Origin: an uncultured delta proteobacterium
GTDB lineage: Bacteria > Desulfobacterota > Binatia > Binatales > Binataceae
DNA length: 64,000 bases
Direction of reading: 5' to 3'
Assembly: GCA_963724765.1 (NCBI GenBank)
Contig: CAVRVY010000003.1
Span: 1,504,001-1,568,000, forward strand
Part shown: in pieces, positions 1 to 64,000 of the stretch
How the letters are laid out: each line of letters opens with the position of its first letter
How positions within the stretch are numbered: position 1 is the stretch's first letter
The notes under the pieces: generated by a model
The model's input: only the letters and a program-made list of their open reading frames with translations
Database searches by the model: none
What the model was told of the DNA's origin: nothing
Made by a program: the position numbers and the translations under genes

Positions 1-394
1 TCACGCCTGGCGCGCCCGCTGCGGTCGGCGTATCGGGACGGGGCGCCGCGGCGCCGGGCTTGGCGCTAAGCGCGTGTTCGAGTCCGACTTCGCGGATGTA
101 TTTTTTCGCGCCCTCGATGGTGAAGCGCTCCTGGTGAAGGAGGCGCTTGATTAGCCGCAGCGCCTGCAGATCCTGCGCGGCGTAAGAGCGATGCTTGGAG
201 TGAGCGTGGCGCGGACGCAGGAACGGAAACTGGGTCTCCCAGAAACGCAGCACATAGGCTTCGACGCCGAGCAGCTTGGCCGCCTCACCGATCTTGAGCA
301 GTTGCTCGCTGCCGCCGCCGGCCTCGGCCCCGCCGCCTTGCGAGCGTGGGTTCTTGCGCGGCGAGGGGCGCGCTGTGCGCGCGGCGGAAGTCAT
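1..394 (-). CDS. MerR-family HTH regulator (partial; runs off window start)
   Basis: Not in ORF track. ATG at 394 reads MTSAART...LLKIGEAAKLLGVEAYVLRFWETQFPFLRP...HRSY...LIKRLLHQERFTIEGAKK; usual position after ihfA. Confidence 0.88.
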   Translation of the reverse strand, partial: MTSAARTARPSPRKNPRSQGGGAEAGGGSEQLLKIGEAAKLLGVEAYVLRFWETQFPFLRPRHAHSKHRSYAAQDLQALRLIKRLLHQERFTIEGAKKYIREVGLEHALSAKPGAAAPRPDTPTAAGAPGV

Positions 395-483
395 GCTGCG
401 AAACTCATGCGGCGAAGGTTATGCGGCGGAGCTCATACGACGAAAGTTATGCGGCGCAAGTTATGCTGCAAGTTATGCCGATC
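388..483. repeat. Degenerate ~14-bp tandem repeat x7 spanning the ihfA-merR junction
   Basis: aagtcatgctgcga / aactcatgcggcga / aggttatgcggcgg / agctcatacgacga / aagttatgcggcgc / aagttatgctgc / aagttatgccgatc. Confidence 0.75.
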
Positions 484-766
484 GTTTGGCGCCGTTGGCT
501 ACCAGTCCCTTTAGCACCTGGCTGGGTTTAAAGGATAGCACGCGGCGCGAGTCGATGGTGATAGTGATTCCGGTTTGCGGATTGCGTCCCCGGCGGGCGC
601 GTTTATGGTTGACCGTGAAGCTGCCGAAGCCGGAGATCTTGACCTTCTCGCCCCGCTGCAGACTGTCTTCGATTATTTTGAAGACCGCCTCTACGATCTC
701 GCAGGCCTCCTTTTTGGATGAGCCTATGCGCTCGTAGATTAGATCCACGAGATCGGCCTTGGTCAT
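473..766 (-). CDS. ihfA: Integration host factor alpha subunit
   Basis: MTKADLVDLIYERIG...VKISGFGSF...GRNPQTG; follows pheT; ATG at 766 (alternative TTG at 790). Confidence 0.92.
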   Translation of the reverse strand: MTKADLVDLIYERIGSSKKEACEIVEAVFKIIEDSLQRGEKVKISGFGSFTVNHKRARRGRNPQTGITITIDSRRVLSFKPSQVLKGLVANGAKRSA

Positions 767-813
767 ATTCTGCGGAGTATCGTCCCCCAAACCGCTTCCC
801 CGGAGCGGGATTT

Positions 814-3306
814 CTACTGCCGCAACTCTGCACCCAGCCGCTTCCGCACCCCTTCGATCAATTCCCCGTGGGTGCGGTTCACCTCCTCATCCGTGAGTGT
901 GCGATCTTTCCCGCGGTAACGGCACGCCAGCGCCATGCTTTTTTTGCCCGGCGCTATCGATCCTCCCTCGTACACGTCGAACACTTCCACACTTTCAAGC
1001 AACGGCGACGCGCTTTCGCGGATCGCCGCGATTACCCGGGCCGCCGAAATGTCACGATCCACCACCAGAGCGAGGTCGCGCCGGATAGCAGGGTATCTCG
1101 GTGGAGCAGTGATCGCTTGGCGCGGCAGGAAACCATAAGCGATGAGATGTACCAAGTCAAGTTCAGTAAGCACGCAAGGGCTACTCAACTCGACTCTTAT
1201 CGCTTCCGCTGGATGCAGTTCGCCGAGGTATCCAATCGGTTTTCCGTCGAGCAGCACCCGCGCCGCGCGCCCCGGATGCAGAAAGCGATACTCCGTTTCA
1301 CCGGCTGCGTCGAACCCTACGAACTCGACTTGCGCCGCCACGCCCAGCGCGATGAACCATTGCTCGAGCACTCCCTTGAGCGTGAAGAAGCTCGCCGCCA
1401 CCGCCGGCTGTCCCACCGCGCCCAGCGCGTAATCGCCATAGCTTATCGCGGCGAGCCGCTCATGCTCGACCGGCGCGCCGTCATGCATCGAGAAGACCTT
1501 GCCGATCTCGAAGGCGTGCAACGCGGCCGCCTCGCGATTGAGATTGAAGCGCAGTGCGCCGAGCAGTCCAGGCGCCAGGCTCAGGCGCAATTCGCTCAGT
1601 TCCGCCGACAGCGGATTGGTGACCCGCACCGGCTCACCGCGCATGCCCGGGTAGCGCTGATTATCGGCCGGCGCGATAAACGCGATCGTCCTGAGCTCGG
1701 TCAGGCCCGCACCGACCATCACTTCGCGTGCCGCGCCGATGAAGCTCCGATAATCGTTGGGCGCCGCGGGTGTAGCGGCGCGCTCAGGCACCGTGGCCGG
1801 AATTTCGGCCAGCCCCTTGAGCCGCGCGATCTCCTCGGCGAGGTCCGCGGCTTCGTTGAGATCGGGACGAAACGAAGGCGGCGTCACTATCAGGCGCTGC
1901 GCGCCGGCCGATTTGACCGCCGCGCCCAGCGCGCGCAGCCGTTCGCGGACGTCGGCGCCCGGAACCGTAACGCCCAGAATCGAATTCACCGCGCCCAGAT
2001 CCAGCATCACCTGGCGCTCGGAGGCCGGCCGCGGCTCGGCATCAACCGCCGCCGCCGAGATCTTGCCGCTGGCGCTCTTGACTATCAGCTCGGCGACGCG
2101 CGCCAGCGCCCGTAGCTGGCCGCCGCGATCGATCGCGCGCTCGAAACGGTAGCTCGCCTCGCTGCGAAGCCCGAGCCGGCGCGCCGTGCGCGCGATCGTC
2201 ATTGGCTCGAAATAGGCGCTCTCGAGCACCAGGCCGGTGGTGGCGGCGCTGACCTCCGAGTTCAGCCCGCCCATGATGCCGGCGATCGCCAGGGGCTTCT
2301 CCGGGTCCGCAATCAGCAGGTCGGCCGGCTCGAGCGTGCGCCGCACGTTATCGAGCGTGACGAACTCGCGGTCCAATGCGCCGCCCGGCGCCTGGTCGGC
2401 GCGCCGCACCACTATCCGGCGCGCGGCGATTTGCGCGCTATCGAAGGCGTGCAGCGGCTGTCCCAACTCCAGCATCACGTAATTGGTCGCGTCGACCACG
2501 TTGTTCAGCGCGCGCATCCCGCACGATTCCAGCCGCCGGCGCATCCAGAGCGGCGACGGGCCAATCTTGAGTCCGTCAATCGGGAGCCCCGCGTAGTGCG
2601 GGCACAGTTCAGGCGCGAGTATTTCAACACCGAGCGCGTTGCCGACGGACTCCGCTTGCCCGCCGCGCGGCTTGAGCATCGCGGACTTGACGGCGGGCTG
2701 CTTGAGTTTCAATCCGAACAGCGCTGCCACCTCGCGCGCGAGGCCCAGGATCGACAAACAATCGCCGCGGTTCGGCGTGATCGCGATATCAAGCACCGTG
2801 TCGTCGGAACGCAAATACGCGGCCAGCTCGACTCCGATCGGCGCGTCGTCCGGCAGCGCCACGATACCCGCGTGATCCTCGGAAAAACCAAGCTCGCGCT
2901 CCGAGCACAGCATCCCCTCCGAGCGCACGCCGCGGATAACTGCTGCCTGAAGAGGCGGCGCCTCCTGCAGGCTGTCGGGGCGATGGCCGCCACCGTGTCC
3001 GCTGCCGATCAGTCGCGCACCCAGCCGCGCGAGGGGCGCGATCATCCCGACCCGCACGTTGGGAGCGCCGCAGACCACGCTGAAGCGGCCGATTGCGCCG
3101 GCGTCGACGTCGCACAGGTTGAGGCGGTCGGCATTGGGATGGCGCTCGACCTTGAGCACGCGAGCCACGAAGACATCACTGAACCCGGGAGCGCTGCGCT
3201 CGACGTTCTCGACCTCCAGCCCGGCCAGCGTCAGGCGGCGGCACAACTCGTCGACATCGGCTCCGAGCGCGACGAACTCGGCGAGCCAACTAAGCGGCAG
3301 CTTCAT
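814..3306 (-). CDS. pheT: Phenylalanine--tRNA ligase beta subunit
   Basis: MKLPLSWLAEFV, HPNADRL, ITPNRGDCLS, TNYVMLELGQPLHAFD, C-terminal RDLALVV; ATG overlaps pheS stop. Confidence 0.97.
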   Translation of the reverse strand: MKLPLSWLAEFVALGADVDELCRRLTLAGLEVENVERSAPGFSDVFVARVLKVERHPNADRLNLCDVDAGAIGRFSVVCGAPNVRVGMIAPLARLGARLIGSGHGGGHRPDSLQEAPPLQAAVIRGVRSEGMLCSERELGFSEDHAGIVALPDDAPIGVELAAYLRSDDTVLDIAITPNRGDCLSILGLAREVAALFGLKLKQPAVKSAMLKPRGGQAESVGNALGVEILAPELCPHYAGLPIDGLKIGPSPLWMRRRLESCGMRALNNVVDATNYVMLELGQPLHAFDSAQIAARRIVVRRADQAPGGALDREFVTLDNVRRTLEPADLLIADPEKPLAIAGIMGGLNSEVSAATTGLVLESAYFEPMTIARTARRLGLRSEASYRFERAIDRGGQLRALARVAELIVKSASGKISAAAVDAEPRPASERQVMLDLGAVNSILGVTVPGADVRERLRALGAAVKSAGAQRLIVTPPSFRPDLNEAADLAEEIARLKGLAEIPATVPERAATPAAPNDYRSFIGAAREVMVGAGLTELRTIAFIAPADNQRYPGMRGEPVRVTNPLSAELSELRLSLAPGLLGALRFNLNREAAALHAFEIGKVFSMHDGAPVEHERLAAISYGDYALGAVGQPAVAASFFTLKGVLEQWFIALGVAAQVEFVGFDAAGETEYRFLHPGRAARVLLDGKPIGYLGELHPAEAIRVELSSPCVLTELDLVHLIAYGFLPRQAITAPPRYPAIRRDLALVVDRDISAARVIAAIRESASPLLESVEVFDVYEGGSIAPGKKSMALACRYRGKDRTLTDEEVNRTHGELIEGVRKRLGAELRQ

Positions 3307-4397
3307 GACGATGATCTCGTGGAATTGCTCGTGGAGGGAGTGTTCGCGGCAGAAGATCTCGCGACAAACGACGGGAACTGCCCAAGGAAGCGCAGATCGT
3401 TCTCGAAGAATAGCCGCATGTCGTCGACCCCGAGCTTGAGCAGCGCCTGCCGCTCCACGCCCATCCCGAACGCGAAACCCTGGTACTCTGCCGGATCGTA
3501 ACCGACCTTGCGCAGCACGTTGGGATGGATCATCCCGGAGCCCAGAATTTCGGTCCATCCGCTCTGCTTGCACACGCGGCATCCCGCGCCTGCGCAGAGC
3601 AGGCAGCTAATATCGAGTTCGGCGCTGGGCTCGGTGAATGGAAAAAAGCTCGCACGGAAGCGCACCGCGGTTTGCGGCCCATAGAAGGCGCGCGCGAATT
3701 CACTTAGCACGCCCTTCAGATGCGCCATCGTGACCCGCCCGGCGCGGTCGACCATGAAACCCTCGATCTGGCCGAACATCGGAGAGGCACGCACGCTAAG
3801 CTCGTCGCGCCGGTAGCAGTTGCCGGGGCAGACCACCGCCAGCGGCGGCTTGCGGCGCTGCATCACGCGAATCTGGCCGTTGGAGGTATGCGTGCGCAGC
3901 AGCATCCCGCCGGGCAGGAAAAACGTGTCCTGCATCTCGCGCGCCGGATGGTCGGGCGGAAAGTTGAGCGCCTCGAAGTTGTGGAAATCGTCCTCGACGT
4001 CCTGGGTCGCGGCGACCTCGAAGCCCATCGAGGCGAAGATGTCGAGCATCTGCTCCATCACCAGGGTCAGCGGATGGAGCCGGCCGCGTGGGATGCGCGC
4101 GCCGGGAAGGGTCACGTCCAGGCGCGCCTCGCCGAGCGAGCGCTCCAAGGCGGCGGCGCGCAGCCGCTCCTGGAGCGCCTCGATACGGGTTTCGATCTCG
4201 CGCTTTATCTGGTTGACGAGCTGGCCGATGGCGGGACGTTCTTCGGCCGCGACCTCGCGCATGCGGCGCATCACGTCGGTCAGTTCGCCGCCGCGCCCGA
4301 GCACGCGCACGCGTACCGCTTCGATTTGCTCGGCGCTGGCGCCGTCGCCCAGCTCCGCCATCGCCGCGGCCCGAAGGGCCTCCAGCTGTTCTCTCAT
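3303..4397 (-). CDS. pheS: Phenylalanine--tRNA ligase alpha subunit
   Basis: HPAREMQDTF, LRTHTS, FFPFTEPS, GFAFGMGVER. Confidence 0.97.
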   Translation of the reverse strand: MREQLEALRAAAMAELGDGASAEQIEAVRVRVLGRGGELTDVMRRMREVAAEERPAIGQLVNQIKREIETRIEALQERLRAAALERSLGEARLDVTLPGARIPRGRLHPLTLVMEQMLDIFASMGFEVAATQDVEDDFHNFEALNFPPDHPAREMQDTFFLPGGMLLRTHTSNGQIRVMQRRKPPLAVVCPGNCYRRDELSVRASPMFGQIEGFMVDRAGRVTMAHLKGVLSEFARAFYGPQTAVRFRASFFPFTEPSAELDISCLLCAGAGCRVCKQSGWTEILGSGMIHPNVLRKVGYDPAEYQGFAFGMGVERQALLKLGVDDMRLFFENDLRFLGQFPSFVARSSAANTPSTSNSTRSSS

Positions 4398-4480
4398 CCC
4401 GACCTCAAGAAGTCTGTATGCGCGTCATCGAGTCCGCGTGCGCGCACGCCGCAAGGGCGCGCCAAAACACAAAAGACATC

Positions 4481-4517
4481 AAATGAAAGACCATGTGGAC
4501 GCGCGCGCCACATGGTC
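4481..4517 (-). terminator. Probable intrinsic terminator after rplT
   Basis: Minus strand GACCATGTGG-N9-CCACATGGTC then TTTCATTT. Confidence 0.65.
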
Positions 4518-4553
4518 CTGTGAGCCGCGATGAGTCGCGCAGGGCGGCTCGCC

Positions 4554-4931
4554 CTAAGCGGCTGCGGCTTCGGCGGCTGCGTCGAGCGCTTTTTTGGCCG
4601 TGTCGGCCAATTCGGCGAAGAGCCGGTCGCGCTCCAGCGCGAGCACGGCGAGCTGCTTGCGGTCGATTTCGACGCCGGCCTTCTTGAGCCCGTCCATCAT
4701 GCGGCTGTAACTCAGCCCATACTCGCGGGCCAGAGCGTTGATCCGTGTGATCCAGAGCGAGCGGAAGTCACGCTTCTTTTGCTTGCGATCGCGATAGGCG
4801 TAAGTCAGCCCCTTCTCCAGCGTGTTGCGGGCCTGGCGATAGAGCTTGCGGCCGCCGACGAAGCCGGAGGCGAGCTTGAGCTGTCGTTTATGGCGGCGGC
4901 GTGTTTTGGGGCCACCTTTGGCGCGAGGCAT
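4554..4931 (-). CDS. rplT: 50S ribosomal protein L20
   Basis: MPRAKGG...[23 protein letters not shown]. Confidence 0.97.
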
Positions 4932-4999
4932 CGGCGATCAGTCCTTCCTTAATTTTGCCTTAATCTTGATTTAAGCGCTTTCGGGCTTTCGGCGCGTCG

Positions 5000-5197
5000 C
5001 TACAGGTATGGGACCAATTTGCGCGTATTGCGGGCGTCGGCGGCATTGAGGATGCCGGGATGACGCAGTTGCCGTTTGCGCGCGCGGCCCTTGGACGAGA
5101 GCAGATGGCGCAGGTAAGCCTTCTTATGTTTGACCTTGCCGGTCTTGCTCACGGAGAAGCGCTTGGCGGCGCTGCGATTGGTCTTCAGTTTGCCCAT
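5000..5197 (-). CDS. rpmI: 50S ribosomal protein L35
   Basis: MGKLKTNRSAAKRF...HLL; between infC and rplT. Confidence 0.96.
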   Translation of the reverse strand: MGKLKTNRSAAKRFSVSKTGKVKHKKAYLRHLLSSKGRARKRQLRHPGILNAADARNTRKLVPYL

Positions 5198-5257
5198 CGG
5201 TTACGGCCCTTGCTCCAGGTCACTTAGTGCGATCGCCAGTTGGGCGAATCATTGCGC

Positions 5258-5794
5258 TCAGCGCGGCGTCAGCAGGATCGACATGTTGCGCCCCTCCATC
5301 CGGGGCAGGCCGTCGGCCTGTGCGATGTCCTGCACTTGCGCGACGATCGAATCGAGCAACGTACGTCCCAGTTCGGGATGGGTTATCTCCCGGCCGCGAA
5401 ACGAAATCGAGAGCTTAACACGCTGGCCTTCGCCGACAAAGCGCCGGATGTGCTTGATTTTGAACTCGACGTCGTGTTTTTCGGTCCGCGCGCCCATCTT
5501 GACTTCCTTGATCGCCGTGGCGGTCGAATGGCGCTTGGAGTCATGGGTCTTTTTCTTTTGCGCGTAACGGTATTTGTCGAAATCGGTGACGCGGCAAACC
5601 GGGGGCTGGGCGGTGGGTGCGACCTCGACCAAATCCAGGCCGCGGCTTTCAGCCACGCGGATCGCTTCGCGGGTGCTCAGGATTCCGACCTGGCGGCCGT
5701 CGACATCGATTACCCGGACTTCCGGGACGCGGATCTGGTTGTTCACCCTTATCGCCGGCTCGCGCGGGGGCGGGGTACGAAAATCTCTACGAAT
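5258..5794 (-). CDS. infC: Translation initiation factor IF-3 (ATT start)
   Basis: NNQIRVPEVRVID, LDLVEVAP, FRGREITHPELG; in-frame ATT at 5794 preceded by GGAGGTG. Confidence 0.95.
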   Translation of the reverse strand: MRRDFRTPPPREPAIRVNNQIRVPEVRVIDVDGRQVGILSTREAIRVAESRGLDLVEVAPTAQPPVCRVTDFDKYRYAQKKKTHDSKRHSTATAIKEVKMGARTEKHDVEFKIKHIRRFVGEGQRVKLSISFRGREITHPELGRTLLDSIVAQVQDIAQADGLPRMEGRNMSILLTPR

Positions 5795-5904
5795 AAATCA
5801 CCTCCGTCGGCTGAGATGCCGACTTGCCGCTGAATTGGCAGTTCCTCCCATCAATTAACGGCAATTCTGTTTGAATCGTTTCCCCCCGCCTCCGGCGCTA
5901 CCGA

Positions 5905-7848
5905 TTAACCCGGCAACGGTTCACTTTTTAGCAGCTCCACAAGTTTTTCAAGCGCCATGACCTCGCTCTTGGCCCCGCGCAAAAGCCGCAGCGACACGCT
6001 GCGCGCGGCCGCCTCGCGCTCGCCCACGACAATCATGTACGGCACCTTGGCCAGTTCGGCCTCGCGCACCTTGAAGCCGAGCTTCTCATTACGCAGGTCG
6101 GCGGCCGCGCGCAGGCCCTCGCGCTTAAGGATGCGGGCGATCTCGGCCGCATAGTCCTCGACCTTTTCACTCAGCGAAAGCACGCGCGCCTGTTCGGGCG
6201 CTAGCCAAAATGGGAGCACTCCGTCCGTATGCTCGAGCAGCACCCCGATAAAGCGCTCGAGCGAGCCCAGGATCGCGCGATGGATCATCACCGGGCGCTC
6301 CTCGGCGCTGGCCGCGTTGGTGAACGTCAGGCCAAAGTTTTCGGGCATGTTGTAGTCGAGCTGGATGGTCGCGAGCTGCCAGCGCCGCTTGAGCGCGTCG
6401 GGCACGTAGATTTCGATCTTGGGCCCGTAAAACGCGCCCTCGCCCGGGTTGATCTCGTACGCAAGGCCATTGCGGGTGAGCGCCTCGCACAAAATCGCCT
6501 CGCTGGTGCGCCACAGTTCCTCGGTACCGAGATGCTTGTCGGGCATCGTGGCGACCTTGGACTCCAGCCGCTCGAAGCCCAGCGCCTGGTAGACGTCGCG
6601 CACCATCTGCAAGTTGAGATCGATCTCGCCGGCGATCTGCGCCGAGGTGCAGAAGACGTGCGCGTCATCCTGCGCCATCGTGCGCACGCGCGTCAGCCCG
6701 TGCAGCGTGCCCGAGCGCTCGGCGCGATGCAGCCGGCCGAAGTCGGCGATGCGCAGCGGCAGGTCGCGGTACGAACGCTTCTCGGCGCGGTAGACGAACG
6801 TGTGTCCCGGACAGTTCATCGGCTTGAACGCGTAGCCTTTGCGCCATCCCTCGGCACTCGAATCGATCTGGTCCGTTTCGCCGCCCTCGCGATCGGTGGT
6901 CAGGAACATGTTCTCGCGAAAATTGTCCCAGTGGCCCGAGGTATGCCACAGCTCGTTCTTGTAGACCTGCGGCGTGATCACTTCCTCGAAGCCATAGCGG
7001 CGGTACAGACGGCGCACGTAGTCGACGAGCGCGTTGTAGATGATTGCGCCCTTGGGCAGGAAAAACGGCGAGCCGGGCGAGATCGGGTCGAACACGAACA
7101 GGCCCATCTCGCGACCGAGCTTGCGATGGTCGCGCGAGCGCGCCAGCTCGAGCAGCTTCAGATGCTCCTCCAGCGCCTCCTTGCTTGCGAACGAGGTCCC
7201 GTAAATCCGCGATAGCATCGCGTTATGCTCGTCGCCGCGCCAGTACGCACCAGCCACGCTGGTCAGTTTGAAAGCGCGGATATAGCCGGTCGCCGGGACG
7301 TGCGGCCCGCGGCACAGATCCATCCAATCGCCCTGGCGATAAATCGATACGCGGTCGTCGGGGATGCCGTCCAGGATTTCGACCTTGTAGTGCTCACCCA
7401 TCGCGCCGAACCGCTCGATCGCCTCGGCCCGAGTGACCTCGACTCGCTCGACCTTGAGGTTGGCCTTCGCCAGCTCGCGCATCTTCGCTTCGATCTTCGG
7501 CAGGTCGTCGACCGTGAACGGCGTGGGCGGCGCGAAGTCATAGAAGAACCCGTCCTCGATAGTCGGGCCGATCGTCACTTGCGTGCCGGGGTAGAGGCTC
7601 TGCACCGCCTGGGCCATCAGATGGGCGGTTGAATGGCGCAGCACGTCGAGTCCTTCGGGACTGTCGGCCTTTACCGGCTCGATCGTGGCGTGATCCTCGA
7701 TCGGGTGGCTTAGATCGACCAGCTTGCCGTTGAGGCGCGCGGCGACGACCTCGCGCCCGCGCGCGCCGTCGAGCACCTCGCTGACCGTGGTCCCGCGCGG
7801 CACGCTGCGGCGCTGCCCGTCGAGCGATACGGTGACTTGCGCGCTCAT
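5905..7848 (-). CDS. thrS: Threonine--tRNA ligase
   Basis: TGS domain, RHSTAHLMAQA, DLCRGPH, RDHRKLG, KPMNCP, GEGAFYGPK, HRAILGSLERF. Confidence 0.98.
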   Translation of the reverse strand: MSAQVTVSLDGQRRSVPRGTTVSEVLDGARGREVVAARLNGKLVDLSHPIEDHATIEPVKADSPEGLDVLRHSTAHLMAQAVQSLYPGTQVTIGPTIEDGFFYDFAPPTPFTVDDLPKIEAKMRELAKANLKVERVEVTRAEAIERFGAMGEHYKVEILDGIPDDRVSIYRQGDWMDLCRGPHVPATGYIRAFKLTSVAGAYWRGDEHNAMLSRIYGTSFASKEALEEHLKLLELARSRDHRKLGREMGLFVFDPISPGSPFFLPKGAIIYNALVDYVRRLYRRYGFEEVITPQVYKNELWHTSGHWDNFRENMFLTTDREGGETDQIDSSAEGWRKGYAFKPMNCPGHTFVYRAEKRSYRDLPLRIADFGRLHRAERSGTLHGLTRVRTMAQDDAHVFCTSAQIAGEIDLNLQMVRDVYQALGFERLESKVATMPDKHLGTEELWRTSEAILCEALTRNGLAYEINPGEGAFYGPKIEIYVPDALKRRWQLATIQLDYNMPENFGLTFTNAASAEERPVMIHRAILGSLERFIGVLLEHTDGVLPFWLAPEQARVLSLSEKVEDYAAEIARILKREGLRAAADLRNEKLGFKVREAELAKVPYMIVVGEREAAARSVSLRLLRGAKSEVMALEKLVELLKSEPLPG

Positions 7849-8046
7849 CTAATTGGGGGACTTCGCCGCGGAGAACTTCGCCGAGGCGAACGTGGCGGCA
7901 GCGAACGCCGGCATCAGCGGCGTGATGGCGGCGGCGGTCGGCCAGTGATGGGCGATCATGAACGGACGCATGAATTCATGAGACGGACGCGCGCGCGTAG
8001 CAGGCGGTCGGGGAAATTCATGACGCCAGTATAGCGAAAGACAGGC

Positions 8047-8121
8047 TGGTAGGCACGGGCGGGTTTGAACCGCCGACCCCTTCCGTGTCAGGGAAGTGCT
8101 CTACCACTGAGCTACGTGCCT
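8047..8121 (-). tRNA. tRNA-Val(GAC)
   Basis: AGGCACG acceptor stem, TAGCTCAGTGGTAGAGC D-arm, CTTCC-CTGACAC-GGAAG anticodon arm, GGTTCAAAC T-loop, encoded CCA. Confidence 0.96.
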
Positions 8122-8256
8122 TCTTTGCAAATCCGGGCGGCCTTAAGCGGCCGCAGCTCCGATCCGGTAACAAATATCAGCCTCGCGGGCAACCAAGGCT
8201 TCCGCGAGCGACCGCCGAGGGCCTATCTGCTAAGCTCTGCCGCCAATGGCGGCGTG

Positions 8257-9324
8257 ATGGATCGCGAACGAATCGCACATATTTTCTTTTTCGGCTTCCT
8301 GGCCGTCATGGGCTACGAACTTTATCTCCTGTTCAGTCCTTTCCTGGTGCCGATCGCGTGGGCGATGCTGCTGGCCTTCATCGCTCATCCGGCGCTCCTG
8401 CAACTGCAGCGCTTCATCCGCCACCGCACTACCGCCGCGCTGCTAATTACCGCGATCCTGGCGCTTTTGATTGCGGTTCCCACCGCGTGGCTCTCGAGCG
8501 AACTTGCACTGGAGGCCACCAAGGTCTCGCTGGGCCAGTTCGTCCACCAGGGCGGATTCGCGCAGGCCGGCCGCCAGGCGCTCCGTTCCGACACGATCAC
8601 TTCGATCGAGCTCTGGCTCGAACAACAGGGCTTGCGCATCGAAGACATACGCCACTGGATGGAGAAGTCCAGTACCTATCTGAGCGGCTACTTCACCGCC
8701 AACGTCACGACCCTGGCGCGCAACCTGGTCGCGTTCGTCATCGATGTCATCATCATGCTGTTCAGCTTCTTTTACCTGTTGCGCGACGGCGAGGACTATT
8801 TCGAATTCGTCCGCACGCTCACGCCGCTTCCCGATGAAGACAAGGCGATGGTCTTCGAGACCTTGAGCACGATGCTTTCCTCGACGATGCGTGGGTTGCT
8901 GTTGACCGCGCTGCTCGAAGGAACGCTGCTCTGCCTGGGCTACCTGGTCACTGGCGTGCCCGACGCGCTGCTGCTCGGCGCGGCCTCCGGCGCCGCGGGG
9001 CTGCTGCCGCTAGGCGGCACCGCCTTCATCTGGGTTCCGGCCGTAGTTTATCTATGGATCACGGCGGGATGGGGCTGGGCGGTGGCGCTGCTGGTATGGG
9101 GCGTGATCGTGGTCGGCGTAATCGACAACCTGCTCAAGCCGCTTACGATCGGACAGGGCAGCGGATTGCCCGCAGTCGCACTCTTCTTCGGTATCACTGG
9201 CGGACTGGAAGTCTACGGGCCGCTGGGCCTGTTCGCCGGCCCCGCTGTGATCGCAGTCTTCGCCGCACTCATCCGCGTCTACCGCCGCAGCTACGCCACG
9301 CGTCCCCCATCGTCATTTGTCTGA
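8257..9324 (+). CDS. AI-2E family transporter
   Basis: Multi-TM; FFYLLRDG, IDNLLKP, GGLEVYGPLGLFAGP; ATG at 8257 (the longer ORF overlaps the tRNA). Confidence 0.88.
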   Translation: MDRERIAHIFFFGFLAVMGYELYLLFSPFLVPIAWAMLLAFIAHPALLQLQRFIRHRTTAALLITAILALLIAVPTAWLSSELALEATKVSLGQFVHQGGFAQAGRQALRSDTITSIELWLEQQGLRIEDIRHWMEKSSTYLSGYFTANVTTLARNLVAFVIDVIIMLFSFFYLLRDGEDYFEFVRTLTPLPDEDKAMVFETLSTMLSSTMRGLLLTALLEGTLLCLGYLVTGVPDALLLGAASGAAGLLPLGGTAFIWVPAVVYLWITAGWGWAVALLVWGVIVVGVIDNLLKPLTIGQGSGLPAVALFFGITGGLEVYGPLGLFAGPAVIAVFAALIRVYRRSYATRPPSSFV

Positions 9325-9414
9325 GAAGGTCGCCGTTCGTCTGAAACGCCGCCGCGCGCGCCCCCGTGGCCGCGCGCCGCGCGCGAAGCTAGATTAAACC
9401 GCATCGGACGGACC

Positions 9415-10743
9415 ATGAGCGTCGAGAAGGAAAACAAGGCACTGGCGATAATCAAGCGCCTGCGCGAGGCTGGCTTCGTCGCCTACCTCGCCGGCGGATG
9501 CGTGCGCGACCGCGTGCTCGGCGTCGCGGCGAAGGACTACGACATCGCCACCGACGCGCGCCCCGAGGTCGTGCAGGAATTGTTCGACAACACGATCGCC
9601 GTCGGCGCGCGCTTCGGCGTGATCGTCGTGATCATCGACGGCGACACCTTCGAGGTCGCCACCTTCCGCGCCGACGCACCCTACGTCGACGGGCGCCGTC
9701 CCTCGGCGGTGCGCTTCGGCACGGTCGCGGAGGACGCGCGCCGGCGCGACTTCACCATCGGCGGGATGTATTTCGATCCATCAAGCGGGCGGATCATCGA
9801 CCTGGTGGGCGGGATGCGCGATCTGCGCGTCGGCGTGATCCGCGCGATCGGCAACGCCGCCGAGCGCTTCGAGGAGGACCATCTGCGGGTGCTGCGCGCG
9901 ATACGCTTTGCCACCCGGCTCAACTTCGAGATCGATGCCGCGACGTGGGCCGCGATGCGCCGGGCCGCGCCCAAGGTCGCCAATATCGCCGCCGAGCGCG
10001 TCGGCGAGGAAGTCGTGGCGATCATGACCGGCGGCCGCGCCGGGCGCGGGCTGGAGCTGATGCGCGAGAGCGGATTGCTCGAAGTCGTGATGCCCGAAGT
10101 GCTGCCGATGGTCGGATGCGGACAGCCGCAAAACTTTCATCCCGAGGGCGACGTCTACCGCCATACCTGGCTTGCGCTCTCGATGCTGGAGGCGGGATGC
10201 GCCGAGACGCTCGCGTTCGGCGTCCTGCTGCACGACGTCGCCAAGCCCCAGTGTCGCGCGGAGGCCGACGACAAGGTCACCTTCTACGGGCATACCGAAC
10301 AGGGCGCCGCGCTGGCGGAAGAGATCCTGCGGCGGATGCGGCGCTCGCGCTTCGTGCAGGAGCGCGTCGCCTACCTGGTGCGCAATCATCTGCGTCTGGT
10401 GATGGCGCCACGGATGCGCCGGGCCACGCTCAAGCGGATGCTCGCCGAGGACGGCTTCGGCGAGTTGCTCGAGCTCTCGCGCCTGGACGCGCTTGCCTCC
10501 AGCTCCAACCTCGGCTTCTACCATTTCTGCGCGCGCGCGATCGGCGCGATGGGCCGCGAGGAGATTCGCCCGCCGCGCCTGCTCGGCGGCGACGACCTGA
10601 TCGCGATGGGCTTCGCGCCCGGGCCGCATTTCAAATCGATCCTCAAGGACGTCGAGGACCAGCAACTCGACGGCGCGCTGGCCTCGCGCGACGAAGCCGT
10701 CGATTACGTGCGCGCGCGCTACGGTCCTCCGCCGCCCGCCTGA
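9415..10743 (+). CDS. cca: CCA tRNA nucleotidyltransferase with HD domain
   Basis: GGCVRD...DYDIAT, EDARRRDFT, EDHLRVLRAIRF, HPEGDV...LLHD. Confidence 0.88.
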   Translation: MSVEKENKALAIIKRLREAGFVAYLAGGCVRDRVLGVAAKDYDIATDARPEVVQELFDNTIAVGARFGVIVVIIDGDTFEVATFRADAPYVDGRRPSAVRFGTVAEDARRRDFTIGGMYFDPSSGRIIDLVGGMRDLRVGVIRAIGNAAERFEEDHLRVLRAIRFATRLNFEIDAATWAAMRRAAPKVANIAAERVGEEVVAIMTGGRAGRGLELMRESGLLEVVMPEVLPMVGCGQPQNFHPEGDVYRHTWLALSMLEAGCAETLAFGVLLHDVAKPQCRAEADDKVTFYGHTEQGAALAEEILRRMRRSRFVQERVAYLVRNHLRLVMAPRMRRATLKRMLAEDGFGELLELSRLDALASSSNLGFYHFCARAIGAMGREEIRPPRLLGGDDLIAMGFAPGPHFKSILKDVEDQQLDGALASRDEAVDYVRARYGPPPPA

Positions 10744-10756
10744 GCGCGTCGCGCCG

Positions 10757-12283
10757 ATGCTCGCCGCCCGCCACATCACGCGCCGCTTTGGCCCGCTGCT
10801 CGCGCTCGACGGCGTCGACTTCGACGCCGGCCCGGGCGAGATCGTGGCGCTGCTCGGCGAAAACGGTGCCGGCAAGACCACGCTGATGAACATCCTGGCC
10901 GGCCGTCTCCGCCCCGACGCGGGTTCGATCGAGCTGTTCGGCCGGGCGCTGCGCCCGGGCTCGCCAGCCGCCGCGCTGGCGGCCGGCATCGCCGCGGTGC
11001 ATCAGAGCCCGATGCTGTTCGAGCGGATGACGTGGGAGGAAAATCTCGCGCTTGGCGGTTTCGGCGCGGGCGCCGCCCGCTCCGGAGGCACTGAATTCAC
11101 AATAGATATGGCGGAAGTTGCGGCGCGCGCAGACGCGATGGCGGCGCGACTGGGCTTCGCGCTGCCGGCGCCGGGAGTGCGGATGGAGCAGCGCTCGATG
11201 GCCGAGCGGGTGCGGATGGAAGTGCTGCGCGCGCTCAGCTTCGAGCCGCGCGTACTTATTCTCGACGAGCCCACCGGACTGCTCGCGCCGGGCGAGCTGG
11301 CTGCGTTCCTCGACGTGCTGCGGCGTCTGCGCGGTGAGGGCCGTATCGTAATACTGGTCACCCATAAGCTCGCCGAGGCGCTCGCCGTCGCCGACCGGAT
11401 AACCGTACTCCGCCGCGGTCGCGTCGTGGCGCGCCGCGCCCGCGGCGAAGTCACCGAGGACGAGCTGGCGATCCTGATGATTGGCGAGCTCGCCCCGCCG
11501 TCCCAGGGCGCGCGCACGCGGGGTGCCGTCGGCGCGGTCGCGCTCGAAGTAAGGGATCTGGTCATCGAGCGGGGCGGATGGCGCGCGCTCGACGGCATCA
11601 ATCTCGAGGTCGCCGCCGGCGAGATCGTCGGGATCGCGGGCGTCGACGGCAACGGCCAGAGCGAGTTGGTTGAAGCGATGGCCGGGGTGCGCCGTCCCTT
11701 AAGCGGACTGATTCGCGCAAGCGCGGCGGGCGCGAACTATCTCGACCGCGCTCGCGGCAGCGGCCGCGGCGGCGCGATCGCGGTGATTCCGGAGAACCGC
11801 GACCTCGATGGCCTGGTCCTCGAAATGCCGCTTTGGGAGAACCTGCTGCTCGCGCGGCCGTTGCTCGCGCGAGCGTGCGGGCGTTTCGGATGGCTCAGCG
11901 CGTCGCGCGCCTGCGTGCGATGCGCGGAGCTGCTCGAGCGCTTTCACATCCGCGCCGCCGGCCCGCAGGCGCTCGCGGCCGAACTTTCCGGCGGCAACCG
12001 CCAGCGGTTATGCGTGGCGCGCGCGCTGGAGAGCCGCCCGCGCGTGCTGGTCGCGCACAACGTCACCCGCGGGCTCGACCTTGCCGCCACCGCCGAGGTG
12101 CGCCGGATGCTGGCCGCGTTCGCCGCCGAAGGCGGAGCGGTGCTACTAATCTCGAGCGATCTCGACGAGTTGATCGCGCTATGCGGCCGGCTCTGCGTGA
12201 TCAGCCGCGGACGCCTGCGCGCGGTGGGAGCCGATGAGCGCGATCCGGCGCGGCTGGGATTACTGATGGCGGGTGCGTGGTAG
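10757..12283 (+). CDS. Sugar/nucleoside-type ABC ATP-binding protein (two NBDs)
   Basis: GENGAGKT, LILDEPT, GVDGNGQSEL, LSGGNRQR, LLISSDLDE. Confidence 0.88.
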   Translation: MLAARHITRRFGPLLALDGVDFDAGPGEIVALLGENGAGKTTLMNILAGRLRPDAGSIELFGRALRPGSPAAALAAGIAAVHQSPMLFERMTWEENLALGGFGAGAARSGGTEFTIDMAEVAARADAMAARLGFALPAPGVRMEQRSMAERVRMEVLRALSFEPRVLILDEPTGLLAPGELAAFLDVLRRLRGEGRIVILVTHKLAEALAVADRITVLRRGRVVARRARGEVTEDELAILMIGELAPPSQGARTRGAVGAVALEVRDLVIERGGWRALDGINLEVAAGEIVGIAGVDGNGQSELVEAMAGVRRPLSGLIRASAAGANYLDRARGSGRGGAIAVIPENRDLDGLVLEMPLWENLLLARPLLARACGRFGWLSASRACVRCAELLERFHIRAAGPQALAAELSGGNRQRLCVARALESRPRVLVAHNVTRGLDLAATAEVRRMLAAFAAEGGAVLLISSDLDELIALCGRLCVISRGRLRAVGADERDPARLGLLMAGAW

Positions 12284-12307
12284 CCCGGCCAACGAGCGGT
12301 ACAGCGT

Positions 12308-13891
12308 TTGATGGGCGAACGGCACGGCCGTTTCTGTGATAGCGCGGAGGCGAGCTATGTATTTTGCGTCGGGGGCGTTAAAGCGGAAATTCCGAATAAA
12401 AGGCCGGCGCGGATTCCCGGACTCCTGGACGAAGGGGCGTGGCGCAGGGCGCTTTGCATAGCCGGCTGCTGCCTGAGGCTCCTGACACTGATCGGCGTTG
12501 CCACGGTTTTTTCCCTCAAGAGCGAGACTCAAGCTCAGACCCAGCCGCCGGTTCAATCCGTACCAGCAGCTAGTCCATCCGCATCGGTAGCGCCCGCATC
12601 GGTGACGCCCGCACCTTCGGTGCCATCCGGCGTCACCCCGCTTGGCCTCGAGGACGCTCCTGGCGCCGCGAGCGTCGTCGATTCCTTAAGCGGTCTTCAC
12701 AGCCGCCTTCAGGAGGCCGTCGGACTTCAGCTTCACGGGATGCTGGTGGGCACCTATGAATACAACTTCGACCGGCCCAGCACCGGCAACAACACCACGC
12801 GGGTTTACGATTTCTTCGGGAGCAACAGCCCCGAGCTTGCGCAAGGCGAGCTATATATCGAGCGCGCCGTGCCGAACCAGGTTGGCTTCGTGCTCGATCT
12901 GAACACCGCGAACGTGGCGCAGGTGCAGTACGGCCTCTCGACGGTCTATTGGAAGGTCCCGGGGAAGGCCGGCGCATGTCCGCAAAGTCCGTGCGGATGG
13001 CTCGATCCGACGCGCGCCTATCTCGATTACACGCTGCCGGTCGGAACTGGAGTTTTGCTAACCGCAGGCACGCAATTCCCCCTGATTGGCAACGAGGCGA
13101 TACCGAGCTGGCAAAACTACAACCTGTTCCAGTCGATCGGTTACGTTTTCCACGCGAGCCCTTTCAACGTCACCGGTCTGCGGGCCCATTACACCTTCAA
13201 CGACTACTTCGGCCTGACGCTCGGGCTCAATAACGGATGGAACTCGCTTGCCTCGAGCTATCCGCTGCAGACCTTCGAAGGGCAGCTAAGCCTGAACCCG
13301 GCCCGTGAACTCGCTTTCCTGGTAAACGGCATGTATGGGCCGCAGGGACCTACCGGCGGCAATCTGCCGTCGAAGGCCGGCGTGCTCGATCTAATCGCAA
13401 CCTGGACGCCGCCGATCGACGGGTTGAGCATCACCCAGGAGGCGATCGTCGGTCATCAGGACACCAACGCTCTCGCGCCGACACCCATAATCGAGGGACC
13501 GGGAAATCCGTCGAATCCGATTCTCGATGAGTTCCCCAACGGCCGCACCGTCCATCCAAGCGACTGGTATGGTGAGGGCACATGGGTGGCGTATCAGGTC
13601 ACCCCCCGCCTTCAGCTCGGCCTGCGCGGCGAAGTTCTGAAAGATGTCGACGGTTTCGATACCGGTCTGCCCCAGACGCTGTGGGACATAACGGCAGGAT
13701 TCAATTTCAAGCTCGCTGAATGGCTGGTCGGCCGGTTCGAGTACCGTCACGACGAATCCAGCCAGAAACCATTTCCGAGCAGCAAGCCGTTGGTCTTCTT
13801 CCCATGCCCGGGGCTCGGCACGTGCGCGGCGAGCGCGTCGACCTATCACGGGATGGATACCATCCTCGCGACGCTGATGTTTATCTTCTGA
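12308..13891 (+). CDS. Outer membrane beta-barrel porin-like protein (start uncertain, probably further downstream)
   Basis: Signal-like segment, Pro/Ala linker, amphipathic strands, GLNNGWN, RFEYRHD, C-terminal Phe. Confidence 0.7.
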   Translation: MMGERHGRFCDSAEASYVFCVGGVKAEIPNKRPARIPGLLDEGAWRRALCIAGCCLRLLTLIGVATVFSLKSETQAQTQPPVQSVPAASPSASVAPASVTPAPSVPSGVTPLGLEDAPGAASVVDSLSGLHSRLQEAVGLQLHGMLVGTYEYNFDRPSTGNNTTRVYDFFGSNSPELAQGELYIERAVPNQVGFVLDLNTANVAQVQYGLSTVYWKVPGKAGACPQSPCGWLDPTRAYLDYTLPVGTGVLLTAGTQFPLIGNEAIPSWQNYNLFQSIGYVFHASPFNVTGLRAHYTFNDYFGLTLGLNNGWNSLASSYPLQTFEGQLSLNPARELAFLVNGMYGPQGPTGGNLPSKAGVLDLIATWTPPIDGLSITQEAIVGHQDTNALAPTPIIEGPGNPSNPILDEFPNGRTVHPSDWYGEGTWVAYQVTPRLQLGLRGEVLKDVDGFDTGLPQTLWDITAGFNFKLAEWLVGRFEYRHDESSQKPFPSSKPLVFFPCPGLGTCAASASTYHGMDTILATLMFIF

Positions 13892-13894
13892 CGC

Positions 13895-14668
13895 CTACCG
13901 CTTCAGGTGCTCCAACTCCAGGGTGAAGCCGAGTGACTGGGCCGTCGCGCCCTCGCCCCGGCTCTCCTGATGCGTCGCCTTGACCGGACCGACGCCGGGC
14001 GCGAGCCAGTAATAGTCCTCGATGCTTACGTCCTCATCGGCCACCAGCCGCAGGCCGGCAGCCTTGCCCGGCGCGCGTGCGTTGCCTTTCATCGCTGAGG
14101 CTAGGCCGGTGCTCCGGATGCGAATGCATCCGCTGAAAGTCCCGGCCGGCACGGAAACGTTGTCGTTGACGCTCTCGATCTTCGTGGTCGCGTCGTACAC
14201 GGTGCCATCAAAGGTGCGATCTATTTCGCGCCAGCTGGTGCCGGCGCTGATCGGCAGTTTGATCACGTAGGAATGATCGTTCAGCCGCGACTGGAGCCCT
14301 TCGCTTTCGTCGATCGCGACGTGGCGGATTCCCTGGCCGTCGTCGGCGTAAAACTCGGTGTAGGTTTTGTCGCCACCCGTGTTCTGCTGCGGGACCGTGG
14401 TAAAGCCGAAAACTTTGCGTGGCGCCTGATTGGCCGTGGTCAGTTCGCCGGTGGCCCCGGTCGAGCCGCTGAAACGAAAGGTCCAGGCCATCCCGGGCTT
14501 GAGCGGAAAGTATCGAGCGAGGTCCGTTGGCGCGCGAGTGCATCCACTCGCGGCCATTGCCGCGCATATCATTCCCGCCGATAGCGCGCCCACCGATAGC
14601 GCACCCAGCAACACCGCGCCTGCCAATCCTGCATCCGCCAATCCCGCGATCGCAAATCTTCTCTGCAT
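13895..14668 (-). CDS. Hypothetical exported/lipoprotein
   Basis: Hydrophobic N-terminus ending ASGC; YFPLKPGMAW, VSVPAGTFSGC, YWLAPGVGPVK. Confidence 0.65.
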   Translation of the reverse strand: MQRRFAIAGLADAGLAGAVLLGALSVGALSAGMICAAMAASGCTRAPTDLARYFPLKPGMAWTFRFSGSTGATGELTTANQAPRKVFGFTTVPQQNTGGDKTYTEFYADDGQGIRHVAIDESEGLQSRLNDHSYVIKLPISAGTSWREIDRTFDGTVYDATTKIESVNDNVSVPAGTFSGCIRIRSTGLASAMKGNARAPGKAAGLRLVADEDVSIEDYYWLAPGVGPVKATHQESRGEGATAQSLGFTLELEHLKR

Positions 14669-14825
14669 ATTGTCTCCCGGGTCTGAACAAGTTCTGACGC
14701 GCGCTGCGGCACGGGTCAATCGCTCGCGCGAGTCCCGCGCGTGTGGCAGGCGAGTCGCACCTTGACTGCCAGTGACTCGCAAGCCTAGCCTAAATTCGAC
14801 CGGCACTTGGAGAGGCGGCGAGATT

Positions 14826-15719
14826 ATGAATGGCGTTCACGACCTGGGCGGGATGCATGGTTTCGGGCCGGTAGTCCGCGAACAGAACGAGCCCGTCTTC
14901 CACTCCGACTGGGAAAAGCGCGTGTTCGGGATGACGCTGACCGCGATGGGGCGCCGCGTGTACAACGTCGATGAGTTCCGCCGCGCGATCGAGCGCATGC
15001 CGCCGGCGCGCTACCTTGGAGCTACTTATTACGAGAAATGGCTCTACGCACTGGAATCGCTGCTGGTCGAGAAAGGCGTCGCCACGCGCGAGGAAATCGC
15101 CGGCGGACATGCTGCGGCGCCCACGGCGGCCAAGGCGACCGGATTGCTCGACGGCGGCGGCGGAGTCGAGTCGTTCGATAGTTCCGCGGTCAAGCTGCGC
15201 TTCGATAAGAGCTTCAAACCCAGCTTCAAGGTTGGCGACCGCGTGGTCGCGCGCAATTTCAATCCCGAGCATCACACGCGCCTGCCGCGCTATGCGCGCG
15301 GCAAACGCGGCGTCATCCGTTACGACCAGGGCGTCTTCGTTTTTCCCGATACGCACGCCCACGGGCAGGGCGGCAAGCCGCAGCACGTTTATACCGTTGC
15401 CTTCGACGCGAAGGAGCTGTGGGGTGCCGATCACAACGAGCGCGCGCCGGTGTATCTCGATTGCTGGGAGGACTACCTCGATCGCGACCGCATGGCCGCC
15501 AAACCTGCCATCAAGTCCGCCACCAAGGCCGCCGGCAAGCCCTCCGGCAAATCTTCCGGCAAGTCTTCCGGCAAGACACGAACGGCAAAATTCGCTGCTA
15601 AAGCGCTCGCGTCCAAGCCCGCCGCCAAGCGTGCCGTCAAGTCGGAAGCAACATCACGCGCCGCCGCGGCGAAGCGACCTGCCAAGAAGGGACCTGCCAG
15701 GAAGGGACATAGACGATGA
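14826..15719 (+). CDS. nthB: Nitrile hydratase beta subunit with Lys/Ala-rich C-terminal tail
   Basis: [44 protein letters not shown]. Confidence 0.93.
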
Positions 15720-16360
15720 GCGAGGAACACGATCATCACGACGGACACGACCATCATAATGCTCCGTTGTCCGAGCCGGCTCAACGCGTAAAGGCGCTCG
15801 AACAGTTGCTGATCGAGAAGGGATTGGTCAATCCGGAGGCGCTCGACGAGCTGATTGACACTTATGAATGGCGCGTCGGTCCGCGCAATGGCGCTCGCGT
15901 GGTCGCGCGCGCATGGGTTGACCCTGCGTACCGTAAGCGTCTGCTTGACAACGCCGCCCGGGCGATCGAGGAACTCGGCTTTCCGCCGGGTCCGCAGGGC
16001 GAGCACATGATGGTGGTCGAAAATACGCCACGCGTACACAACCTCGTAGTCTGCACGCTCTGCTCGTGCTACCCGTGGTCGGTCCTGGGGTTGCCGCCGG
16101 TGTGGTACAAGAGCACGGCCTACCGGGCGAGCGCGGTCAACAATCCGCGCGGGCTGCTCAAAGAGTTCGGGGTCGACGTGGGAGAGAAGGAAGTCCGCGT
16201 GTGGGACTCGAGCTCCGAGATGCGCTATTTCGTGATTCCCGAGCGGCCTGCCGGCACCGAGAGCCTAAGCGAGGACGAGCTTGCCGATCTGGTCACGCGC
16301 GATTCCATGATCGGCACGGGTCTGCCGCAGCACGCCCGTGAGAGTCGCTCGGCCAGGTAG
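15716..16360 (+). CDS. nthA: Nitrile hydratase alpha subunit, cobalt type
   Basis: [10 protein letters not shown] metal motif (Thr and Tyr typical of Co-type); His-rich N-terminus. Confidence 0.95.
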
Positions 16361-16385
16361 CCTGCACAGCGAAGGGGCATATCGA

Positions 16386-16736
16386 GTGTCCGTTAAAACC
16401 GCCGAAAATTTGATCGCGGCCGCCCGCGCGATAGCTCCCGAAGCCGTCTTCAGCGAGCCGTGGGAGGCGCATGCCTTCGCCGTCGCGGTGGCCCTCAGCG
16501 AAGCGGGACAGTTCCAGTGGGCAGAATTCCAGCAGAGCCTGATCGACGAGATCGGCGCGGCAGAGAAGACCGGCCGCACCATCAGCGGCGGCGCCGACTA
16601 CTACCGTCACTGGCTTAGCGCGCTGACCCGGCTGCTCAACGCCAAGGGTATCGTCGGCGGCGCTGAGCTGGAGGCCCGTATCGCGGGCGTCGGCCCGCCG
16701 CCGCCTGCGCAAGACCCGCACGGGCGGCATAAGTAA
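16386..16736 (+). CDS. Nitrile hydratase accessory protein (P14K/NhlE-like)
   Basis: FSEPWEAHAFAVAVAL, YYRHWLSAL; directly after nthA; GTG start inferred. Confidence 0.85.
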   Translation: MSVKTAENLIAAARAIAPEAVFSEPWEAHAFAVAVALSEAGQFQWAEFQQSLIDEIGAAEKTGRTISGGADYYRHWLSALTRLLNAKGIVGGAELEARIAGVGPPPPAQDPHGRHK

Positions 16737-16778
16737 GGAGGCGGCACGCGCCTTGGGCCGCGCGGCAGGCTATACGCG

Positions 16779-17072
16779 ATGTATCGTTATCTGATCGGCG
16801 CGATTGTCGTGGCGGTGATTGCCGCGGCGATCGGATGGAAGTGGTATCAACAGGAGCAGGCTGAACATCAGCGCGAGCAGGCGCAAATCGGAGAGCTGTC
16901 GGGGCGTATCGGGCAACTGCAGGACCAGAACAACCAGCTCAACGCGGCGCTCGCCAAGGTGCAAACGGAGGAGCAGCGCCAGGTCACCGAGAACGACCTC
17001 CTGGCCAAGACCCTCGAGCAGGCAAAACTGACCGGCAAGATTCCCGATAAGCTTCCATATCCACCGAAGTGA
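16779..17072 (+). CDS. Hypothetical membrane-anchored coiled-coil protein
   Basis: N-terminal TM helix, then Gln/Glu-rich heptads. Confidence 0.6.
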   Translation: MYRYLIGAIVVAVIAAAIGWKWYQQEQAEHQREQAQIGELSGRIGQLQDQNNQLNAALAKVQTEEQRQVTENDLLAKTLEQAKLTGKIPDKLPYPPK

Positions 17073-17242
17073 ACGCCGAGCGCGCGGTTCACGACGTTCA
17101 TTCTTCGCGTACCTCGCGACATGCCGAGCCGCTCCTTTACACCCGTCCGCGCAGGCGGTAAATCAGCCTCCATCAAGCGCTTCGGCCGCGCCCGGCGTGA
17201 TGAGGGCGGGCCAGATTCACGCGGCTTGAAAGGTGACGTTCG

Positions 17243-18409
17243 ATGTTGAATGCGACGCGAGACAAGAAACTGGCGACCGCGATGGTCGGATCCTTCCCTA
17301 AGCCCGCCTGGTTCAGCGAGAGCCTCCATGGGAGGCCGTTCAAAATCGCGATGGGCGATTCGCTCTATCGCGAGCAATACGTTGACGCGGTCGCCTGTTA
17401 CGTGAATGAGCAGGAACGCGCCGGACTCGACATCCTGACCGACGGCGACACCCGCTTTGACCTCGAGGTGGGCGGGCGTTCGTGGTTTTTCTACGTCATC
17501 GAGCGCCTCGGTGGAATCTCCGGCTCTCGCGACACCTCGCATTTCCTGGAGTACGCCGACATCAAGCCCGGCCACATCCTCTACGAGGTGCAGGAGGCAT
17601 ATCATCCGCCGGCCGTGACCGGAAAAATCACCCGCGGGCCGCTCCACTACAGCGCGATCTGGAAGACCGCGCAGAAGATGACCAGCAAGCCGGTGAAGTT
17701 CGGCGCGATCAGCGCGACCTGCCTGCCGATGATGCTGTGGAACGAGCACTACAAGAACGACCAGGAGCTGACGATGGACCTCGCGGCGGTGCTCAACGAG
17801 GAGCTGCGCGAACTGGCGGCCGCGGGATGCCCGGTGATCCAGGTTGAGGAGCCGCCCCATCACTTCGCCTGCTGCACGACTCCGCCGGCGACGGAGAAGG
17901 ACCTCGACTTTTACACACGGGCCTTCAATCGCGAAGTCGAGGGCGTGAATACGGAAATCTGGGCGCACATCTGCTGGGGAAATCCGAATCAGCAGAGCTT
18001 CTACTGGGAGCGCCCGAGCTACGAGCGGTCGCTGCCGTACCTGATGGCGCTCAATGCCGACGTGGTGGGGCTGGAATGCGCGAGCAGCAATGGGCGCGAC
18101 CTGCCGCTGCTCAAGCATCACAAGACCGCCAAGAAGATCGCGATCGGCGTGATCAATCATACCGCCACCACCGTCGAGCCTCCCGCGCTCGTCGCCAACC
18201 TGATCCGCAAGGCGCTCGAATACGTCCCGCCCGAGCGACTGATCATCGGTGCGGATTGCGGCTTCGGGCGTGAAGGGCTCTCGCGCCGGATCGCCTTCTA
18301 CAAGTGCGTCTCGCTGGTGCTGGGGACGAATATCGTGCGCAAGGAATTGGGGCTACCCGAGGTCGAGGTTCGCGCCGCCGACCCGCGATTCGCATTCAGG
18401 GAGGCGTAA
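17243..18409 (+). CDS. Single-barrel MetE-family Zn enzyme (cobalamin-independent methionine synthase II family)
   Basis: VGSFPKP, QERAGLDILTDG, HICWGN, LECAS, ADCGF (His/Cys/Glu/Cys Zn ligands). Confidence 0.85.
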   Translation: MLNATRDKKLATAMVGSFPKPAWFSESLHGRPFKIAMGDSLYREQYVDAVACYVNEQERAGLDILTDGDTRFDLEVGGRSWFFYVIERLGGISGSRDTSHFLEYADIKPGHILYEVQEAYHPPAVTGKITRGPLHYSAIWKTAQKMTSKPVKFGAISATCLPMMLWNEHYKNDQELTMDLAAVLNEELRELAAAGCPVIQVEEPPHHFACCTTPPATEKDLDFYTRAFNREVEGVNTEIWAHICWGNPNQQSFYWERPSYERSLPYLMALNADVVGLECASSNGRDLPLLKHHKTAKKIAIGVINHTATTVEPPALVANLIRKALEYVPPERLIIGADCGFGREGLSRRIAFYKCVSLVLGTNIVRKELGLPEVEVRAADPRFAFREA

Positions 18410-18520
18410 AGTCCGCCGGGCCGTTGGCGAAAAACTCGACTTGGTATCGCGCGCGAGAATGCTCAAACTCGGCCCAGGTGTTATAACGCGATTTGCATCC
18501 CAAGCCCCGTGAGAGGAACC

Positions 18521-19522
18521 ATGAGCCCGGCTAGGCAAACGGTCGGCGGTCCGTTCTTTGACGATCTTCACGTTGGACTCGTCGCCGACAGCGCCCCGTC
18601 GCTGACCCTGACCGAAGGAGTCGCGGCCGCGCACGGTGCGATCGTGGGCGACCGGATGCGGCTTGCGCTCGATGCGGAGTTGAGCCGCCGCGTGCTCGGT
18701 TCCGCGCTCGCCCATCCGGCGCTGGTGTGGGACGTGGCGAACGGACAATCCACGTTATTTACCCAGCGCGTAATCGCGAATCTGTTTTATCGCGGCTTCA
18801 TGTTTCGCCGCGCGCCGTCAATTGGTGACACTCTGTACACGACGACCGAAGTGGTGGGCCTGCGGCAGAACCGCCCGCGCCTGGGCCGCGCCGCGACCGG
18901 CCTCGCCGCCTTGCACGTGCGCACGATCGATCAGAAGGGCCGCGCCGTGCTCGACTACACACGCTGCGCGATGTTGCCGCTGCGCAGTCCCGAGGGCGAG
19001 ACTGGACACAACGCCGACCTCGAAAAGGTCGGGGCGGAACTCGACCCGAGCGCATTGCCCGTGCCGATCGCGGGTTGGGACTTGAAGGCATTTCGCGACT
19101 CCGCTCGGGGCGTGCACTTCGCCGATCTTGCCGTGGGGACGATCTGGGAAGTTACGGGCGGCGACGTCGTATCGGCGGCGCCCGAACTGGCGCGGCTTAC
19201 GTTGAATATCGCGATGGCGCATCACGACGCCGCCTCAAGCTCGGCGGGGCGGCTGGTCTATGGCGGCCATACGATCGGCTTGGCGGCGGCGCAGGCGACG
19301 CGCGCGCTGCCGAACCTGGTGACGATCGTCGCATGGCACGGATGCGATCATCTGGCGCCGGTCCGCGAGGGCGACACGTTGCGCAGCACGCTCGAACTCG
19401 AACGCGCCGAACCGCTTGCGGGCGGCGGCGGACTGGTGCATCTGCGCTCGCGCGTATGCGCCGACCGCGAGGGCGGTTCACAGGACGTGCTGGACTGGCG
19501 TTTCATAGGAGTAATGGCATGA
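18521..19522 (+). CDS. Double MaoC hot-dog dehydratase, Mch-like
   Basis: GPFFDDL, ANLFY, GDTLYTTTEVVGLRQN, YGGHTIG, HLAPVREGDTL; overlaps the mct start. Confidence 0.75.
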   Translation: MSPARQTVGGPFFDDLHVGLVADSAPSLTLTEGVAAAHGAIVGDRMRLALDAELSRRVLGSALAHPALVWDVANGQSTLFTQRVIANLFYRGFMFRRAPSIGDTLYTTTEVVGLRQNRPRLGRAATGLAALHVRTIDQKGRAVLDYTRCAMLPLRSPEGETGHNADLEKVGAELDPSALPVPIAGWDLKAFRDSARGVHFADLAVGTIWEVTGGDVVSAAPELARLTLNIAMAHHDAASSSAGRLVYGGHTIGLAAAQATRALPNLVTIVAWHGCDHLAPVREGDTLRSTLELERAEPLAGGGGLVHLRSRVCADREGGSQDVLDWRFIGVMA

Positions 19523-20745
19523 GCGGAATCCTCTCAGGCCTGCGTGTGGTCGAAGGCTCCGCGTTCGTGGCAGCGCCGCTCGGCGGCATGACGCTCGCTC
19601 AACTCGGCGCCGATGTTATCCGCTTCGACCAGATTGGCGGCGGACTCGACTACCGTCGATGGCCGCTGGCGGCTGACGGCCAGAGCCTTTTCTGGGCCGG
19701 GATGAACAAGGGCAAGCGCTCGATCCAGATCGACGTGCGCACGCCCCAGGGGCGCGAGCTGGTGGCGGCGCTGGTCGCTGCGCCGGGCGAGCAGGGCGGC
19801 ATCTTCCTGACCAATTTTCCTGCCCGCGGATGGCTCGAATACGACGCGCTGCGCAAGCGCCGCGCCGATTTGGTGATGGTCGCGCTCACCGGCAATCCCG
19901 ACGGCACCAGCGAGGTCGATTACACGGTCAATCCCGCGACCGGCTTTCCGTGGGCGACCGGGCCGCGCAATCTCGCTGAGCCGCTCAACAGCATCCTGCC
20001 CGCCTGGGACATCGCGCTCGGCTCGCTTGCGACCGTCGGGCTGCTGGCCGCCGAGCGCCATCGCCGCCTGACCGGCGCCGGGCAACTGGTGAATCTTTCG
20101 CTCTCGGACGTGGCCTTTGCGATGGTCGGGAATCTCGGCCGTATCGCGGAGGCGCAACTCGGCGGTCGCGATCAGCAGAAGGACGGCAACTACCTGTATG
20201 GCGCCTTCGGCCACGACTTCGAGACGCGCGACGGACGGCGCGTGATGGTGGTCGCGCTCACCGCGCGCCAGTGGACCGCGCTGAAGGACGCAACCGGGAT
20301 TGGCGAGGCGTGTTCCAGCGTCGAACATGCGACCGGCCACGACCTCGACACCGAGAGCGGGCGCTTCCAGGCCCGCGACCTGATCGCCGCGCTGCTGCGC
20401 CCGTGGTTCGCCTCGCGCGACCTTGCGGTGATCCGCGAGACCTTTGCCGGCACCAATGTTTCATGGGGTCCCTATCAGACCTTCCGCCAACTGGTTAAGG
20501 AGGACCCGCGTTGCTCGACGGCGAATCCGATATTTGCCGAGGTCGAACATCCGGGCGTCGGCACCTACCTGATGCCCGGTTCGCCGCTGGACTTTTCCGC
20601 CGGATCACGCGTGCCGGTGCGGCGTGCGCCGCTGCTCGGCGAGAACACCGATGAAGTGCTGGCCGACGTGCTGGGGATGAGTTCGCGCGACATCGCGGCG
20701 CTGCACGATAAAGGCGTGGTGGCGGGGCCGAAACTCAAACGCTGA
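19519..20745 (+). CDS. mct: Mesaconyl-CoA C1-C4 CoA transferase-like (family III)
   Basis: GILSGLRVVEGSAFVAAPLGGMTLAQLGADVIRFD, SEVDYTVNP, LPAWD, GNYLYGAFG match my recollection of Chloroflexus Mct. Confidence 0.8.
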   Translation: MSGILSGLRVVEGSAFVAAPLGGMTLAQLGADVIRFDQIGGGLDYRRWPLAADGQSLFWAGMNKGKRSIQIDVRTPQGRELVAALVAAPGEQGGIFLTNFPARGWLEYDALRKRRADLVMVALTGNPDGTSEVDYTVNPATGFPWATGPRNLAEPLNSILPAWDIALGSLATVGLLAAERHRRLTGAGQLVNLSLSDVAFAMVGNLGRIAEAQLGGRDQQKDGNYLYGAFGHDFETRDGRRVMVVALTARQWTALKDATGIGEACSSVEHATGHDLDTESGRFQARDLIAALLRPWFASRDLAVIRETFAGTNVSWGPYQTFRQLVKEDPRCSTANPIFAEVEHPGVGTYLMPGSPLDFSAGSRVPVRRAPLLGENTDEVLADVLGMSSRDIAALHDKGVVAGPKLKR

Positions 20746-20790
20746 GAGATCTGGTGTGGTGCCCGATTCACGAGTTTCGTAAAAGTTTGA

Positions 20791-20828
20791 GTCATCCTTT
20801 GACTCCGGCAGCCTTCGCTCAGGATGAC
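20791..20828. repeat. REP-like palindrome between convergent genes
   Basis: GTCATCCT...AGGATGAC inverted ends; minus strand reads GTCATCCTGAGCGAAGG. Confidence 0.55.
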
Positions 20829-20883
20829 CCGCAGTTTCACGCGGGCCTTGTGCAAAGCAACTAACCAAACTGGTGCGGGCGGC

Positions 20884-22107
20884 TCAAACGATGCCCGCCT
20901 TGCGCAGTCGCGCGATATCAGCGGGCGTGGCGCCGAGCATATCGCGCAGGATTTCGTCAGTGTCCGCACCGAGCATCGGCGGCGCCGAGCGGTAAGAGAG
21001 CGGCGTTGCCGAGTATTTGATCGGATTTGCGACGGAGGGCACCGAGCCGATCGCCGGATGGGGCAGGTCCAGCCTCAGACCACGCGCCTGGACCTGCGGA
21101 TCGGCGAACACGTCCGCGATGGTGTTGATGGGCCCGCATGGAACTCCGACGCGCTCCAACGCGTCGAGCCAATCGCGCATCGTTCGCGTCACGAAAATCG
21201 ACTGCATAATGGCGACCAGCTCGTCGCGATGGTTCACCCGCGACGCGTTGGTCGCAAAGCGCGCGTCGCTCGCGAGGTCGGGGCGCCCAATCACCTCGCA
21301 CATCCGCGCGTACTGGTTCTCGTTGCCCACGGCCACGATGATATGACCGTCACTCGCGCCAAAAACCTGGTAGGGCACGATGTTGGGATGGGCGTTGCCG
21401 AGGCGCTGCGGTGCGGCGCCGGTGACCAGATAATTCATCGCCTGGTTGGCGAGCACCGCCACCTGCGTGTCGAGCAGCGCGAGGTCGATGTGCTGCCCCG
21501 CGCCGGTGCGGTCGCGATGAGCCAGCGCGCCGAGAATCGCGATCGTCGCGTACAGCCCGGTGAAAATGTCGGCCACCGCGACGCCGACTTTTACGGGACC
21601 ACCGCCGGGACGCTGGTCGGGCTCGCCGGTGATGCTCATCAGGCCGCCGATGCCCTGGATCATGAAATCGTAACCGGGCTTATGGCGGTAGGGCCCGGTC
21701 TGGCCGAAGCCGGTGATCGAACAATAGACCACGCCGGGATTGAGCGACTGGAGTGAGGCATAGTCGAGGCCATATTTCGCGAGCCCATCGACCTTGAAAT
21801 TTTCGATCACGACGTCGCTCTTCGCCGCGAGCGCCTGGACCAGTTTCTGGCCTTCGGGATGGATGAAATCGATCGTCACCGAGCGCTTGCCGCGGTTGGT
21901 CGAAAGAAAATACGCCGACTCGCCGCTCGGAGCGCCGTCGCTGGTGCGCGCATACGGCGGAGCGTAGCTGCGGGTGTCGTCGCCGGCGCCGGGCTTTTCC
22001 ACCTTGATGACGCTGGCGCCAAGATCGGCCAGCGTCTGCGCCGCCCACGGCCCGGCGAGCACGCGCGAGAGTTCCAAAACCCGGACATGGCCCAATGGAC
22101 CCGCCAT
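20884..22107 (-). CDS. CaiB/BaiF family CoA-transferase
   Basis: LELSRVLAGP, NRGKRS, GFGQTGP, PGYD, GVAVAD. Confidence 0.9.
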   Translation of the reverse strand: MAGPLGHVRVLELSRVLAGPWAAQTLADLGASVIKVEKPGAGDDTRSYAPPYARTSDGAPSGESAYFLSTNRGKRSVTIDFIHPEGQKLVQALAAKSDVVIENFKVDGLAKYGLDYASLQSLNPGVVYCSITGFGQTGPYRHKPGYDFMIQGIGGLMSITGEPDQRPGGGPVKVGVAVADIFTGLYATIAILGALAHRDRTGAGQHIDLALLDTQVAVLANQAMNYLVTGAAPQRLGNAHPNIVPYQVFGASDGHIIVAVGNENQYARMCEVIGRPDLASDARFATNASRVNHRDELVAIMQSIFVTRTMRDWLDALERVGVPCGPINTIADVFADPQVQARGLRLDLPHPAIGSVPSVANPIKYSATPLSYRSAPPMLGADTDEILRDMLGATPADIARLRKAGIV

Positions 22108-22145
22108 CAGCTACTCCTCTGCCTGTTCAAATCGAGTGCATCGGG

Positions 22146-23835
22146 CTATGACGCCTTCGCCTTGGCCGCCAGCGATGTCTCCCTGATTTTGCTGAGCGTG
22201 GTGCGCGTCGAAATCGCCTCGGGATCGAGCCGCAACTCGATGAGCGCGGCGCGTCCGGACCTGCGCGCGCGCTCGAAGGCGGGCGCGAAATCGGCGGTGC
22301 GTTCGCAAGTCTCGCCGTGCAGTCCGTAGGCGCGAGCGAGCGCCGCGAAATCCGGATTGGTCAACGCGGTGCCACTCACCCGCCCCGGATACTCGCGCTC
22401 CTGATGCATGCGGATCGTGCCGTACATGCCGTTATTGACCACGAAAAAGATCGGCGCGGCGCCGTACTGGATCGCGGTCGCGATCTCCTGGCCGTTCATC
22501 AGGAAGCAGCCGTCGCCCGAGAATGACAGCACGCGTGCGCTCCGGATGCGCGAGCGCCGCGGCCACGCCGGCCGGAACGCCATAGCCCATCGAGCCGCTG
22601 GTCGGCCCCAGTTGCGTACCGAATTCGCGATAGCGCCAGAAGCGATGCACCCAGCCGGCAAAGTTGCCTCCGCCGTTGGCGACGATCGTATCGGGTGGCA
22701 ACTGATCGCGCAGGCTCGAGACGATTTCCGCCAGTTGCAGCGCGCCTGGGTTGGATACCGGCAAGCTGTATTCGAGGTATTCGTTGTGCGCAGCTTCGGT
22801 CGGACGCTGCCCAGGCCGAGGAATCGACCGGCTTAAGCGCCTTGGCCGCGGCCGCGAATTGCACCATGCCGGCGACGATTGGCAACTCCGCCTGGTACAC
22901 GCGGCCGAGTTCTTCCACTCCCATGTGGACGTGCACGAGCGTCTGTTTGGGACGTGGGACGTCGAACAGCGTATAGCCAGAGCTCGACTATCTCGCTCAG
23001 GCGCGAGCCGACGGCGATGACCAGGTCCGCCTCACGAACGCGCTCCGCCAGCTTCGGACTTGGTCCGATTGCCGAGATCGCCGGCGTAGCAGGGATGGAG
23101 ATTGTCGATGCGGTCCTGGCGGCGAAACGTGCTGGCGGTTGCGAGCCGGTTAGCCTGCGCAAACGCGGTGATGTCGCCGACCGCTTGCGCCGTCCAGGTG
23201 CTGCCGCCAAGCAGCATGATCGGCCGCTGCGAAGCCGCCAGCATCTCGCGCAGCCGCGCCATCGCGGCCGCATCCGGACTGGCCTGCACTGCCCGGTAGG
23301 GCCCCGCGTCGACCACCACTGCAGGCTCGCGCAGCATGTCTTCGGGCAGCGCGATCACCACTGGTCCGGGCCGTCCAGAAGTCGCGAGCGTAAACGCGCG
23401 GGCCAGCAGTTCAGGGATGCGGCCCGGATCGTCGATCCGCACCACCCACTTGGCCATCTGGCCGTACATCCGCTCGAAATCGAGTTCCTGGAACGCTCCG
23501 CGCTCGAGGAAGGGGCGCGCAACCTGGCCGATGAAGAGAATCATCGGCGTCGAATCCTGGTAAGCGGTGTGCACGCCCACGCTCGCGTTGGTCGCGCCGG
23601 GGCCGCGCGTCACCAAGCAGATGCCCGGACGGCCGGTGAGTTTGCCGTAGGCGTCGGCCATGTAGGCCGCGCCGCCTTCCTGCCGGCATACGATCAGGCG
23701 GACTTGCTCGCGCGTGTCATAGAGCGCGTCGAGCACGGCAAGATAACTCTCGCCCGGCACACAGTAGGCGGTGTCGACGCCGTGGATGATGAGCTGATCG
23801 ACCAGGATTTGCGCGCCGGTGCGCGGTCGTGTCAT
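22146..23835 (-). pseudogene. TPP-dependent acetolactate synthase-like gene split by four +1 frameshifts (pseudogene or sequence error)
   Basis: VPGESYL, TRGPGATN, GSMGYG and SGDGCFLMNGQE...NNGMYG lie in successive frames; extra bases near 23070, 22989, 22802, 22533. Confidence 0.85.
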
Positions 23836-24068
23836 GCGCCTGTCCACGATAATCGATATCGGATTATTGCCAGGCTTGTTGCCAAGCTTATGGCCAAGCT
23901 TATGGTCAGTTTTGTTGTCAGCCATGGTCGTGACCTTTCCCGTGACGCTTTCATTGACCGCAGTATCGCGGTCCAGCGCGCCGGCCCGGTGCTCTCGGGA
24001 ACTATACCTATCCCTTCTACTTGCCCGCCATGCTATCTTCAGATGGGTACGCTTTGAACAGAGTCGGC

Positions 24069-25220
24069 ATGCGAGCTGAGCCCTCAGCGCTCCGCTCCTC
24101 ACAGCTTTCCTTCGGCCGCGCCGCGGGCGACACTTTGGTGCTCGCGCTGGCCGGCGATTGGCATCTCAGGCGAGGGTTCACCTCGGGCGCGGCGCTGGAG
24201 CGCGAGCTCATGCGGCCTCCCGTAGCACGACGCGTCGCATTCGACGCCGCGGGATTGGGTGAGTGGGATAGCAGCCTTGTCGCTTTCGTCGCGGAGGTCC
24301 TGGAACTTTGTCACACGCGTGACCTGGCGGTCGATCCGGCGGGTCTTCCCAGCGGACTCAGGCGGCTGGTCGAACTGGCCGAAACCGTTCCCGAAACCAA
24401 GGACGCTCGCTTCGTTGCGGCTCGTAAGCCGCTGGTCGAACGGGTAGGCGCCGCGACCATCGCCTACGCCGAATCGATCGGCGGGTTCGTGGCGTTCCTC
24501 GGGGGGGTGACGATCGCGCTTGGCCGGTTCATGGTCGGCCGCGCGCGTTACCGGCGCGTTGATCTGATGGTCGCGATCCAGGATTGCGGCGCCAATGCTT
24601 TCGGGATTGTCACGCTCATCAGTTTCCTGGTCGGCACCATCCTCGCCTTCATGGGCGCCGTGCAGCTCGAGCAATTCGGCGCGTCAATCTTCGTCGCCGA
24701 CCTGGTCGGCATCGGCATGGCGCGTGACATGGGCGCGATGATGACCGCGATCATCATGGCGGGCCGCACCGGCGCCGCGTTCGCGGCGCAGCTTGGCACG
24801 ATGAAGGTGACGCAGGAGATCGACGCGCTCAGCACGATGGGCATTTCGCCGATGGAATTCCTGGTGTTGCCGCGGGTGCTCGCGCTCATCCTGATGATGC
24901 CGCTTTTGTGCTTCTACTCCGACCTGATGGGCGTGCTGGGCGGCGCGGCGGTTGGATCGGGGGTGTTGGGGCTCTCGTTTACGACATACTTCAGGGAGAC
25001 TTTGCACGCGGTCACGCTGAGCGACATTCTCGGCGGGGTGTTCAAGAGTTCCGTGTACGGAGTGATCATCGCGATCTCGGGATGCCTGCGCGGCTTCCAG
25101 TGCGGCAACAGCTCATCCGCGGTTGGCGATGCGGCGACCTCGGCGGTGGTGACCGGGATCGTCTTTATCGTGGTCGCGTGCGGAGCCTTCGCGCTGGTCT
25201 TCAACATCATAGGAATCTGA
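24069..25220 (+). CDS. mlaE: MlaE-family ABC permease with N-terminal STAS-like domain
   Basis: WDSSLVA, AGRTGAAFAAQLGTMKVTQEIDAL, SSAVGDAATSAVV. Confidence 0.9.
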   Translation: MRAEPSALRSSQLSFGRAAGDTLVLALAGDWHLRRGFTSGAALERELMRPPVARRVAFDAAGLGEWDSSLVAFVAEVLELCHTRDLAVDPAGLPSGLRRLVELAETVPETKDARFVAARKPLVERVGAATIAYAESIGGFVAFLGGVTIALGRFMVGRARYRRVDLMVAIQDCGANAFGIVTLISFLVGTILAFMGAVQLEQFGASIFVADLVGIGMARDMGAMMTAIIMAGRTGAAFAAQLGTMKVTQEIDALSTMGISPMEFLVLPRVLALILMMPLLCFYSDLMGVLGGAAVGSGVLGLSFTTYFRETLHAVTLSDILGGVFKSSVYGVIIAISGCLRGFQCGNSSSAVGDAATSAVVTGIVFIVVACGAFALVFNIIGI

Positions 25221-25235
25221 ATCGAGAAGTTTGAG

Positions 25236-25267
25236 CTGAGCGGTAATTTGACTGAGCGGTAATTTGA
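25236..25267. repeat. Perfect 16-bp tandem duplication between mlaE and mlaF
   Basis: CTGAGCGGTAATTTGA x2. Confidence 0.85.
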
Positions 25268-25271
25268 ATTG

Positions 25272-26081
25272 ATGAGCGAATCCACGGCAGCAGTAACGGG
25301 CGCGACTTTGCCGGCCGAACGGCCGGTGCGCATCACCGTGCGCGACCTGACGATGGCGTTTGGCAGCTTCGTCGTGATGCGGGACCTGAACTTCACGGTT
25401 CGCCGCGGCGACGTCTTTATCATCATGGGCGGCAGCGGATGCGGCAAGAGTACGCTGCTGCGCCACATGATCGGATTGCTCGAACCCGCGGCCGGCGAGA
25501 TTTGCTACGGCGATTTCAACTTTACCAAGGCCGGCCCGCAGGAGCGCGAGCGGATGCTGCGCCGGTTCGGCGTGCTCTACCAGACGGGCGCGCTGTGGGG
25601 CTCGATGACGCTGGCGGAAAACGTCGGTCTGCCATTGGAGGAATTCACCGATCTGTCGGGGCGGGAGATCCGCCAGATCGCGGCGCTCAAGCTTGCGCTG
25701 GTCGGGCTCAAGGGCTTCGAGGATTTCTACCCGAACCAGATAAGCGGCGGGATGCAGAAGCGGGCCGGGCTCGCGCGCGCGATGGCGCTCGATCCGGAGA
25801 TCCTGTTCTGCGACGAGCCGTCGTCGGGATTGGATCCGCTGAGCTCGCGCCTGCTCGACAACCTGATTCTCGACCTGCGCGACAATCTCGGCGCGACCGT
25901 GGTGGTGGTCTCGCACGAGCTGGCGAGCATCTTCGCGATTGGCGACAACAGCATCTTCATGGACGGGGAATCGCGAACCATGATTGCGAGCGGAGACCCC
26001 AAGGAGCTGCTGGCGCACTGCGCCGATCCGCGCGTGCATCGCTTCCTGACCCGCGACGAGGAACAACGCCGGACGGCGTAA
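25272..26081 (+). CDS. mlaF: MlaF-family ABC ATPase
   Basis: GGSGCGKS, ISGGMQKRAGLARA, FCDEPSSGLDP. Confidence 0.9.
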   Translation: MSESTAAVTGATLPAERPVRITVRDLTMAFGSFVVMRDLNFTVRRGDVFIIMGGSGCGKSTLLRHMIGLLEPAAGEICYGDFNFTKAGPQERERMLRRFGVLYQTGALWGSMTLAENVGLPLEEFTDLSGREIRQIAALKLALVGLKGFEDFYPNQISGGMQKRAGLARAMALDPEILFCDEPSSGLDPLSSRLLDNLILDLRDNLGATVVVVSHELASIFAIGDNSIFMDGESRTMIASGDPKELLAHCADPRVHRFLTRDEEQRRTA

Positions 26082-26086
26082 CGACG

Positions 26087-27070
26087 ATGGGAAAAAAAAT
26101 CAGCCCGACGCTGGTTGGAACCTTCGTGCTGGGCGCGCTCACCCTGGCGATCGCCGCCGTCATAATCCTCGGCTCCGGCCGCCTCTTCACGCACCAACAT
26201 CTGTTCGTGCTGTACTTCGCCAGCGACGTGAACGGTCTCAAGGTGGGTGCGCCGGTGAAGTTCCGTGGCGTGGAGATCGGTTCGGTTACCGCCATCCTGT
26301 TGAGTGTTGGGACCCCTCGTCAAAACGAGAACGCCGAGAACGCGGCCGATCAGTTCCGAATTCCGGTCATCATCGACCTCGAGACCGAAAAGCTAATCAA
26401 GCGCGGCGTGACCGCGAACCTGGACCAGCCGGATAGGGTCGCACAGGCAGTCAAAAGAGGCCTGCGCGCGCAGCTCAACGTGGAAAGCCTGGTAACCGGG
26501 CTGCTTTACGTCGACCTCGACTTTCGCCCCGACATGCCGGCGACATACTATATGGGCGCCGATTCGCCTTACCCTGAGATTCCGACCGCTCCAACCAAGC
26601 TCGAGCAGGCGGCGACCACACTTTCGAAGATGATGACCCAGCTCGAGAAGATTAATTTCGACGAGCTGATCAGATCGCTGACCAACACCGCGATCGCAAT
26701 AACCGCCCTGGCGAATTCGCCGAAGATCCAGACCGCGGTGAATTCGCTGAACCTCGCCGCGCGCAGCATGGGACAGGCCTCCGCCAGCGTGAATCGCCTG
26801 GCCGCCAGCCTCGATCGTGAGATCGGGCCAATGGGCGACGCCCTGCGCCTCACCACCGAACAAACCCGCGCCACGCTCAAGCAAACCCAGGAGACGCTGG
26901 CCGCCGTTCAAATGACGCTCGGGCCGAATGCGCCGCTCAACTATGAACTCGCGCAGACGCTGGAGCAGACCTCCTCGGCCGCGCGCTCGCTGCGCGAACT
27001 TTCCGACTACCTGCGGCGCAACCCCAGCTCGGTAGTGCGCGGGCGTTACACATCGGATCAGGGCAAGTGA
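26087..27070 (+). CDS. mlaD: MlaD/MCE domain protein
   Basis: N-terminal TM, GLKVGAPVKFRGVEIGSV, SLVTGLLYV, helical C-terminus. Confidence 0.88.
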   Translation: MGKKISPTLVGTFVLGALTLAIAAVIILGSGRLFTHQHLFVLYFASDVNGLKVGAPVKFRGVEIGSVTAILLSVGTPRQNENAENAADQFRIPVIIDLETEKLIKRGVTANLDQPDRVAQAVKRGLRAQLNVESLVTGLLYVDLDFRPDMPATYYMGADSPYPEIPTAPTKLEQAATTLSKMMTQLEKINFDELIRSLTNTAIAITALANSPKIQTAVNSLNLAARSMGQASASVNRLAASLDREIGPMGDALRLTTEQTRATLKQTQETLAAVQMTLGPNAPLNYELAQTLEQTSSAARSLRELSDYLRRNPSSVVRGRYTSDQGK

Positions 27071-27717
27071 TGCGCCGGCCTCCGTCAGCGACCGTCGCGG
27101 CGGCTATCCTAGGGGCGTTGGCCGGCTTGTTGGTCGCTGGCGGATGCTTTTCGCCGCGGCCGGATTCGTCGAAGTTCTTCGTGCTCGCACCGGTCGGAGC
27201 GGCGGCGGCCAATTCGATGGCGCCTGCCGGACTGGCCGCTTCCTCCGGTTCGACGGTTGGGATTGGCCCGATCAAGCTGCCCGAATATCTCGACCGCGAC
27301 GAGGTGGTGACGCGGGTGGGGCCGAACCGGCTCAAACTGTCCGACAAGGATCAGTGGGCCGAACCGCTCGACAACAATTTCAAGCAGGTTTTCGCGCAAG
27401 ACCTGACGCAGTCGCTGGGTACTCATTCGATCACCTTTTACCCGTGGCCCGGAACCACCCGCGTTGCTTACCAGGTACGCATCGACGTCTATCGCTTCGA
27501 GACCGATCTCAGCGCTAATGCCCAACTCGTCGCGCACTGGCAGGTGCTCGACGGATCCGGCAAGCTGCTGTACGCCAGCGATTCCAACCTTAGCGAGCAG
27601 ACCCAGCCGGGCGAGTCGGTCGCGGCCGCTCTGAGCCGGACCGTGGATGGCCTTGCGCGTCAGATCGCGTCCGCGATTCAGTCGCTACCAAACCCCAGAC
27701 AAGCTGGGCAAGTGTAA
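27067..27717 (+). CDS. PqiC-like ABC auxiliary lipoprotein
   Basis: Lipobox-like AGGC, LPEYLDR, WAEPLD. Confidence 0.82.
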   Translation: MMRRPPSATVAAAILGALAGLLVAGGCFSPRPDSSKFFVLAPVGAAAANSMAPAGLAASSGSTVGIGPIKLPEYLDRDEVVTRVGPNRLKLSDKDQWAEPLDNNFKQVFAQDLTQSLGTHSITFYPWPGTTRVAYQVRIDVYRFETDLSANAQLVAHWQVLDGSGKLLYASDSNLSEQTQPGESVAAALSRTVDGLARQIASAIQSLPNPRQAGQV

Positions 27718-27885
27718 CCTGGGACACACGATTACGCGGCGCAGGTGACTTGCCTCCGAACTCGCGTTGATGGAGTATCATCATCTGAGTTCGGCTTCCT
27801 TCAGATTTTCAATAGATTTGCTTGCTAAAACGGTTTAATCTGCCCGCAAAACCCGAAAACGGGGTCACTTCGGACAGATAAAGCA

Positions 27886-29673
27886 TTGGGTTGGGATATT
27901 TTGCACAACACGACGACCGCAGGAAGAAAGAACTTTCTGGTCGAGCTGATCAAGCCTTCGCACTACGACGACCAGGGCTACATAATTCAATGGTGGCGCG
28001 GCTTCATCCCGTCGAACTCACTTTCATGCCTGTACGGGCTCGCGCTCGACGTGAGTGAGCGGCGGGCGCTGGGCGGCGATGTCGAAATCGATATCGAGGT
28101 CCGCGACGAGACCAACGTCTTCATCCCGATAAAGAAGATTATCCAGCGCTTCGCGGAGAATGGGAACTGCGGACTCGTATGCCTGGTCGGAGTGCAGACC
28201 AACCAGTTCGCGCGCGCGGTCGATATCGCGCGTGAGTTGCGCGCGGCGGGAATCCAGGTCGCGATCGGCGGCTTTCATGTGAGCGGTTGCCTTGCGATGC
28301 TTCCCGAGTTGACACCCGAACTCAAGGAAGCGCAGGCGCTCGGCATTACGCTCTTCGCGGGCGAGGCCGAGGGGCGGCTGGAGGAGATTTTCCGCGCCGC
28401 CTACGAGCATCGTCTTGCGCCGCTATACAATTTCATGAAAGACATGCCGGACCTCGAGAATCGGCCCCTGCCGTTCCTGCCGGAGCGCTACGTTGCGCGC
28501 TATGCGGGAAAGCTTGGATGTTTCGACGCCGGGCGCGGCTGCCCTTATGCCTGCAGCTTCTGCAGCATCATCAATGTGCAGGGTCGCAAATCCCGCTACC
28601 GGACCGCCGATGACATCGAGCGCATGATTCGCGCCGGTTATGCGCAGGGAGTGCGCAGCTATTTCATTACCGACGACGATTTCGCCCGCAACAGGAACTG
28701 GGAAGCCATCCTCGATCGCATCATCGAGCTCAGGGAAAAAGACGGCTTCAAGATCAACATCATCATGCAGGTCGATACGGTCAGCTATAAAATTCCCAAT
28801 TTCGTGAAGAAAGCGGCGGCCGCGGGTTGCCGCAAAGTTTTCATCGGGCTGGAGAATATCAATCCCGACAGCCTCAAGGGCGCTTCAAAAGGCCAGAACC
28901 ACATCAGCGAATACCGCACCATGTTGCAGGCCTGGCGCAATGTCAGGGTGCTCACCTACGCAGGCTATATTCTCGGCTTCCCGGCCGACACGCCCGAGAG
29001 CATCGCGCGCGACATCGGCATCATCCAGCGCGAATTGCCGATCGACATCATGGAATTCTTCATGCTCACCCCGGGGCCCGGCTCCCAGGATCACCAGGAG
29101 TTGTACCTTAAAGGCGTCGCGATGTCCGCTGATACCAACCAATATGATTCCGAGCACGCGGTGACGGCGCATGCGCGGATGACGGCCGAGGAGTGGGAGG
29201 GTATCTACAAAAAAGCCTGGCATCTCTACTATTCGCCCCAGCACGTTGAAACCCTGCTCAGGCGCGCCGCGGCAACCAAGCTCAACACCGGCCGTGTCGC
29301 CTCGATGATCTTTTATTTCTACGCGAGCCACGCCTTCGAGGGCGTGCATCCACTGCAGTCCGGAGTGTTCCGGCGCAAACGCCGCTCGCAGCGCCGTCCG
29401 GGCCTTCCTCGTGAAAGCGCGATGATTTTTTATCCGCGGCGAATCGTCGAGATTTTCGGCACCTACATTCCGGCGCTATCGTACCTGGCCCGGCTGGAAC
29501 TGCTGCGCTGGCGAATCCGGCGCGATCCCGAGGCGAAGAACTATAGCGACATCGCGATCTCGCCGGCCGCGCAGGATGACAATAACCTTTTTGAGTTGTA
29601 TCGCCGTCCCGACGCAGGGCAAGCGCCCGGCAACGCCGCCCGAAATCCGCTACCGGAATCCGCTGCTCTCTGA
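27886..29673 (+). CDS. B12-binding-domain radical SAM protein
   Basis: IGGFHVSG and GEAE in N-terminal domain; GRGCPYACSFC; DDDF; IGLEN. Confidence 0.85.
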   Translation: MGWDILHNTTTAGRKNFLVELIKPSHYDDQGYIIQWWRGFIPSNSLSCLYGLALDVSERRALGGDVEIDIEVRDETNVFIPIKKIIQRFAENGNCGLVCLVGVQTNQFARAVDIARELRAAGIQVAIGGFHVSGCLAMLPELTPELKEAQALGITLFAGEAEGRLEEIFRAAYEHRLAPLYNFMKDMPDLENRPLPFLPERYVARYAGKLGCFDAGRGCPYACSFCSIINVQGRKSRYRTADDIERMIRAGYAQGVRSYFITDDDFARNRNWEAILDRIIELREKDGFKINIIMQVDTVSYKIPNFVKKAAAAGCRKVFIGLENINPDSLKGASKGQNHISEYRTMLQAWRNVRVLTYAGYILGFPADTPESIARDIGIIQRELPIDIMEFFMLTPGPGSQDHQELYLKGVAMSADTNQYDSEHAVTAHARMTAEEWEGIYKKAWHLYYSPQHVETLLRRAAATKLNTGRVASMIFYFYASHAFEGVHPLQSGVFRRKRRSQRRPGLPRESAMIFYPRRIVEIFGTYIPALSYLARLELLRWRIRRDPEAKNYSDIAISPAAQDDNNLFELYRRPDAGQAPGNAARNPLPESAAL

Positions 29674-29774
29674 TAAGAGGCAACTGCAAGATATCCGGGA
29701 CGGTCCCGGCTAAGGTTTCGGTGGAAGCCAAACGTTGCGACCGCTGACCGCACAACATTGGGGGTCGATACATC

Positions 29775-32237
29775 ATGGCGACCGAGCAAGCGCACCCAAC
29801 CGCCCGCGCGGCGTCGGGCAATGAGCATGACTCCGAGCCCGCGATGGGCAGCCGCATCCCCGCGCTCAACAGCAGAGCCCTGGTTGCCGGACGCGGAACT
29901 TATGTCGGTGACGTCACGCTTCCCGGCATGCTGCACATGGCGCTCGTGCGCAGCATGTACGCTCACGCGCTGGTCAAGTCGATCGATATAAGCGCCGCTC
30001 AGGCCCTGCCCGCAGTGGTCTGCGTGGTGACCGGCGATGAGATCCGCCGCAACACCAAGCCGATTCCTCAGCCCTACAACAAAGCGGGAATTGGAGTGCA
30101 TGCCTACGACTGGTATGCGCTCGCCCACGACAAGGTGCGCTACGTGGGCGAGGCCGTGGCCGTGGTGGTAGCGGAGGACAAGTACACCGCGCGCAAGGCT
30201 GCGGAAATGGTCGAAGTCGAGTACGAGGAGTTGCCCGTGGTCGCCGACGCCGAGCGCGGGATGGCTCCTGGAGCGCCACTGGTCGAACCTTCGTGGGGTA
30301 CCAACCTGGTGATGGAGCGGACCACCGAGACCGGCGATGTCGCGGGCGCCTTCGCCGCCGCCGACGGTGTGATCAAAGGATGCCTTTCGACGCAGCGCTA
30401 CTCGGCCTCGCCGATGGAGCCACGCGGATACGCCGCCAGCTACGACACCTTCCGCGACCAGCTCACGGTGTGGGCCTCGACGCAGTGTCCGCATCCGTTG
30501 CGCACTTACATCGCGCACATCATCGGCATGGATGAAAACCGCGTGCGCGTGATACAGCCCAACGTGGGCGGCGCTTTCGGCTCCAAAATTCCCACTTACC
30601 AGGAAGAGCCGCTCACCGCTTATCTAGCGCGCAAGCTGGGGCGGCCGGTGAAATGGATCGAGGAGCGCAGCGAAAATCTGCTGACCGGCGGCCACGCTCG
30701 GGAGCAGAAGGTGCATTTCGAGGCCGCGTACAAGCGCGACGGCCAGGTCACCGGGCTCAAGGCCAAGATCGTCGCCGACGTCGGCGCGCCCTCCGCGCTC
30801 GCGGGATGGGAGATGAGTCTCGTCACCACTTTTTGCCTCCCTACCGTCTACAAGGTTCCCAACTGCCGCGTCGAGCTGTATCCAGTTGCGACCAACAAGT
30901 GTCCATGGAATGCGTACCGCGGCTTCGGCAAAGAGACCGCGTCATTCCTGATGGACCGGATCATGGACGGGGTCGCGCAAGCGACCGGAATCGATCGGGC
31001 GGCGGTGCGAATGCGCAATTACATCCAGCCGCACGAGTTTCCCTATCAACAGGTGAGCGGGGTGATTCTCGATAGCGGCAATTATCCGGGCGCTCTGAGC
31101 AAGCTGCTCGACCTCGTCGGCTACGCGGACTTTCCCAAACTGCAGGCCGAGGCGCGCCGCGAGGGCCGCCGCATCGGCCTGGGACTTGGCCAGGAACTGG
31201 TCGCCGAGGGCTGCTCGCTTCCGACCTCGCTGCTCGTCGCGGGCTACGACGGCGCCACCGTGCGAGTCAACCCCTCGGGCCAGGTGACGGTGCTGACGGG
31301 AGTAACTTCCCCTGGCAGCGGCAATGAAACCGCGATCGCGCAGGTGGCCGCGGACACGCTGGGCGTGGACGTAAACACGGTGCGCGTGATCCAGGGCGAC
31401 ACTGAGACTTGTCCCTGGGGGCTGGGCAACTACAGCTCACGCGCGGTCATCATGGGCGGCTCCGCCACTTTCGTGGCGGCTGGCGATATCAGACAAAAAA
31501 TTCTCAAGGTTGCGGGCCATATGCTCGAAGTTCTGCCCGCCGACCTGGAATGCCGCGGCGGCAAAATTTTTCCCAAGGACACGCCCGCGCGTTACGTCGC
31601 CTTCAACGAGGTTGTCCACACCATCTACAACGACACCTTCGGGATTCACGCCAAGGAGATCGAACCGGGGCTCGAGGCGACGCGTTACTTCCGTCATCCC
31701 AACATCTACCAGGAGGGCGATCCCGAGGGCCGTTCTTCGGCTTATCCTTCGTGGCCCAATGCGGTGGTCGGCGCGATCGTCGAGGTCGATCCTGCCACCG
31801 GCGGCCTCAAACTCCTGCGCGTCTGTATGGTTCACGACAGCGGCGTCGTGGTTAACCCTATGCTGGCCGAGGGCAACGTCCACGGGGGCATCGCGCAAGG
31901 CATCGGCGGAGCGATTTACGAGCATCTGGTCTACGACGAGAACGGCCAGTTCAAGACCGGCACCTTCATGGATTACACGCTGCCCACTGCGGTCGAAGTT
32001 CCGCCGCTCGAACTCGCGCATCAGGAGACCCGCTCGCCGTTCACGCCGTTGGGGACCAAGGGAGTCGGGGAATCGGGTGTGGCAGGCATCCTGGGCGCTA
32101 TCTGCGGCGCGGTCGAAAACGCCTTGCCGGAACTCGATCTCCGGCTGCTCGAGATGCCACTTGCCCCCGAGCGTCTGTGGCGCGCGATCCAGGCTGCGCC
32201 GAAGCGCGCAGCCAACGGCGGAGGCACCGTTCGATGA
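29775..32237 (+). CDS. Xanthine dehydrogenase-family molybdopterin subunit (CoxL/CutL-like, not form I CODH)
   Basis: VGGAFGSK, AYRGFG, GGIAQGIG, KGVGESG. Confidence 0.9.
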   Translation: MATEQAHPTARAASGNEHDSEPAMGSRIPALNSRALVAGRGTYVGDVTLPGMLHMALVRSMYAHALVKSIDISAAQALPAVVCVVTGDEIRRNTKPIPQPYNKAGIGVHAYDWYALAHDKVRYVGEAVAVVVAEDKYTARKAAEMVEVEYEELPVVADAERGMAPGAPLVEPSWGTNLVMERTTETGDVAGAFAAADGVIKGCLSTQRYSASPMEPRGYAASYDTFRDQLTVWASTQCPHPLRTYIAHIIGMDENRVRVIQPNVGGAFGSKIPTYQEEPLTAYLARKLGRPVKWIEERSENLLTGGHAREQKVHFEAAYKRDGQVTGLKAKIVADVGAPSALAGWEMSLVTTFCLPTVYKVPNCRVELYPVATNKCPWNAYRGFGKETASFLMDRIMDGVAQATGIDRAAVRMRNYIQPHEFPYQQVSGVILDSGNYPGALSKLLDLVGYADFPKLQAEARREGRRIGLGLGQELVAEGCSLPTSLLVAGYDGATVRVNPSGQVTVLTGVTSPGSGNETAIAQVAADTLGVDVNTVRVIQGDTETCPWGLGNYSSRAVIMGGSATFVAAGDIRQKILKVAGHMLEVLPADLECRGGKIFPKDTPARYVAFNEVVHTIYNDTFGIHAKEIEPGLEATRYFRHPNIYQEGDPEGRSSAYPSWPNAVVGAIVEVDPATGGLKLLRVCMVHDSGVVVNPMLAEGNVHGGIAQGIGGAIYEHLVYDENGQFKTGTFMDYTLPTAVEVPPLELAHQETRSPFTPLGTKGVGESGVAGILGAICGAVENALPELDLRLLEMPLAPERLWRAIQAAPKRAANGGGTVR

Positions 32238-33649
32238 TTACCCAGGAATTCGAGTTTCGCGCGCCGGACAAACTCGACGAGGCGCTAACCCTTCTGGCCG
32301 AGGGCGGCGACGACGTCAAGCTGCTCTCGGGCGGGATGAGCCTGATGCCGATGATGGCGCTCGGGCTGGTGCGGCCGCGCATCGTGCTCAGCCTCAACCG
32401 CATCGACGGCCGCGGCTACGTGCGAGAAGATCGCAACGCGCTGCGAATTGGCGCGGGCACGCGTCACTACGAGATCCTGCGCGATCCGCTTATTGCGCGG
32501 CACTGCGCGCTGCTGGCCGAGGCGGCCGCCTTTATCGGCGACACGCAGGTGCGCAATCGCGGCACCATTGGCGGCAGCATCGCCCATGCCGACCCGGCGG
32601 CGGACTATAGTCCCGTGCTGGTCGCTACCGGGGCGCGCGTGATCGTGCGGAGCCTGCGCGGCGAGCGCGAAATAGCCGCGGACAAGTTTTTTACCAACCT
32701 GATGGAAACGGCGCTTAAGCCCGACGAGATCGTAACGGAAGTCCTGGTCCCCAAGCTGGGGGCGGCGCGCGGCGCGTATACTCGGTTCCATCGCGTCGAG
32801 GGGAACTTCGCGATCGTCAATGCCGCGGCAATTCTGAGCGATGGACACGCGCGAGTCGCGCTGGGCGGCGTCGGATCCACGCCCGTCGCACTCGACGTAA
32901 GCGCGGAACTCTCGCACGGGGTCAACGCTGAGGCGCTCGAAGCCATTGGCCGGCGCGTGCGCGCCGCCTGCACCGACGCGCCCGCGGACCTCAATGCCAG
33001 CGCCGACTATCGCCGCCAGATGGCCGCGGTTTTCGCCGAGCGCGCATTCGCGATCGCGGCCGGACGCACGCCGTCGCAGCAGACGCCCGAGGTCGGGAGA
33101 AAAACCGCCCCGCCCGCATCAACGCCGCGCAAAACCGGCATGGTTGGCGGACCGCTTCGCACCGCAATTGCAGTTTCCGTAAACGGACAGCCGCGGCGCC
33201 TCGAGGCTGATAACCGGATGGTGCTGGCCGATCTGCTGCGCGACGTGATTGGGCTTACCGGCACGCACATCGGCTGCGGCACCGGAAGCTGTGGCGCATG
33301 CACGGTGATGCTCGACGGGCGCACGGTCAAGAGTTGCTCGGTGCTGGCCGCGGACGTCGACGGATGCGCGGTCGAGACGATCGAATCGCTGGCCTCCGAC
33401 ATCCATCATCTGCATCCGCTCCAGGAATCCTTCGTGCGCAACCACGGCCAGCAGTGCGGCTACTGTACGCCCGGGATGGTGATGTCGGCGTTGCAGCTGC
33501 TGCGCGACAATCCCAATCCTGACGAGGCCGCCATCCGGCACGGGATTTCCGGCAACCTTTGCCGATGCACCGGCTATCAGTTCATCGTCAATGCGATTTC
33601 CGACGCGGCGCGCACTCTCGGCGCGGCCAAGTCGCAGCCGCCGACATAG
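32234..33649 (+). CDS. Fused FAD-binding (CoxM-like) and 2x[2Fe-2S] (CoxS-like) subunit
   Basis: LSGGMSL, VRNRGTIGGS; Pro-rich linker; GCGTGSCGAC...C and QCGYC...NLCRCTGY. Confidence 0.88.
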   Translation: MITQEFEFRAPDKLDEALTLLAEGGDDVKLLSGGMSLMPMMALGLVRPRIVLSLNRIDGRGYVREDRNALRIGAGTRHYEILRDPLIARHCALLAEAAAFIGDTQVRNRGTIGGSIAHADPAADYSPVLVATGARVIVRSLRGEREIAADKFFTNLMETALKPDEIVTEVLVPKLGAARGAYTRFHRVEGNFAIVNAAAILSDGHARVALGGVGSTPVALDVSAELSHGVNAEALEAIGRRVRAACTDAPADLNASADYRRQMAAVFAERAFAIAAGRTPSQQTPEVGRKTAPPASTPRKTGMVGGPLRTAIAVSVNGQPRRLEADNRMVLADLLRDVIGLTGTHIGCGTGSCGACTVMLDGRTVKSCSVLAADVDGCAVETIESLASDIHHLHPLQESFVRNHGQQCGYCTPGMVMSALQLLRDNPNPDEAAIRHGISGNLCRCTGYQFIVNAISDAARTLGAAKSQPPT

Positions 33650-33674
33650 CCTCGCACGGCGGCGGCGGCCCCGC

Positions 33675-34427
33675 TCAGCCGCGGCTGACCGCGGGGCTTG
33701 CCGGCTGATGGTTGTCGGCGCGCGCGCCGCCGATGAATACGTCCATCGGAACGAGCGGCGGGCGGCGGCGGCGCTTTAGGTCATCGAGTTCCGCCTGGAC
33801 CTTGGCTTCGGCGTTGCGGCGACGAATTTCTTCGAGCTTTTGATCGATCTCGGAGGCGTGGATCTCGCGGTTTACACCGGACTGCGTCAGCATCTGCTGA
33901 ATTGATTCGCGCACTTCCTGCAGCGCTCGCAAGTCCTCGTCGTAGGAAAGTTCCTCCAGTGCTCGCTCGACTCGCATCCTGGCCTGCGCGTTGCGCAGCC
34001 GCGCCAGCATCCTGACCTTCTCCGTCTTGAGCTTATCGATCTCGCTCTTGAAGCCGACGAGATTCTTCTTCGCGTCCTCCGCTTCGACGGTGAGCTGCGA
34101 AAGCTCCTCTTTCACCCGCGCGCAGTCGGCCTCAAGCTCGTGCTTGCGGCGGATCAGAATCAGCGCGCACTGGTCCTCGTTGAGGTCGGCCGCCTGCCCG
34201 GCCTGCTCCGCGACTTCAGCCAGCTCGGCGGATTTTTGCTTCAGCTCGCGCTCGAGCTTGTTGCGCATGTATATCGCACCGGCGGCCGCGTTCTTGAGCT
34301 GCTGATAGCGCCGGATACGGTCCGAGATCGCGGCTTCGTATACCGCTTCCGGATCGTGCGCTTCGCGCGACTTGAGCCAGCGGCTGAGTTTGCCACTGAC
34401 CAGGTTTTTCAGTCTGGAAATGAACAT
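33675..34427 (-). CDS. pspA: PspA/IM30 family protein
   Basis: Amphipathic N-terminus (FISRLKNLV), DPEAVYEAAI, long coiled coil. Confidence 0.78.
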   Translation of the reverse strand: MFISRLKNLVSGKLSRWLKSREAHDPEAVYEAAISDRIRRYQQLKNAAAGAIYMRNKLERELKQKSAELAEVAEQAGQAADLNEDQCALILIRRKHELEADCARVKEELSQLTVEAEDAKKNLVGFKSEIDKLKTEKVRMLARLRNAQARMRVERALEELSYDEDLRALQEVRESIQQMLTQSGVNREIHASEIDQKLEEIRRRNAEAKVQAELDDLKRRRRPPLVPMDVFIGGARADNHQPASPAVSRG

Positions 34428-34475
34428 CGCGAGTTCTCCTTTTCTGCGGCGAGCGCCACTCGTCTCGTCGCTCCG

Positions 34476-35933
34476 TTATTCGTCTTGCGGTTTCAGTCCG
34501 AGGTTGTCGACGCTGATGCCAAGTTCGCGCATCTTTTGCTGAAAATTCTGCCGGTATATCCCGGCCCGCTCAGCGGCGCGCGAAATATTGCCGCCCGTGG
34601 ACCTGAGCGCATTGATGAAAAAATCGCGTTCCCACTGCCCGACGAATTTTTCCTTGGCCTCGCGGAACTTGACCTCGCCGCTCTCTCCTGGGGTTTCAGC
34701 CGTCACGGCCGCGGCAGGAATCCGCGCCGCGTCGTCATGGCTGGACGCGTCGGCGCCACCGCTTACGGAGCCGCCGAGCAGTTCCGCCGGCGTGATCTCG
34801 GTGCCCGAGGATAGAATCACTGCCTGTTCGATCGCGGCCTTGAGCGAGCGCACGTTGCCGCGCCACGGATTCTCCACGCACGCCCTCATCGTTTCGGGTG
34901 TCAGCGTCTTGTGCGGCGTGGCGAATTGCTTGCAGGCCTCGTCGAGAAAGTGCATCGCGAGCGATGCGATGTCCTCGCGCCGCTCGCGCAGCGGCGGGAC
35001 GCGTACCTCGACCACTTTGATCCGGTAGTAGAGGTCCTCGCGGAAACGCCCATCAGCGGCCATCAGTTCAAGGTTCTGGTTGGTCGCCGCGATTATGCGC
35101 ACGTCGGCCACGAGCGACTGGTTGCCGCCGATTCGTTCGAAACGCTTTTCCTGGATGACGCGCAGCAGCTTGGCCTGGGTCTCGAGGCTCATGTCGCCAA
35201 TCTCATCGAGGAACAGGGTTCCACCGTCGGCCGCCTCGAACTTGCCCTCGCGGCGCGCGACCGCACCGGTGAAGGCGCCCTTTTCATGGCCGAACAGTTC
35301 GCTCTCGACCAACTCGCGCGAAAACGCGGCGCAGTTGACCGGAACGAACGGACCATTGGCGCGCGGGCTGCGGCCGTGTATCGCGCGCGCGACCAGTTCC
35401 TTGCCGGTCCCCGACTCTCCGCGGATGAGCACGGTTACGTCGGTCGGCGCGACTTTTTCGATAGTCTCGAACACGCGCATCATCGCGCGTGACTGCCCGA
35501 TCATCCCGGCAAAGCGTCCGCTCTCGAGGTTCACCTGCTCGACCAGCCGGTTGTAGGCGCGGCGCAGCAGCTGTTTCTCCATCACGTTGCGGACTTTGAT
35601 TCTCAGTTCGTCATTGTCGAATGGCTTGGGCAGATAGTCTTCCGCGCCGGCCTTCATTGCTTCGACCGCGATGCGCTGCGTTCCGTACGCCGTGATCATC
35701 AGCACCGCGCATGCGGGATCGAGATGGCGCACGCTGCGCATCAGGTCGAGCCCGCTCATCCCCTGCATGCTCAAGTCCGTGATAATCACATGGAACAGGC
35801 CGGCCTTGACCTTGGCGAGCGCCTCTTCGCCCGACTCCGCGGTTTCGACCTCGTAGCCCTCCTTGCCGAACAGTCCCTTGAGCGCGACCAGGATGCCGTG
35901 CTCGTCATCGACGATTAAGAGCCTCCCCTTCAT
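34476..35933 (-). CDS. Sigma54-dependent response regulator (REC-AAA+-HTH)
   Basis: [48 protein letters not shown]. Confidence 0.95.
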
Positions 35934-37513
35934 CGGCGTTGCGCGGCCTCGGCATGCTGCTGGGCCGGATTGGCCGGCGTTTGCTTCGCATCGGCGGGCG
36001 AGGCGTGATTGAATCCGGCCACGCCCGGTTGGCCAGGTTGGTCGGCCTGGTCGGCTTGATCGGTCTGGTCTGGCTGGTCGGGCCGGTCGGGTCGGTCGGG
36101 TCGGTCTTGGGCGCGCGCAGCGTCGGCCAGCGGAATCGACAGCCTGAACTCGGTGCCGGTCCCGGCCTTGCTCTGGACCTCGATTCGGCCGCTATGGGCG
36201 TCCATCACTTTCTTCGCGATACCCATCCCGAGTCCGGTGCCGTTTTTCTTGGTGGTATAGAACGGATTGAAAATCTTCGGCAGCTTGTCTTCGGCGATAC
36301 CGCATCCGTTGTCGCGGATCACCACGGTGGCCGTGCCCGGATGGAGGCTTACGATTCCGAATTCCAGGCGCCGCTCGCCCGCGTTCGATTCCATCGCATC
36401 GATCGCGTTGTCGATGACGTTGGTGAAGACCTGGCGCAGCTTGTCGGCGTCAGCGCGGACCGTCGGCCCCCCGATATAGTTGCGCGACACGCTGACCTGG
36501 TTGGCTTCGAGCTTGGCGCGCATCTCCGTGAGCGCGTGGTCGAGCACCGACGCCAGCCCCACGTTTTCGAAACGGTAGTCGGTTTCCTTGGCATACTTGA
36601 GCAGATGAGAGACGCTGCGTTCGACCCGCTCGAGTTCGTCGAGCGCCACTTTGGCGTACTCCACGTTCTCGTTTGAGATCGGATCCTCGCCCATCTGCTG
36701 CACCAGGCTTTTCGCCGCGGCGATGGGATTGCGGATTTCATGTGCGAAGCTGGCGGTAAGCTCATCCAGCGAGGCCTGCTTCTCGGTGCGCAGGGCCTCC
36801 TTCTCGCGCGTGACCTCGCGTTGTACCTCGCGTTGGACGGCGGGTTCGAACACGCGCTCGTGGATCCAGCGCCATCCGTATACGCCGCCGAAATGGCTGG
36901 CGAGCCCGATACCCCATCCGACCGCCGGGAAGATCCACCATTCGAACGAGGGGCTGACGACAAGATTCACAATCAGCATCGATCCGATGACGATCCCGTA
37001 CCACATCAGGTGAACATAAAAGCCGGCCTCGCGCGCGGCGCGCCGGCGGGCGCGCTTGTAGGCCTTGACGTCCTCGTCGCTATCGGGCTGCGATTGGCGG
37101 TCCTGCTTGAACTCACCGCGTCGGTCGGGTCCAGGCGTCCCGCGCGATTGCGAAGCCGCGGCGCCGCCGGGAGCCGCCGTGCCGCCGCGAAGCCTCTCGG
37201 CCTCGCGCCGTAGCTTTGCTTCCGCCATTTCGAGCTTGCTCGCGACCTTGTGCCCGACGTCGGCGGCCTGATGCCGCACGTCGTGGGCCCAGCGCTCCCA
37301 ATCCTGCCACTGGCGGGTCCACTTATCCCACTTGTCGTTTCCGGCTAGCCCGCTCTGGTGGGCGCGGCCGGCTTCGCTCTTGGCGTCTTCGCTGGACTGC
37401 ATTCGTTCCCATCGGCGCGACCACTTGTCGCACTTATCCCCGCTATAGATTCGCCGGTACTTACGCCGTTGGAAGAGGGCGAAAATTATGATCAGTGCAA
37501 TGAGGAAACCCAT
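35930..37513 (-). CDS. Sensor histidine kinase with 2TM-type membrane domain
   Basis: ARRRA...GFYVHL...[16 protein letters not shown]; AHEIRNP; NAIDA; DNGCG; GTGLG; QPD-type repeats at C-terminus. Confidence 0.9.
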
Positions 37514-37575
37514 AACTTAAAGCGCGGCCGCGATGCGCGTTTTCCAAAGTTTATTCTTCATTGAGGCAGATGGGG

Positions 37576-37591
37576 AGCAAGCATGATGCCG
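37576..37591 (-). promoter_or_regulatory. Sigma54 (-24/-12) promoter of the kinase-regulator-pspA operon
   Basis: CGGCATCATGCTTGCT (GG-N10-GC), about 60 bp upstream of the kinase ATG. Confidence 0.72.
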
Positions 37592-37778
37592 TCGCGAACG
37601 TCCTGCAAAAGGCAGAGAAGCGGCAGTTTTTGGCCAGCCAGGTGTGCAGCCGGCGCGGCCGCCGCAGTCGTTGTACTGCATGGCGCGTACTGCATCGCGA
37701 GTTCCCACGGCGGCGGGCGGTTTATCCCGAGCGATGTATCCGACGATCCCGGTCGGGTATTCTTGATCGCAATCCCAT

Positions 37779-40475
37779 ATGGGCAATCCCATCTGTCGGC
37801 GGAGTTCACCGTTGTTTCGTGTAATCCAAATTGCCGCGCTTGCGTTCGTGGCTGCGATCTTCGTGGGAAGCAGCGTTTCGCGCGCCGAATCCGTTTATTC
37901 CCTCGCCACCACGCCGGGCAGGCTGCCGAAAACCGTCATACCGACGCACTACGTGATCGACCTCAAGCCCGACCTCACCACCCGCGCGGTTTCCGGTTCC
38001 GAGGTCGTCGATATCAAGGTTCTCGCGCCGACCGATCGCCTGGTCCTCAATGCGCTCGACATGGTCCTTCGGTCTGCGTCGCTCGAAGGCGAAGCGGGGC
38101 AGGTGGCGACGATTACGTTGCAACCCAAAGCCGAGACCGCGACGCTCGCCTTTCCCCATGCGCTCGCGCCTGGACCGCATAAGCTGCGCATTGCGTTCAC
38201 CGGCCGCATCAACAGTTTCGGCCGCGGACTCTTCGCCGTCGACTATCCAACCGGGCATGGCCGCAAGCGGATGATCGCGACCGAACTTGAGCCCGCCGAT
38301 GCGCGCCGGGTGTTTCCGTGCTGGGATGAGCCGGCTTTCAAAGCGAGCTTCGAGCCCACCGTGACCGTACCGCGAAACTTTCTTGCGCTCTCCAATATGC
38401 CGATTGCGCACGAGGAGCCGGTCGGCGGCGCATCGAAGCGCGTTTCGTTCGCGGCGACGCCACGGATGTCGAGTTATCTTTTCGTGCTCGTCGCAGGCGA
38501 TCTCGAACGGCTGACTGGCGACGCGAACGGGGTCACGGTTGGCGTCGTCACGGTCGCGGGCAAGCGCGAGCAGGGGCGCTATGCGCTCGCCAGCGCGATC
38601 GACCTCTTGCGCTACTACAACGATTATTTCGGGATCAAATATCCGCTTCCCAAGCTTGACCTGATCGCGGTTCCCGGCGGCGTCGGCGGCGCGATGGAGA
38701 ACTGGGGCGGCATCGTCTTCAACGAAAGCATCCTGCTCTTCGACCCGTCTGCGAGTCCCGACGCCCTGCGCCGAGGCATCTTTGTCGTGCTTGCACATGA
38801 GATGGCTCATCAGTGGTTCGGCGATCTGGTCACCATGGGATGGTGGAACGATCTGTGGTTGAACGAAGGCTTCGCCAGTTGGATGCAGAACAAGGCGGCC
38901 GAGCGGCTGCACCCGGATTGGCAGGTGTGGCTCAACAGCGGCGGCGCAAAACAGGCCGCCATGGATGTGGATGCGCGCCACACAGCGCATCCGATTCAGC
39001 AGGCGGTCGCCGATGAGAGCGAGGCGGAATCGGTCTTCGACAGCATCACGTACAGCAAGAGCCAGGCCTTCATACGCGAACTGGAAAATTACCTGGGCGC
39101 CGAACAATTCCTCGATGGCATCCGGCGCTACATGGCCGCCCACGCCTATAGCAATGCGACCACGGCCGACCTCTGGCTGGCGCTTAAGCGCGCCTCCGGC
39201 AAGCAGGTCGCGGCCATCGCGGCGCCCTACACCGAGCAGCCGGGCGTGCCGTTAATCGTAAGCAACGCAAGTTGCGTGAACGATCGGCAGCGGCTCATGA
39301 TCCGCCAAGAGCGTTTCATCAAGGGCACCGCCGCCGCCGACGTTCGTGCGCAACTCTGGCAGGTGCCGATCGCCTTCGGTCCGCCGGGCGCCAAGGAGCC
39401 GAGCGGAGTCGTATTGCTGCAAGGAAAAACCATGGAGATCGCGGCGGGGCGATGCGGAGAGCCGATCAAGCTCAATTTCGGAGACGTGGGATATTATCGC
39501 GTGCAGTACGACTCCGCCACCGACGCCGCGCTGGCCAAGTCGATCGAAACGATGGCGCCGGCCGACCGCGTCAACCTGCTCGCCGACAACTGGGCGCTGG
39601 TCGAAGCCGGCCGCATCACGGCGGACAGGTATTTCAGGCTGGTCGACGCGGTTGTGGACGATCGCAACCGTGCCGTGTGGGAGCGGGTGACGGGCACGAT
39701 CAGCCGCCTCGACGATCTCGAACGCGGCCTGCCCGGCAGGCCGGCGTTTCAAGCCTATGCGCGATCGCGCCTGCGCCCGGCCTTCGACCGGCTCGGATGG
39801 GATCGTGCGGCGGGCGAATCCCGAGGCGATACGGCAGACAATACGATCCTGCGTTCCAGGTTGATCGCAGAGTTAGGCGGCCTGGGCGACGGCGCGGTGA
39901 TCGCCGAGGCGAAGCGGCGGTTCGCCGCGTTCGTGAAGGACCCGCGATCGCTCGACGTGAATTTGCGCGGCCCGGTCATCTTCATCGCCGGCCGCTATGC
40001 CGATGGCGCGACCTACGATGAGCTGCGAGCGCTCGGCCGCAAGGCTACCAGCACTGAGCTACGCGTGCGGTACTACATCGCGCTCGCCGCGGCGGTGAAT
40101 CCCGAGCTGGCGAAGGAGACCCTCGCGCTCACGCTGACCGATGAGGTGCCGGTCGACCTTGCCAACGGCATGATTCTGACGGTGGCGTCGGGGGAACATC
40201 CGGAACTCGCGCTGGCTTTCACCAAGGCGAATTTCGAGGCGCTGGCCGCCAAGCGGGGCCCCACCTTCCGCGCGTTCTTCATGTCCTCGCTGATGACCAA
40301 CTTTGCCGACGACACGCATGCCGTGGAACTGGCCAACTTCGCGCCGGTACACGAGACGGCCGGCGGACGGATAGCAGCCGCGCGCGCCCAGGAGGAGATC
40401 ATCGAAGCGGCGGAGTTCCGCGCGCGACAGATCCCGGCTGTTGACGAGTGGGTGAAGGAGCATCCGGCGCCGTGA
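37779..40475 (+). CDS. pepN: M1 aminopeptidase N, exported
   Basis: Signal peptide, ARRVFPCWDEP, GGAMEN, HEMAH-X18-E, ERAP1-like C-terminus. Confidence 0.92.
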   Translation: MGNPICRRSSPLFRVIQIAALAFVAAIFVGSSVSRAESVYSLATTPGRLPKTVIPTHYVIDLKPDLTTRAVSGSEVVDIKVLAPTDRLVLNALDMVLRSASLEGEAGQVATITLQPKAETATLAFPHALAPGPHKLRIAFTGRINSFGRGLFAVDYPTGHGRKRMIATELEPADARRVFPCWDEPAFKASFEPTVTVPRNFLALSNMPIAHEEPVGGASKRVSFAATPRMSSYLFVLVAGDLERLTGDANGVTVGVVTVAGKREQGRYALASAIDLLRYYNDYFGIKYPLPKLDLIAVPGGVGGAMENWGGIVFNESILLFDPSASPDALRRGIFVVLAHEMAHQWFGDLVTMGWWNDLWLNEGFASWMQNKAAERLHPDWQVWLNSGGAKQAAMDVDARHTAHPIQQAVADESEAESVFDSITYSKSQAFIRELENYLGAEQFLDGIRRYMAAHAYSNATTADLWLALKRASGKQVAAIAAPYTEQPGVPLIVSNASCVNDRQRLMIRQERFIKGTAAADVRAQLWQVPIAFGPPGAKEPSGVVLLQGKTMEIAAGRCGEPIKLNFGDVGYYRVQYDSATDAALAKSIETMAPADRVNLLADNWALVEAGRITADRYFRLVDAVVDDRNRAVWERVTGTISRLDDLERGLPGRPAFQAYARSRLRPAFDRLGWDRAAGESRGDTADNTILRSRLIAELGGLGDGAVIAEAKRRFAAFVKDPRSLDVNLRGPVIFIAGRYADGATYDELRALGRKATSTELRVRYYIALAAAVNPELAKETLALTLTDEVPVDLANGMILTVASGEHPELALAFTKANFEALAAKRGPTFRAFFMSSLMTNFADDTHAVELANFAPVHETAGGRIAAARAQEEIIEAAEFRARQIPAVDEWVKEHPAP

Positions 40476-40481
40476 GCCAAT

Positions 40482-40519
40482 GATTTCCTTGTCTCGGTAA
40501 GATTGCCTAGTCTCAGTAA
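40482..40519. repeat. 19-bp imperfect tandem repeat between convergent genes
   Basis: gatttccttgtctcggtaa / gattgcctagtctcagtaa. Confidence 0.65.
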
Positions 40520-40547
40520 CTGATGGTTGTTTCAGCGGAATTCCCTT

Positions 40548-41069
40548 TCACTTCTGGCCGCGGCCGGATTTGATTCCGATAGTGCGTCCGGCTCTTTCCG
40601 GCCAGGGCAGCGTCTTGTGCGCCGCCGCGAGGAGACCGAGCCGGCGCATCGTCTCGTCAGGCCAGGGCGCAGCTCGCCGCGTCTCATGGTCGACGTTAAT
40701 CATGAGCAGCTCGTTGGTGGCTACCAGCCAGCCCTCATCGGCATGGTACATGATATGAAAAAGATGCACGCGCTTGGCGTCGTGGTCGAGGATCTGCGAA
40801 GTGATTCGCAACGGCGCGCCGAGGCGGACTTCGCGCTCGTAGGTGATGTGGGCCTCGAGCACGAAGACCATGCCGAGGTTGTGCTCGAGGTAGAGAGGGC
40901 CCACTCCGAGCAGATCGCATAGGGTGTCGGTGGCCTGGTCGAAGGCGGTTATGTAAGCCGCGATATTCATGTGGCGGTTGACATCGATCCACTCGGGCCG
41001 CACGGTGGCGCGATGACAGTCCAGCGGCGCGCTTAGGTCAAGCTCAGGAAGAGGATACGGAAAGATCAT
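40548..41069 (-). CDS. Hot-dog thioesterase family protein
   Basis: VRPEWIDVNRHMNIAAY, EAHITYEREV. Confidence 0.85.
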   Translation of the reverse strand: MIFPYPLPELDLSAPLDCHRATVRPEWIDVNRHMNIAAYITAFDQATDTLCDLLGVGPLYLEHNLGMVFVLEAHITYEREVRLGAPLRITSQILDHDAKRVHLFHIMYHADEGWLVATNELLMINVDHETRRAAPWPDETMRRLGLLAAAHKTLPWPERAGRTIGIKSGRGQK

Positions 41070-41211
41070 TTAAGAACGCTCTGGCACTCTGCAGTTTAGA
41101 TAATAGGTGATCCTGACCAATAGTCGCGACGACTTCTCCGGTAAAGAGATAACTTAGGAGGCCTCTCGCTGCGCGCATTAGCGTACCGCACGCGTCGCGG
41201 GGAAAATAACC

Positions 41212-41889
41212 ATGGCTGAGCAGACGACTTACGGCCCGGTCGCGACGCATCTGCGGTTCGAAAACGAGCATGTGCGTGTGTGGGAAATGGATCTTGCCAC
41301 CGGCCAGATCTGCGAACTGCATCGGCATCCGCTCGACTACATTTTGTACATACTCGAAGGCGGCAGGATCGCGGTGGAGTCGCCTGGGATGACCTCGAAT
41401 CGCTTTCCCGGCCAAACCACGTATGAGCTGGAAGTCGGCGCGCGGACAATTTCATACGTCCCGGCGGGCGGCGCCGAAAGCGCTCGCAACGTCAGCGGCG
41501 CGGGCCGTTTTCGTGAAGCCTTGTTCGAGATTCGCCGGCCGCTCCCGCCCGGCATCGCCAACCCGAGCTTCGCCCTGACCGAAGCCGCCGCCGGCAGACC
41601 GCCGGAGCGGGGAGAGGTGATGCTGCTCGAGAACAGCCGCATCCGCGCGCTGGAAGTGACCCTCGCCCCCGGCGACAAAGCCGGGCCGCGAGCGCATCCG
41701 CGCGACACTGCCGTATTCGTGATCCAAGGGGGACGGGTGCGATGGCGCGAGGCGCGCGAAGGCACGGAGCGTTCTCAGGAAACCGAGCTCGCTTCGAGTA
41801 CTGTGCTCTGGCAACCCGGCGGATGCGAGCGCGAGCTGACCAACGTGGGCGCGCGCCTGTACCGCGAGCTGCGCGTCGAGTTGCGCTGA
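41212..41889 (+). CDS. Tandem cupin-domain protein
   Basis: Two repeats: FENEHVRVWE...LHRHPLDY and LENSRIRALE...AHPRD. Confidence 0.75.
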   Translation: MAEQTTYGPVATHLRFENEHVRVWEMDLATGQICELHRHPLDYILYILEGGRIAVESPGMTSNRFPGQTTYELEVGARTISYVPAGGAESARNVSGAGRFREALFEIRRPLPPGIANPSFALTEAAAGRPPERGEVMLLENSRIRALEVTLAPGDKAGPRAHPRDTAVFVIQGGRVRWREAREGTERSQETELASSTVLWQPGGCERELTNVGARLYRELRVELR

Positions 41890-42106
41890 GCCGCGTACAT
41901 AAGTGTCTTTCGTTATTCTCTCCCCTGTGTTTTGGGGGAGCAGGTCAGAAAGTGCTCAACCAGTGATTCGCGAAGTTTCGTGTGCGTAAAGCAATCGGGG
42001 GGGGTCGAGAGGTCTAAGGCCTCGCCTTGCGGCGCTTAATTCTCTGTATTACAGCGTGACTACTGGTCTCCGTTTTTCGATCTCCACTTTTTTGGAGCGA
42101 CACGAC

Positions 42107-43357
42107 ATGCATGACAAAGACAACGGGCACAACACGCGCAGTACAAATGACGGCGGTCTGCTCTCCGGACTTCGGGTGATCGACTGCGGAACCTACGTTG
42201 CCGGCCCAGCGGCCGCCACGATCATGTCCGACTTCGGCGCCGAGGTGATCAAAATCGAGCGCCCCGGTGGCGGCGACCTGTGGCGGCTTTTTTCGAAGCT
42301 CCCCGGCACGGCCAAGTCCGAACTCGATTGGTGCTGGGTCCTCACCAGCCGCAACAAGAAAAGTGTCGCGCTGGATCTGGGACGGCCCGAAGGACGCGAA
42401 GCGCTGCTTCGCCTGGTGGGCACGGCGGATGTCTTCCTCACCAACTACCAGAGAACGCTGCTCGAGAAATTCCACCTGACTTGGGAGGACCTTGCGCCTG
42501 TCAACGACCGGCTAGTCTACGCGCACCTGACCGGCTACGGTGACGCGGGCGACGACGCAGATGACCCGGCGTTCGACGCGCTGGCGTACTGGGCACGCTC
42601 GGGTCTGATGACGAGCGTGACGGGGATCGACGGTTCGCCCAGCGGACCTCGGCCGGGGATGGGCGATCATCCAACCTCGATGTCGCTGTTCGGGGCGATC
42701 ATGCTGGGCCTTTACCGGCGCGAGCGCACCGGGCGCGGATCCAGGGTTAGTACATCTTTGCTGGCGAGCGGGGCGTGGGCCAACGCGTGCGACATTCAGG
42801 CCAAGCTCTTGAACGCGAAATTTCCCGAGCGCGGCGAGGGCAAGCATCCACCCAACCCGCTCACGGCTGTGTACCTCAGCCACGACGGCAAGATGTTTCT
42901 CCTCGTGCTAATCGATCCGGACAACGAGTTTCCGCGCCTGTGCCAAGCTTTCGGCCAGCCTGAACTCGGCACGGGCGAGTTGTTTGGAAGCAACGCCGAC
43001 CGCGATCAAAACGCGGCGGCGCTGTATGCAATCCTGCAGTCGCAGTTCGAATCGCGCGACCTGGCGGAGTGGAAAACGATCTTCAAATGCAACGACATCA
43101 AATGGGCGCCGCTGCCCAGGCTCGACGACGTCGTGCAGGATCCCCAGATGCGCGCGGCCGAGGCGTTCGTGAAGATGGATTATCCCGGGGCCGGTGTGCT
43201 GGAGACGGTGAACAGCCCGCTTTTCGTCTCCGGCGTGGAAAAACGGAAGCCCACGGCGGCGGCGGAGGTCGGCGCGCACACGCGCGAGGTACTGCAGGAA
43301 CTCGGGTATAGCGCGGAGGCAATCGAATCGATAGTGCGCGATGGCGCTCGGCGCTAG
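42107..43357 (+). CDS. CaiB/BaiF family CoA-transferase
   Basis: LRVIDCGTYVAGP, FGAEVIKIE, RNKKSVALDL, GMGDH. Confidence 0.9.
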   Translation: MHDKDNGHNTRSTNDGGLLSGLRVIDCGTYVAGPAAATIMSDFGAEVIKIERPGGGDLWRLFSKLPGTAKSELDWCWVLTSRNKKSVALDLGRPEGREALLRLVGTADVFLTNYQRTLLEKFHLTWEDLAPVNDRLVYAHLTGYGDAGDDADDPAFDALAYWARSGLMTSVTGIDGSPSGPRPGMGDHPTSMSLFGAIMLGLYRRERTGRGSRVSTSLLASGAWANACDIQAKLLNAKFPERGEGKHPPNPLTAVYLSHDGKMFLLVLIDPDNEFPRLCQAFGQPELGTGELFGSNADRDQNAAALYAILQSQFESRDLAEWKTIFKCNDIKWAPLPRLDDVVQDPQMRAAEAFVKMDYPGAGVLETVNSPLFVSGVEKRKPTAAAEVGAHTREVLQELGYSAEAIESIVRDGARR

Positions 43358-43507
43358 GGCAAAATCGTCGCGGTGACGCCATTACCGCCGCGGACGATAG
43401 TGGGATAAGCTGGAAGGTAGGTTTCTCGGCAACTGAGGAACGTAAAGGCTAAGCGAAAGCACAGCGATTCCTTCGCACAAGATCGCTAAAGGAGCGGAAA
43501 AGATAAG

Positions 43508-44860
43508 ATGCATTTCATGTGGTTTACGGAACGGGCGTACCATTATGATCCTGAGGTCGACCCGGCCAAGTATCATGCGCTGGAGAATCAGATCGTTGGA
43601 CTGCGCAGCTTCTTCAACACCCCCAACCGTTTTTTCGAGCGCGAGCACGGAGCGAAACTGCTCAACCAATACCTCGACGAGAAGATTTACACGGACTCCG
43701 AGCTGATGAGCTTCGACGGCGTGATGCTCAACGAGCATCATGGCACGCCGTTTTGCCTCGGTGCCGTGATGGATGTCGAAGCTTCCATCCTCGCCAAGAC
43801 CACCAAGCGGCTGAAGATGGTCCTGCTCGGCAATCCCGTCGCCACCGTCGCCAATCCGCTGCGCCTGGCGGAAGAACTGGCGATGATCGATCTCATCTCG
43901 GGCGGACGCCTGGTCTCCGGATGGGTGCGCGGCGCCGGTTCCGAGCAGTTCGCCAACAACACCAACCCGGCGCTCAACCGCGAACTGTTCGAGGAAGGCG
44001 TCGATTTCATCGTCAAGGCGTGGACCACGCCGGGCCCATTTCGCTACGAGGGCAAGCACTACAACTTCCGCAACGTGAACCCCTGGGTGCTGCCGCTGCA
44101 ACGGCCGCATCCGCCGTTCTGGATCCCGGGCCTGGTGAGTCCCGACACCGCCTTTTGGTGCGCCCGCAAGCGCTATCCGTACGTCGCCCTGGCCACGAGG
44201 CTGCAGCCGACGCTGGAGCTCTGGGACTTCTATGCGAAGGCGGCTGCGCAGGAGGGTTATCAGGCGGGGCCGGAGAATTTCGGCTACTTGCAGCCGGTGG
44301 TGGTGGCCGATACGCAGGAGCGAGCGGAGGAACTGGGCAAACGGATTCTTTTCGGCGGCGCCTTTGCGCACTTTGCTCGGCCGGAATGGATGTTCCCTCC
44401 GGGATACAATTCCAAGGCCGCAACCAAGCGTCTGGCCGAGTCGAATTTCGGCGCCAACGCCGCGGCCAAGTCGCTTTACGGCGAGGGCGGCAACAACGAG
44501 TCCGAAGAACAGATCGAAGCCGTCAAGAAACACATCTATGACGGCTATCCGGACGTCCTGAAGGACTACGTAATGATCGCCGGCACGCCTGACAACGTGA
44601 TTCCCAAGCTCAATAAAGTGCTCGACGTCCTGCGCCCGGGCATCTTTTCGTTCTGGCTCGACGGACCGGTCCCGGCCAAGGACCGGATGCGATGCCTGGA
44701 ATTGCTCAACCGCGACGTGATTCCGGCCATGCGCGACTACGGCAAGACGATCGGATTGGTCGATCCATTCCAGCGCGCTCCGGGTTCGCGCCCGTTGCGT
44801 CCGGGGGTTGCACCAGAGCCGGTGAGCAATGCCGACGCGCTCGCGTCGATGACGGCCTGA
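43508..44860 (+). CDS. Luciferase-like (LLM) flavin-dependent oxidoreductase
   Basis: FDGVMLNEHH, PLRLAEELAMIDLISGGRL, PLQRPHPP. Confidence 0.9.
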   Translation: MHFMWFTERAYHYDPEVDPAKYHALENQIVGLRSFFNTPNRFFEREHGAKLLNQYLDEKIYTDSELMSFDGVMLNEHHGTPFCLGAVMDVEASILAKTTKRLKMVLLGNPVATVANPLRLAEELAMIDLISGGRLVSGWVRGAGSEQFANNTNPALNRELFEEGVDFIVKAWTTPGPFRYEGKHYNFRNVNPWVLPLQRPHPPFWIPGLVSPDTAFWCARKRYPYVALATRLQPTLELWDFYAKAAAQEGYQAGPENFGYLQPVVVADTQERAEELGKRILFGGAFAHFARPEWMFPPGYNSKAATKRLAESNFGANAAAKSLYGEGGNNESEEQIEAVKKHIYDGYPDVLKDYVMIAGTPDNVIPKLNKVLDVLRPGIFSFWLDGPVPAKDRMRCLELLNRDVIPAMRDYGKTIGLVDPFQRAPGSRPLRPGVAPEPVSNADALASMTA

Positions 44861-44992
44861 ACCGGAATTCGCGCAAAACCCTGGGCCGGACTGCCATCCG
44901 GCTCGGCCCAGGGTCCAACCCGTTCGCCCTGCGCTAGCTGCGTAACATCGCCCTCGCGCCTCAAAAAACCCTCGTTCTCCGAGGACTCCGCC

Positions 44993-45045
44993 TGTTGACC
45001 GCGGATGAAAATCGGTCTACACGGGCATAAGTGAAAGTAAACTTT
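44993..45045 (+). promoter_or_regulatory. Candidate promoter/operator of the CuMMO operon
   Basis: TTGACC-N17-TACACG overlapped by TGTTGACCG-N11-CGGTCTACA; AAAGT-AA-ACTTT at 45034-45045. Confidence 0.4.
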
Positions 45046-45061
45046 TCGGCGAGGTCTGCTT

Positions 45062-45862
45062 ATGAGCTCTTCGGAAGAGGTGGCGGCCGGGCGTGCTCCT
45101 ACTGACTGGCTCGTCGGCTGGAAAACTCTATTTGTCGCATGCGGCCTGCTAATGGCCTGCAACGTTTTCCTTTGGGTCTGGGATTACAACTACGCGTTTA
45201 CGGCGGGACTTGATTCCTCGAGCCGCGCCTTCACGCTTCACTACCGCACGCTGTTCTGGGGTGAGCTGCTGAGCGTGGGGGCATTTGCCGGCCTGTGGTA
45301 CGGATGGCTGATGCGGACCGGCCGCAGTCTCGTGGGCGAGGCGGTGGCGCCCGCCGAAGAGGTGCGGCGCGTTGTGGTGCTGTGGGGAATTATCGGAGTT
45401 ACCAGCCTCTCGATCTACATCGAGGCGAGCTTCTGGCCCAACTGGGACGGCGCGTGGCATCAGACGATGGTGCGCGATACCGCGCTCACCCCGACCCACA
45501 TTCCGATGTTCTACTTCTTCTTCCCGATGTCGGTGGTGCTGGCCCTGGGAGCGTACCTGTACGGGCGCTTTCGGATTCCCGCGGTCTACGGCGGCGAGAA
45601 GGGATTCCCGTGGTCTTTCTTTTTGTTGATCGCGGCCGCGGTTCTCGAATTCGTGGAGGTCGCCTTCAACGAATGGGGTCACAGTCTCTGGATGTCAGAG
45701 GAATTCTTCTCGGTGCCCTTCCATTGGCCTTTTGTCATTTATGGATGGCTGGCGGGTGGGATGTTCGCGGTGTGGGGCGAAACCATCCTCTATCTCTTCC
45801 AGATAGAAAAGAGGGCGCGAGCGGTGGAAGAACTCCCGACCCATACGGCTGCCGCCGGCTAA
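45062..45862 (+). CDS. pmoC: Copper membrane monooxygenase subunit C (PmoC/AmoC family)
   Basis: AGLDS, EEVRR, DGAWHQTMVRDT..TPTH (D129/H133/H146), NEWGH...EEFFSVPFH (N203/H207/H221). Confidence 0.93.
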   Translation: MSSSEEVAAGRAPTDWLVGWKTLFVACGLLMACNVFLWVWDYNYAFTAGLDSSSRAFTLHYRTLFWGELLSVGAFAGLWYGWLMRTGRSLVGEAVAPAEEVRRVVVLWGIIGVTSLSIYIEASFWPNWDGAWHQTMVRDTALTPTHIPMFYFFFPMSVVLALGAYLYGRFRIPAVYGGEKGFPWSFFLLIAAAVLEFVEVAFNEWGHSLWMSEEFFSVPFHWPFVIYGWLAGGMFAVWGETILYLFQIEKRARAVEELPTHTAAAG

Positions 45863-45911
45863 GCGGCGCAAACTGCTCTTCTCAAATCCTGGCGTCTCGC
45901 GCGAGGGAAGC

Positions 45912-46709
45912 ATGGCGACAGCACCATCGTTAGCCGCAGCCGCGGCGGCCGAGAAGCAACGCAGGCTCGCGCTGCGCGACCTGCTCAACGCGAAATATCA
46001 ATGGATCGATCGCACCTGGGACGCGGTCTTCTGGATCACGGCCATCTTCGTCGTTGCCGGGGCGGCGGACATCACGCGGCTGCTGTTCGCCGGCGATTGG
46101 GATTTCTGGACTGATTGGAAAGATCCGCAATGGTGGCCGGTGGTGACCGCCTTCGCCACCATCATCATTCCTTCCGCACTCCAATACATTCAGTGGGCCG
46201 CCTGGCGGTTCCCCACCGGCGCGACGTACACGTGCGTGTGCCTTTTCATGGCCTCGTGGATCGGGCGCTACTTCCAATGGCACGTGGCCGAAAGCTATCC
46301 AATGAACTTCATATGGCCGATATCGACGATTCCGGCGGCCATAATTCTTGACTGGCTATTGATGAGAACGAAAAGTTTCGTACTGACATCGCTTTTCGGC
46401 GGAGGGATTTGGGCCGTGATGGTGTGGAGCTTCAACTATATCCCGCTCGCGCCATTCCTTCAGCCGATGCAATTCATGCATCACATTCTCACGGTTGCCG
46501 ACGTCCAGGGCATCGTTTACATCCGCACCCAGACGCCCGAATACATGCGGCATATTGAACGCGGCGCGCTGCGCAGCTTTCTCGGCGAGACCCAGTACGT
46601 GTCGCTGCTGTTTGGCGGCACGATGGCGATGGTCGGTTATTGGATCGGCCAGTTCATCGGGCGATACCTCGCCGTGTGGCCGATTGGCAGATACATCAAG
46701 ACCGTCTGA
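45912..46709 (+). CDS. pmoA: Copper membrane monooxygenase subunit A (PmoA/AmoA family), divergent
   Basis: GDWDFWTDWKD, RFPTGAT, YPMNF, ADVQG, RTQTPEYMRHIERGALRSF. Confidence 0.93.
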   Translation: MATAPSLAAAAAAEKQRRLALRDLLNAKYQWIDRTWDAVFWITAIFVVAGAADITRLLFAGDWDFWTDWKDPQWWPVVTAFATIIIPSALQYIQWAAWRFPTGATYTCVCLFMASWIGRYFQWHVAESYPMNFIWPISTIPAAIILDWLLMRTKSFVLTSLFGGGIWAVMVWSFNYIPLAPFLQPMQFMHHILTVADVQGIVYIRTQTPEYMRHIERGALRSFLGETQYVSLLFGGTMAMVGYWIGQFIGRYLAVWPIGRYIKTV

Positions 46710-46728
46710 GCGAGGCGCGGGCACAGCG

Positions 46729-46965
46729 ATGCGAACCGTCTTTCGTTGCTTACGCGCCGTCGTGGTCGCGCTCCTGTGGACCAGCGTATTTGCCGCCAGC
46801 GCCTATGCGCATGGTGGAATCGCCGGGCCCGACGAGCTTGGCCCGCCGGTAATCACCTCGGCCGTGCTCGGCATCGGTGGCTACTGGTTGATGTTGCTGT
46901 GGCCGTCGCGCCGCCGTCCGGTGGTCAGCAAAAAAAACAAGCCGATGCGTAACGTGATGAAGTAG
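46729..46965 (+). CDS. 78-aa single-pass membrane protein between pmoA and pmoB
   Basis: ATG 19 nt after pmoA stop; signal peptide ending AYA, then HGG; TM VITSAVLGIGGYWLMLLW; basic tail. Confidence 0.72.
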   Translation: MRTVFRCLRAVVVALLWTSVFAASAYAHGGIAGPDELGPPVITSAVLGIGGYWLMLLWPSRRRPVVSKKNKPMRNVMK

Positions 46966-47007
46966 CGGACTTGCAGGCGGATTTTCCACGCCATACGGGG
47001 AGGCGGA

Positions 47008-48258
47008 ATGCGAATGCGATTTCCGGCTGTTCTGTCAGCGGCTCTCTTCCTGCTCACAGCATCCTATGCGCCACGCGCTTTCGCGCACGGCGAAGCGGCG
47101 GACGAGCCGTTCCTCAAGGATCTCACCGTCGCCTTCTATGACGTGCACATCTCGCCTACCACGATCAAAGTAGGTGAGCCGGTCACGATCACTGGAGCGG
47201 TGAAAATTCTCGAGACCTGGCCATATACGCTCGATCCGCCGCAAACCGCGTACATCACGCCGGTCGTTCCGGGCCCGGTCTTCGCGCTCATCAACCGGGA
47301 GATTAATGGGACCGCGGCGCCGGGCTCGATCCTGGTCGACAAGGGCGGCACTTATCATTTCAAAATGGTGATCGAGGGGCGCGACCCCGGAAACTGGCAC
47401 GTGCATCCGGGAATCGCTATACAGGGCACCGGGACTCTCATCGGCCCGGGCGAGTGGGTCACGGTTGAGCGGGGGGCCGCGCCCTTCAAAATGGACGTGA
47501 CGCTGCTCACTGGCCAAACCGTCAATCTGGAGCATTACGGCGGCAGTTTCGTATGGTGGTGGTCATTCGCCGGGTTCCTGATCGGCATGATCTGGATGAT
47601 CTATTGGACCGTTCCCAAACGTACCGTTACCCGTCTCGCGGTGACCACACAAATACCGGTCAACGACGACGCTCCCGACATCGGACTCATCACCCCGCGC
47701 GACCACATGTGGATGGACGTGCTCGCCGGTGCGACGATCGCGATGCTGGTCGTCGGCTGGATCTACATGGCAGTGAAGTTTCCCGTGCGGTTGCCGCAGC
47801 AGACGGTGCGCTTTGCGCCCGAGGTCATCGATTCCACCACTCATTCGGTCCAGGTGATGAAAGCCGATTCCACCTACGACGATCGGACCGATACGCTGTT
47901 GATAAACCTCGCGGTCAGGAATACCGGGACCGTTGCGTTAAGCCTGAAGCAATACATCATGGCGATGGCCACGTTCGTCAATGGCGACAAGAAAGAACAG
48001 GAAAAGGCCGGACCGGCGCACTACGTCGGGCGCATGCAGGTCGAGCCCGACGCTCCGATCGAGCCCGGACAGACCGCGAAGGTGCAATTGAAGATAAGTA
48101 GTCCGCTGTTCGATGAAGAGCGGCTCATCCCGCTGCACGACCCGCAGGAGCGTATCGCGGGGCTGCTGCGCTTTACCGGTCCGCAGGGTCACGAGGACCT
48201 GGTTACCCTGCATACCGATCTCGTGCCAACGGAGTTCCGCCCGCAGTATTTGCCTTAG
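47008..48258 (+). CDS. pmoB: Copper membrane monooxygenase subunit B (PmoB/AmoB family)
   Basis: Signal peptide AFA then HGE; FYD; PGPV; GNWHVH; GPGEW; two TMs; PIEPGQT; IAGLL. Confidence 0.93.
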   Translation: MRMRFPAVLSAALFLLTASYAPRAFAHGEAADEPFLKDLTVAFYDVHISPTTIKVGEPVTITGAVKILETWPYTLDPPQTAYITPVVPGPVFALINREINGTAAPGSILVDKGGTYHFKMVIEGRDPGNWHVHPGIAIQGTGTLIGPGEWVTVERGAAPFKMDVTLLTGQTVNLEHYGGSFVWWWSFAGFLIGMIWMIYWTVPKRTVTRLAVTTQIPVNDDAPDIGLITPRDHMWMDVLAGATIAMLVVGWIYMAVKFPVRLPQQTVRFAPEVIDSTTHSVQVMKADSTYDDRTDTLLINLAVRNTGTVALSLKQYIMAMATFVNGDKKEQEKAGPAHYVGRMQVEPDAPIEPGQTAKVQLKISSPLFDEERLIPLHDPQERIAGLLRFTGPQGHEDLVTLHTDLVPTEFRPQYLP

Positions 48259-48276
48259 TGCTGAACGAGGAGAGAC

Positions 48277-48822
48277 GTGAAGATCAAGCGACGCGAGTTC
48301 CTGCACAAGAGCGCGCTGGTGGTCGCCGGCGTATCGGCAGCGGCCGCTGGTGTTACGGTCACCGGCTTTGCCGCCGAATGGACTTCGAAATTAAAGACCC
48401 TGAATGCACACGAGGCTGAAACGCTGCTCAAGATGGCGCGGCAGATCTTCCCGCACGACCGCCTCGGCGATAGCTACTATATAAAAGTAGTTGATGACCT
48501 CGATGCGGAGGCGGCAAGCAAGCCCGCCACCGCCAGAATGATAAGCGCAGGAGTAGCTAATCTGGATCATTTGGCGAAAGGCGAATTTGCCGCCCAACCC
48601 GCCAGCGATCAAATCGCCGCGCTCAAGAAAATTCAGCATACGCCGTTTTTCGAGAAGGTCCGCAGCACCGAGCTGGTTTCGCTGTACAATAACGAGGACG
48701 TTTGGAAGGTCTTCGGCTACCAGGGCGCCTCCTACCGTTTCGGCGGTTACCTGCATCACGGCTTCAACGACCTGAATTGGCTGCCGGAACCACCCGAAGC
48801 GGCAAGCCCGAAACCGGGCTGA
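48277..48822 (+). CDS. Tat-signal small subunit (gluconate 2-dehydrogenase subunit 3-like)
   Basis: KRREFL twin-arginine motif; IFPHD; LYNNEDVWKVFGYQG; GGYLHHGFNDLNWL. Confidence 0.8.
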   Translation: MKIKRREFLHKSALVVAGVSAAAAGVTVTGFAAEWTSKLKTLNAHEAETLLKMARQIFPHDRLGDSYYIKVVDDLDAEAASKPATARMISAGVANLDHLAKGEFAAQPASDQIAALKKIQHTPFFEKVRSTELVSLYNNEDVWKVFGYQGASYRFGGYLHHGFNDLNWLPEPPEAASPKPG

Positions 48823-48837
48823 ACGGAGAGTTGCATC

Positions 48838-50406
48838 GTGGCTCGATTCGATTCGAATGACGATTCCGTCGTGGTAATCATCGGTTCGGGAGCGGGCGGA
48901 GGCACGCTGGCGAACGAGCTCTGTCACAAGGGCTTCAAGGTGGTGATGCTCGAGGCGGGGCAGCGTCAGTCGCCGCAGACCTTTCACAACGACGAGTGGT
49001 TCGCATTCAAGCAACTAGCCTGGCTCGATAAGCGCACCACCTCGGGGACCTGGCGGGTAGCGAAGGACTTCCCCAACCTGCCGGCCTGGACCTGCAAGAC
49101 GGTTGGTGGAACGACCGTGCACTGGGCGGGCGCGTCGTTGCGCTTTCAGGAGCACGAATTCAAGACCAAGACCACCTATTCAAGTGTCAGCGGTGCGAAC
49201 CTTCTCGACTGGCCGATAAGCCTCGCGGAATTGGCGCCTTACTACGCCAAGGCCGAGGATAAGATGGGCGTGACGCGGACTAATGATATTCCGGGACTCC
49301 CGGGGAATAACAATTTCAAGGTAATGTATAATGGTGCCACGCGTGTAGGGTATAAGACTGTGCACACCGGGCGCATGGCGATTAATAGCCGGCCCCGCGA
49401 CCGCCGTTCGTCCTGCTGGCAACTCGGATTTTGTTTCCAGGGCTGCAAGTCGGGAGCGAAGTGGTCAACTCTCTACACCGAAATTCCGAAGGCCGAGTCC
49501 ACTGGTAAGCTCGATTTGCGGCCCGGGTCCTACGCGCTCCAGATTCAGCATGACGCCAATGGCAAAGCGACCGGCGTGCTGTACGCCGATAAGGACGGCA
49601 AACATGTCGTGCAGAAGGCGCGCATCGTGTGCGTGGCCTGCAATTCGATCGAAAGCGCGCGGCTCCTGCTCAACTCGGCCTCGTCCACGTTCCCGCACGG
49701 GCTCGCCAATTCATCCGGCCAGGTCGGCAGAAACTACATGCGGCATACGACCGGCTCCGTCTACGCCATTTTCGACAAGCCGGTCCATATGTATCGTGGT
49801 ACCGTGATGGCCGGAATCATCACCGACGAAGCCGAGTTGAATACCAAGCGCGGGTTTGCCGGCGGTTTCGAGATGGAGACCATCTCGCTCGGACTGCCGT
49901 TCGCGGCCGCGTTCCTGGATCCGGGAGCCTGGGGACGCGACTATTCGAGCATGCTTGAGCAGTATCCCAACATGGCTGGGTTGTGGATCGTGGGCGAGGA
50001 CATGCCGCAGGCGACCAACGCCGTGACGCTCCATCCGACGGTAAAGGACCAGTGGGGTCTCCCGATTCCGAACGTGCACTACGACGATCATCCCAACGAC
50101 GTCGCCATGCGCAACTACGGATACAAGCAGGGCGCTGCGGTGTACAATGCCGTTGGGGCGATCAAGACCATCGCGGTCCCGCCGTATCCTTCGACGCATA
50201 ACCTGGGCACGTGCCGTATGAGCGAGCGCCCCGGCGACGGCGTCTGCAATAAGTGGGGCCAGACTCACGACGTGAAAAATCTGTTCATTTCCGACGGCAG
50301 CCAGTTCACGTCCAGTGGGGGCGAGAATCCCACGCTCACGATCGTCAGCCTGGCCATCAGGCAAGCCGATCGCATCGCCGCCGAGAGTGCGAAGCGGAAC
50401 CTCTAG
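48838..50406 (+). CDS. GMC family flavin oxidoreductase
   Basis: IIGSGAGGG, VGGTTVHW, CWQLGFCFQGC, GRNYMRH, HNLGTCRM, NPTLTI; no signal peptide. Confidence 0.93.
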   Translation: MARFDSNDDSVVVIIGSGAGGGTLANELCHKGFKVVMLEAGQRQSPQTFHNDEWFAFKQLAWLDKRTTSGTWRVAKDFPNLPAWTCKTVGGTTVHWAGASLRFQEHEFKTKTTYSSVSGANLLDWPISLAELAPYYAKAEDKMGVTRTNDIPGLPGNNNFKVMYNGATRVGYKTVHTGRMAINSRPRDRRSSCWQLGFCFQGCKSGAKWSTLYTEIPKAESTGKLDLRPGSYALQIQHDANGKATGVLYADKDGKHVVQKARIVCVACNSIESARLLLNSASSTFPHGLANSSGQVGRNYMRHTTGSVYAIFDKPVHMYRGTVMAGIITDEAELNTKRGFAGGFEMETISLGLPFAAAFLDPGAWGRDYSSMLEQYPNMAGLWIVGEDMPQATNAVTLHPTVKDQWGLPIPNVHYDDHPNDVAMRNYGYKQGAAVYNAVGAIKTIAVPPYPSTHNLGTCRMSERPGDGVCNKWGQTHDVKNLFISDGSQFTSSGGENPTLTIVSLAIRQADRIAAESAKRNL

Positions 50407-50418
50407 CGGAAGCTCCAG

Positions 50419-51036
50419 ATGACGCGGCGCGTTTTCGGATTTCGCAGCGGCGCGTCGGCAGTTTGGATCGCCTCAGCGGCGATACTCATGCTGGCGCTTC
50501 CGTTCGCGGCGCGGGCTGAACTCGGCAAAGCCGCGGCGCGGGCGGTGGCGAGTCCTGCCGACGGCCTGCCAAAAGTAAGTCTTACAGACCAGAATGGCAG
50601 AGCGATCTCGCTTTCGTCATTGAAGGGCAAGCCGGCACTGGTCGCTTTTATCCACACCTCGTGCGAAGGGCCCTGCGAGCTGATCACTGCCGAGATGAAG
50701 TCGGTCGCGCGGAGCCTGGGGCCCAGCTTCAGGTCCGAAGTCACGATGGTCTCGATCACTACGGACCCCAAGGAGGACGGATCGCGCGAGCTGCTTGCCT
50801 ATGCCAAGGCGCAAGGAGTGGACGCCGACGGATGGGTGTTCCTGACCGGCGCGCCCGCAAAGATTCGCCGGCTCCTGGCCCTTTACGGCGTCTCGGCTGA
50901 AGACGACGACTCGGCCCACGTCCTGGAGCTGTTTCTGCTCAGCGCCGACGGCGTTGGATTACGCCGTTACAATGGTCTCGCGACACGTCCGGAAACGATC
51001 GCCTCGGATATCAGGAAAACCGTCTCGCTTCATTAG
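50419..51036 (+). CDS. SCO1/SenC copper chaperone
   Basis: N-terminal anchor, LTDQNG, TSCEGPC (CxxxC), ITTDP, WVFLTG, distal His (SAH). Confidence 0.88.
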   Translation: MTRRVFGFRSGASAVWIASAAILMLALPFAARAELGKAAARAVASPADGLPKVSLTDQNGRAISLSSLKGKPALVAFIHTSCEGPCELITAEMKSVARSLGPSFRSEVTMVSITTDPKEDGSRELLAYAKAQGVDADGWVFLTGAPAKIRRLLALYGVSAEDDDSAHVLELFLLSADGVGLRRYNGLATRPETIASDIRKTVSLH

Positions 51037-51219
51037 TCGAATCTGCCCGATCGCGCTCACCGCGCGCCGCTACGGCTGAAACAAATCGCCGCCGCCGGCC
51101 GTTTCTATTCCAGCAGGGGCTGTGAAAAGGTACTTGATAGCCGCGCTCGGTTGAGGAACAGGGCGCGCGCATGGCCGGGAAGGGCAGGGACGGGACCGGA
51201 GGGGACCCGGCAGGGCGTC

Positions 51220-52386
51220 ATGCTAAGGGACGGCAAGCGATACGGCGAGCGATTTGGTCTGACGGCGACGGCCGCGATCTGCGTTGCCATATTGCTCGCC
51301 GCAGTCTCGCCGGCAGCGCCGCAGCAGAACGGATTCGGCGCGCCTCCTTCGACAATCCATGATCAGGGCGGCTCGGTGCTCGAAGTGCCGGCGGCGCCGG
51401 CGAGCCAGGGCGGCAAGGAAGCCTCCACGATACCGCCGCTCACGCCGCAGCAGGGCCAGGAACTGGAACTTCCCGCGCGCGCGTTGCGCGCCCAGAGCGG
51501 CTACGAGCAGCTCACGGTGACGGTGACCGATCAGGGCGGCCGTTACGTCACCGGCCTGCAGAAGAGCGATTTCCGCATCTACGTCGACGGCATCCAGCAG
51601 CCGCTCGAGTTCCTGCGCCGCGACACCAACACGCCGGTGTCGATCGGAATCCTTGTTGACACCTCGGGCAGCATGGAACCGAAGATTCCACAGGCGCGCG
51701 CGGCGATTGCGGAGTTCATCCGCGAGCTCAACCCGAGCGACGATATCTTCCTGTATGCGTTCTCAGACCAGCAATTCCTGTTGCAGCCGTTTACGATCAA
51801 TCATGAGCTGGTGATGCGCCGGCTCGGTCTGCTCCATGCCTTTGGTGACACGGCGATCTTCGACACCATCATAGATGGTCTGCACAGGATCAGTCGCGGG
51901 CGCTACGACAAAAAAGCGTTGCTGGTCGTGACCGACGGGATGGACAATGCGAGCCGGGCGACGCTGCCGGAGGTGGTTGGCCGCGCGCGCCGGATGGGCG
52001 TGCTGATCTACTCGATCGGAATCGGCGATCCGAACTCGAGCAAGATCGGTTTCGGCATCGGCTCGCTGCTGTTTGGCGGCAATCTCGACCACGTCGACGC
52101 CGAGATGTTGCGCGAGCTGTCGACCGAGAGCGGCGCGCGTACCTACCTGCTGCGCGAAGTTGGCGACGGTGAACTGCTGCGCCAGGATTGCGTCGCAATC
52201 AGCAACGAGTTGCGAGAACAATATACTGCGGGCTTCGTGGTCCCGGATCCCTCGATGCCGGGTTATCGCAGCCTGCGCGTGGACATCCCGGGAAGGCCCG
52301 AGCTTACGGTACGCACGCGCAAAGGCGTGACCGTTGGCCCGGGCGCGCCGCCAGCATACGCCGGTGCTGGCGTGCCAAATCCGTAG
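51220..52386 (+). CDS. Exported VWA domain protein
   Basis: TVTDQGGRYVTGL, MIDAS DTSGS, TAIFD, VTDG. Confidence 0.85.
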   Translation: MLRDGKRYGERFGLTATAAICVAILLAAVSPAAPQQNGFGAPPSTIHDQGGSVLEVPAAPASQGGKEASTIPPLTPQQGQELELPARALRAQSGYEQLTVTVTDQGGRYVTGLQKSDFRIYVDGIQQPLEFLRRDTNTPVSIGILVDTSGSMEPKIPQARAAIAEFIRELNPSDDIFLYAFSDQQFLLQPFTINHELVMRRLGLLHAFGDTAIFDTIIDGLHRISRGRYDKKALLVVTDGMDNASRATLPEVVGRARRMGVLIYSIGIGDPNSSKIGFGIGSLLFGGNLDHVDAEMLRELSTESGARTYLLREVGDGELLRQDCVAISNELREQYTAGFVVPDPSMPGYRSLRVDIPGRPELTVRTRKGVTVGPGAPPAYAGAGVPNP

Positions 52387-52439
52387 CCGCGTTTGCGCGT
52401 CATCCTGGTATAGGCCGGGCCATGCGAGCGAATAGATAC

Positions 52440-53174
52440 TCACCCGGGGATGGTAGCCGGGTTGATTCCGCACCCCCCTCCAACCTGCTGACTACTGATA
52501 ACTTGCCCGCGGCGACTAGCCAATCCTCCCGCTCTTTTCGGCGCCAATCCCGCACGCACTGGATACGGCTGGTACCGGATTGTCCGGTCGCGCCGAACAG
52601 GTGAATGGCGCACGGTAAGGCTAGAGCCGCCATCATGATCTTCCACGGACAGAGCGACACGGCAGACTCCGCCGGATGTTCCCGTGGACTTGAACCCGCG
52701 TCGGATAAGAAAGCGCATCGCGCCGCGGTTCGACGCCATAACGTCGGCCTCCAATCGATCGAGTCGCACGTGCCGCGCCAGCCCGATGAGGGATTCCAGC
52801 AGGAGCCTGCCAACTCCTCGACGCTGATAGGCATCAACGACGCTTAGCGCCACCTCGGCTACCGACCGGCACTCTTCCAATGCCACGTAGCGGCCGTCGC
52901 TTACAATGGTCTCTGAGTCGCCGCCGTTGATGGTCGTTACCACCAGCGCGACATGGCGCAGGAAGTCCGGCTCCGTAAAAAAGCGTAGCTCGTGAGACGA
53001 GAGTCCATTTTTGATACCGAAGAATCGATGGTAGCGAGAATCAGAACTCAGCCCGTCAAAGTGACGTGCAAGGCGTTGCTTGTCGTTGGGGCGGATTGCG
53101 CGAATCCGTACGGGAGTTCCGTCGTGTAAAGTCGCATTAGCAGAGTAGTCCGATAGCGCGTTGATTGCCCACAT
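52440..53174 (-). CDS. Stand-alone GNAT acetyltransferase (Pat-type GNAT domain)
   Basis: LHDGTPVRIRAIRP, LSSDSRYHRFF, AEVALSVVDAYQRRGVG. Confidence 0.82.
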   Translation of the reverse strand: MWAINALSDYSANATLHDGTPVRIRAIRPNDKQRLARHFDGLSSDSRYHRFFGIKNGLSSHELRFFTEPDFLRHVALVVTTINGGDSETIVSDGRYVALEECRSVAEVALSVVDAYQRRGVGRLLLESLIGLARHVRLDRLEADVMASNRGAMRFLIRRGFKSTGTSGGVCRVALSVEDHDGGSSLTVRHSPVRRDRTIRYQPYPVRAGLAPKRAGGLASRRGQVISSQQVGGGCGINPATIPG

Positions 53175-53193
53175 GCTTTGTCCTTTTCATCCC

Positions 53194-53265
53194 GATGCTC
53201 GGCTCTTCAAGCCGTTTGATGCTCGACTGTTCAAGCCGTCTGATGCCCGGCTCTTGAAGCCGCTC
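53194..53265. repeat. 24-bp tandem repeat x3 with internal palindrome
   Basis: gatgctcggctcttcaagccgttt / gatgctcgactgttcaagccgtct / gatgcccggctcttgaagccgctc; core CGGCT-N5-AGCCG. Confidence 0.85.
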
Positions 53266-53357
53266 GTTTGCAGATTACGGATCGGCGCGAAGCCTTTGGC
53301 CATTCGCGAAACCGCTGTGCGCGTTTAGCGAGGAATGCCACGGGCGTCGCTAATCCA

Positions 53358-53373
53358 AGCAGCATCCGTGCCA
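53358..53373 (-). promoter_or_regulatory. Sigma54 (-24/-12) promoter upstream of the GNAT gene
   Basis: TGGCACGGATGCTGCT (GG-N10-GC). Confidence 0.62.
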
Positions 53374-53624
53374 TCACCTCTCCAGAATTTCCTGGCCATC
53401 AATGTTTCCCCTAACAGAGCATCACGTGCTCATTCCCTGTGCCTGCGCCATTAGCTTGGACAGACAACCTCTGCCGATACTGCGGAAAGCGCAGAGCATA
53501 GGAGATAATTTCGAGAGAGATCGTTACGAACTTGTTATGAATCGGCTGCGATCGCCGATATCAAAAAGCGCTTGCATGGAGGGTCAGGCGTGCGGGACTG
53601 AGACATGGACAGTAAATTAAACGC

Positions 53625-54239
53625 CTAACCTGTTACTTGATCGCTCAGTCCCTCCAGGTCGTGACTCATCACCACAAGATCGCGCGCCCGGCCTTTACGA
53701 TCCACCACCCAATCCTGTAACAGCGCTTCGACACTGAAACCTAACTTCTCGAACGCGGCACGAGCGCCAGCCTGATCGGGCGTCATCATCGCGGCCATCT
53801 TCTTAAGTCCGCGTGCTTGTCCCAGTCGAAAGATTTGCGCCGCAAGTTGTCTGCCGAGGCCCATGCCCCTGTATGGGACGCCGACCTGGACACGAATCTC
53901 GCCGACTCTGCGCGTCCAACGCGCCTGCTCAAGATGCAGGCTCGCGTAGCCAGCTAATTCGCCATCGACTTGCGCCAGCACGGTCATCGTCGCGCCCTTT
54001 TCGAGATTTGCGATCCACTCGTCAACGAGTGCCGGTTCGGTGATGTCGGTGCGCAAAAAGAGCAGATCATCGGGCGGTAGCGATCGTGCAAAGCCCAATA
54101 TTTTTTGCTTGTCCGCCGCTTCCATCAGCCTGAGCGACACTCGCCGGCCGTCGGAAAGTTTCAACTCTCTGGCATAGCCAGAATCTTCGCCCGCTTCCTG
54201 TTTAGCCATGGATGTCTCCCTTGTGGCCTGCACCGCCAT
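53625..54239 (-). CDS. GNAT acetyltransferase
   Basis: LSDGRRVSLR, VGEIRVQVGVPYRGMGLG, AFEKLGF. Confidence 0.82.
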   Translation of the reverse strand: MAVQATRETSMAKQEAGEDSGYARELKLSDGRRVSLRLMEAADKQKILGFARSLPPDDLLFLRTDITEPALVDEWIANLEKGATMTVLAQVDGELAGYASLHLEQARWTRRVGEIRVQVGVPYRGMGLGRQLAAQIFRLGQARGLKKMAAMMTPDQAGARAAFEKLGFSVEALLQDWVVDRKGRARDLVVMSHDLEGLSDQVTG

Positions 54240-54427
54240 GAGCCATCGGATCGGAATCGGAAGAGCGATTACAAGGACAGGATATCAAACCGGTCGAGCC
54301 TTTGTAGAGCAATCTATGCGGTCGAGCGGCCGGATTCGCGTCGCAGTGGAAAGATATTCAATTGACGAAATCAGAGAATTGGCGCATCGTTGAGTGTCTA
54401 AGCTGCAACAAGATCCGGAGCGTCAAA

Positions 54428-55966
54428 ATGGCTGAGGCAAGCAAACTTTCGCGCCGCCTGAGCACCCAGGACGCTTCATTTCTATACAACGAGACGCCCA
54501 ACGGCCCACTGCACATCGGTCTCCTCCAAACCTTCGAAGGCGAGATCGAGTTCGATCGGCTGATAGAGTATTTCGAGCGCCGCATTCATCTTTTGCCGGG
54601 TTACCGGCAGCGCCTGATTTTCGCGCCGTTTAACCTCGCTCACGCGACCCTGGAGGATGATCCGGCGTTCGAGCTGCGCAATCACCTAAAGCGCCACACG
54701 CTCCACAGCGGCGCCGACGACGCTGAAATGGCCGAAATAGCGATGTGCGTCAACGAGCCTCCGTTGGAGCGGAGCCGCCCGCTATGGGAATTGCATCTGT
54801 TCCAGGGCCTCGAGGGCGGCCGTTCAGCGCTGCTGTGGAAAATCCATCACTGCATTGTCGACGGGGTCTCAGCGTTGCAATTGATTGCGACCGCGATGGA
54901 TCTGAGACCTGACGCTCCGGCGCCGGCGCCTGAGCGTGAGCCGTGGGCGCCCGCGAGCCTGCCCGACAGCTCCAAGTCCCTGCTGGACGCGGCGGTAGCG
55001 CTGGTCGAGAACCGGCTCGATGAACTGCATGAGGCCGCAAGACTGCTGAGCTCGCCGGCCGATCTGGCCGAGCGGAGCGCTGCGATGGCCGGCGCGGCCG
55101 CGCAGATGTTCCAGATGATGTCGCGGCCGATCGTTGCGGCGCCATGGAACATGGGGCTCGTCAGCCGGGCCTGCTCGCTAGCGTGGCTTAGGGTCTCTTT
55201 CGGCGACCTTCGCGCAATCCGCAGCGCGCTTGGTGGCACGGTCAATGACGTGGTGCTGACTATCCTGAGCGAGGGCGCCGCGCGCTACCTGAAACACCAC
55301 GAGGTCGCCACAGATGGGCTTGCGCTGCGCGTCGGATGTCCGGTCAACGTGCGGCGCGAGGGCGAGAACGGAGCGATGGGCAACCGGGTATCAATGATGT
55401 TTCCCGAATTGGCGGCGACGCCGATGGACCCAATCGAGCGCTACCGCTCAGTAGTGCGGGAGACCGAGCGAATCAAGGCTGCGCGCGAGCCGCAGGGGAT
55501 GGACTTGCTAACGGCGACCGCTGACTCGGTCTCGCCCGGCTTGCAAGACTTCAACTCGAAGATGACAAATAGCGCGATCGAGGCCGCGACACGGCTCTCC
55601 GAGTTCACAGGCGGTCTGGCCCGAATGATCGCGGGGCCGCCGATGGGGATCAACTTCATCGCTACGAACGTGCCGGGGGCTCAGGTTCCGATGTACCTGG
55701 CGGGGCATCGGATGCTCGATTTCGTCGGCCTCGTTCCACTGGCGGGCACGCTCGGCTATGGCGTGGCGATAGTTAGCTACAATCAGAACCTGTTCTTTGG
55801 ACTGATGGCGGAGCCGCAGATGATGCCCGACGTGGAATTCATGAAGTCGTGCATCGCAGACGCCTTTGAGGAACTCAAGGCCGCAGTGCAAAGAGTAATG
55901 TCCGCGCAAGAGCAATTGATAAAGGCGGCCGGACAAGTACTGAAACGCGATTCAGCGCTGGCGTGA
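54428..55966 (+). CDS. Wax ester synthase/diacylglycerol acyltransferase
   Basis: LSTQDASFLYNE, PLWE, HHCIVDG (HHxxxDG), TVNDV, TNVPG. Confidence 0.92.
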   Translation: MAEASKLSRRLSTQDASFLYNETPNGPLHIGLLQTFEGEIEFDRLIEYFERRIHLLPGYRQRLIFAPFNLAHATLEDDPAFELRNHLKRHTLHSGADDAEMAEIAMCVNEPPLERSRPLWELHLFQGLEGGRSALLWKIHHCIVDGVSALQLIATAMDLRPDAPAPAPEREPWAPASLPDSSKSLLDAAVALVENRLDELHEAARLLSSPADLAERSAAMAGAAAQMFQMMSRPIVAAPWNMGLVSRACSLAWLRVSFGDLRAIRSALGGTVNDVVLTILSEGAARYLKHHEVATDGLALRVGCPVNVRREGENGAMGNRVSMMFPELAATPMDPIERYRSVVRETERIKAAREPQGMDLLTATADSVSPGLQDFNSKMTNSAIEAATRLSEFTGGLARMIAGPPMGINFIATNVPGAQVPMYLAGHRMLDFVGLVPLAGTLGYGVAIVSYNQNLFFGLMAEPQMMPDVEFMKSCIADAFEELKAAVQRVMSAQEQLIKAAGQVLKRDSALA

Positions 55967-56126
55967 TCGCGTCACTGATTGGGCATAGACGCGAGGAGCA
56001 CAAACCGCTCGGTTGCATAGGGGCCAGGCCTTCAAACCGATTTCCTGAAGAGCACCGAAAGCTCCGGCTCAACAAGTTTCCGGCGTCGCCGGCCCCGCAG
56101 GGCCGCAAGGTGTCAGGAGAAAGAGC

Positions 56127-56624
56127 ATGGGACAGCCAGAAAACGATGGCGATATAGCTGCACTCTATCAAGCCCTGGGGGCCGAGGTGCAGGAGGTCCT
56201 GCGCAAGGCGTCAGCGGCGGGAGCCGATCGCGAAGAAGTGCGCGCCGCGGCCTGGAAGGCCTACGAAGCCTGGGTGCGCGCTGCGCATGCTTCAATCGAG
56301 AAGGTGGTGGCGACGCCGGCGGTTGGCGACGCGGCCGCGGGAGTGCTCAATCTCTTCTTGCGCGCGGCGCAAGTCGGCAACTCCGTGGTGGGCTCGCTGT
56401 TCGCGCCGCTGTGGCCGCTGGTCGGACTGACCCCGCTGACCGAGACGCAGGCGTTGTTCGATAGAATCGAGAGCCTGCGGCGCGAGGTGCGACAATTCAC
56501 CGCGCCGGGCATGCCGAAACCGATCGCGCCCGTCGCTGCGCCTCGCGCGGCGGCGCCCCGGAGCCGGCGTGGACAAAATGGAAATGTTTCCCGTGACAAG
56601 AAGCCGGCTGCCATTAGCCAGTAG
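56127..56624 (+). CDS. Short PhaE-like subunit
   Basis: YEAW and GLTPLTETQALFDRIESLRREVR resemble the PhaE C-terminus; directly upstream of phaC. Confidence 0.55.
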   Translation: MGQPENDGDIAALYQALGAEVQEVLRKASAAGADREEVRAAAWKAYEAWVRAAHASIEKVVATPAVGDAAAGVLNLFLRAAQVGNSVVGSLFAPLWPLVGLTPLTETQALFDRIESLRREVRQFTAPGMPKPIAPVAAPRAAAPRSRRGQNGNVSRDKKPAAISQ

Positions 56625-56669
56625 AACGCGACCAGCCGGCGCTGTCGCGCCGTGCAAAAGGCAAGCGCT

Positions 56670-57740
56670 ATGTCACTGATGACCGAACTTCCGATGTACT
56701 GGTTGGATGGCGCGGTGCGAGCGCTCGACGGCAGGCGCCGGGGATTGAGCGACCATTATCCGCTGAGCGAAGATCCTCCGGGAATAACTCCGTACGAGGT
56801 TGTTTACGAAGGCGGGAAAGTCAGGCTGCGGCACTACGCGGCGCAAGGGAATTCGCATCGCACGCCGCTGGTCTTCGTCTATGCGCTGATCAAGAGACCC
56901 TTCATACTCGATCTGTTTCCGGGACGCAGCGTGATGGCGAACCTGACCCGACAAGGCTTCGACGTCTACATGGTTGAATGGATTCCGCCGGCGCGGGCTG
57001 ACAGTTGGCGCGGATTCGACGCCTACGTGAACCATGACCTTGGCGATACGATGCGCGCGGTTCAAAACCTGACCGGCGTGGCGAAAGTTAATTTGCTGGG
57101 CTACTGCTTCGGCGGCCTGCTGACGCTGTTGTACGCGGCGTTGCATCCCGACGACATCAAGAACCTGATCACGCTCACGACGCCGTTCGACACCGCGGTC
57201 GAAGGCAATCCGCTGTTCAATCTCGAGAGCAGATTCAGCGGCCAGACAGTTGACCTGGTCACGTCGGTGTACGGGAATTGCCCGGCGTGGTTTATAAGAG
57301 GACTATTCACTGCGACCGCCGTCGTACATCACGCGATCGACAAGTACGTCGCGCTCTATCGGAACAAGGAGAAGGAGGACTACGCGGAGTTCTTCGACTT
57401 GTTCGAGCAATGGATGGCTGGCGACGTGCCGCTGGCCGGACGGATATTCCGCGAGGTGACGCGGGAAATCTTTCAGAAGAACCTGCTTAAGAAGGGTGAG
57501 TTCAACGTGGGCGGCGAGCACGTGGACCTGGGAAAGATCGTCTGCCCGCTGCTCAACGCGGTCGGCGAGTACGATGACGTGGTGTTTCCGGCCTCCAGTC
57601 TGCCGTTGATAGATTTCGTCGGCAGCGAGGACAAACGCAATCTGACGTTTCCCGCGGGACACATCGGGATGGTGGTGAGCGGCGCGGCGCACAAACAGTT
57701 CTGGCCACAAGTAGGCGCCTGGCTCGCCGAACGTGACTGA
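56670..57740 (+). CDS. phaC: Class III-type PHA synthase
   Basis: TPYEVVY, YALIKRPFILDL, GYCFGG (catalytic Cys), DDVV, GHIG; about 356 aa. Confidence 0.85.
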   Translation: MSLMTELPMYWLDGAVRALDGRRRGLSDHYPLSEDPPGITPYEVVYEGGKVRLRHYAAQGNSHRTPLVFVYALIKRPFILDLFPGRSVMANLTRQGFDVYMVEWIPPARADSWRGFDAYVNHDLGDTMRAVQNLTGVAKVNLLGYCFGGLLTLLYAALHPDDIKNLITLTTPFDTAVEGNPLFNLESRFSGQTVDLVTSVYGNCPAWFIRGLFTATAVVHHAIDKYVALYRNKEKEDYAEFFDLFEQWMAGDVPLAGRIFREVTREIFQKNLLKKGEFNVGGEHVDLGKIVCPLLNAVGEYDDVVFPASSLPLIDFVGSEDKRNLTFPAGHIGMVVSGAAHKQFWPQVGAWLAERD

Positions 57741-57763
57741 GAAGGCGCGCCGCCTGCGCCAGT

Positions 57764-59170
57764 CTACAGCAGGGCGCGGCGCATGTCTGAGAGTATTGCG
57801 CCCAGGTAGGTGACGAAGCGCGCGGCGAGCGCGCCGTCGATCACCCGATGATCGTAGGCGAGCGACAGCGGCAGCATCAGGCGCGGAACGAAAGCGCCGT
57901 CGCGCCATACCGGTTTACGGCTGAGCCGCGAGAGTCCGAGAATAGCCACTTCGGGCGCGTTGATAATCGGCGTGAACGCGGTGCCGCCGATTCCGCCAAG
58001 GCTCGACACGGTGAAGCATCCGCCCTGGATGTCGGCCATCTTGAGCTTTCCCTCGCGCGCCGCCTGCGCAAGCGCCGCGGTGTCGCGCGCGATTTGCAGC
58101 ACGCCCTTTTTATCAACGTCGCGAATCACCGGCACCACCAGGCCCTCGGGCGTGTCAGCGGCAAAGCCGAAGTGGAAATACTTCTTCAGAATGAGGTTGT
58201 CGCCGTCGAGCGACGAGTTGAATTCTGGATACTCAGTCAGCGCGCGGACCAGCGCTTTAAGCACAAAGGCCAGCATCGTGATACGGACGCCGTCGTTTGT
58301 GTGCGCCTCGCCGAGTTCGTGGCGCAAGGCCTCGAGTTCGGTTACGTCGGCCTCGTCGAACTGGGTGACGTGCGGGATCATGACCCAGTTGCGCGCCAGG
58401 TTCCCCTTTGCAATGCGGCGGATGCGCGATAGCGGGAGCGTTTCGATCTCGCCGAATTTGGCGAAGTCGATCTTCGGCCACGAGACCAGCTCCAACGCGG
58501 CGCCCACGCCTGCGCCGGTTGCGCGGCCCGGGGCCGCGATCGCGGATTTCACGAACTTCTGCACGTCGCTTCTGAAGATTCGTCCGTTCAATCCGGTGCC
58601 CTGGACGGCATGCAGATCGACGCCGAGCTCACGCGCGAATTTGCGCACGGACGGGCTCGCGTGCGGTTTGTGATCGGACTCGGTCTCGGTCTCGCCGATT
58701 AGTTCGGTAGATTCGGGCCGGGCCGCCGTGGCCGCATCGGGTTTGCCGGGCGCAGCGGGAGCACTCTGGGAAGTCGCCGTCGGCGCCGCGGCGGCGGAGG
58801 CGGGCTTTGCCCGCTGGGGCGGTTCAGCCTTGGCCGGTGTGGGACTGGTGGCGGCCGGCGCCGCCGCCGGTGCTGGTTTGGCCTCGGCCGAGGGCTTGCC
58901 CGCTGCCGCAGGTTTGCCATCGGCCGCCGCCGCGGTCTCGATCACGACGATTGCCGAGCCCTCCGAAACCTTGTCGCCGACTTTGACCCGGATTTCCTTG
59001 ACTACACCGGCCTCAGTCGACGGCACTTCCATCGAGGCCTTGTCGGATTCGATGGTAATCAGCGAATCGTCAACGCGGACCGGGTCGCCCGGTTTGACCA
59101 TCACTTCGATGACTTCGACGTCGGAGAAATCGCCTATGTCGGGAATCTTGATATCGACCAGCGCGCCCAT
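57764..59170 (-). CDS. aceF: Pyruvate dehydrogenase E2 (single lipoyl domain)
   Basis: IPDIGD, ESDKASMEVP, HASPSVRKFARELG, DHRVIDG. Confidence 0.95.
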   Translation of the reverse strand: MGALVDIKIPDIGDFSDVEVIEVMVKPGDPVRVDDSLITIESDKASMEVPSTEAGVVKEIRVKVGDKVSEGSAIVVIETAAAADGKPAAAGKPSAEAKPAPAAAPAATSPTPAKAEPPQRAKPASAAAAPTATSQSAPAAPGKPDAATAARPESTELIGETETESDHKPHASPSVRKFARELGVDLHAVQGTGLNGRIFRSDVQKFVKSAIAAPGRATGAGVGAALELVSWPKIDFAKFGEIETLPLSRIRRIAKGNLARNWVMIPHVTQFDEADVTELEALRHELGEAHTNDGVRITMLAFVLKALVRALTEYPEFNSSLDGDNLILKKYFHFGFAADTPEGLVVPVIRDVDKKGVLQIARDTAALAQAAREGKLKMADIQGGCFTVSSLGGIGGTAFTPIINAPEVAILGLSRLSRKPVWRDGAFVPRLMLPLSLAYDHRVIDGALAARFVTYLGAILSDMRRALL

Positions 59171-59174
59171 CGCA

Positions 59175-61835
59175 TTACACCGTCGCGGGATTCGGCTTTT
59201 CCGGATCGATGTCGTACTTTTTGATCGCCGCATCGACCCTGGAAGCGGGAATCTGTTCTTCGTCGGCGAGCGAGCGGAGCGCCGCGACCGTGATGTAGTG
59301 CCGGTCGATCTCGAAGAAGCTGCGCAGGCGCGCGCGATAGTCACTGCGGCCGAAGCCGTCGGTGCCGAGCACGCGATATCGGCGCGGAACGTAGGGGCGA
59401 ATCTGATCGGCGAAGGTGCGTATATAGTCAGTCGCCGCCACCACCGGCCCGGGGCGATCGGCGAGGCAAGTCTCGACGTAGCTGCGCCGCTGGGGTTCCA
59501 TCGGATGCAGCATGTTCCAGCGCTCGACGTCGATTCCGTCGCGCCTGAGCTCGGTGAAGCTGGGCACGCTCCACACGTCGGCGGCGACGCCGAAATCGTT
59601 CCGAAGCAAATCAGCCGCGGCGATAGCTTCGCGCAGGATGGTTCCCGAGCCGAGCAACTGCACGCGCGGCCCTTTGCCGTTGGTGGCGCCGTTGGTCAAC
59701 GGATACATGCCCTTGAGAATACCTTCCTGCGCGCCCTCGGGCATCGCGGGATGGACATAATTCTCATTCATCAGAGTGATGTAGTAAAAGACGTCCTGTT
59801 GCTCCGCCAGCATGCGTCGCAGCCCATCGTGAATGATCACCGCAACCTCGTAGGCGAAGGTCGGATCGTAGGCAACGCAATTGGGAATGACCGAGGCCAG
59901 GACGTGACTGTGGCCGTCGGCATGCTGGAGGCCTTCGCCGTTGAGCGTGGTGCGGCCGGAAGTTCCTCCCAGCAAAAAGCCGCGGCACCGCGAGTCGCCC
60001 GCCGCCCATGCAAGGTCGCCGACGCGTTGAAATCCGAACATCGAATAAAAGATGTAGAAAGGGATCATCGGCAGGTTGTGAGTGCTGTATGAAGTGGCCG
60101 CGGCGATCCACGACGACATCGCGCCCGCCTCGTTGATTCCCTCCTGCAGGATTTGGCCGTGCTGATACTCGCGGTAAAACATGAGCTGGCCCGAGTCCTC
60201 GGGTTTGTAGAGCTGACCGACCTGCGAGAAGATCCCGAGCTGGCGGAACATCCCTTCCATGCCGAAGGTGCGCGACTCGTCGGGGACGATTGGCACGACG
60301 CGGTTGCCGATATTCTTGTCGCGCAGCAGGGCCGAAAGGATCCGCACGAACGCCATCGTGGTCGAGACCTCGCGATCGCCGGTACTCTTGAGCTGCGAGT
60401 CGAAGGCCGATAGCGGCGGCACCTCGAGCGGCTGCGAGGTGCGCCGGCGCTGTGGGAGGCTGCCGCTCAACGCCTTGCGGCGCTCACGCAGATACTGAAT
60501 TTCTACGCTGTCCTCGGCCGGCCGATACAACGGCACGTCGGCTATCTGGTCGTCCTGCACTGGAATCTTGAAGCGATCGCGAAAGGCCTTGAGCTCCTCC
60601 AGGCCCATCTTTTTTTGCTGATGGGTGATGTTCATGCCTTCGCCCGCGGCGCCCATTCCGTAACCCTTGATGGTTTTGGCGAGGATGACGGTGGGTTGAT
60701 TGCGATGGCTGACGGCGGCGGCGTAGGCGGCGTAGACCTTGAGCGGGTCGTGGCCGCCGCGGCGGAGCTGCCAGACTTCGTCGTCGGTCATGCCGGAGAC
60801 CATCTCTAGCAGTTCAGGATACTTGGCGAAGAACTCCTTGCGCACGTAAGCGCCATCGCGGGACTTGAAAGCCTGGTATTCGCCGTCGACGCATTCCTCC
60901 ATGCGCTTGCGCAGCAATCCGAGCTTGTCGCGCGCGAGCAAGGCGTCCCAGTTGCTGCCCCAGATGACCTTGATCACGTTCCATCCGGCGCCGCGGAAGT
61001 CGGCCTCGAGTTCCTGGATGATTTTGCCGTTACCGCGCACGGGGCCGTCTAGCCGTTGCAGGTTGCAGTTGATGACAAAGATCAGGTTGTCGAGCTTTTC
61101 GCGCGCGGCGAGCGAGATTGCGCCAAGCGATTCTGGCTCGTCCATCTCGCCGTCGCCCATGAAAGCCCACACCTTACGGTCACCCATCTCGCCTAGGCTG
61201 CGCCCCTCAAGATACTTCATGAAGCGCGCCTGGTAGATCGCCATGATCGGCCCGAGGCCCATCGACACGGTCGGGAACTGCCAGAAATCCGGCATCAGCC
61301 ATGGATGCGGATAGGACGGGAGTCCGTGGCCGTCGACTTCGCGCCGGAAGTTGAGCACCTGCTCCTCGGTCAGACGCCCCTCGACGAATGCGCGTGCGTA
61401 AATTCCCGGGGAAGAGTGGCCCTGAATATAGATAATGTCGCCGCCGTGGTTCTCTGACGGTGCGCGCCAGAAATGGCCGAAGCCGATATCGTACAGGGTC
61501 GCGGCGGACTGAAAGCTCGCGATATGACCGCCTCGCTCGGAGGAGTGCTGATTGGCGCGCACCACCATCGCGAGCGCGTTCCAGCGGATGATCGAGCTGA
61601 TGCGCCGCTCGATCTCGCGGTCGCCAGGGTAGTGCGGCTGGCGATCGGCGGGAATCGTGTTGAGGTACGGCGTATTGGCGTTATAGGGCAGATAGGTGCC
61701 GCGCAGGCGCGCCGTGGTGATCAGTTGTTCGAGCAGAAAATGGGCGCGGTCGACACCCTCGGCATCAATCACCGCCTCCAGGGAATCGAGCCATTCGCGG
61801 GTTTCCTCCGGATCCATGTCCCGAATCGTTTCCAT
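59175..61835 (-). CDS. aceE: Pyruvate dehydrogenase E1, homodimeric type
   Basis: ETREWL, GGHIAS, TVSMGLGP, GDGEMDEPES, NLQRLDGPV, GTDGFGRSD. Confidence 0.97.
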   Translation of the reverse strand: METIRDMDPEETREWLDSLEAVIDAEGVDRAHFLLEQLITTARLRGTYLPYNANTPYLNTIPADRQPHYPGDREIERRISSIIRWNALAMVVRANQHSSERGGHIASFQSAATLYDIGFGHFWRAPSENHGGDIIYIQGHSSPGIYARAFVEGRLTEEQVLNFRREVDGHGLPSYPHPWLMPDFWQFPTVSMGLGPIMAIYQARFMKYLEGRSLGEMGDRKVWAFMGDGEMDEPESLGAISLAAREKLDNLIFVINCNLQRLDGPVRGNGKIIQELEADFRGAGWNVIKVIWGSNWDALLARDKLGLLRKRMEECVDGEYQAFKSRDGAYVRKEFFAKYPELLEMVSGMTDDEVWQLRRGGHDPLKVYAAYAAAVSHRNQPTVILAKTIKGYGMGAAGEGMNITHQQKKMGLEELKAFRDRFKIPVQDDQIADVPLYRPAEDSVEIQYLRERRKALSGSLPQRRRTSQPLEVPPLSAFDSQLKSTGDREVSTTMAFVRILSALLRDKNIGNRVVPIVPDESRTFGMEGMFRQLGIFSQVGQLYKPEDSGQLMFYREYQHGQILQEGINEAGAMSSWIAAATSYSTHNLPMIPFYIFYSMFGFQRVGDLAWAAGDSRCRGFLLGGTSGRTTLNGEGLQHADGHSHVLASVIPNCVAYDPTFAYEVAVIIHDGLRRMLAEQQDVFYYITLMNENYVHPAMPEGAQEGILKGMYPLTNGATNGKGPRVQLLGSGTILREAIAAADLLRNDFGVAADVWSVPSFTELRRDGIDVERWNMLHPMEPQRRSYVETCLADRPGPVVAATDYIRTFADQIRPYVPRRYRVLGTDGFGRSDYRARLRSFFEIDRHYITVAALRSLADEEQIPASRVDAAIKKYDIDPEKPNPATV

Positions 61836-62231
61836 CAGACCGTCCCTGCTTTTTTCGCGATGGGTTTAACTTCGCTGCCGCCGCTTGGCGACACTTCGCC
61901 CATCAAGGTACATTTTGCGCCAACCGCGACGAAAGTGCATCAAGGGTCCGCATCTTTAGGACCGTTTGCCGGGGCACGAACGCGGGAGTGTGGGTTGCCG
62001 CTTCCGGAGATGCGGAGGCGACTGTCTGACTCAGAGATTGCATCGCGCTTACACGATTGTTTCGTGCCGTCGCCTTGAACACTTCGCCGTCAGGAAACCC
62101 GATCGATCGGCGGCGTCAGGTGGCCACCGGGGATGCGGTGCCATACTTCGCCAAGCGGGTCCCGTTCAAGGCCACAAAAAGACGATGACAAGATCCCGTG
62201 AGATGATGCGCGTGAAATCCGATTCAGCGGA

Positions 62232-63581
62232 TCACTGAACGATTTTCATAAGCCCTTCGGGGCTCGCGTACTGGCTCGCGTCGAGGTACTGCGGCTGACA
62301 GTTGGTATTATAGCAGGAGGTTTGGGTCAGACTTATCGAAGCGTGCTTGTCCACAAAATTTATCGACCATCCGGCCTGCGGTCCGTTCGTACCCAACATG
62401 GAGCCGCCGCTGGGAATAGTCATTGGCGTCCAGAATTGGGTGATAAATTTGAAGAGTGCACCCTGGGGGTCGTAGAGCTCGATCGCCAGCGGCAAAAACG
62501 TCTGCTTGTCTATATACAGAACCCTGCGGCTATAGCAGTAACCCTGGCTGTAGGCCGGGAGCCGGGACATGTCAACCACGTAGACGTCTCTTAGCTCCCA
62601 CTTGCCGAGGCTCGGCCTTGCCCACGGCAGAATTCCCTTGGCGGCCGGGTAATAGTAGTCACTCGGCAGTTGTGTCGACGCTCCGCACAGTTTGAGTGCG
62701 GCTGGTTCGGCATGGACCAGCGCGAGTATTCGCTTTTCCCCAAGATACTTTATCTCGAATCGTTGCGGCAGGCCCGGCGGTCCAAGCGCGGCATCTTCCC
62801 AGGTGAAATCGGAGTTCTGAAGCGGAGCGCACCGGGCCGCGTCCGAGGAGCGGATGGGCCTGCGGGCGCTCGGCAGGTAAGTGTAGATGTCGTCGAGCTT
62901 CGTGATGTCTTCGTAGGTAAGATCGAGCGAGGTGGTATATTTCCCCTGCTCAGGAGCGATCTGCTGGATGAATTTGGCGAAGTAGTAGTTGCCCTCCGTC
63001 GGGATAGTTGTGGGCATCGTCGGGTCGCTCAGATGAGTCAACTGGGAGAAAACGACATCCGCCTGTCCGCTGGCCGTAAAGTCGCCGTAAGAATCGTCCG
63101 AATAGTTACAAAAGATGGAACGCTGAAGACGGGGATTGTAGTGGTAGTACAGGTCATAAAAAATCGCATATGGCGCCAGCGCCGACTGGCTAAGCGGATT
63201 GGGAAAGGGTATGCCGGTCACGTATCCCTCCGGTATGTAACCAGCATCGGGAAGCTTCTTGAGGGTTACGCGGCTCGCGTTCTTTTCAGTATCGGCCAGG
63301 TAGGCTGGTGGAAGCGGCATAGATATAGTGGGCCCCACGTTCATCTGGACGTCGGCGGGCATTTTCCAGAAGTATTGGCCGTCGAAGAGCGCTTGCATGG
63401 CGGGCGGCATGAACTGCTTGTACTGCTGCCAGTTGGCGTAAGTGATTTCCGTACCCGGCTGTGGGAAGGCGGCGTTGGAGTGAGCCGCGTCGGCGGGATG
63501 TACCTCGCCGTGCAGCGTGAACAGCAGCGCAACGATAAATCCACCAATGGCCACTGCGTGCGAACGGATGCCTGGTCTCAT
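62232..63581 (-). CDS. Exported DUF1329-like protein
   Basis: Signal peptide, GIPFPNP, YLPSARR, WELRDVYVV, YSRRVLYIDKQ. Confidence 0.7.
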   Translation of the reverse strand: MRPGIRSHAVAIGGFIVALLFTLHGEVHPADAAHSNAAFPQPGTEITYANWQQYKQFMPPAMQALFDGQYFWKMPADVQMNVGPTISMPLPPAYLADTEKNASRVTLKKLPDAGYIPEGYVTGIPFPNPLSQSALAPYAIFYDLYYHYNPRLQRSIFCNYSDDSYGDFTASGQADVVFSQLTHLSDPTMPTTIPTEGNYYFAKFIQQIAPEQGKYTTSLDLTYEDITKLDDIYTYLPSARRPIRSSDAARCAPLQNSDFTWEDAALGPPGLPQRFEIKYLGEKRILALVHAEPAALKLCGASTQLPSDYYYPAAKGILPWARPSLGKWELRDVYVVDMSRLPAYSQGYCYSRRVLYIDKQTFLPLAIELYDPQGALFKFITQFWTPMTIPSGGSMLGTNGPQAGWSINFVDKHASISLTQTSCYNTNCQPQYLDASQYASPEGLMKIVQ

Positions 63582-63809
63582 GCTTTGACCCTCGGATCGG
63601 GCTGGATTGTTTGACTCGCACAGAGCGAGCGCAGCATACAACCGGCCTCGCGCCGGCGTCAAAGCGCTTGCCAAGGCGGCATTTGCAGGTGTTGAATTCG
63701 GCCCGGAGGCGCGGACGATCGCTGCCCGTAAGCGCCGCGCAGGCAGAATTGATTGGGCCCTGCCCGATCAAGCGAAGTTCCGTGGAATATATGTGGTTAC
63801 CGGAACAAA

Positions 63810-64000
63810 ATGAGAATCGCGGCTAAGAGGGTTGCAGGGGCATCCGCCGCGCTGCTCGCCGCCGCGGTCGTTTTCGCGTGCGTCGGATGCGACACGGGAC
63901 GCACGGGGAGGCAGACGTCGCCGACGGCGCATACCGCGCCCGCCATCGCTGCGGCTCCTGTCGGCTACGCTTATATAACCAACAACGGCGAAGGGACGGT
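63810..64000 (+). CDS. Lipoprotein with YVTN-type beta-propeller start (partial)
   Basis: MRIAAKR...VFACVGC lipobox-like; YAYITNNGEGT at the window end. Confidence 0.6.
   Translation, partial: MRIAAKRVAGASAALLAAAVVFACVGCDTGRTGRQTSPTAHTAPAIAAAPVGYAYITNNGEGT

Follow-up and report, generated by a model that had tools for sequence, protein, structure and literature searches.

The window analysed here, a stretch of 64,000 nucleotides from the genome of an uncultured soil bacterium (Binataceae), contains a cluster of seven genes (Table 1), which probably represents a hydrocarbon-monooxygenase-like copper membrane monooxygenase (CuMMO) forming one unit with three accessory functions. In the mechanism we propose, the CuMMO would act on the periplasmic side of the membrane and hydroxylate a small substrate that carries no charge, and the dehydrogenase composed of T and the GMC subunit (T-G) would oxidise the alcohol or hydroxy-ketone product in the periplasm, its GMC subunit being exported via the Tat signal of T. 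A probable 3Fe-4S cluster would relay the electrons from FAD to quinone or a c-type cytochrome, from where they may go back to the monooxygenase as reductant. SCO would provide or handle copper for the complex, and X, a single-pass protein with a histidine at its predicted mature N-terminus, would be a fourth, supernumerary subunit. Judged by the neighbouring genes and by analogy, the most likely substrate would be either a ketone, acetone for instance, or a short-chain alkane; methane and ammonia would be less likely.

Table 1. Features of the CuMMO gene cluster and its upstream region (positions within the window).
Feature	Position	Strand	Length	Characteristics
GC-rich hairpin	44879..44913	+		just past the TGA (44858-44860) that ends the upstream LLM gene
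Promoter-like block	44993..45035	+		TTGACC 44995-45000, 17-nt spacer, TACACG 45018-45023
Subunit C (PmoC/HmoC-like)	45062..45862	+	266 aa	Pfam AmoC 3.1e-44
Subunit A	45912..46709	+	265 aa	Pfam AMO 3.5e-59
orfX	46729..46965	+	78 aa	internal ATG of ORF 46495-46965; between A and B
Subunit B	47008..48258	+	416 aa	Pfam Monooxygenase_B 8e-83; signal peptide ends AFA/H27
T, dehydrogenase small subunit	48277..48822	+	181 aa	twin-arginine signal R5 R6
GMC large subunit, FAD dehydrogenase	48838..50406	+	522 aa	Pfam GMC_oxred_N 8.2e-20, GMC_oxred_C 6.1e-24
SCO1/SenC-type copper chaperone	50419..51036	+	205 aa	Pfam SCO1-SenC 5.1e-19

According to ORF calling, the seven genes are co-oriented, with gaps of 49, 19, 42, 18, 15 and 12 nt; recalculation from the ORF coordinates gave values identical to those of the initial annotation. 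A scan found no intergenic terminator-like sites inside the cluster from C to SCO. The short gaps, the uninterrupted arrangement, and the hairpin and promoter-like block on the 5' side make C-A-X-B-T-GMC-SCO one candidate unit. The hairpin, which is likely the 5' boundary of this unit, has an RNA folding energy of -29.7 kcal/mol (z -2.45; 3 of 200 shuffles were equally stable), and its stem is retained in five relatives despite sequence changes; since it carries no T-run, we can only infer that it acts as a terminator. The promoter-like block is almost invariant across 6 aligned upstream regions and the sequence 5' of it is variable; a strict sigma-70 scan matched no site. GAGG is found at 45051-45054, before the ATG of subunit C at 45062.

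By sequence, the products of the C, A and B genes constitute a CuMMO in which no known copper ligand is missing. Subunit C matches the PmoC structure 3chx_C (1.3e-40), and in the alignment its residues D129/H133/H146 and N203/H207/H221 coincide with identical residues of 3chx_C. Subunit B matches PmoB of M. capsulatus (3rgb_A, 1.8e-63); H27 and H131-V-H133 align to the AHGE and HVH motifs of the latter, i.e. to the CuB ligands. All CuB, CuC and CuD ligands, whose presence had been noted in the initial annotation, are invariant across 29 aligned orthologues; with every known copper ligand in place, the enzyme looks intact, as proposed there. The description as far from canonical pMMO and AMO was likewise confirmed: C, A and B all score under the NCBIfam equivalog cut-offs, and the identity of PmoA is 44.8% to HmoA of Mycolicibacterium chubuense NBB4 and 35% to PxmA of Methylomagnum.

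Subunit A is the sole PF02461 match in the host genome and is 96-98% identical in the loci L001-L008, mostly from MAGs named Binataceae or 'delta proteobacterium'; the titles of the best 80 genome loci read, with few exceptions, Binatia, Binataceae or 'delta proteobacterium'. A quick tree built from 38 rows unites the Binatia CuMMOs in one clade (SH-aLRT 100), which is joined at SH-aLRT 98 by a group from soil that is uncharacterised (Carbonactinospora, Lentzea, Dormibacteraeota, Caldinitratiruptor); a long branch lies between these two and the HMO sequences of NBB4 and Rhodococcus. We therefore classify the window enzyme, as judged from this phylogeny, as a hydrocarbon-monooxygenase-like CuMMO in a Binatia-only clade. 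A preprint (10.64898/2026.02.02.703227) groups a 'putative pmoA Binatales', which shares its clade with the window CuMMO, among hydrocarbon monooxygenases.

The initial annotation had set the enzyme apart from the CuMMOs of Binatota. As the genome that contains the window belongs to Binataceae (Binatota), the enzyme is itself this Binatota CuMMO, and its relatives place it there. Parts of the layout had also been described before: Murphy et al. 2021 (mBio, PMC8262859) print the order C-A-x-B for Binatota, x being hypothetical, and pmoCAB3 of Methylacidiphilum sp. IT6 (PMC8630023) is a known CuMMO adjoined by both GMC subunits, the large one and a small one that bears a Tat signal. In view of these precedents, it was an overstatement to call the operon the best candidate for a new system. 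The clusters of Murphy et al. share with the window the phylum, the CuMMO clade, described in PMC8262859 as Actinobacteria/SAR324-affiliated, the C-A-x-B order and the conserved CuB histidines; the passages on these clusters name no GMC dehydrogenase, small subunit or SCO, nor the nature of x, and the supplementary gene tables may hold them. The CuMMO lineage itself is in print; the partner set of X, T-GMC and SCO and the substrate are not.

T and the GMC subunit have the sequence characteristics of a Tat-exported two-subunit FAD dehydrogenase of the fructose/glucose/gluconate dehydrogenase type. The best solved relatives of the GMC subunit, which itself lacks a signal peptide, are the large subunit of fructose dehydrogenase (7w2j_A, 9.1e-48) and FAD-glucose dehydrogenase (6a2u_B, 6.5e-42). 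In the alignment with fructose dehydrogenase, the three cysteines of its C-x5-C-x3-C motif coincide with CCgnnnCmpiC; going by what is described for fructose and FAD-glucose dehydrogenases, they would probably be a 3Fe-4S site. The window copy of T gave only a sub-threshold Tat-signal match in Pfam; among 16 orthologues, PF13618 (Gluconate_2-dh3) was matched in 11 (best 5.5e-7), PF12318 (FAD-SLDH) in 11 and TAT_signal in 7, and R5, R6 and F8 are invariant. The ESM Atlas score of T to clusters of gluconate 2-dehydrogenase subunit 3 is 0.97. Its structural similarity to the fructose dehydrogenase small subunit was not above background in Foldseek (E 0.33), and in VIA (Z 4.5, rmsd 5.4, 108 aligned) unrelated helical proteins tie. 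T-G shares the GMC large subunit with C-x5-C-x3-C and the Tat small subunit with 7w2j, 6a2u, gluconate 2-dehydrogenase and FAD-sorbitol dehydrogenase, but lacks the multi-haem cytochrome c subunit of the fructose, glucose, gluconate and sorbitol dehydrogenase complexes. In its place, sister lineages have a cytochrome c with a single haem (about 130-160 aa); this gene, which precedes T there, is absent from the window operon and genome (best match 36% identical). Moreover, T-G has a CuMMO, and no sugar metabolism, as its genomic partner.

SCO appears to be an intact Sco-type copper chaperone: it possesses a hydrophobic N-terminal stretch (signal or anchor), and H79, C82, C86 and H167, which constitute the CxxxC motif and its histidines, are invariant in 18 orthologues. 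In 23 sister loci, SCO is fused to a PmoD-like domain (homologue of 6cpd_A, 4.6e-9) directly 5' of pmoC; a PmoD-like gene was not found in the window genome.

X, T, GMC and SCO are co-conserved with the CuMMO. Among the best 80 genome loci, an orthologous X ORF occupies the A-B gap in 79, GMC lies within the locus in 39 and SCO in 38. Three gene orders were observed: C-A-X-B-T-G-S (L001-L009), C-A-X-B-ADH-cyt c-T-G-S (L010-L017), and T-G-(PmoD-SCO)-C-A-X-B, the last of these in about 16 of the loci from L018 to L043; in this last order, a cytochrome c gene lies just 5' of T in metagenome copies and in the genome loci L019, L020, L028 and L037. In a class sample of 401 genomes (counts include the unpublished genome G595), PmoA is present in 89 and a GMC orthologue in 44; both occur together in 40 of these 44 (39 of 43 without G595). 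One of the four GMC-positive, PmoA-negative genomes has PmoB at a contig edge and is the 41st. Conversely, 49 of the 89 PmoA-positive genomes, mostly of family f4, have no GMC orthologue. The GMC pair and SCO are thus co-conserved with the CuMMO, contrary to one of the refuting outcomes named in the initial annotation. Given the 40 genomes with both GMC and PmoA and the linkage across three gene orders, the module of oxygenase, product-oxidising flavoenzyme and copper loader suggested in the initial annotation is the best reading. A product-oxidising role of T-G also fits the occurrence of other alcohol dehydrogenases at the same place in other CuMMO lineages: an NDMA-dependent alcohol dehydrogenase adjoins hmoCAB in NBB4 and Rhodococcus, a Zn-ADH adjoins C-A-B in 24 of 45 non-Binatia metagenome loci, and a PQQ alcohol dehydrogenase is found at the CuMMO locus in the other Binatia family.

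T-G and SCO could instead be mere neighbours of the CuMMO, namely a periplasmic sugar or polyol dehydrogenase and a factor for cytochrome oxidase assembly. The solved GMC relatives indeed act on sugars, the classical function of Sco proteins is to load the CuA site in cytochrome oxidase (PMC6669012), and two genomes, G522 (ADH-cyt c-T-G) and G763, retain T-G with no CuMMO detected, from which we conclude that the dehydrogenase can work alone. We nevertheless regard a chance neighbourhood as quite improbable: the frequency of PmoA in GMC-positive genomes exceeds that in the sample overall, none of the CuMMO-free families in the class sample has a GMC orthologue, and the linkage survives three rearrangements. 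For housekeeping use, the host genome contains two other SCO paralogues, each 43% identical, the operon copy being the third, and the PmoD-SCO fusion places this chaperone next to pmoC.

With respect to the substrate, a more specific version of our preferred reading assumes an acetone or ketone monooxygenase like PMO3 of Methylacidiphilum, T-G being an acetol (and 2-propanol) dehydrogenase which makes methylglyoxal. PMO3 of strain IT6, encoded by pmoCAB3 together with GmcA/GmcB, oxidises acetone (Awala et al. 2021, PMC8630023), and this is the only published CuMMO cluster we found that encodes both GMC subunits, the small one bearing a Tat signal. Compared by description, the proposed logic also agrees: in the periplasm, both the precursor of the monooxygenase substrate and the monooxygenase product would be oxidised. 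In PMC12533140, a GMC oxidoreductase serves as acetol-processing marker, and the Zn-ADH and cytochrome c between B and T in L010-L017 would fit a route 2-propanol → acetone → acetol. However, the IT6 cluster belongs to another phylum and CuMMO clade; as described, it lacks X and SCO and includes pmoD along with genes for lactate dehydrogenase, glyoxalase I and PEP synthase. No glyoxalase or lactate dehydrogenase was detected among the ten window genes scanned, and in the 38-row tree the CuMMO is of the hydrocarbon-monooxygenase and not of the verrucomicrobial type. We advance this more specific version tentatively, as a possibility. That the organism is a methanotroph with a particulate methane monooxygenase is unlikely: methane is left open for Binatota with such a CuMMO in the relevant passage of Murphy et al. 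(PMC8262859), and the full set of pMMO copper ligands is present, but the 97%-complete host genome contains no PQQ alcohol or methanol dehydrogenase homologue at E <= 1e-10, the subunits stay under the pMMO/AMO cut-offs, and the enzyme, like the Binatales pmoA of the above preprint, clusters with hydrocarbon-monooxygenase-like sequences. An ammonia monooxygenase seems very improbable; it is suggested by family membership and by the best NCBIfam names (AmoA/B/C_BACT, though sub-cut-off), but the scores are far under the equivalog cut-offs, the enzyme is not placed with AMO, and the partner genes are alcohol-type dehydrogenases. For the hydrocarbon-monooxygenase-like enzyme, the characterised C2-C4 alkane monooxygenase of NBB4 (hmoCAB) is comparable in C-A-B order and in its adjacent alcohol dehydrogenase; it differs by the low PmoA identity and the long tree branch between them, and its dehydrogenase is the NDMA-dependent Mdo.

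The protein X has a predicted signal peptide (cleavage A27/H28), after which some 13 residues (HGGIAGPDELGPP) would lie in the periplasm, followed by a single transmembrane helix and a tail of basic character in the cytoplasm; A27, H28, P40, Y52, W58 and P59 are invariant. It matched no Pfam or NCBIfam family and has 101 representatives among 1.84 billion proteins. Complex prediction of X with the CuMMO scored 0.55 (best control 0.26). In the calibration, this mark was passed by 58 of the 80 solved complexes and by 2 of the 110 mismatched pairs, the passes at <=0.60 being just 7 of the 80 and both mismatches; at least 73% of the contacts were shared between runs, and the partner pLDDT was at least 59. 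This weakly suggests that X may be a fourth subunit of the CuMMO. Small membrane proteins that accompany the core trimer, as proposed for X, are represented by the 'exogenous helix' seen on AmoC/PmoC in native cryo-EM and by archaeal AmoX/Y/Z (review PMC13058606; in archaea, amoX is linked to amoA). Unlike these, X is encoded in the operon, its signal peptide is cleavable, and a histidine is conserved at its N-terminus; there is no sequence relation to them, and the possible association of X with the complex comes from a weak prediction. Near hmoCAB, NBB4 has a small single-pass ORF with an AHGG...DE motif, which, unlike X, lies 3' of B and has no signal peptide; it was missed by the X profile, and hhalign gave E 0.007 over 13 columns. 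Outside Binatia, X-like ORFs do occur between A and B in 8 loci (E 8e-7 to 9e-3).

The seven genes of the cluster code for the subunits C, A and B of a copper membrane monooxygenase (CuMMO), the small protein X (orfX), a Tat small subunit (T), a GMC large subunit (G) and an SCO protein (S). All are encoded in the same direction, and the ORF coordinates reproduce exactly the gaps of 49, 19, 42, 18, 15 and 12 nt listed in the initial annotation. The cluster is real, yet it is not the new system for which it had been taken: Its CuMMO lineage has been published, though not characterised, and the cluster represents this lineage in Binataceae. For Binatota CuMMOs, Murphy et al. 2021 (PMC8262859) print, in addition to CAB, the orders "CAxB or CAxxB (x a hypothetical protein)", place the enzymes in an Actinobacteria/SAR324-affiliated clade and leave their substrate open. 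The window, with a contiguous C-A-x-B in a Binatia genome, is of this type. In a 2026 preprint (10.64898/2026.02.02.703227), a "putative pmoA Binatales" clade falls among the hydrocarbon monooxygenases.

Genes of the seven-gene unit, with window positions and Pfam assignments
Gene	Position	Strand	Pfam result
C	45062-45862	+	AmoC, 3.1e-44, above gathering score
A	45912-46709	+	AMO, 3.5e-59, above gathering score
X	46729-46965	+	no Pfam family
B	47008-48258	+	Monooxygenase_B, 8e-83, above gathering score
T	48277-48822	+	sub-threshold Tat-signal match alone
G	48838-50406	+	two GMC domains
S	50419-51036	+	SCO1-SenC, 5.1e-19

Binatota CuMMOs had been proposed as an outside class for comparison, but the window CuMMO is itself one of them. 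A scan of one genome per species gave 146 relatives of the window PmoA, and nearly all of the best 80 are titled Binatia, Binataceae or "delta proteobacterium" MAGs, which indicates that the window stems from a Binataceae genome; in the loci closest to it (L001-L008), PmoA is 96-98% identical. The window genome (5.4 Mb, 4 contigs, 97% complete) contains a single CuMMO. The identity of its PmoA is 57-97% to many metagenomic relatives, 60-69% to named Actinomycetota proteins, 44.8% to the plasmid-borne HmoA of Mycolicibacterium chubuense NBB4, 46-47% to Rhodococcus plasmid references, and 35% to Methylomagnum PxmA. Judged by the values for the Actinomycetota proteins and by the cited papers, the window CuMMO appears to be separate from TUSC. 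A quick maximum-likelihood tree of 38 PmoA rows was computed without Nocardioides CF8, without TUSC references and without several picked loci which a crude ORF caller did not put in the A family. In this tree, the Binatia sequences form a clade (SH-aLRT 100) that joins, at SH-aLRT 98, a soil group consisting of Carbonactinospora, Lentzea, Egibacteraceae, Dormibacteraeota and Caldinitratiruptor. A long branch divides both clades from NBB4 and Rhodococcus; consequently, we place the window enzyme outside the characterised actinobacterial HMO/pBMO group, for which oxidation of C2-C4 alkanes, but not of methane, is typical. None of the papers searched and read characterises an enzyme from the Binatia clade or its soil sister clade. 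Marker genes of both are widespread in soil surveys and are sometimes taken as a sign of methane oxidation.

That the enzyme is far from canonical pMMO and AMO was borne out by the NCBIfam equivalog models AmoA/B/C_BACT and CH4_NH3mon_ox_A/B/C, whose cut-offs are missed by A (209 vs 290), B (285 vs 336) and C (172 vs 319); all three also score below the cut-offs of the TIGR models. The copper ligands are, as previously stated, complete, and they are invariant in an alignment of 29 orthologues. H27 and H131/H133 of B align with AHGE and HVH of Methylococcus capsulatus PmoB (3rgb_A), and D129/H133/H146 as well as N203/H207/H221 of C align with identical residues of the solved PmoC 3chx_C. In the pMMO literature, these three groups are the CuB, CuC and CuD ligands, respectively.

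The genes from C to S probably form a single transcript. This reading is based on a hairpin 3' of the upstream LLM gene (-29.7 kcal/mol, z -2.45), on a promoter-like block (TTGACC, 17 nt, TA(A/C)ACG) about 30-65 nt upstream of the pmoC start, which is nearly invariant amid variable sequence, and on the intergenic gaps, none of which contains a terminator-like site. The two such sites in the unit are both intragenic and are fewer than in shuffled sequences (mean 5.5). A strict sigma-70 scan of the region returned 0 sites, and 3' of the SCO gene there is no significant hairpin (z 0.46). According to Pfam, the flanking genes encode a CoA-transferase III, an LLM oxidoreductase and a VWA protein. 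The former two (42056-44860) belong to large paralogue sets, as 42 pieces of the genome match the CoA-transferase III and 47 the LLM oxidoreductase (tblastn, E <= 1e-5). An orthologue of the upstream LLM gene (87-98% identical) is retained in L001-L009, and an LLM gene of 44% identity lies near the cluster in L021 and L025. The VWA protein 3' of SCO (51151-52386) is of the NCBIfam type "acidobact_VWFA"; in NBB4 and Rhodococcus, a VWA and MoxR pair adjoins the hmo-linked dehydrogenase. Since the distance between SCO and VWA differs by about 2 kb among close relatives, this adjacency is probably coincidental.

The assignment of GMC and SCO to the CuMMO was upheld by the synteny of 80 genome loci: 39 of them include G and 38 include S, in three gene orders. 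The order C-A-X-B-T-G-S is found in L001-L009. In L010-L017, C-A-X-B is followed by a Zn-dependent alcohol dehydrogenase (Zn-ADH), a monohaem cytochrome c and T-G-S, and about 16 loci between L018 and L043 have the order T-G-(PmoD-SCO)-C-A-X-B. In the latter arrangement, a cytochrome c gene lies just 5' of T in metagenome copies and in four listed genome loci (L019, L020, L028, L037). One locus with the second order (L016:13955-16032) has two extra genes, of 360 and 332 aa, between the Zn-ADH and cytochrome c genes.

As the phylum proved too broad to be informative (PmoA in 2 of 401 genomes), 401 genomes sampled evenly from the class were used instead, with a cut-off of E <= 1e-150 for GMC orthologues. 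PmoA matches occurred in 89 genomes (families f1, 30/94; f4, 52/55; f112, 5/8; f123, 1/1; all others, 0) and GMC orthologues in 44 (31/94, 9/55, 2/8 and 1/1, respectively; all others, 0). A comparison of the genome lists by hand showed that 40 of the 44 GMC-positive genomes also possess PmoA, or 39 of 43 if the unpublished genome G595 is excluded; these are counts without a statistic, taken over relatives that are not independent. Among the exceptions, G713 has a PmoB at the very start of a contig, and the GMC match of G717 is just 53% identical. In G522 and G763, ADH-cytochrome c-T-G and T-G, respectively, are retained and a CuMMO was not detected. The module of G522 (L165, C3:32000-51999) belongs to a Binataceae genome that is 93% complete; its G is 86% identical, and PmoA was not found. 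This pattern of co-occurrence, together with the linkage kept through rearrangements, argues for a functional tie with the CuMMO.

Judged from its sequence, T-G is a flavoprotein dehydrogenase of the periplasm, of the hitch-hiker export type: The twin-arginine motif of T is invariant across orthologues, and G lacks a signal peptide and starts at once with the glycine motif for FAD binding. The best solved relatives of G are the large subunit of fructose dehydrogenase (7w2j_A, 9.1e-48) and FAD-glucose dehydrogenase (6a2u_B, 6.5e-42), with which it shares three aligned cysteines in a C-x5-C-x3-C motif, presumably a 3Fe-4S site. For T, 11 of 16 orthologues match PF13618 (Gluconate_2-dh3) and 11 of 16 match PF12318 (FAD-SLDH), and the ESM Atlas agrees with this assignment. 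The window copy matches neither family at E <= 1, a search with the single sequence found no Pfam family and no PDB relative, and fold searches ranked the small subunit of fructose dehydrogenase first, at a level not above background. Compared with the fructose, glucose and gluconate dehydrogenase complexes, G thus has the features of the large subunit and T, by way of its orthologues, the family and the Tat signal of the small one. In contrast, these complexes have a co-encoded cytochrome c subunit, which the window operon lacks; the best match to the cytochrome c of the sister lineages in the window genome shares 36% identity over 92 residues and lies on another contig.

Most simply, T-G can be read as the enzyme that oxidises the CuMMO product in the periplasm. 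In other CuMMOs of the wider hydrocarbon-monooxygenase group, its place is taken by a different alcohol dehydrogenase. In NBB4 and Rhodococcus, hmoCAB adjoins the gene of an NDMA-dependent dehydrogenase, a Zn-ADH gene immediately precedes C in 24 of 45 metagenome loci from outside Binatia, all of them devoid of T, G and S, and in the other Binatia family a PQQ alcohol dehydrogenase and a multicopper oxidase follow B. With four unrelated types of alcohol dehydrogenase exchanged at one position, the enzyme offers a clear example of non-orthologous replacement among its partners. The window genome contains no PQQ dehydrogenase homologue at E <= 1e-10; it has a Zn-ADH orthologue (78% identical) elsewhere, on contig C2, whose neighbourhood showed no evident pathway genes by eye. 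In the other Binatia family (L051-L080), PmoD-C-A-X-B is followed by the multicopper oxidase, a 241-aa Cu-oxidase_2-like protein and the PQQ enzyme (e.g. L074:13026-14723, L075:14754-15479, L078:15501-17273), genes for an Fe-ADH and an alpha/beta hydrolase precede the CuMMO, and many genomes have a second PmoA copy that is 36-41% identical.

With respect to the substrate, one published parallel is instructive. In Methylacidiphilum sp. IT6, GmcA and GmcB adjoin pmoCAB3; acetone is a substrate of its PMO3, and 2-propanol and acetol are the proposed substrates of the GMC enzyme (PMC8630023). A later paper (PMC12533140) uses GMC as a marker of the acetone/acetol route. Based on this analogy, acetone or another ketone is, alongside short alkanes, a serious candidate for the substrate of the window CuMMO. 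The Methylacidiphilum cluster contains glyoxalase I, lactate dehydrogenase and pmoD beside CuMMO and GMC, whereas the window has none of these next to its unit, only the three flanking genes named before. IT6 is the one analogue of the GMC part found in the literature searched; a search of the same scope for Binatota or Binatia together with GMC and monooxygenase gave no relevant report. The partner set leads to a testable hypothesis on the substrate class, namely the alcohol-forming oxidation of small hydrocarbons or ketones, and not of methane.

S is the third SCO copy of the window genome, which has two paralogues elsewhere. It possesses C82 and C86 (CxxxC) and the distal H167, all invariant in 18 sequences, as characteristic of SCO1/SenC proteins. 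A protein of about 190 aa directly 5' of pmoC in 40 loci is a PmoD homologue (6cpd_A, 4.6e-9). In 23 loci, PmoD and SCO are fused to a protein of 406 aa, and an unfused SCO is found in 31 loci as well as in the window. This fusion links SCO with the copper machinery of the CuMMO. The fused protein, which is encoded directly 5' of pmoC (e.g. L020:7837-9057; also L018, L019, L021-L023 and others), comprises a PmoD-like periplasmic domain with the mature N-terminus H-R-x-G-G-P-N-D-P-C, a transmembrane helix and an SCO1 domain. In the window genome, neither a PmoD-family profile applied to six-frame ORFs (E <= 1) nor tblastn detected a PmoD-like gene. Two loci (L052:12375-12965, L053:12357-12917) have a second, divergent PmoD-like gene right after pmoB, besides the one 5' of pmoC. 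No description of the fusion was found in the literature, where joint mentions of PmoD and SCO1 were incidental by title and abstract; likewise, no published analogue was found for the SCO partner or for the nature of X, and supplementary tables, which were outside the search, may list some of these neighbours.

An ORF orthologous to X lies between A and B in 79 of the 80 genome loci; the remaining one is on a contig that ends just after A. In the alignment, the signal peptide of X closes with an invariant Ala-His and is followed by a short segment that is acidic and rich in Pro. The single hydrophobic helix behind it has an invariant W-P at its end, and the basic tail differs in length between orthologues; the invariant residues are A27, H28, P40, Y52, W58 and P59. 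The family comprises 423 clusters at 90% identity, every one named "hypothetical", and 101 representatives among 1.84 billion proteins (E <= 0.001). It corresponds to no Pfam or NCBIfam family, and the sole match in the ESM Atlas is a Binatota "hypothetical protein" cluster. X is not limited to Binatia, as the X profile also detected X-like ORFs (E 8e-7 to 9e-3) in 8 non-Binatia metagenome loci with a long gap between A and B. X is not a PmoD homologue, as a cupredoxin domain cannot fit into its approximately 13 periplasmic residues.

A review (PMC13058606) describes an additional, unidentified helix that covers the outside of PmoC/AmoC in native cryo-EM structures, and the small extra subunits AmoX/Y/Z in archaea. 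For this reason, a complex of X (residues 28-78) with C, A and B (residues 27-416) was predicted. The score was 0.55 (runs 0.53, 0.57, 0.55) compared with 0.26 for the best control; contacts agreed by at least 73% between runs, and the pLDDT of the partners was at least 59. In the calibration, 58 of 80 solved complexes and 2 of 110 mismatched pairs reached the score mark; at 0.60 or under, it was reached by 7 of the 80 solved complexes and by both passing mismatches. The prediction weakly supports X as a subunit of the CuMMO complex, and we regard X as a probable accessory membrane subunit, with the chances for and against nearly balanced.

A more far-reaching reading, which we consider rather unlikely, combines these elements: CuMMOs of the hydrocarbon monooxygenase type would truly have X as a fourth subunit, and X, encoded in the operon, would correspond to the "exogenous helix" on PmoC/AmoC; its N-terminal His, at the periplasmic membrane surface, could join copper binding or delivery; T-G would, beyond product removal, be the dedicated reductant supply of the monooxygenase; and PmoD-SCO fusions would mark a CuMMO-specific copper-insertion route. 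If this were true, the long-standing question of how CuMMOs are reduced would find its answer within the operon, in T-G. Independently of this reading, X as a candidate fourth subunit, the dehydrogenase swap around one enzyme and the PmoD-SCO fusions are worth carrying forward. X and SCO in particular may explain why CuMMOs are difficult to express in other hosts, and the partner set tells which genes to express together and what to seek in native structures.

Small ORFs annotated as "hypothetical" are also located 3' of hmoB in NBB4 (L162:9110-9325) and Rhodococcus sp. WAY2 (L164:9087-9368). Their AHGG...DE motif, single transmembrane helix and basic stretch recall X; they have no signal peptide. 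Homology is not claimed, as hhalign gave E-values of 0.007 and 0.014 and the X profile did not match them, even after one iteration. In L035 (10799-12391), the frame of X continues into pmoB without a stop, giving a 530-aa ORF, explained either by a natural fusion of X and B or, since the MAG is from long reads, by an indel error; in its near relative L037, X and pmoB overlap in different frames.

Follow-up and report, generated by a model that had tools for sequence, protein, structure and literature searches.

What does a copper membrane monooxygenase (CuMMO) do when most of the residues once proposed to hold a tricopper site in its PmoA and PmoC subunits have been replaced, while every accepted copper ligand is in place? 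CuMMOs control the oxidation of methane, ammonia and short-chain hydrocarbons, and the location of their active site has been disputed for decades; the tricopper model of pMMO is widely doubted. The question is raised by one complete CuMMO operon, in the order C-A-x-B, from the genome of a Binatia soil bacterium, contained in the window (the whole 64-kb stretch of DNA that was analysed). The operon and the genes that follow it are:

45062..45862, + strand: xmoC, PmoC/AmoC-family subunit, 266 aa (PF04896, 151.6 bits)
45912..46709, + strand: xmoA, PmoA/AmoA-family subunit, 265 aa (PF02461, 201.1 bits)
46729..46965, + strand: x, single-pass membrane protein of 78 aa between xmoA and xmoB (translation)
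47008..48258, + strand: xmoB, PmoB/AmoB-family subunit, 416 aa (PF04744, 279.2 bits; alignment to 3rgb_A)
48277..50406, + strand: twin-arginine small subunit (48277-48822), then GMC flavoprotein dehydrogenase (48838-50406) (GMC_oxred_N/C)
50419..51036, + strand: SCO1/SenC copper chaperone homologue (PF02630, 69 bits)

The three subunit families that define the superfamily are encoded together, all far over the Pfam cut-offs. The xmoC product matches solved PmoC structures in the PDB down to 1e-40, and xmoA is the sole PF02461 match in the whole genome, making this a single-copy operon. Compared with relatives L003-L008, dN/dS is 0.02-0.03 for xmoA, 0.05-0.11 for xmoC and 0.08-0.12 for xmoB, which shows, as far as such ratios can, a selectively maintained and presumably working enzyme. 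A decaying or inactive relic, to which only the divergence from curated models would point, is extremely unlikely: the frames of xmoC, xmoA, xmoB and x are intact, the ligands are invariant over 250+ sequences, and the operon architecture is conserved across the genomes of 80 relatives. A pseudogene is ruled out by dN/dS and ligand conservation.

Codon positions were confirmed by translation. Window PmoA 30-253 aligns with the PmoA chain of Methylococcus capsulatus Bath (1yew_B, 15-238) without gaps, the Bath segment ...GSYHIHAMLTMGDWDFW lying over ...GAADITRLLFAGDWDFW in the window and Bath LLGEWINRYF over FMASWIGRYF. Three stretches of PmoA concern us (clade rows refer to the clade described below):

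46068..46082, + strand: PmoA D53-I-T-R56-L57, Bath H38-I-H-A-M42 (alignment to Bath)
46095..46103, + strand: PmoA D62-W-D64, Bath D47 and D49, retained (275/275 clade rows each)
46254..46268, + strand: PmoA S115-W-I-G118-R119, Bath E100-W-I-N103-R104 (alignment to Bath)

The first-pass annotation, which flagged the region 45420-46260 (from the PmoC E121 codon to the PmoA S115 codon), had read YHIHAM as changed to ADITRL (H38>D, H40>T, M42>L) and E100 as changed to Ser, and all of these changes are present in the ungapped alignment: H38>D53, H40>T55, M42>L57 and E100>S115, with A41>R56 and N103>G118 besides. Bath D47 and D49 are retained as D62 and D64, and R104 as R119.

In PmoC, Methylosinus/Methylocystis ASFFTEQDG aligns with window ASFWPNWDG, and Bath YFTEQD was tied into the alignment via the PmoC of pXMO. 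The substitutions are Y151>F124, F152>W, T153>P126 and E154>N127, and the reported change of FTEQD to WPNWD is thus present, with N127 in place of E154. The CuC ligands D156/H160/H173 are retained as D129/H133/H146 and the CuD ligands N227/H231/H245 as N203/H207/H221. Three glutamates of the window PmoC lack a Bath counterpart, E121 (over G148), E196 (over I220) and E199 (over N223). The corresponding stretches are:

45422..45424, + strand: PmoC E121 over Bath G148, clade-variable (E 171, M 77, G 2, A 1 and 6 gaps in 257 rows)
45431..45448, + strand: PmoC F124-W-P-N127-W-D129, preceding and including the CuC Asp ligand, Bath Y151-F-T-E154-Q-D156 (alignments)
45458..45499, + strand: PmoC H133 and H146 (CuC ligands H160/H173) with R138-D139, invariant in clade and outgroups
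45635..45682, + strand: PmoC helix segment A192-E196-E199-N203-H207, upstream of and including the CuD ligands N203/H207 (alignment and AF2 model)
45698..45724, + strand: PmoC E213-E214 and H221, the CuD ligand H245 (E213 in 257/257 rows, E214 in 256, H221 in 256)

In PmoB, the CuB ligands H33/H137/H139 are retained as H27/H131/H133 in 73/73 clade rows. Both bis-His positions had been called absent, and the alignment to 3rgb_A does place A42 over H48 and K66 over H72; across the same 73 rows position 42 is A70/G2/S1 and position 66 is K55/R13/T4/Q1. The CuB, CuC and CuD sets of the superfamily are all present and clade-invariant. As for the proposed tricopper site, PmoC E154 is presumably to be counted among its ligands. 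With the set (site D/CuE) taken as PmoA H38, M42, D47, D49 and E100 plus PmoC E154, a list that comes partly from passages of PMC9145241 and PMC12576850, two of the six are retained (D62, D64) and the rest are D53, L57, S115 and N127.

Is this set of changes peculiar to one organism? Relatives confirmed by tblastn number at least 546 in species-representative genomes and at least 527 in metagenome contigs; 80 were kept from each set, and these are dominated by the window's clade. That clade is defined by PmoA [D/N]-I-T at Bath 38-40, PmoC P-N at Bath 153-154, A192 and E196, and translation confirms every one of these markers in the window. In the tree it forms 20 rows with support 100/100 and a stem of 0.54, apart from the pMMO/pXMO-like rows, and its members come from Binatia, Actinomycetota, Dormibacterota, Chloroflexota and Acidobacteriota. 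The substitutions mark a monophyletic, large, strongly supported and biochemically uncharacterised clade. The HMOs of NBB4, Rhodococcus WAY2 and P0311 form their own clade (98/98) apart from it; NBB4 HMO, from the plasmid collection, was considered as a characterised clade member and rejected on its position outside the clade. A homologue search from the PmoA of a Nocardioides MAG (L081) found no characterised enzyme among the best 120 of 211 matches, and no CuMMO biochemistry was found in the literature for the cultured carriers Carbonactinospora thermoautotrophica, Lentzea sp. and Caldinitratiruptor microaerophilus. As an independent test of H38/E154 co-variation, six lineages without the His were aligned and the alignment was run against metagenome contigs; it recovered none of those lineages, and gave 76 loci of the window's clade and 4 HMO-like loci. 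The phylum of a Methylomirabilota-labelled MAG, searched for NC10-type pMMO, held a CuMMO in 2/251 genomes and supplied one further outgroup (L087).

The positions differ in how closely they follow the clade. A signature scan accepted only positions fixed in the clade, absent in all outgroups and conserved among the outgroups. Only 4 positions in the 265 residues of PmoA passed (D53<-H, S88<-A, F100<-L, F112<-L), and 12 in PmoC, including F124<-Y, P126<-A, N127<-E, A192<-G and E196<-L. H40, M42, E100, E121, E199 and the bis-His pair fail the scan, being variable in the outgroups or inside the clade; variation at H40, M42 and E100 is already seen in other non-methanotroph CuMMOs, and passages of PMC11725843 and PMC13058606 also point to variability at these three and at the bis-His. 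Common variability, the first-pass annotation's own ground for refuting the observation, is what the family alignments give for H40, M42, E100 and the bis-His, and not for H38 and E154, which are conserved in every outgroup compared. Other lineages that do lack H38 are P0306, P0313, P0320/P0325/P0345/P0348, P0324 and P0341. Chance divergence is ruled out by the scan for H38, E154 and E196, and is accepted for H40, M42, E100, E121, E199 and the bis-His because they vary elsewhere. The first-pass annotation had proposed a natural variant favouring CuC/CuD as the conserved core. The core part stood, in that the CuB, CuC and CuD ligands are clade-invariant and the tricopper ligands are not; the singular variant did not, and is replaced by a clade-wide signature in hundreds of sequences.

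Within the clade, the pattern at PmoA position 53 goes beyond the loss of a histidine. Among 275 rows it is D in 245, N in 25 and F/Y in 3; T55 is present in 273/275, position 56 is K in 202 and R in 39, G118 is present in 269/275 and R119 in 273/275, whereas position 115 varies (A113/S103/T41/V12/Q6). D53 occurs together with K/R56 in 241 rows, and all 25 rows with N53, which form five separate groups in FastTree, carry M/L/H/N at 56 and never K/R. D53 thus co-varies with the new K/R56. An acid at position 53 is not essential, because N and F/Y are tolerated there. In PmoC, P126, N127 and D129 each occupy 252/252 non-gap clade rows, where outgroup rows have A-E at P126-N127 in 8/8. The D/N-I-T of PmoA is paired with the P-N of PmoC in 132/132 loci readable for both subunits (74 + 58), and the His is paired with A-E in 8/8 outgroup operons. 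As the change from H38/E154 to D53/N127 is a single event on the tree, this is an association and not demonstrated co-evolution.

Judged from these patterns, D53 with K/R56, the invariant P126-N127, the retained D62/D64 and R119, the site has been rebuilt under selection and not merely lost: throughout the clade the alignments show a remade polar cluster where TM1 of PmoA meets PmoC (Chan's site D/CuE), with a small residue in place of E100 and Gly in place of N103. Could the remade site still bind a metal, through the carboxylates D53/D62/D64, and so hold a different sort of cofactor? The invariance of D62 and D64 and the high frequency of D53 (245/275; D47 is found in 92/97 across the family alignment) would favour this, but N, F or Y replaces D53 in 28 rows, D53 is charge-coupled to K/R56, and neither the His nor the Met remains. 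For pMMO itself, according to part of PMC12576850, two waters hydrogen-bonded to H38, N103, R104 and E100 give the best model of the site in a quantum refinement of 7ev9. We consider such a metal site very unlikely.

The second group of changes lies on the CuD-ligand helix. All three glutamates said to be gained in PmoC are present in the window, and only E196 is conserved in the clade (position 199 is Q107/E72/A41/T33 in 257 rows). A192 and E196 each occupy 256/256 clade rows, against G and L/I respectively in the outgroups, and the AF2 model of PmoC gives a continuous helix at 184-208 with a mean pLDDT of 82. The CuD-ligand helix therefore bears a new invariant E196 and a Gly>Ala change at A192. 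E196 is a predicted buried-membrane glutamate two turns ahead of the CuD Asn, as invariant as the copper ligands; it appeared along with the loss of the carboxylate beside the CuC Asp (E154>N). That E196 makes the pocket "more polar" is suggested by helix periodicity rather than by coordinates, and the i-7 "same face" argument may fail because TM5 can kink in published AMO structures.

Two further readings give E196 a larger part. First, it might mark a distinct CuMMO subclass in which the second-sphere acid shifted across the pocket, from CuC towards CuD, and now ligates or bridges CuC/CuD or binds substrate; in such a subclass x, whose mature form is predicted to begin with a His, could be an additional subunit that handles copper. 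We regard this as tentative and rather doubtful; if true, it would imply a reactivity or a substrate class (possibly polar) unseen in pMMO, AMO and HMO. Second, the substrate itself could be a small polar or oxygenated molecule (ketone, alcohol or amine), with the buried E196 binding it or handling protons. The conservation of E196 at the level of the copper ligands on the CuD helix and the varied alcohol- and polyol-type dehydrogenases nearby favour this, as does a Verrucomicrobia pMMO homologue reported, in a passage of PMC8630023, to oxidise acetone; the module of ADH, amidohydrolase and Fe-S assembly in relatives is instead that of propane oxidation, and the idea is in our view unlikely.

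The genes around the operon bear on the same question. The GMC dehydrogenase has as its best solved relatives the large subunit of fructose dehydrogenase (7w2j, 9e-48) and FAD-glucose dehydrogenase (6a2u), its small subunit has a visible RREFL motif, and the pair lies near the operon in 34-35/80 loci. Zn-ADH is found directly upstream of xmoC in relatives L060, L072, L074, L078 and L079, and Amidohydro_2 with FeS_assembly_P upstream of xmoC in L060, L074, L076, L078 and L079; other neighbours are an aldehyde dehydrogenase (L079), a PQQ dehydrogenase (L048) and an Fe-ADH (L055). This ADH/amidohydrolase context belongs to relatives at 49-57% PmoC identity and is absent from the window itself, whose own genome gives 17 Amidohydro_2 matches. 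Parts of PMC6849523 and PMC9213486 describe the amidohydrolase, Fe-S-assembly and ADH module as following propane monooxygenases.

Protein x lies between A and B in 69/80 relatives' loci. Across 25 rows its residues A27-H28, P40, Y52, W58 and P59 do not vary, no Pfam family matched it, and its only match in the ESM Atlas is a Binatota hypothetical cluster (0.87). Complex predictions of x with the C/A/B protomer scored 0.30 and 0.15 against a mark of 0.32, which counts neither for nor against binding. The SCO1 homologue also adjoins the operon in relative locus L060; a predicted copper-dependent hydroxylase activity is in line with such a copper chaperone gene in the window's cluster and with the purifying selection.

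Whether methane is the substrate can be approached through several kinds of evidence. The pMMO equivalogs (TIGR03078/79/80) are missed by wide margins (C 142.9 vs 280.6; A 191.3 vs 318.15; B 210.3 vs 394.9). PmoA H38, M42, D47, D49 and E100 are called "highly conserved in methanotrophs" in PMC9145241, in the part dealing with them, and the window retains only D47 and D49 of these. In the genome (96.98% complete, 5.16% contamination) there is no match to PQQ methanol/ethanol dehydrogenase (TIGR03075) or H4MPT cyclohydrolase (PF02289), and the NDMA-methanol dehydrogenase model TIGR04266 reaches 52.7 bits against a cut-off of 625; the absence of methanol dehydrogenase is that of three models in one slightly incomplete genome, and the GMC enzyme beside the operon could itself oxidise methanol. 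A true methane monooxygenase, acting for example on atmospheric or low-level methane in soil and peat with the rebuilt residues neutral for substrate, would fit the retention of every CuB, CuC and CuD ligand. It would also fit the labels (freshwater sediment, soil, peat) of the three DNA runs in which half or more of the stretch's sampled words occur and, as passages of PMC8262859 and PMC11264602 have it, the proposal that Binatia with such genes are methanotrophs, methane being kept open for their CuMMOs in these genome studies. No RNA run was listed as containing the operon. Set against the sub-cut-off scores, the replaced H38/M42/E100, the lack of recognisable C1 genes and the grouping of the clade with non-methanotroph lineages, it is improbable, slightly more so than a polar substrate. 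Ammonia is less probable again, by a clear step, and a little below the carboxylate-bound metal. An AMO-like enzyme of a heterotroph, with E196 aiding ammonium binding, would account for the best NCBIfam models being bacterial AmoA/B/C and for a carboxylate on the CuD helix, but those models (NF041557/NF041640/NF041641) stay far under their cut-offs (A 209.1 vs 290; B 284.7 vs 336; C 171.7 vs 319) and the clade is remote from the pMMO/AMO-like rows of the tree. The hydroxylamine oxidoreductase model (PF13447) has no match in the genome, but it matched none of the control genomes either, so its silence is uninformative. The original suggestion of a probably non-methane substrate is thus backed indirectly, by the sub-cut-off scores, the separate clade, the lack of a recognisable methanol dehydrogenase and the relatives' ADH neighbours.

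Taken together, our preferred explanation, to which we give a probability of about 0.7, is a hydroxylase centred on CuC/CuD whose second sphere has been re-wired and whose substrate is probably not methane, encoded by a complete and maintained C-A-x-B operon. Catalysis would take place at the CuC/CuD pocket, by analogy with pMMO/AMO, and the rebuilt cluster would be a structural and water/proton-network element and not a copper site. Passages of PMC12804982 describe a channel under CuC/CuD formed by AmoA TM1 and AmoC TM3-6, and a water network linking CuB to CuC/CuD. Going by sequence register and published descriptions, D53 may form an ion pair with K/R56, D53/N127 may take over from the contact between H38 and E154, and R119, which is universally invariant, may keep a nearby acid. 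E196 would face the CuD side of its helix and alter either the second sphere or the channel for the substrate. Rather than methane, a short-chain hydrocarbon would most likely be oxidised, its alcohol product being handed to an adjacent dehydrogenase, here the periplasmic GMC flavoprotein.

Three aspects make the clade useful. First, it is a natural experiment: under strong purifying selection CuB, CuC and CuD are fixed, yet 4/6 of the ligands proposed for the tricopper site have been replaced, which is comparative evidence for the CuC/CuD view. Second, the clade-specific second-sphere residues (E196, A192, P126-N127, D53-K/R56) could explain substrate differences. Third, these residues also supply a simple sequence rule for telling its enzyme apart from true pmoA where surveys of soil now count Binatia among the putative methanotrophs.

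How does the window compare with known systems? The CuMMOs of Binatota/Binatia MAGs (Murphy et al. 2021, PMC8262859; Slate River MAGs, PMC11264602) share a taxon with the window, judged by its nearest named homologues (Ca. Binataceae proteins, 96-98% identity), and the passages concerned give the same C-A-x-B layout and conserved CuB histidines, place the genes close to proposed butane monooxygenases and state the substrate as unresolved. Those same passages treat the PmoB histidines only; the changes in PmoA and PmoC, E196 and the N-terminal His of x do not come up in them. From its place in the tree, rather than by sequence matching, the window would belong to their "Actinobacteria/SAR324" type.

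HmoCAB of Mycolicibacterium chubuense NBB4 (plasmid NC_018022, L089) is likewise from a non-methanotroph, has the order C-A-B, retains the CuB, CuC and CuD ligands and has an alcohol-oxidising gene, mdo, nearby. NBB4 HMO oxidises C2-C4 substrates. It also replaces H40, E100 and N103 (N, Q, S), but it retains H38, M42 and E154, has L at the place of E196 and shares only 45% PmoA identity with the window. The pXMO (pxmABC) of a Methylomagnum ishizawai plasmid (L090), another divergent CuMMO, replaces M42 and E100 (A, T); it differs in its A-B-C gene order, in retaining H38, H40 and E154, and in having 35% PmoA identity.

The pMMO of M. capsulatus Bath (1yew/3rgb/7ev9/7s4h) belongs to the same fold family, with E-values of 1e-31 to 1e-63 over the three subunits, and has identical CuB, CuC and CuD ligand sets and D47, D49 and R104 in common with the window. 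The two differ at PmoA H38D, H40T, A41R, M42L, E100S and N103G, at PmoC Y151F, F152W, T153P, E154N, G148E, I220E and N223E, and in both PmoB bis-His. In archaeal CuMMOs (Nitrososphaerales AMO, Ca. Angelarchaeales), as described in part of Diamond et al. 2022 (PMC9038741), B- and C-sites persist and the A-site (bis-His) and D-site (tricopper) are lacking, as in the window, and the enzymes are still considered functional. D-sites are given there as conserved only within bacterial lineages, whereas the window's clade is bacterial and yet lacks one. The loss of the D-site in the clade is not new in kind, because archaeal enzymes already show it; what is new is the invariance of E196 and the coupling of the changes to D53 and K/R56. 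Where the archaeal enzymes have a mere absence of the D-site, the window's clade carries a conserved set of replacements.

The copper membrane monooxygenase (CuMMO) of the window is encoded by the first four of the following features, which lie in the order xmoC-xmoA-x-xmoB:

45062-45862, + strand: xmoC (Pfam AmoC, 151.6 bits)
45912-46709, + strand: xmoA (Pfam AMO, 201.1 bits)
46729-46965, + strand: x, a small gene between xmoA and xmoB with a 78-aa product
47008-48258, + strand: xmoB (Pfam Monooxygenase_B, 279.2 bits)
48277-51036, + strand: directly after xmoB, genes for a small subunit (twin-arginine motif RREFL), for a GMC flavoprotein dehydrogenase and for a copper chaperone of the SCO1/SenC type

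The products of xmoC, xmoA and xmoB all score far under the NCBI equivalog cut-offs for bacterial AMO and pMMO/AMO, and their closest named homologues are Candidatus Binataceae or Binatia proteins (96-98% identity). xmoA is the single PF02461 match in the genome (5.4 Mb, 4 contigs, completeness 96.98%). Against five close relatives (dS 0.39-0.80), dN/dS is low in all three subunits (A 0.02-0.03, C 0.05-0.11, B 0.08-0.12), which indicates that the enzyme is in use.

The first-pass annotation had read the loss of ligands of the proposed tricopper site (site D: PmoA H38/M42/D47/D49/E100 and PmoC E154 in Methylococcus capsulatus Bath) from the sequence, and since the alignments bear out each named substitution, that observation is sound and confirmed in every particular. 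The PDB alignment of PmoA to Bath is ungapped (query 30-253 over chain 15-238) and gives H38>D53, H40>T55, M42>L57 and E100>S115, together with two changes absent from the earlier list, A41>R56 and N103>G118; D47/D49 (D62/D64) and R104 (R119) are retained. PmoC was compared via Methylosinus/Methylocystis alignments and linked to Bath through the Methylomagnum pXMO PmoC: Bath Y151-F-T-E154-Q-D156 becomes F124-W-P-N127-W-D129, and the gained E121, E196 and E199 align over Bath G148, I220 and N223. The codon coordinates of the compared residues were verified. The CuC ligands (D129/H133/H146), the CuD ligands (N203/H207/H221) and the CuB histidines of PmoB (H27/H131/H133) are all intact, and the PmoB bis-His pair is replaced by A42/K66.

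How unusual these changes are was judged across the family. H38, M42 and PmoC E154 are kept in NBB4 HMO (Mycolicibacterium chubuense) and Rhodococcus WAY2 (H40>N, E100>Q) and in the second CuMMO type L087 (H40>S, E100>A); Methylomagnum pXMO keeps H38, H40 and E154 (M42>A, E100>T). H40, M42 and E100, each replaced in one or more of these outgroups, are thus commonly variable outside methanotrophs, and the bis-His site is described as poorly conserved (PMC11725843, PMC13058606). H38 and E154, on the other hand, are retained in 8/8 outgroup operons and replaced in the window's clade. From 178 cluster representatives (50% identity) the best 150 were surveyed, and 92 of these, with 5 reference rows, span the region. 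The H38 column has H 52, D 27 and other 18 (Q, S, V, P, T, F, L, G, C, R, K), and D is found in 92/97 and 80/97 rows at D47 and D49; these counts are of rows rather than lineages, because many rows are fragments. A scan for residues that the clade has fixed and no outgroup shares, at positions conserved among the outgroups, agrees in picking out H38 and E154: it returns only four positions in PmoA (D53<-H, S88<-A, F100<-L, F112<-L) and twelve in PmoC, among them the clusters F124/P126/N127, immediately ahead of the CuC Asp, and I190/A192/E196, ahead of the CuD Asn.

A scan of species-representative genomes gave at least 546 confirmed relatives. Most of the best 80, which were used, are labelled Binatia or 'delta proteobacterium', and the farthest carry the labels Chloroflexi, Dormibacterota, Actinomycetota, Acidimicrobiales, Vicinamibacterales and Nocardioides. 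Another 80 loci (best 80 of at least 527) come from a scan of metagenome contigs, and the clade counts pool both sets with the homologues listed.

Residue frequencies in the clade
PmoA, 275 rows: position 53, D 245, N 25, F/Y 3; T55, 273; position 56, K 202, R 39; D62 and D64, 275 each; position 115, A 113, S 103, T 41, V 12, Q 6; G118, 269; R119, 273
PmoC, 257 rows: P126 and N127, 252/252 non-gap each; A192 and E196, 256/256 each; position 121, E 171, M 77; position 199, Q 107, E 72, A 41, T 33; CuC/CuD ligands, 252-256
PmoB, 73 rows: H27/H131/H133, 73/73

The maximum-likelihood tree is confined to 46 chosen rows: 22 are near-full-length representatives of 50%-identity clusters, and the others are the window, 13 loci, 6 named homologues and 4 outgroup operons. 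The clade comprises 20 of the 46 (support 100/100, stem 0.54) and its sister is the metagenomic sequence P0306; NBB4/Rhodococcus HMO, a clade with 98/98 support, and the pMMO/pXMO-like rows are placed elsewhere. On these alignments the residue changes are not peculiar to the window's gene, as a singular natural variant would require; their signature is common to the clade (275 PmoA and 257 PmoC rows), which makes this a variant, at the level of a clade, within an enzyme family already known. The first interpretation was therefore half right: the kept ligands support the view of CuC/CuD as the conserved core, but the variant belongs to a clade, and H40, M42, E100 and bis-His vary elsewhere.

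We argue from the pattern of conservation that the old site D is under selection in a new form, rebuilt rather than lost, because P126-N127 and T55 are essentially invariant in the clade, D53 is coupled to a new basic residue and R119 is kept with swapped acids. The coupling is one of charge at +3: D53 occurs with K/R56 in 241 rows and with M/L in 4 rows only, and position 56 in the 25 N53 rows is always M, L, H or N, never K/R. The N53 rows are spread over 5 separate FastTree groups, and the pair is a within-clade co-variation with several apparent events, the FastTree groupings being approximate. The switch from H38/E154 to D53/N127 is a single event on the tree and counts as association, not co-evolution. 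R119, invariant family-wide in the signature scan alignment, corresponds to Bath R104, which hydrogen-bonds E100 (PMC12576850); in the clade E100 and E154 are lost and D53 is gained. Quantum refinement of PDB 7ev9 reports copper at site D as unsupported, the site being best modelled as two waters hydrogen-bonded to H38, N103, R104 and E100 (PMC12576850). In N. halophila AMO, AmoA TM1 and AmoC TM3-6 form a channel under CuC/CuD, and a water network runs from CuB to CuC/CuD (PMC12804982). The 'site D' residues may therefore be a polar element next to the active pocket that holds water and has a structural or proton-path role, and the clade may have met the same need with a different residue set.

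E196 is the most interesting single residue. Its conservation equals that of the metal ligands (256/256), and the outgroups have L or I. In an AlphaFold2 model of PmoC (50 sequences, mean pLDDT 82.1), residues 184-208 form one helix; if it is regular, A192, E196, E199, N203 and H207 would share one face, because i-11, i-7 and i-4 from N203 fall within about 40 degrees. We infer only that E196 may be oriented to the CuD pocket or channel, because model confidence falls across 201-210, the CuD-ligand helix can kink in an AMO structure (PMC12804982) and the argument uses helix geometry rather than coordinates.

The neighbouring genes bear on the substrate. The best solved relatives of the GMC flavoprotein are the catalytic subunits of fructose dehydrogenase and FAD-glucose dehydrogenase; the flavoprotein and its small subunit, near the operon in 34-35/80 relatives' loci, could oxidise the alcohol made by the monooxygenase in the periplasm. 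Just upstream of xmoC, a Zn alcohol dehydrogenase occurs in 5/10 relatives examined, and Amidohydro_2 with an Fe-S-assembly-domain protein in 5/10; aldehyde dehydrogenase, PQQ dehydrogenase and Fe-ADH occur in 1/10 each. Actinobacterial propane monooxygenases have an accessory module of this make-up: amidohydrolase, unknown (Fe-S assembly) protein and alcohol dehydrogenase (PMC6849523, PMC9213486). In the window's genome (96.98% complete) models for PQQ methanol/ethanol dehydrogenase and methenyl-H4MPT cyclohydrolase have no match, and NDMA-methanol dehydrogenase reaches only 52.7 bits (cut-off 625). Taken together, the dehydrogenase neighbours, the propane-type module and the missing methanol/C1 models favour a non-methane substrate, probably a short-chain hydrocarbon, without amounting to proof; MAG studies of Binatia CuMMOs keep methane open (PMC8262859, PMC11264602).

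Across six non-Binatia clade members (L060, L072, L074, L076, L078, L079), Amidohydro_2, the Fe-S-assembly-domain protein and Zn alcohol dehydrogenase adjoin the CuMMO upstream of xmoC, so that a module of soluble di-iron propane monooxygenase clusters is joined to a copper enzyme. Other genes around the window's operon are:

29775-33649, + strand: molybdopterin (CO-dehydrogenase/xanthine-dehydrogenase-like) large subunit and fused FAD/2Fe-2S subunit, 11 kb upstream
42056-43357, + strand: family III CoA-transferase, just upstream of xmoC, same strand
43508-44860, + strand: luciferase-like monooxygenase, 450 aa, just upstream of xmoC
54362-55966, + strand: wax-ester synthase/DGAT gene, 4 kb downstream of the cluster

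At 88-98% identity, the luciferase-like monooxygenase and CoA-transferase arrangement is confined to the seven closest relatives (L002-L008), and more distant loci give only weak matches (23-44%).

Several records merit comment. The loci L080/L083 and L081/L082, from MAGs labelled Vicinamibacterales (Acidobacteriota) and Nocardioides (Actinomycetota), have similarity values to the window identical in all three subunits, which suggests either a binning error or a transfer that is very recent. The record titles of L036, L043 and L044 give 'Klebsiella pneumoniae' or 'uncultured Enterobacteriaceae' for MAGs that carry Binatia-type CuMMO operons (PmoA identity ~79%), and these labels look wrong. 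Two CuMMO operons, L087 and L088, occur together in genome G115, which was reached through a phylum sample labelled Methylomirabilota: one resembles the window's type (70% PmoC identity), and the other is distant (32% PmoC, 36% PmoA) and keeps H38, M42 and E154; the PmoA cluster of the latter (P0312, 211 members) is also found on multi-megabase contigs. Two cluster representatives, P0314 (514 aa) and P0332 (985 aa), hold the PmoA domain at residues 272-502 and 680-898 of much longer proteins; fused subunits or gene calls that ran on are possible causes.

Both the Binatia CuMMOs and the C-A-x-B layout of their genes have already been published (PMC8262859). A literature text search of partial coverage found no description for the clade of the D53-K/R56 pair, the P-N motif or the invariant E196. 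The A- and D-sites are reported absent from archaeal CuMMOs, and D-sites conserved in bacterial lineages only (PMC9038741). The clade lends the CuC/CuD view further comparative support and supplies a few sharply defined residues for testing. The x gene, between A and B in 69/80 relatives' loci, encodes a protein with no matching Pfam family: a signal peptide ending A-x-A, an invariant His as the predicted mature N-terminus (H-G-G-I/M), an E-L-G-P-P motif, a single transmembrane helix (…CYWLxxLWP) and a basic tail. As leads only, its N-terminal His is reminiscent of the PmoB His-brace and its helix of the 'extra helix' left unassigned in maps of pMMO and AMO (PMC11725843).

What the first reader, a model, noticed from the sequence alone, without database searches (positions are those of the whole stretch)
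46729..46965. Candidate fourth CuMMO subunit: tiny membrane protein with a mature N-terminal His
Seen: the ORF track hides it in a longer overlapping frame. From ATG 46729 it reads as a signal peptide (...AASAYA), then HGGIAGPDELGPP, one TM helix and a Lys/Arg tail. Cleavage would expose His1 in the periplasm, as in PmoB (AFA/HGE). Established: N-terminal His is a copper ligand in PmoB and CopC; an unassigned extra helix was seen in some pMMO structures; archaeal AMO has small extra subunits. Inference: a ~51-aa copper-ligating or assembly subunit, perhaps a minimal stand-in for PmoD.
Basis: partly seen in the sequence, partly recalled or inferred. Interest (0 to 1): 0.85.

Follow-up and report, generated by a model that had tools for sequence, protein, structure and literature searches.

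The report
Conserved fourth gene of copper monooxygenase
A real, strongly conserved 78-codon gene lies between the A and B subunit genes of a copper membrane monooxygenase; it probably encodes a tiny membrane-anchored partner of that enzyme, and its exposed histidine tip may handle copper, but neither point has been tested.

Summary
ATG 46729 to stop 46965 encodes 78 aa: a signal-peptide-like start ending AYA, then HGGIAGPDELGPP, one hydrophobic helix and a basic tail. It lies 20 nt after xmoA and 42 nt before xmoB in an xmoC-A-x-B operon.

It is a real gene. GC3 matches its neighbours. dN/dS is 0.03 on the His motif against above 1.6 in the shifted frames. 316 relatives were collected. All 310 with an intact N-terminus keep the His, and 309 keep Ala at -1.

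It travels with one CuMMO type. xmoA lies upstream in 32 of 33 fetched loci. In 301 genomes of the class, 63 of 64 genomes with the small ORF also have xmoA. Two related sequences carry it fused in frame to XmoB. Actinobacterial hmoCAB operons have a look-alike ORF after hmoB that lacks a signal peptide.

No Pfam, NCBIfam or PDB match was found. One paper lists the gene as "x, hypothetical protein".

Best reading: a clade-specific single-pass accessory subunit whose periplasmic His-Gly-Gly…Asp-Glu tip may bind copper. Subunit status and copper binding are untested.

The parts
46729..46965 (+). Small ORF, 78 aa plus stop: the fourth gene 'x' of the xmoC-A-x-B operon.
   Evidence: Translation. 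GC3 0.78. dN/dS 0.12 over His1-Pro32 against above 1.6 in the shifted frames. 151 relatives with E<=1. 92 cluster representatives with E<=1e-3.
46729..46809 (+). Predicted Sec signal peptide, residues 1-27: Arg2, Arg6 and Arg9, a hydrophobic core, and A25-Y26-A27 before the cut.
   Evidence: Hydropathy. Helix 2-27 in the model. Ala at -1 in 309 of 310 relatives and Ala or Val at -3 in 303 of 310. dN/dS 0.54, much looser than the mature part. Cleavage is inferred.
46810..46848 (+). Periplasmic tip HGGIAGPDELGPP (residues 28-40). The His codon is at 46810-46812.
   Evidence: Invariant or nearly invariant in A1. H28 and P40 are invariant in 51 diverse members. His 310/310, G29 301, G30 280, Glu or Asp at position 36 in 303, P40 315 of 316. 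dN/dS 0.026. Acidic with almost no Lys/Arg.
46849..46902 (+). Single transmembrane helix, residues 41-58, with the conserved Y52-W53 and W58(-P59).
   Evidence: Hydropathy 1.52. Model helix 34-56. Y52 312, W53 306, W58 310, P59 312 of 316. dN/dS 0.24.
46903..46962 (+). Cytoplasmic basic tail, residues 59-78, with 8 Lys/Arg. This is the short-tail form of the family.
   Evidence: Across 309 members the first 15 tail residues average 5.5 Lys/Arg. Tail length runs from 3 to 167 residues.
45062..45862 (+). xmoC, CuMMO subunit C.
   Evidence: PF04896, E 3.1e-44.
45912..46709 (+). xmoA, CuMMO subunit A. Its stop is 20 nt before the small ORF.
   Evidence: PF02461, E 3.5e-59. It lies upstream of the small ORF in 32 of 33 loci.
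47008..48258 (+). xmoB, CuMMO subunit B. It has its own signal peptide ending AFA before HGE. His27, His131 and His133 are invariant.
   Evidence: PF04744, E 8e-83. Invariant columns in 23 sequences. It lies downstream of the small ORF in 30 of 33 loci.
48277..51036 (+). Conserved downstream genes: a 181-aa protein with a weak Tat-signal-like N-terminus, a GMC flavoprotein oxidoreductase and an SCO1/SenC copper chaperone.
   Evidence: Pfam (the Tat-signal match, E 0.0072, is below the curated cut-off). All three are present next to the operon in most of the 33 loci, in one of two arrangements.

Best explanation
The ORF encodes a small type-I membrane protein.

Proposed mechanism:
- A Sec signal peptide is cut after Ala27. 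This step is inferred.
- That leaves a peptide of about 51 residues. Its 13-residue acidic tip (His-Gly-Gly-x-Ala-Gly-Pro-Asp-Glu-Leu-Gly-Pro-Pro) lies in the periplasm at the membrane surface.
- One helix spans the membrane and the basic tail stays in the cytoplasm.
- It is a dedicated accessory component, most likely a stoichiometric supernumerary subunit, of one clade of copper membrane monooxygenase. That clade is the hydrocarbon-type XmoCAB of Binatia.
- The helix docks it on the enzyme's membrane domain, as the small helices recently seen on pMMO and AMO do.
- The invariant His-Gly-Gly...Asp-Glu tip reaches the periplasmic face of XmoB or XmoC. There it either binds Cu(II) or makes a fixed contact.

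Shown here: the gene is real, is under strong purifying selection, has this architecture, is linked exclusively to this operon type, and occurs fused to XmoB.

Inferred: cleavage, presence in the complex, and copper binding.
For: 1. Coding and constraint. GC3 is 0.78. dN/dS is 0.026 on the tip, 0.24 on the helix and 0.54 on the signal peptide, against 1.6-2.0 in the shifted frames.

2. Family conservation. In 51 members at 25-59% identity, the invariant residues are A27, H28, P40, W58 and P59. Of 316 members, all 310 with an intact N-terminus keep the His.

3. Topology. The tip averages 0.08 Lys/Arg and 1.84 Asp/Glu. The first 15 tail residues average 5.46 Lys/Arg, over 309 members. The model shows two helices with a coil at the His.

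4. Linkage.
- xmoA lies directly upstream in 32 of 33 loci and xmoB directly downstream in 30 of 33.
- In 301 genomes of the class, 68 have xmoA and 64 have the small ORF; 63 have both.
- Only 1 of 233 genomes without xmoA has the small ORF (G686, 84% complete, 800 contigs).
- 62 of 84 small-ORF hits lie within 800 nt downstream of an xmoA hit on the same strand.
- There is one copy of each gene in the window's own genome.
- No terminator-like site lies between xmoA, the small ORF and xmoB.

5. Fusion. L031 reads through from the small ORF into XmoB with no stop. The same 540-aa protein, P0321, was found in a second assembly. P0131 is a different fused sequence, 74% identical. In these fusions the cytoplasmic tail leads into XmoB's own signal peptide, which fits the predicted N-out/C-in topology.

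6. Parallel in another phylum. All 4 actinobacterial hmoCAB plasmids found have a small ORF right after hmoB with Ala-His-Gly-Gly-x3-Asp-Glu, one helix and a basic stretch.
- hhalign of the two families gives E 5e-4 over 14 columns.
- A relaxed form of this motif occurs 4 times in 10.8 million six-frame residues of the window's genome, one of them the ORF itself.

7. Precedent in passages read. Supernumerary single helices on pMMO (23 aa) and AMO (46 aa), and an unidentified density running from the membrane to the CuB site, are described in PMC11725843. AmoD and AmoE are described in PMC12804982.

8. Copper context. An SCO1/SenC gene is conserved in the cluster.
Against: - No data show the protein is made, cleaved or present in the enzyme. 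No RNA run was listed.
- The tip has a single His and no Cys, so any copper site would need further ligands or backbone amides.
- The actinobacterial look-alike has no signal peptide, so a free N-terminal amine cannot be a universal requirement if the two are homologous. That homology is itself only suggestive (hhalign probability 27-31%).
- Other CuMMO types in the same class lack an adjacent copy. Of 102 xmoA hits, 40 have none, including 10 canonical-pMMO-like hits and about 28 of a divergent CAB type. In L037 there is no room between A and B. The protein is therefore not needed by CuMMOs in general.
- About 20 orphan paralogues lie away from any xmo gene.
- Kin are not independent, so the co-occurrence counts overstate the number of independent events.
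- The two fusions belong to one subclade and may trace to a single event.
Confidence: 0.5

Rival explanations
1. Transient metallochaperone or assembly factor. The membrane-tethered His-Gly-Gly...Asp-Glu tip picks up periplasmic copper, for instance from the SCO1/SenC protein encoded nearby. It hands the copper to XmoB or XmoC during maturation and is not part of the finished enzyme.
For: - The most constrained part of the protein is the tip, not the helix (dN/dS 0.026 against 0.24).
- An SCO1/SenC gene is conserved in the cluster.
- Orphan paralogues and tandem duplicates exist, which is easier to reconcile with a trans-acting factor.
- Other CuMMO types do without an adjacent copy.
Against: - In-frame fusions to XmoB imply 1:1 production and permanent proximity.
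- The position between A and B, with no terminator-like site, fits stoichiometric co-expression.
- Helix residues Y52, W53, W58 and P59 are nearly invariant, which suggests a specific docking surface.
Confidence: 0.25
2. Same protein and role, but the first hydrophobic segment is not cleaved. The product is then a two-helix hairpin with AHGGIAGPDELGPP as a short periplasmic loop, and the His is internal.
For: - Both ends are positively charged (Arg2, Arg6, Arg9 and the tail), which also suits a hairpin.
- The actinobacterial look-alike has an internal His.
- The AlphaFold2 model shows two helices of similar confidence.
Against: - Ala at -1 in 309 of 310 and Ala or Val at -3 in 303 of 310, with a median of 27 residues before the His, is the signal-peptidase pattern (the -3/-1 rule is established knowledge).
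- The first segment evolves much faster than the second helix (dN/dS 0.54 against 0.24).
- The first segment is absent altogether in Actinobacteria, so it is dispensable for function.
Confidence: 0.12
3. A copper- or substrate-sensing regulatory peptide. The periplasmic tip senses copper and the basic cytoplasmic tail signals to a regulator or to the membrane.
For: - 109 of 309 members have tails of 40 or more residues. Those inspected share C-terminal motifs.
- The M. dioxanotrophicus operon has a zf-HC2 (anti-sigma-type) gene upstream.
Against: - The window's protein and many others have only a 19-20-residue tail without those motifs, so the tail is not the conserved function.
- No regulator gene is conserved beside the Binatia operons.
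- Fusion to XmoB is hard to reconcile with a signalling role.
Confidence: 0.06
4. Not a gene: a chance open frame in a GC-rich intergenic spacer.
For: - GC-rich DNA gives many spurious ORFs here. Two overlap it, 46746..46952 on the + strand and 46750..46989 on the - strand.
- The Shine-Dalgarno-like GAGG lies rather far from the ATG, about 13 nt.
Against: - dN/dS is 0.12 in this frame against above 1.6 in the other two forward frames.
- The frame is intact in 29 of 32 true homologous loci. The other three lie in assemblies that show frameshifts in neighbouring genes too.
- There are 316 relatives with invariant residues.
Confidence: 0.01

Closest known systems
Supernumerary helix of bacterial ammonia monooxygenase (46-residue ORF of Nitrosomonas europaea; called AmoD in the N. 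halophila structure)
   Same: A very small single-pass membrane protein associated with a CuMMO. It was overlooked by annotation and binds beside subunit C (passages of PMC11725843 and PMC12804982).
   Different: - It is encoded elsewhere in the genome, not in the amo operon.
- Its orientation is N-terminus in the cytoplasm, the opposite of what is predicted here.
- No sequence match: a profile of the family found no PDB chain at E<=10.
- No conserved periplasmic His motif is described for it.
23-residue supernumerary helix of Methylocystis sp. Rockwell pMMO, and the unidentified density reaching the CuB site of M. capsulatus pMMO
   Same: A small membrane-anchored element on a pMMO. The unidentified density runs from the membrane up to the CuB site of PmoB, which is the geometry proposed here for the His tip (passages of PMC11725843).
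   Different: - The 23-residue protein is too short to have a periplasmic tip.
- The density is unidentified and was seen in a different CuMMO clade.
- No sequence relation could be tested.
Archaeal AmoX, AmoY and AmoZ
   Same: Small extra membrane subunits of a CuMMO, conserved within one lineage (review passages, PMC13058606).
   Different: - They are thought to make up for helices missing from the archaeal core subunits. Here XmoC, XmoA and XmoB are 266, 265 and 416 aa and match nearly the full length of their Pfam models.
- No sequence similarity was found.
PmoD / AmoD (operon-associated copper protein of methanotrophs and nitrifiers)
   Same: Encoded with CuMMO genes and exported. Proposed to help assembly or electron and copper delivery (Murphy et al. 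passage).
   Different: - From memory, PmoD has a folded periplasmic domain of roughly 100 residues. Here there are only 13 periplasmic residues.
- No Pfam or NCBIfam hit.
N-terminal His of PmoB/XmoB (CuB site)
   Same: A signal peptide ending Ala-x-Ala followed by His-Gly and an acidic pair a few residues later. A profile comparison aligns the two N-termini (E 6.8e-4, probability 27%).
   Different: - In XmoB, His27 pairs with His131 and His133, both invariant. The small protein has one His.
- The similarity may come from signal-peptide composition or from an old partial duplication. This is unresolved.
Small ORF after hmoB in actinobacterial hmoCAB operons (Mycolicibacterium chubuense NBB4, M. 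dioxanotrophicus, Rhodococcus WAY2 and ZPP)
   Same: Ala-His-Gly-Gly, three residues, Asp-Glu, then a hydrophobic helix and a basic stretch. Encoded inside the CuMMO operon of the sister clade.
   Different: - Its position is after B, not between A and B.
- It has no signal peptide, and stop codons lie shortly upstream.
- It lacks the Pro-Pro and Tyr-Trp...Trp-Pro marks.
- It is annotated only as a hypothetical protein.

Membership tests
Supernumerary single-helix subunits of CuMMOs (bacterial AmoD type) | Small protein with exactly one transmembrane helix. | tested here: met
   After the predicted signal peptide there is one hydrophobic stretch, residues 41-58, and one model helix, 34-56.
Supernumerary single-helix subunits of CuMMOs (bacterial AmoD type) | Physically bound to the CuMMO trimer in structures. 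| not testable with these tools
   No structure of this enzyme clade was found. The profile found no PDB chain. Only indirect support exists: synteny, co-occurrence and fusion.
Supernumerary single-helix subunits of CuMMOs (bacterial AmoD type) | Sequence similarity to AmoD or to the Rockwell 23-mer. | tested here: not met
   hmmsearch of profile A2 against all PDB chains of 20 or more residues gave 0 hits at E<=10. I did not check that the AMO and pMMO entries are in that copy.
Supernumerary single-helix subunits of CuMMOs (bacterial AmoD type) | Orientation with the N-terminus in the cytoplasm (AmoD). | tested here: not met
   The charge distribution predicts N-terminus outside and C-terminus inside. 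AmoD is N-in.
PmoD / CopC-like periplasmic copper proteins | Folded periplasmic copper-binding domain recognised by family models. | tested here: not met
   No Pfam or NCBIfam family matches the window's protein. No family matched more than 3 of the 51 members, and all E-values were above 0.002. Only 13 periplasmic residues are present.
PmoD / CopC-like periplasmic copper proteins | Export by a signal peptide, with His as the first mature residue (CopC type). | tested here: inconclusive
   The sequence pattern is met and conserved, but cleavage was not predicted by a dedicated tool or measured.
Histidine-brace copper site (PmoB CuB, LPMO) | N-terminal His plus at least one further His from the same protein. 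| tested here: not met
   There is one His in the periplasmic tip in 309 of 309 members and none elsewhere in the window's mature peptide.
The unnamed family itself (Binatia 'x' protein) | Ala-x-Ala then His-Gly-Gly, Pro-Pro, Tyr-Trp...Trp-Pro, basic tail; encoded between xmoA and xmoB. | tested here: met
   The window's protein carries every invariant column of A1 and A2 and has the typical gene position.

The most novel reading that the evidence does not exclude
The His-Gly-Gly...Asp-Glu tip is a genuine Cu(II) site tethered at the membrane surface. The copper would be bound by the imidazole plus the free amine, or the following Gly amides, plus a carboxylate. This site would be required for activity of hydrocarbon-type CuMMOs in both Binatia and Actinobacteria. 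It would act either as the entry point that loads the XmoB or XmoC copper centres or as an added ligand of one of them. If so, the working enzyme has four gene products. Leaving out such small partners would then be one reason why CuMMOs are so hard to express in foreign hosts.
Probability: 0.2. Interest if true: 0.85.

Novelty: new variant of a known kind. Interest (0 to 1): 0.6.

Why it matters
Copper membrane monooxygenases oxidise methane, ammonia and short alkanes, yet their active site and full composition are still debated. Review passages say complete heterologous expression has largely been limited to the mycobacterial HMO.

Cryo-EM studies from 2024-2025 showed that pMMO and AMO carry tiny, previously unannotated helices. 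Those are encoded away from the operon or are too short to analyse by sequence.

The family described here differs in four ways:
- It is encoded inside the operon.
- It has hundreds of members.
- It shows an extremely constrained periplasmic His motif.
- It has a likely counterpart in the actinobacterial HMO operon, the CuMMO for which recombinant expression and mutagenesis are reported.

That makes two questions directly testable: whether CuMMOs need small fourth subunits, and whether such a subunit touches copper. The finding also gives annotators a rule for a gene that ORF callers merge into a longer frame or label hypothetical.

Tried and rejected
1. Co-folding. The verdict was 'no answer'. 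I report it here only and draw nothing from it.

2. Expression. No RNA holder was listed among the 22 runs; 20 DNA-type runs held part of the stretch. I did not lay any reads.

The taxonomic range therefore rests on record titles, the class-level genome search and the Atlas note 'Candidatus Binatota'.

4. The phylum-wide xmoA search sampled too broadly to be useful: 3 of 401 genomes had a match. It was replaced by the class search.

5. L033, labelled Acidobacteriota, looked like a member outside the class. It is an off-frame match inside a 928-aa ORF and was dropped.

6. Loci L009, L018 and L030 were left out of the dN/dS analysis because the motif frame is broken there. The same loci show frameshifted neighbouring genes. 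Pairs with dS of 3 or more, or undefined, were also dropped.

7. I planned to fold the natural fusion P0321 with a block alignment. MAFFT aligned the small proteins onto XmoB's own N-terminus (A6), so I did not hand it in.

8. The protein Atlas returned only the family's own cluster (score 0.94). The other hits scored 0.84 or less and had no Pfam family.

9. Literature.
- Searches. One search was useless because the short terms matched by prefix.
- The only mention found is 'CAxB or CAxxB ... x is a hypothetical protein', in passages of PMC8262859.
- PMC6215863 held none of six terms such as 'fourth', 'pmoD' or 'hypothetical'.
- Passages of 10.64898/2026.02.02.703227 and PMC12533140 do not mention the ORF.
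- The original HMO papers (Coleman 2012, Liew 2014) appeared only as references. I could not check whether they noticed the ORF after hmoB.
- Supplements are closed. Figure 2c and the extended data of PMC8262859 may say more about 'x'.

11. A metagenome scan with the actinobacterial alignment found only 2 loci. L048, the one inspected, is almost the same as the M. dioxanotrophicus type; L047 was not inspected. No bridging forms appeared.

12. The tallies include genome G595, which is flagged unpublished. It contributes one xmoA hit and one adjacent small-ORF hit. Removing it lowers each count by one and changes no conclusion.
Full report
What is there.

The window carries a copper membrane monooxygenase (CuMMO) operon on the + strand:
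- xmoC, 45062-45862 (PF04896, E 3e-44).
- xmoA, 45912-46709 (PF02461, E 4e-59).
- xmoB, 47008-48258 (PF04744, E 8e-83).

Between xmoA and xmoB, 20 nt after the xmoA stop, an ATG at 46729 opens a 78-codon frame that ends at 46965. The ORF list shows it only as the tail of a 156-aa frame that starts at a TTG inside xmoA.

The product has four parts:
- Three Arg and a hydrophobic core ending Ala-Tyr-Ala.
- The tip HGGIAGPDELGPP.
- A second hydrophobic stretch, residues 41-58.
- A tail with 8 Lys/Arg in 19 residues.

AlphaFold2 on a 51-sequence alignment gives helices 2-27 and 34-56, with the His in a coil between them, mean pLDDT 78.

Is it a gene?

- GC at the third codon position is 0.78, like xmoC, xmoA and xmoB at 0.76-0.77.
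- I took the window plus 29 related loci in which the frame is intact.
  - L009, L018 and L030 were left out because the frame is broken there; the same loci show frameshifts in neighbouring genes.
  - L033 was left out as a false hit.
- Pairwise dN/dS on this set is 0.026 for the 13-residue tip, 0.24 for the helix and 0.54 for the 20 codons before the His.
- The same DNA read one or two bases out of frame gives 1.6 and 2.0.
- dS is close to saturation, so these are rough values, but the contrast is large.
- The chance-ORF reading can be set aside.

The family.

- A word-indexed search found 151 proteins with E<=1. All were unnamed or 'hypothetical', and the few with organism names were Candidatus Binataceae.
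- A profile search of 1.84 billion cluster representatives gave 92 hits at E<=1e-3 and 55 at E<=1e-10.
- In an alignment of 51 diverse members (25-59% identical to the window's protein) the invariant positions are Ala27, His28, Pro40, Trp58 and Pro59.
  - 310 have the His.
  - The other six start downstream of the His (apparently cut-off gene calls) or carry a deletion.
  - Ala occupies -1 in 309, and Ala or Val occupies -3 in 303.
  - The two Gly after the His are kept in 301 and 280.
  - A median of 27 residues precedes the His.
- This is the signal-peptidase I pattern; the -3/-1 rule is established knowledge. With the loose constraint on the first segment, it makes cleavage the likelier reading. 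I could not run a signal-peptide predictor.
- Across 309 members the tip is 11-13 residues long, has almost no Lys/Arg (0.08 on average) and about two acidic residues. The first 15 tail residues carry 5.5 Lys/Arg on average. By the positive-inside rule the tip is periplasmic and the tail cytoplasmic.
- No Pfam or NCBIfam family and no PDB chain matches. The protein Atlas returns only the family's own cluster.

Link to the enzyme.

- Of 33 loci fetched from species-representative genomes, 32 have xmoA directly upstream and 30 have xmoB directly downstream. The exceptions:
  - L017 ends at a contig end.
  - L028 is a disrupted locus that runs into a transposase fragment.
  - L033 is an off-frame artefact.
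- In 301 genomes sampled from the window's class, 68 have xmoA and 64 have the small ORF; 63 have both. Only one of the 233 genomes without xmoA has the small ORF, and that genome is a fragmented assembly.
- These counts include one genome flagged unpublished (G595). Kin are not independent, so the counts overstate the number of independent events.
- 62 of 84 small-ORF hits lie within 800 nt downstream of an xmoA hit.
- The small ORF goes with one operon type only. 40 of 102 xmoA hits lack it, including ten that score like canonical pMMO and about 28 of a divergent CAB type. In L037, an example of that type, A and B are about 100 nt apart.
- One genome has two tandem copies between A and B. 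This explains the 'CAxxB' arrangement reported for Binatota genomes (passages of PMC8262859).
- No terminator-like site separates xmoA, the small ORF and xmoB.
- In L031 the small ORF continues in frame into XmoB. The same 540-aa protein turned up in another assembly, and a second fused sequence 74% identical to it exists.
- In these fusions the basic tail leads straight into XmoB's own signal peptide. That is only possible if the tail is cytoplasmic, so the fusions support both the topology and a 1:1 association with XmoB. They belong to one subclade and may reflect a single event.

A counterpart in Actinobacteria.

- The window's XmoA is 45-47% identical to HmoA on four actinobacterial plasmids.
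- There A and B abut, 4-26 nt apart. A small 'hypothetical' ORF follows hmoB in all four.
- These ORFs share Leu-Ala-His-Gly-Gly-Gln, then Thr, Asp-Glu, a hydrophobic helix and, in three of the four, Arg-Arg-Thr-Arg.
- Stop codons 12-24 codons upstream, in the two plasmids checked, leave no room for a signal peptide.
- Profile comparison with the Binatia family gives E 5e-4 over the 14-column motif, probability 31%.
- A relaxed version of the motif occurs only four times in the 10.8 million six-frame residues of the window's own genome.
- I read this as a probable but unproven relationship.
- It matters in two ways:
  - It widens the phenomenon to the CuMMO for which recombinant expression and mutagenesis are reported (review passages).
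  - It shows that a free alpha-amine on the His cannot be the whole story.

How it probably works.

- The recent native-membrane structures give the frame. pMMO and AMO carry small supernumerary helices beside subunit C. In M. capsulatus an unidentified density runs from the membrane to the CuB site of PmoB (passages of PMC11725843; PMC12804982).
- I propose that this protein is the operon-encoded equivalent for the hydrocarbon-type enzymes. The helix, with its near-invariant Tyr-Trp and Trp-Pro, would dock on the membrane domain. The tip would reach the periplasmic face.
- The tip's extreme constraint, its single His followed by two Gly, and an Asp-Glu pair seven residues on all suggest a Cu(II) site.
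- From memory, not from any call: N-terminal His peptides chelate Cu(II) through the amine and the imidazole. Internal His-Gly-Gly units, as in the prion octarepeat, bind it through the imidazole and the deprotonated Gly amides. That would cover both the cleaved Binatia form and the uncleaved actinobacterial form.
- An SCO1/SenC copper chaperone gene is part of the conserved cluster.
- None of this has been shown by experiment. The co-folding job returned no verdict and no RNA run was available. Both are recorded under Tried and rejected.

Comparison with what is known.

- The protein works like the supernumerary helices of AMO and pMMO, but it is not a member of those families. There is no sequence match, the predicted orientation is opposite to AmoD, it is encoded inside the operon, and it has a conserved periplasmic motif.
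- It is not PmoD-like or CopC-like, because it has no folded domain.
- It cannot form a PmoB-type histidine brace alone, because it has one His.
- Its N-terminus does resemble XmoB's own N-terminus (E 6.8e-4). That may be signal-peptide composition or an old partial duplication.
- In the searchable library I found no paper that characterises it. Its existence is noted as 'x' in PMC8262859.

Verdict.

The gene is real and CuMMO-linked, and the predicted N-terminal His is conserved. The subunit and copper roles are plausible but untested, and the PmoD comparison has no support.
- I rate it a new variant of a known kind, with interest 0.6.
- I put 0.5 on the accessory-subunit reading as stated. 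I put about 0.2 on the bolder claim that the tip is a functional copper site required for activity.

Noticed in passing
L036 6962-7210 (a genome of family f4 in the same class); similar hits in about 20 genomes listed: Orphan paralogues of the small ORF (Ala-His-Arg-Gly-Phe-Gly-Pro-Ala-Glu-Leu type) lie away from any xmo gene. In L036 the copy sits between a 451-aa ORF on the opposite strand and a 350-aa ORF downstream; I did not identify either. They occur mostly in genomes that also carry a second, divergent xmoCAB with no small ORF (L037). Four genomes of another genus (g283) have such a second operon but no orphan.
   Followed up: partly
L040 3486-3800 and 3817-4104 (minus strand): Two tandem paralogues of the small ORF lie between xmoA and xmoB, giving C-A-x-x-B. 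Both keep Ala-Tyr-Ala/His-Gly, Pro-Pro and Trp-Pro.
   Followed up: yes
L031 about 3893-5512; proteins P0321 and P0131: Natural in-frame fusions of the small ORF to full-length XmoB. The stop codon is missing and the tail runs into XmoB's start and signal peptide.
   Followed up: yes
L042 5610-5825, L043 5587-5868, L044 5065-5361, L046 301-558, L048 2498-2734: Actinobacterial hmoCAB operons carry a small ORF right after hmoB with the same His-Gly-Gly...Asp-Glu plus helix plus basic layout, but no signal peptide. It is annotated as a hypothetical protein.
   Followed up: yes
L042 5822-6166, L044 5358-5705, L048 2798-3145: A second small ORF of about 115 aa follows the first in the actinobacterial operons. 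It has a hydrophobic stretch and, in L042 and L048, a shared Phe-Ile-x-x-Val-Glu-Arg-Gly motif (L044 was not translated). No counterpart was seen in the Binatia operon.
   Followed up: no
window 48277-51036 and 43508-44860: A 181-aa protein with a weak Tat-signal-like N-terminus, a GMC flavoprotein oxidoreductase, an SCO1/SenC protein and an upstream luciferase-like monooxygenase accompany the operon in many loci, in two alternative gene orders. They may be the alcohol-oxidising and copper-supply partners.
   Followed up: partly
window 46729-46850 compared with 47008-47110: The small protein's signal peptide, Ala-His-Gly and acidic pair align with XmoB's own N-terminus (hhalign E 6.8e-4, probability 27%). 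MAFFT made the same alignment unprompted. This may point to an origin by partial duplication of the 5' end of xmoB.
   Followed up: partly
Family members with long tails, e.g. L019, L021, L025, L027, L029: About a third of members (109 of 309) have cytoplasmic tails of 40 or more residues. Those inspected share a Leu-Arg-Lys-Val/Ile-Glu motif and a terminal Arg/Lys-Ala-Ser-Asp-Val/Gly/Ala. The window's protein has the short tail.
   Followed up: no
L028 about 4018 onward; protein P0148: The small ORF's tail runs into a transposase-like fragment. Upstream, xmoA is truncated next to a GMC gene fragment. This is a disrupted copy of the locus.
   Followed up: no
L033 3834-3962: A hit labelled Acidobacteriota is an off-frame match inside a 928-aa repeat-protein ORF. 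It shows how GC-rich alternative frames can mimic the Gly/Pro-rich motif.
   Followed up: yes
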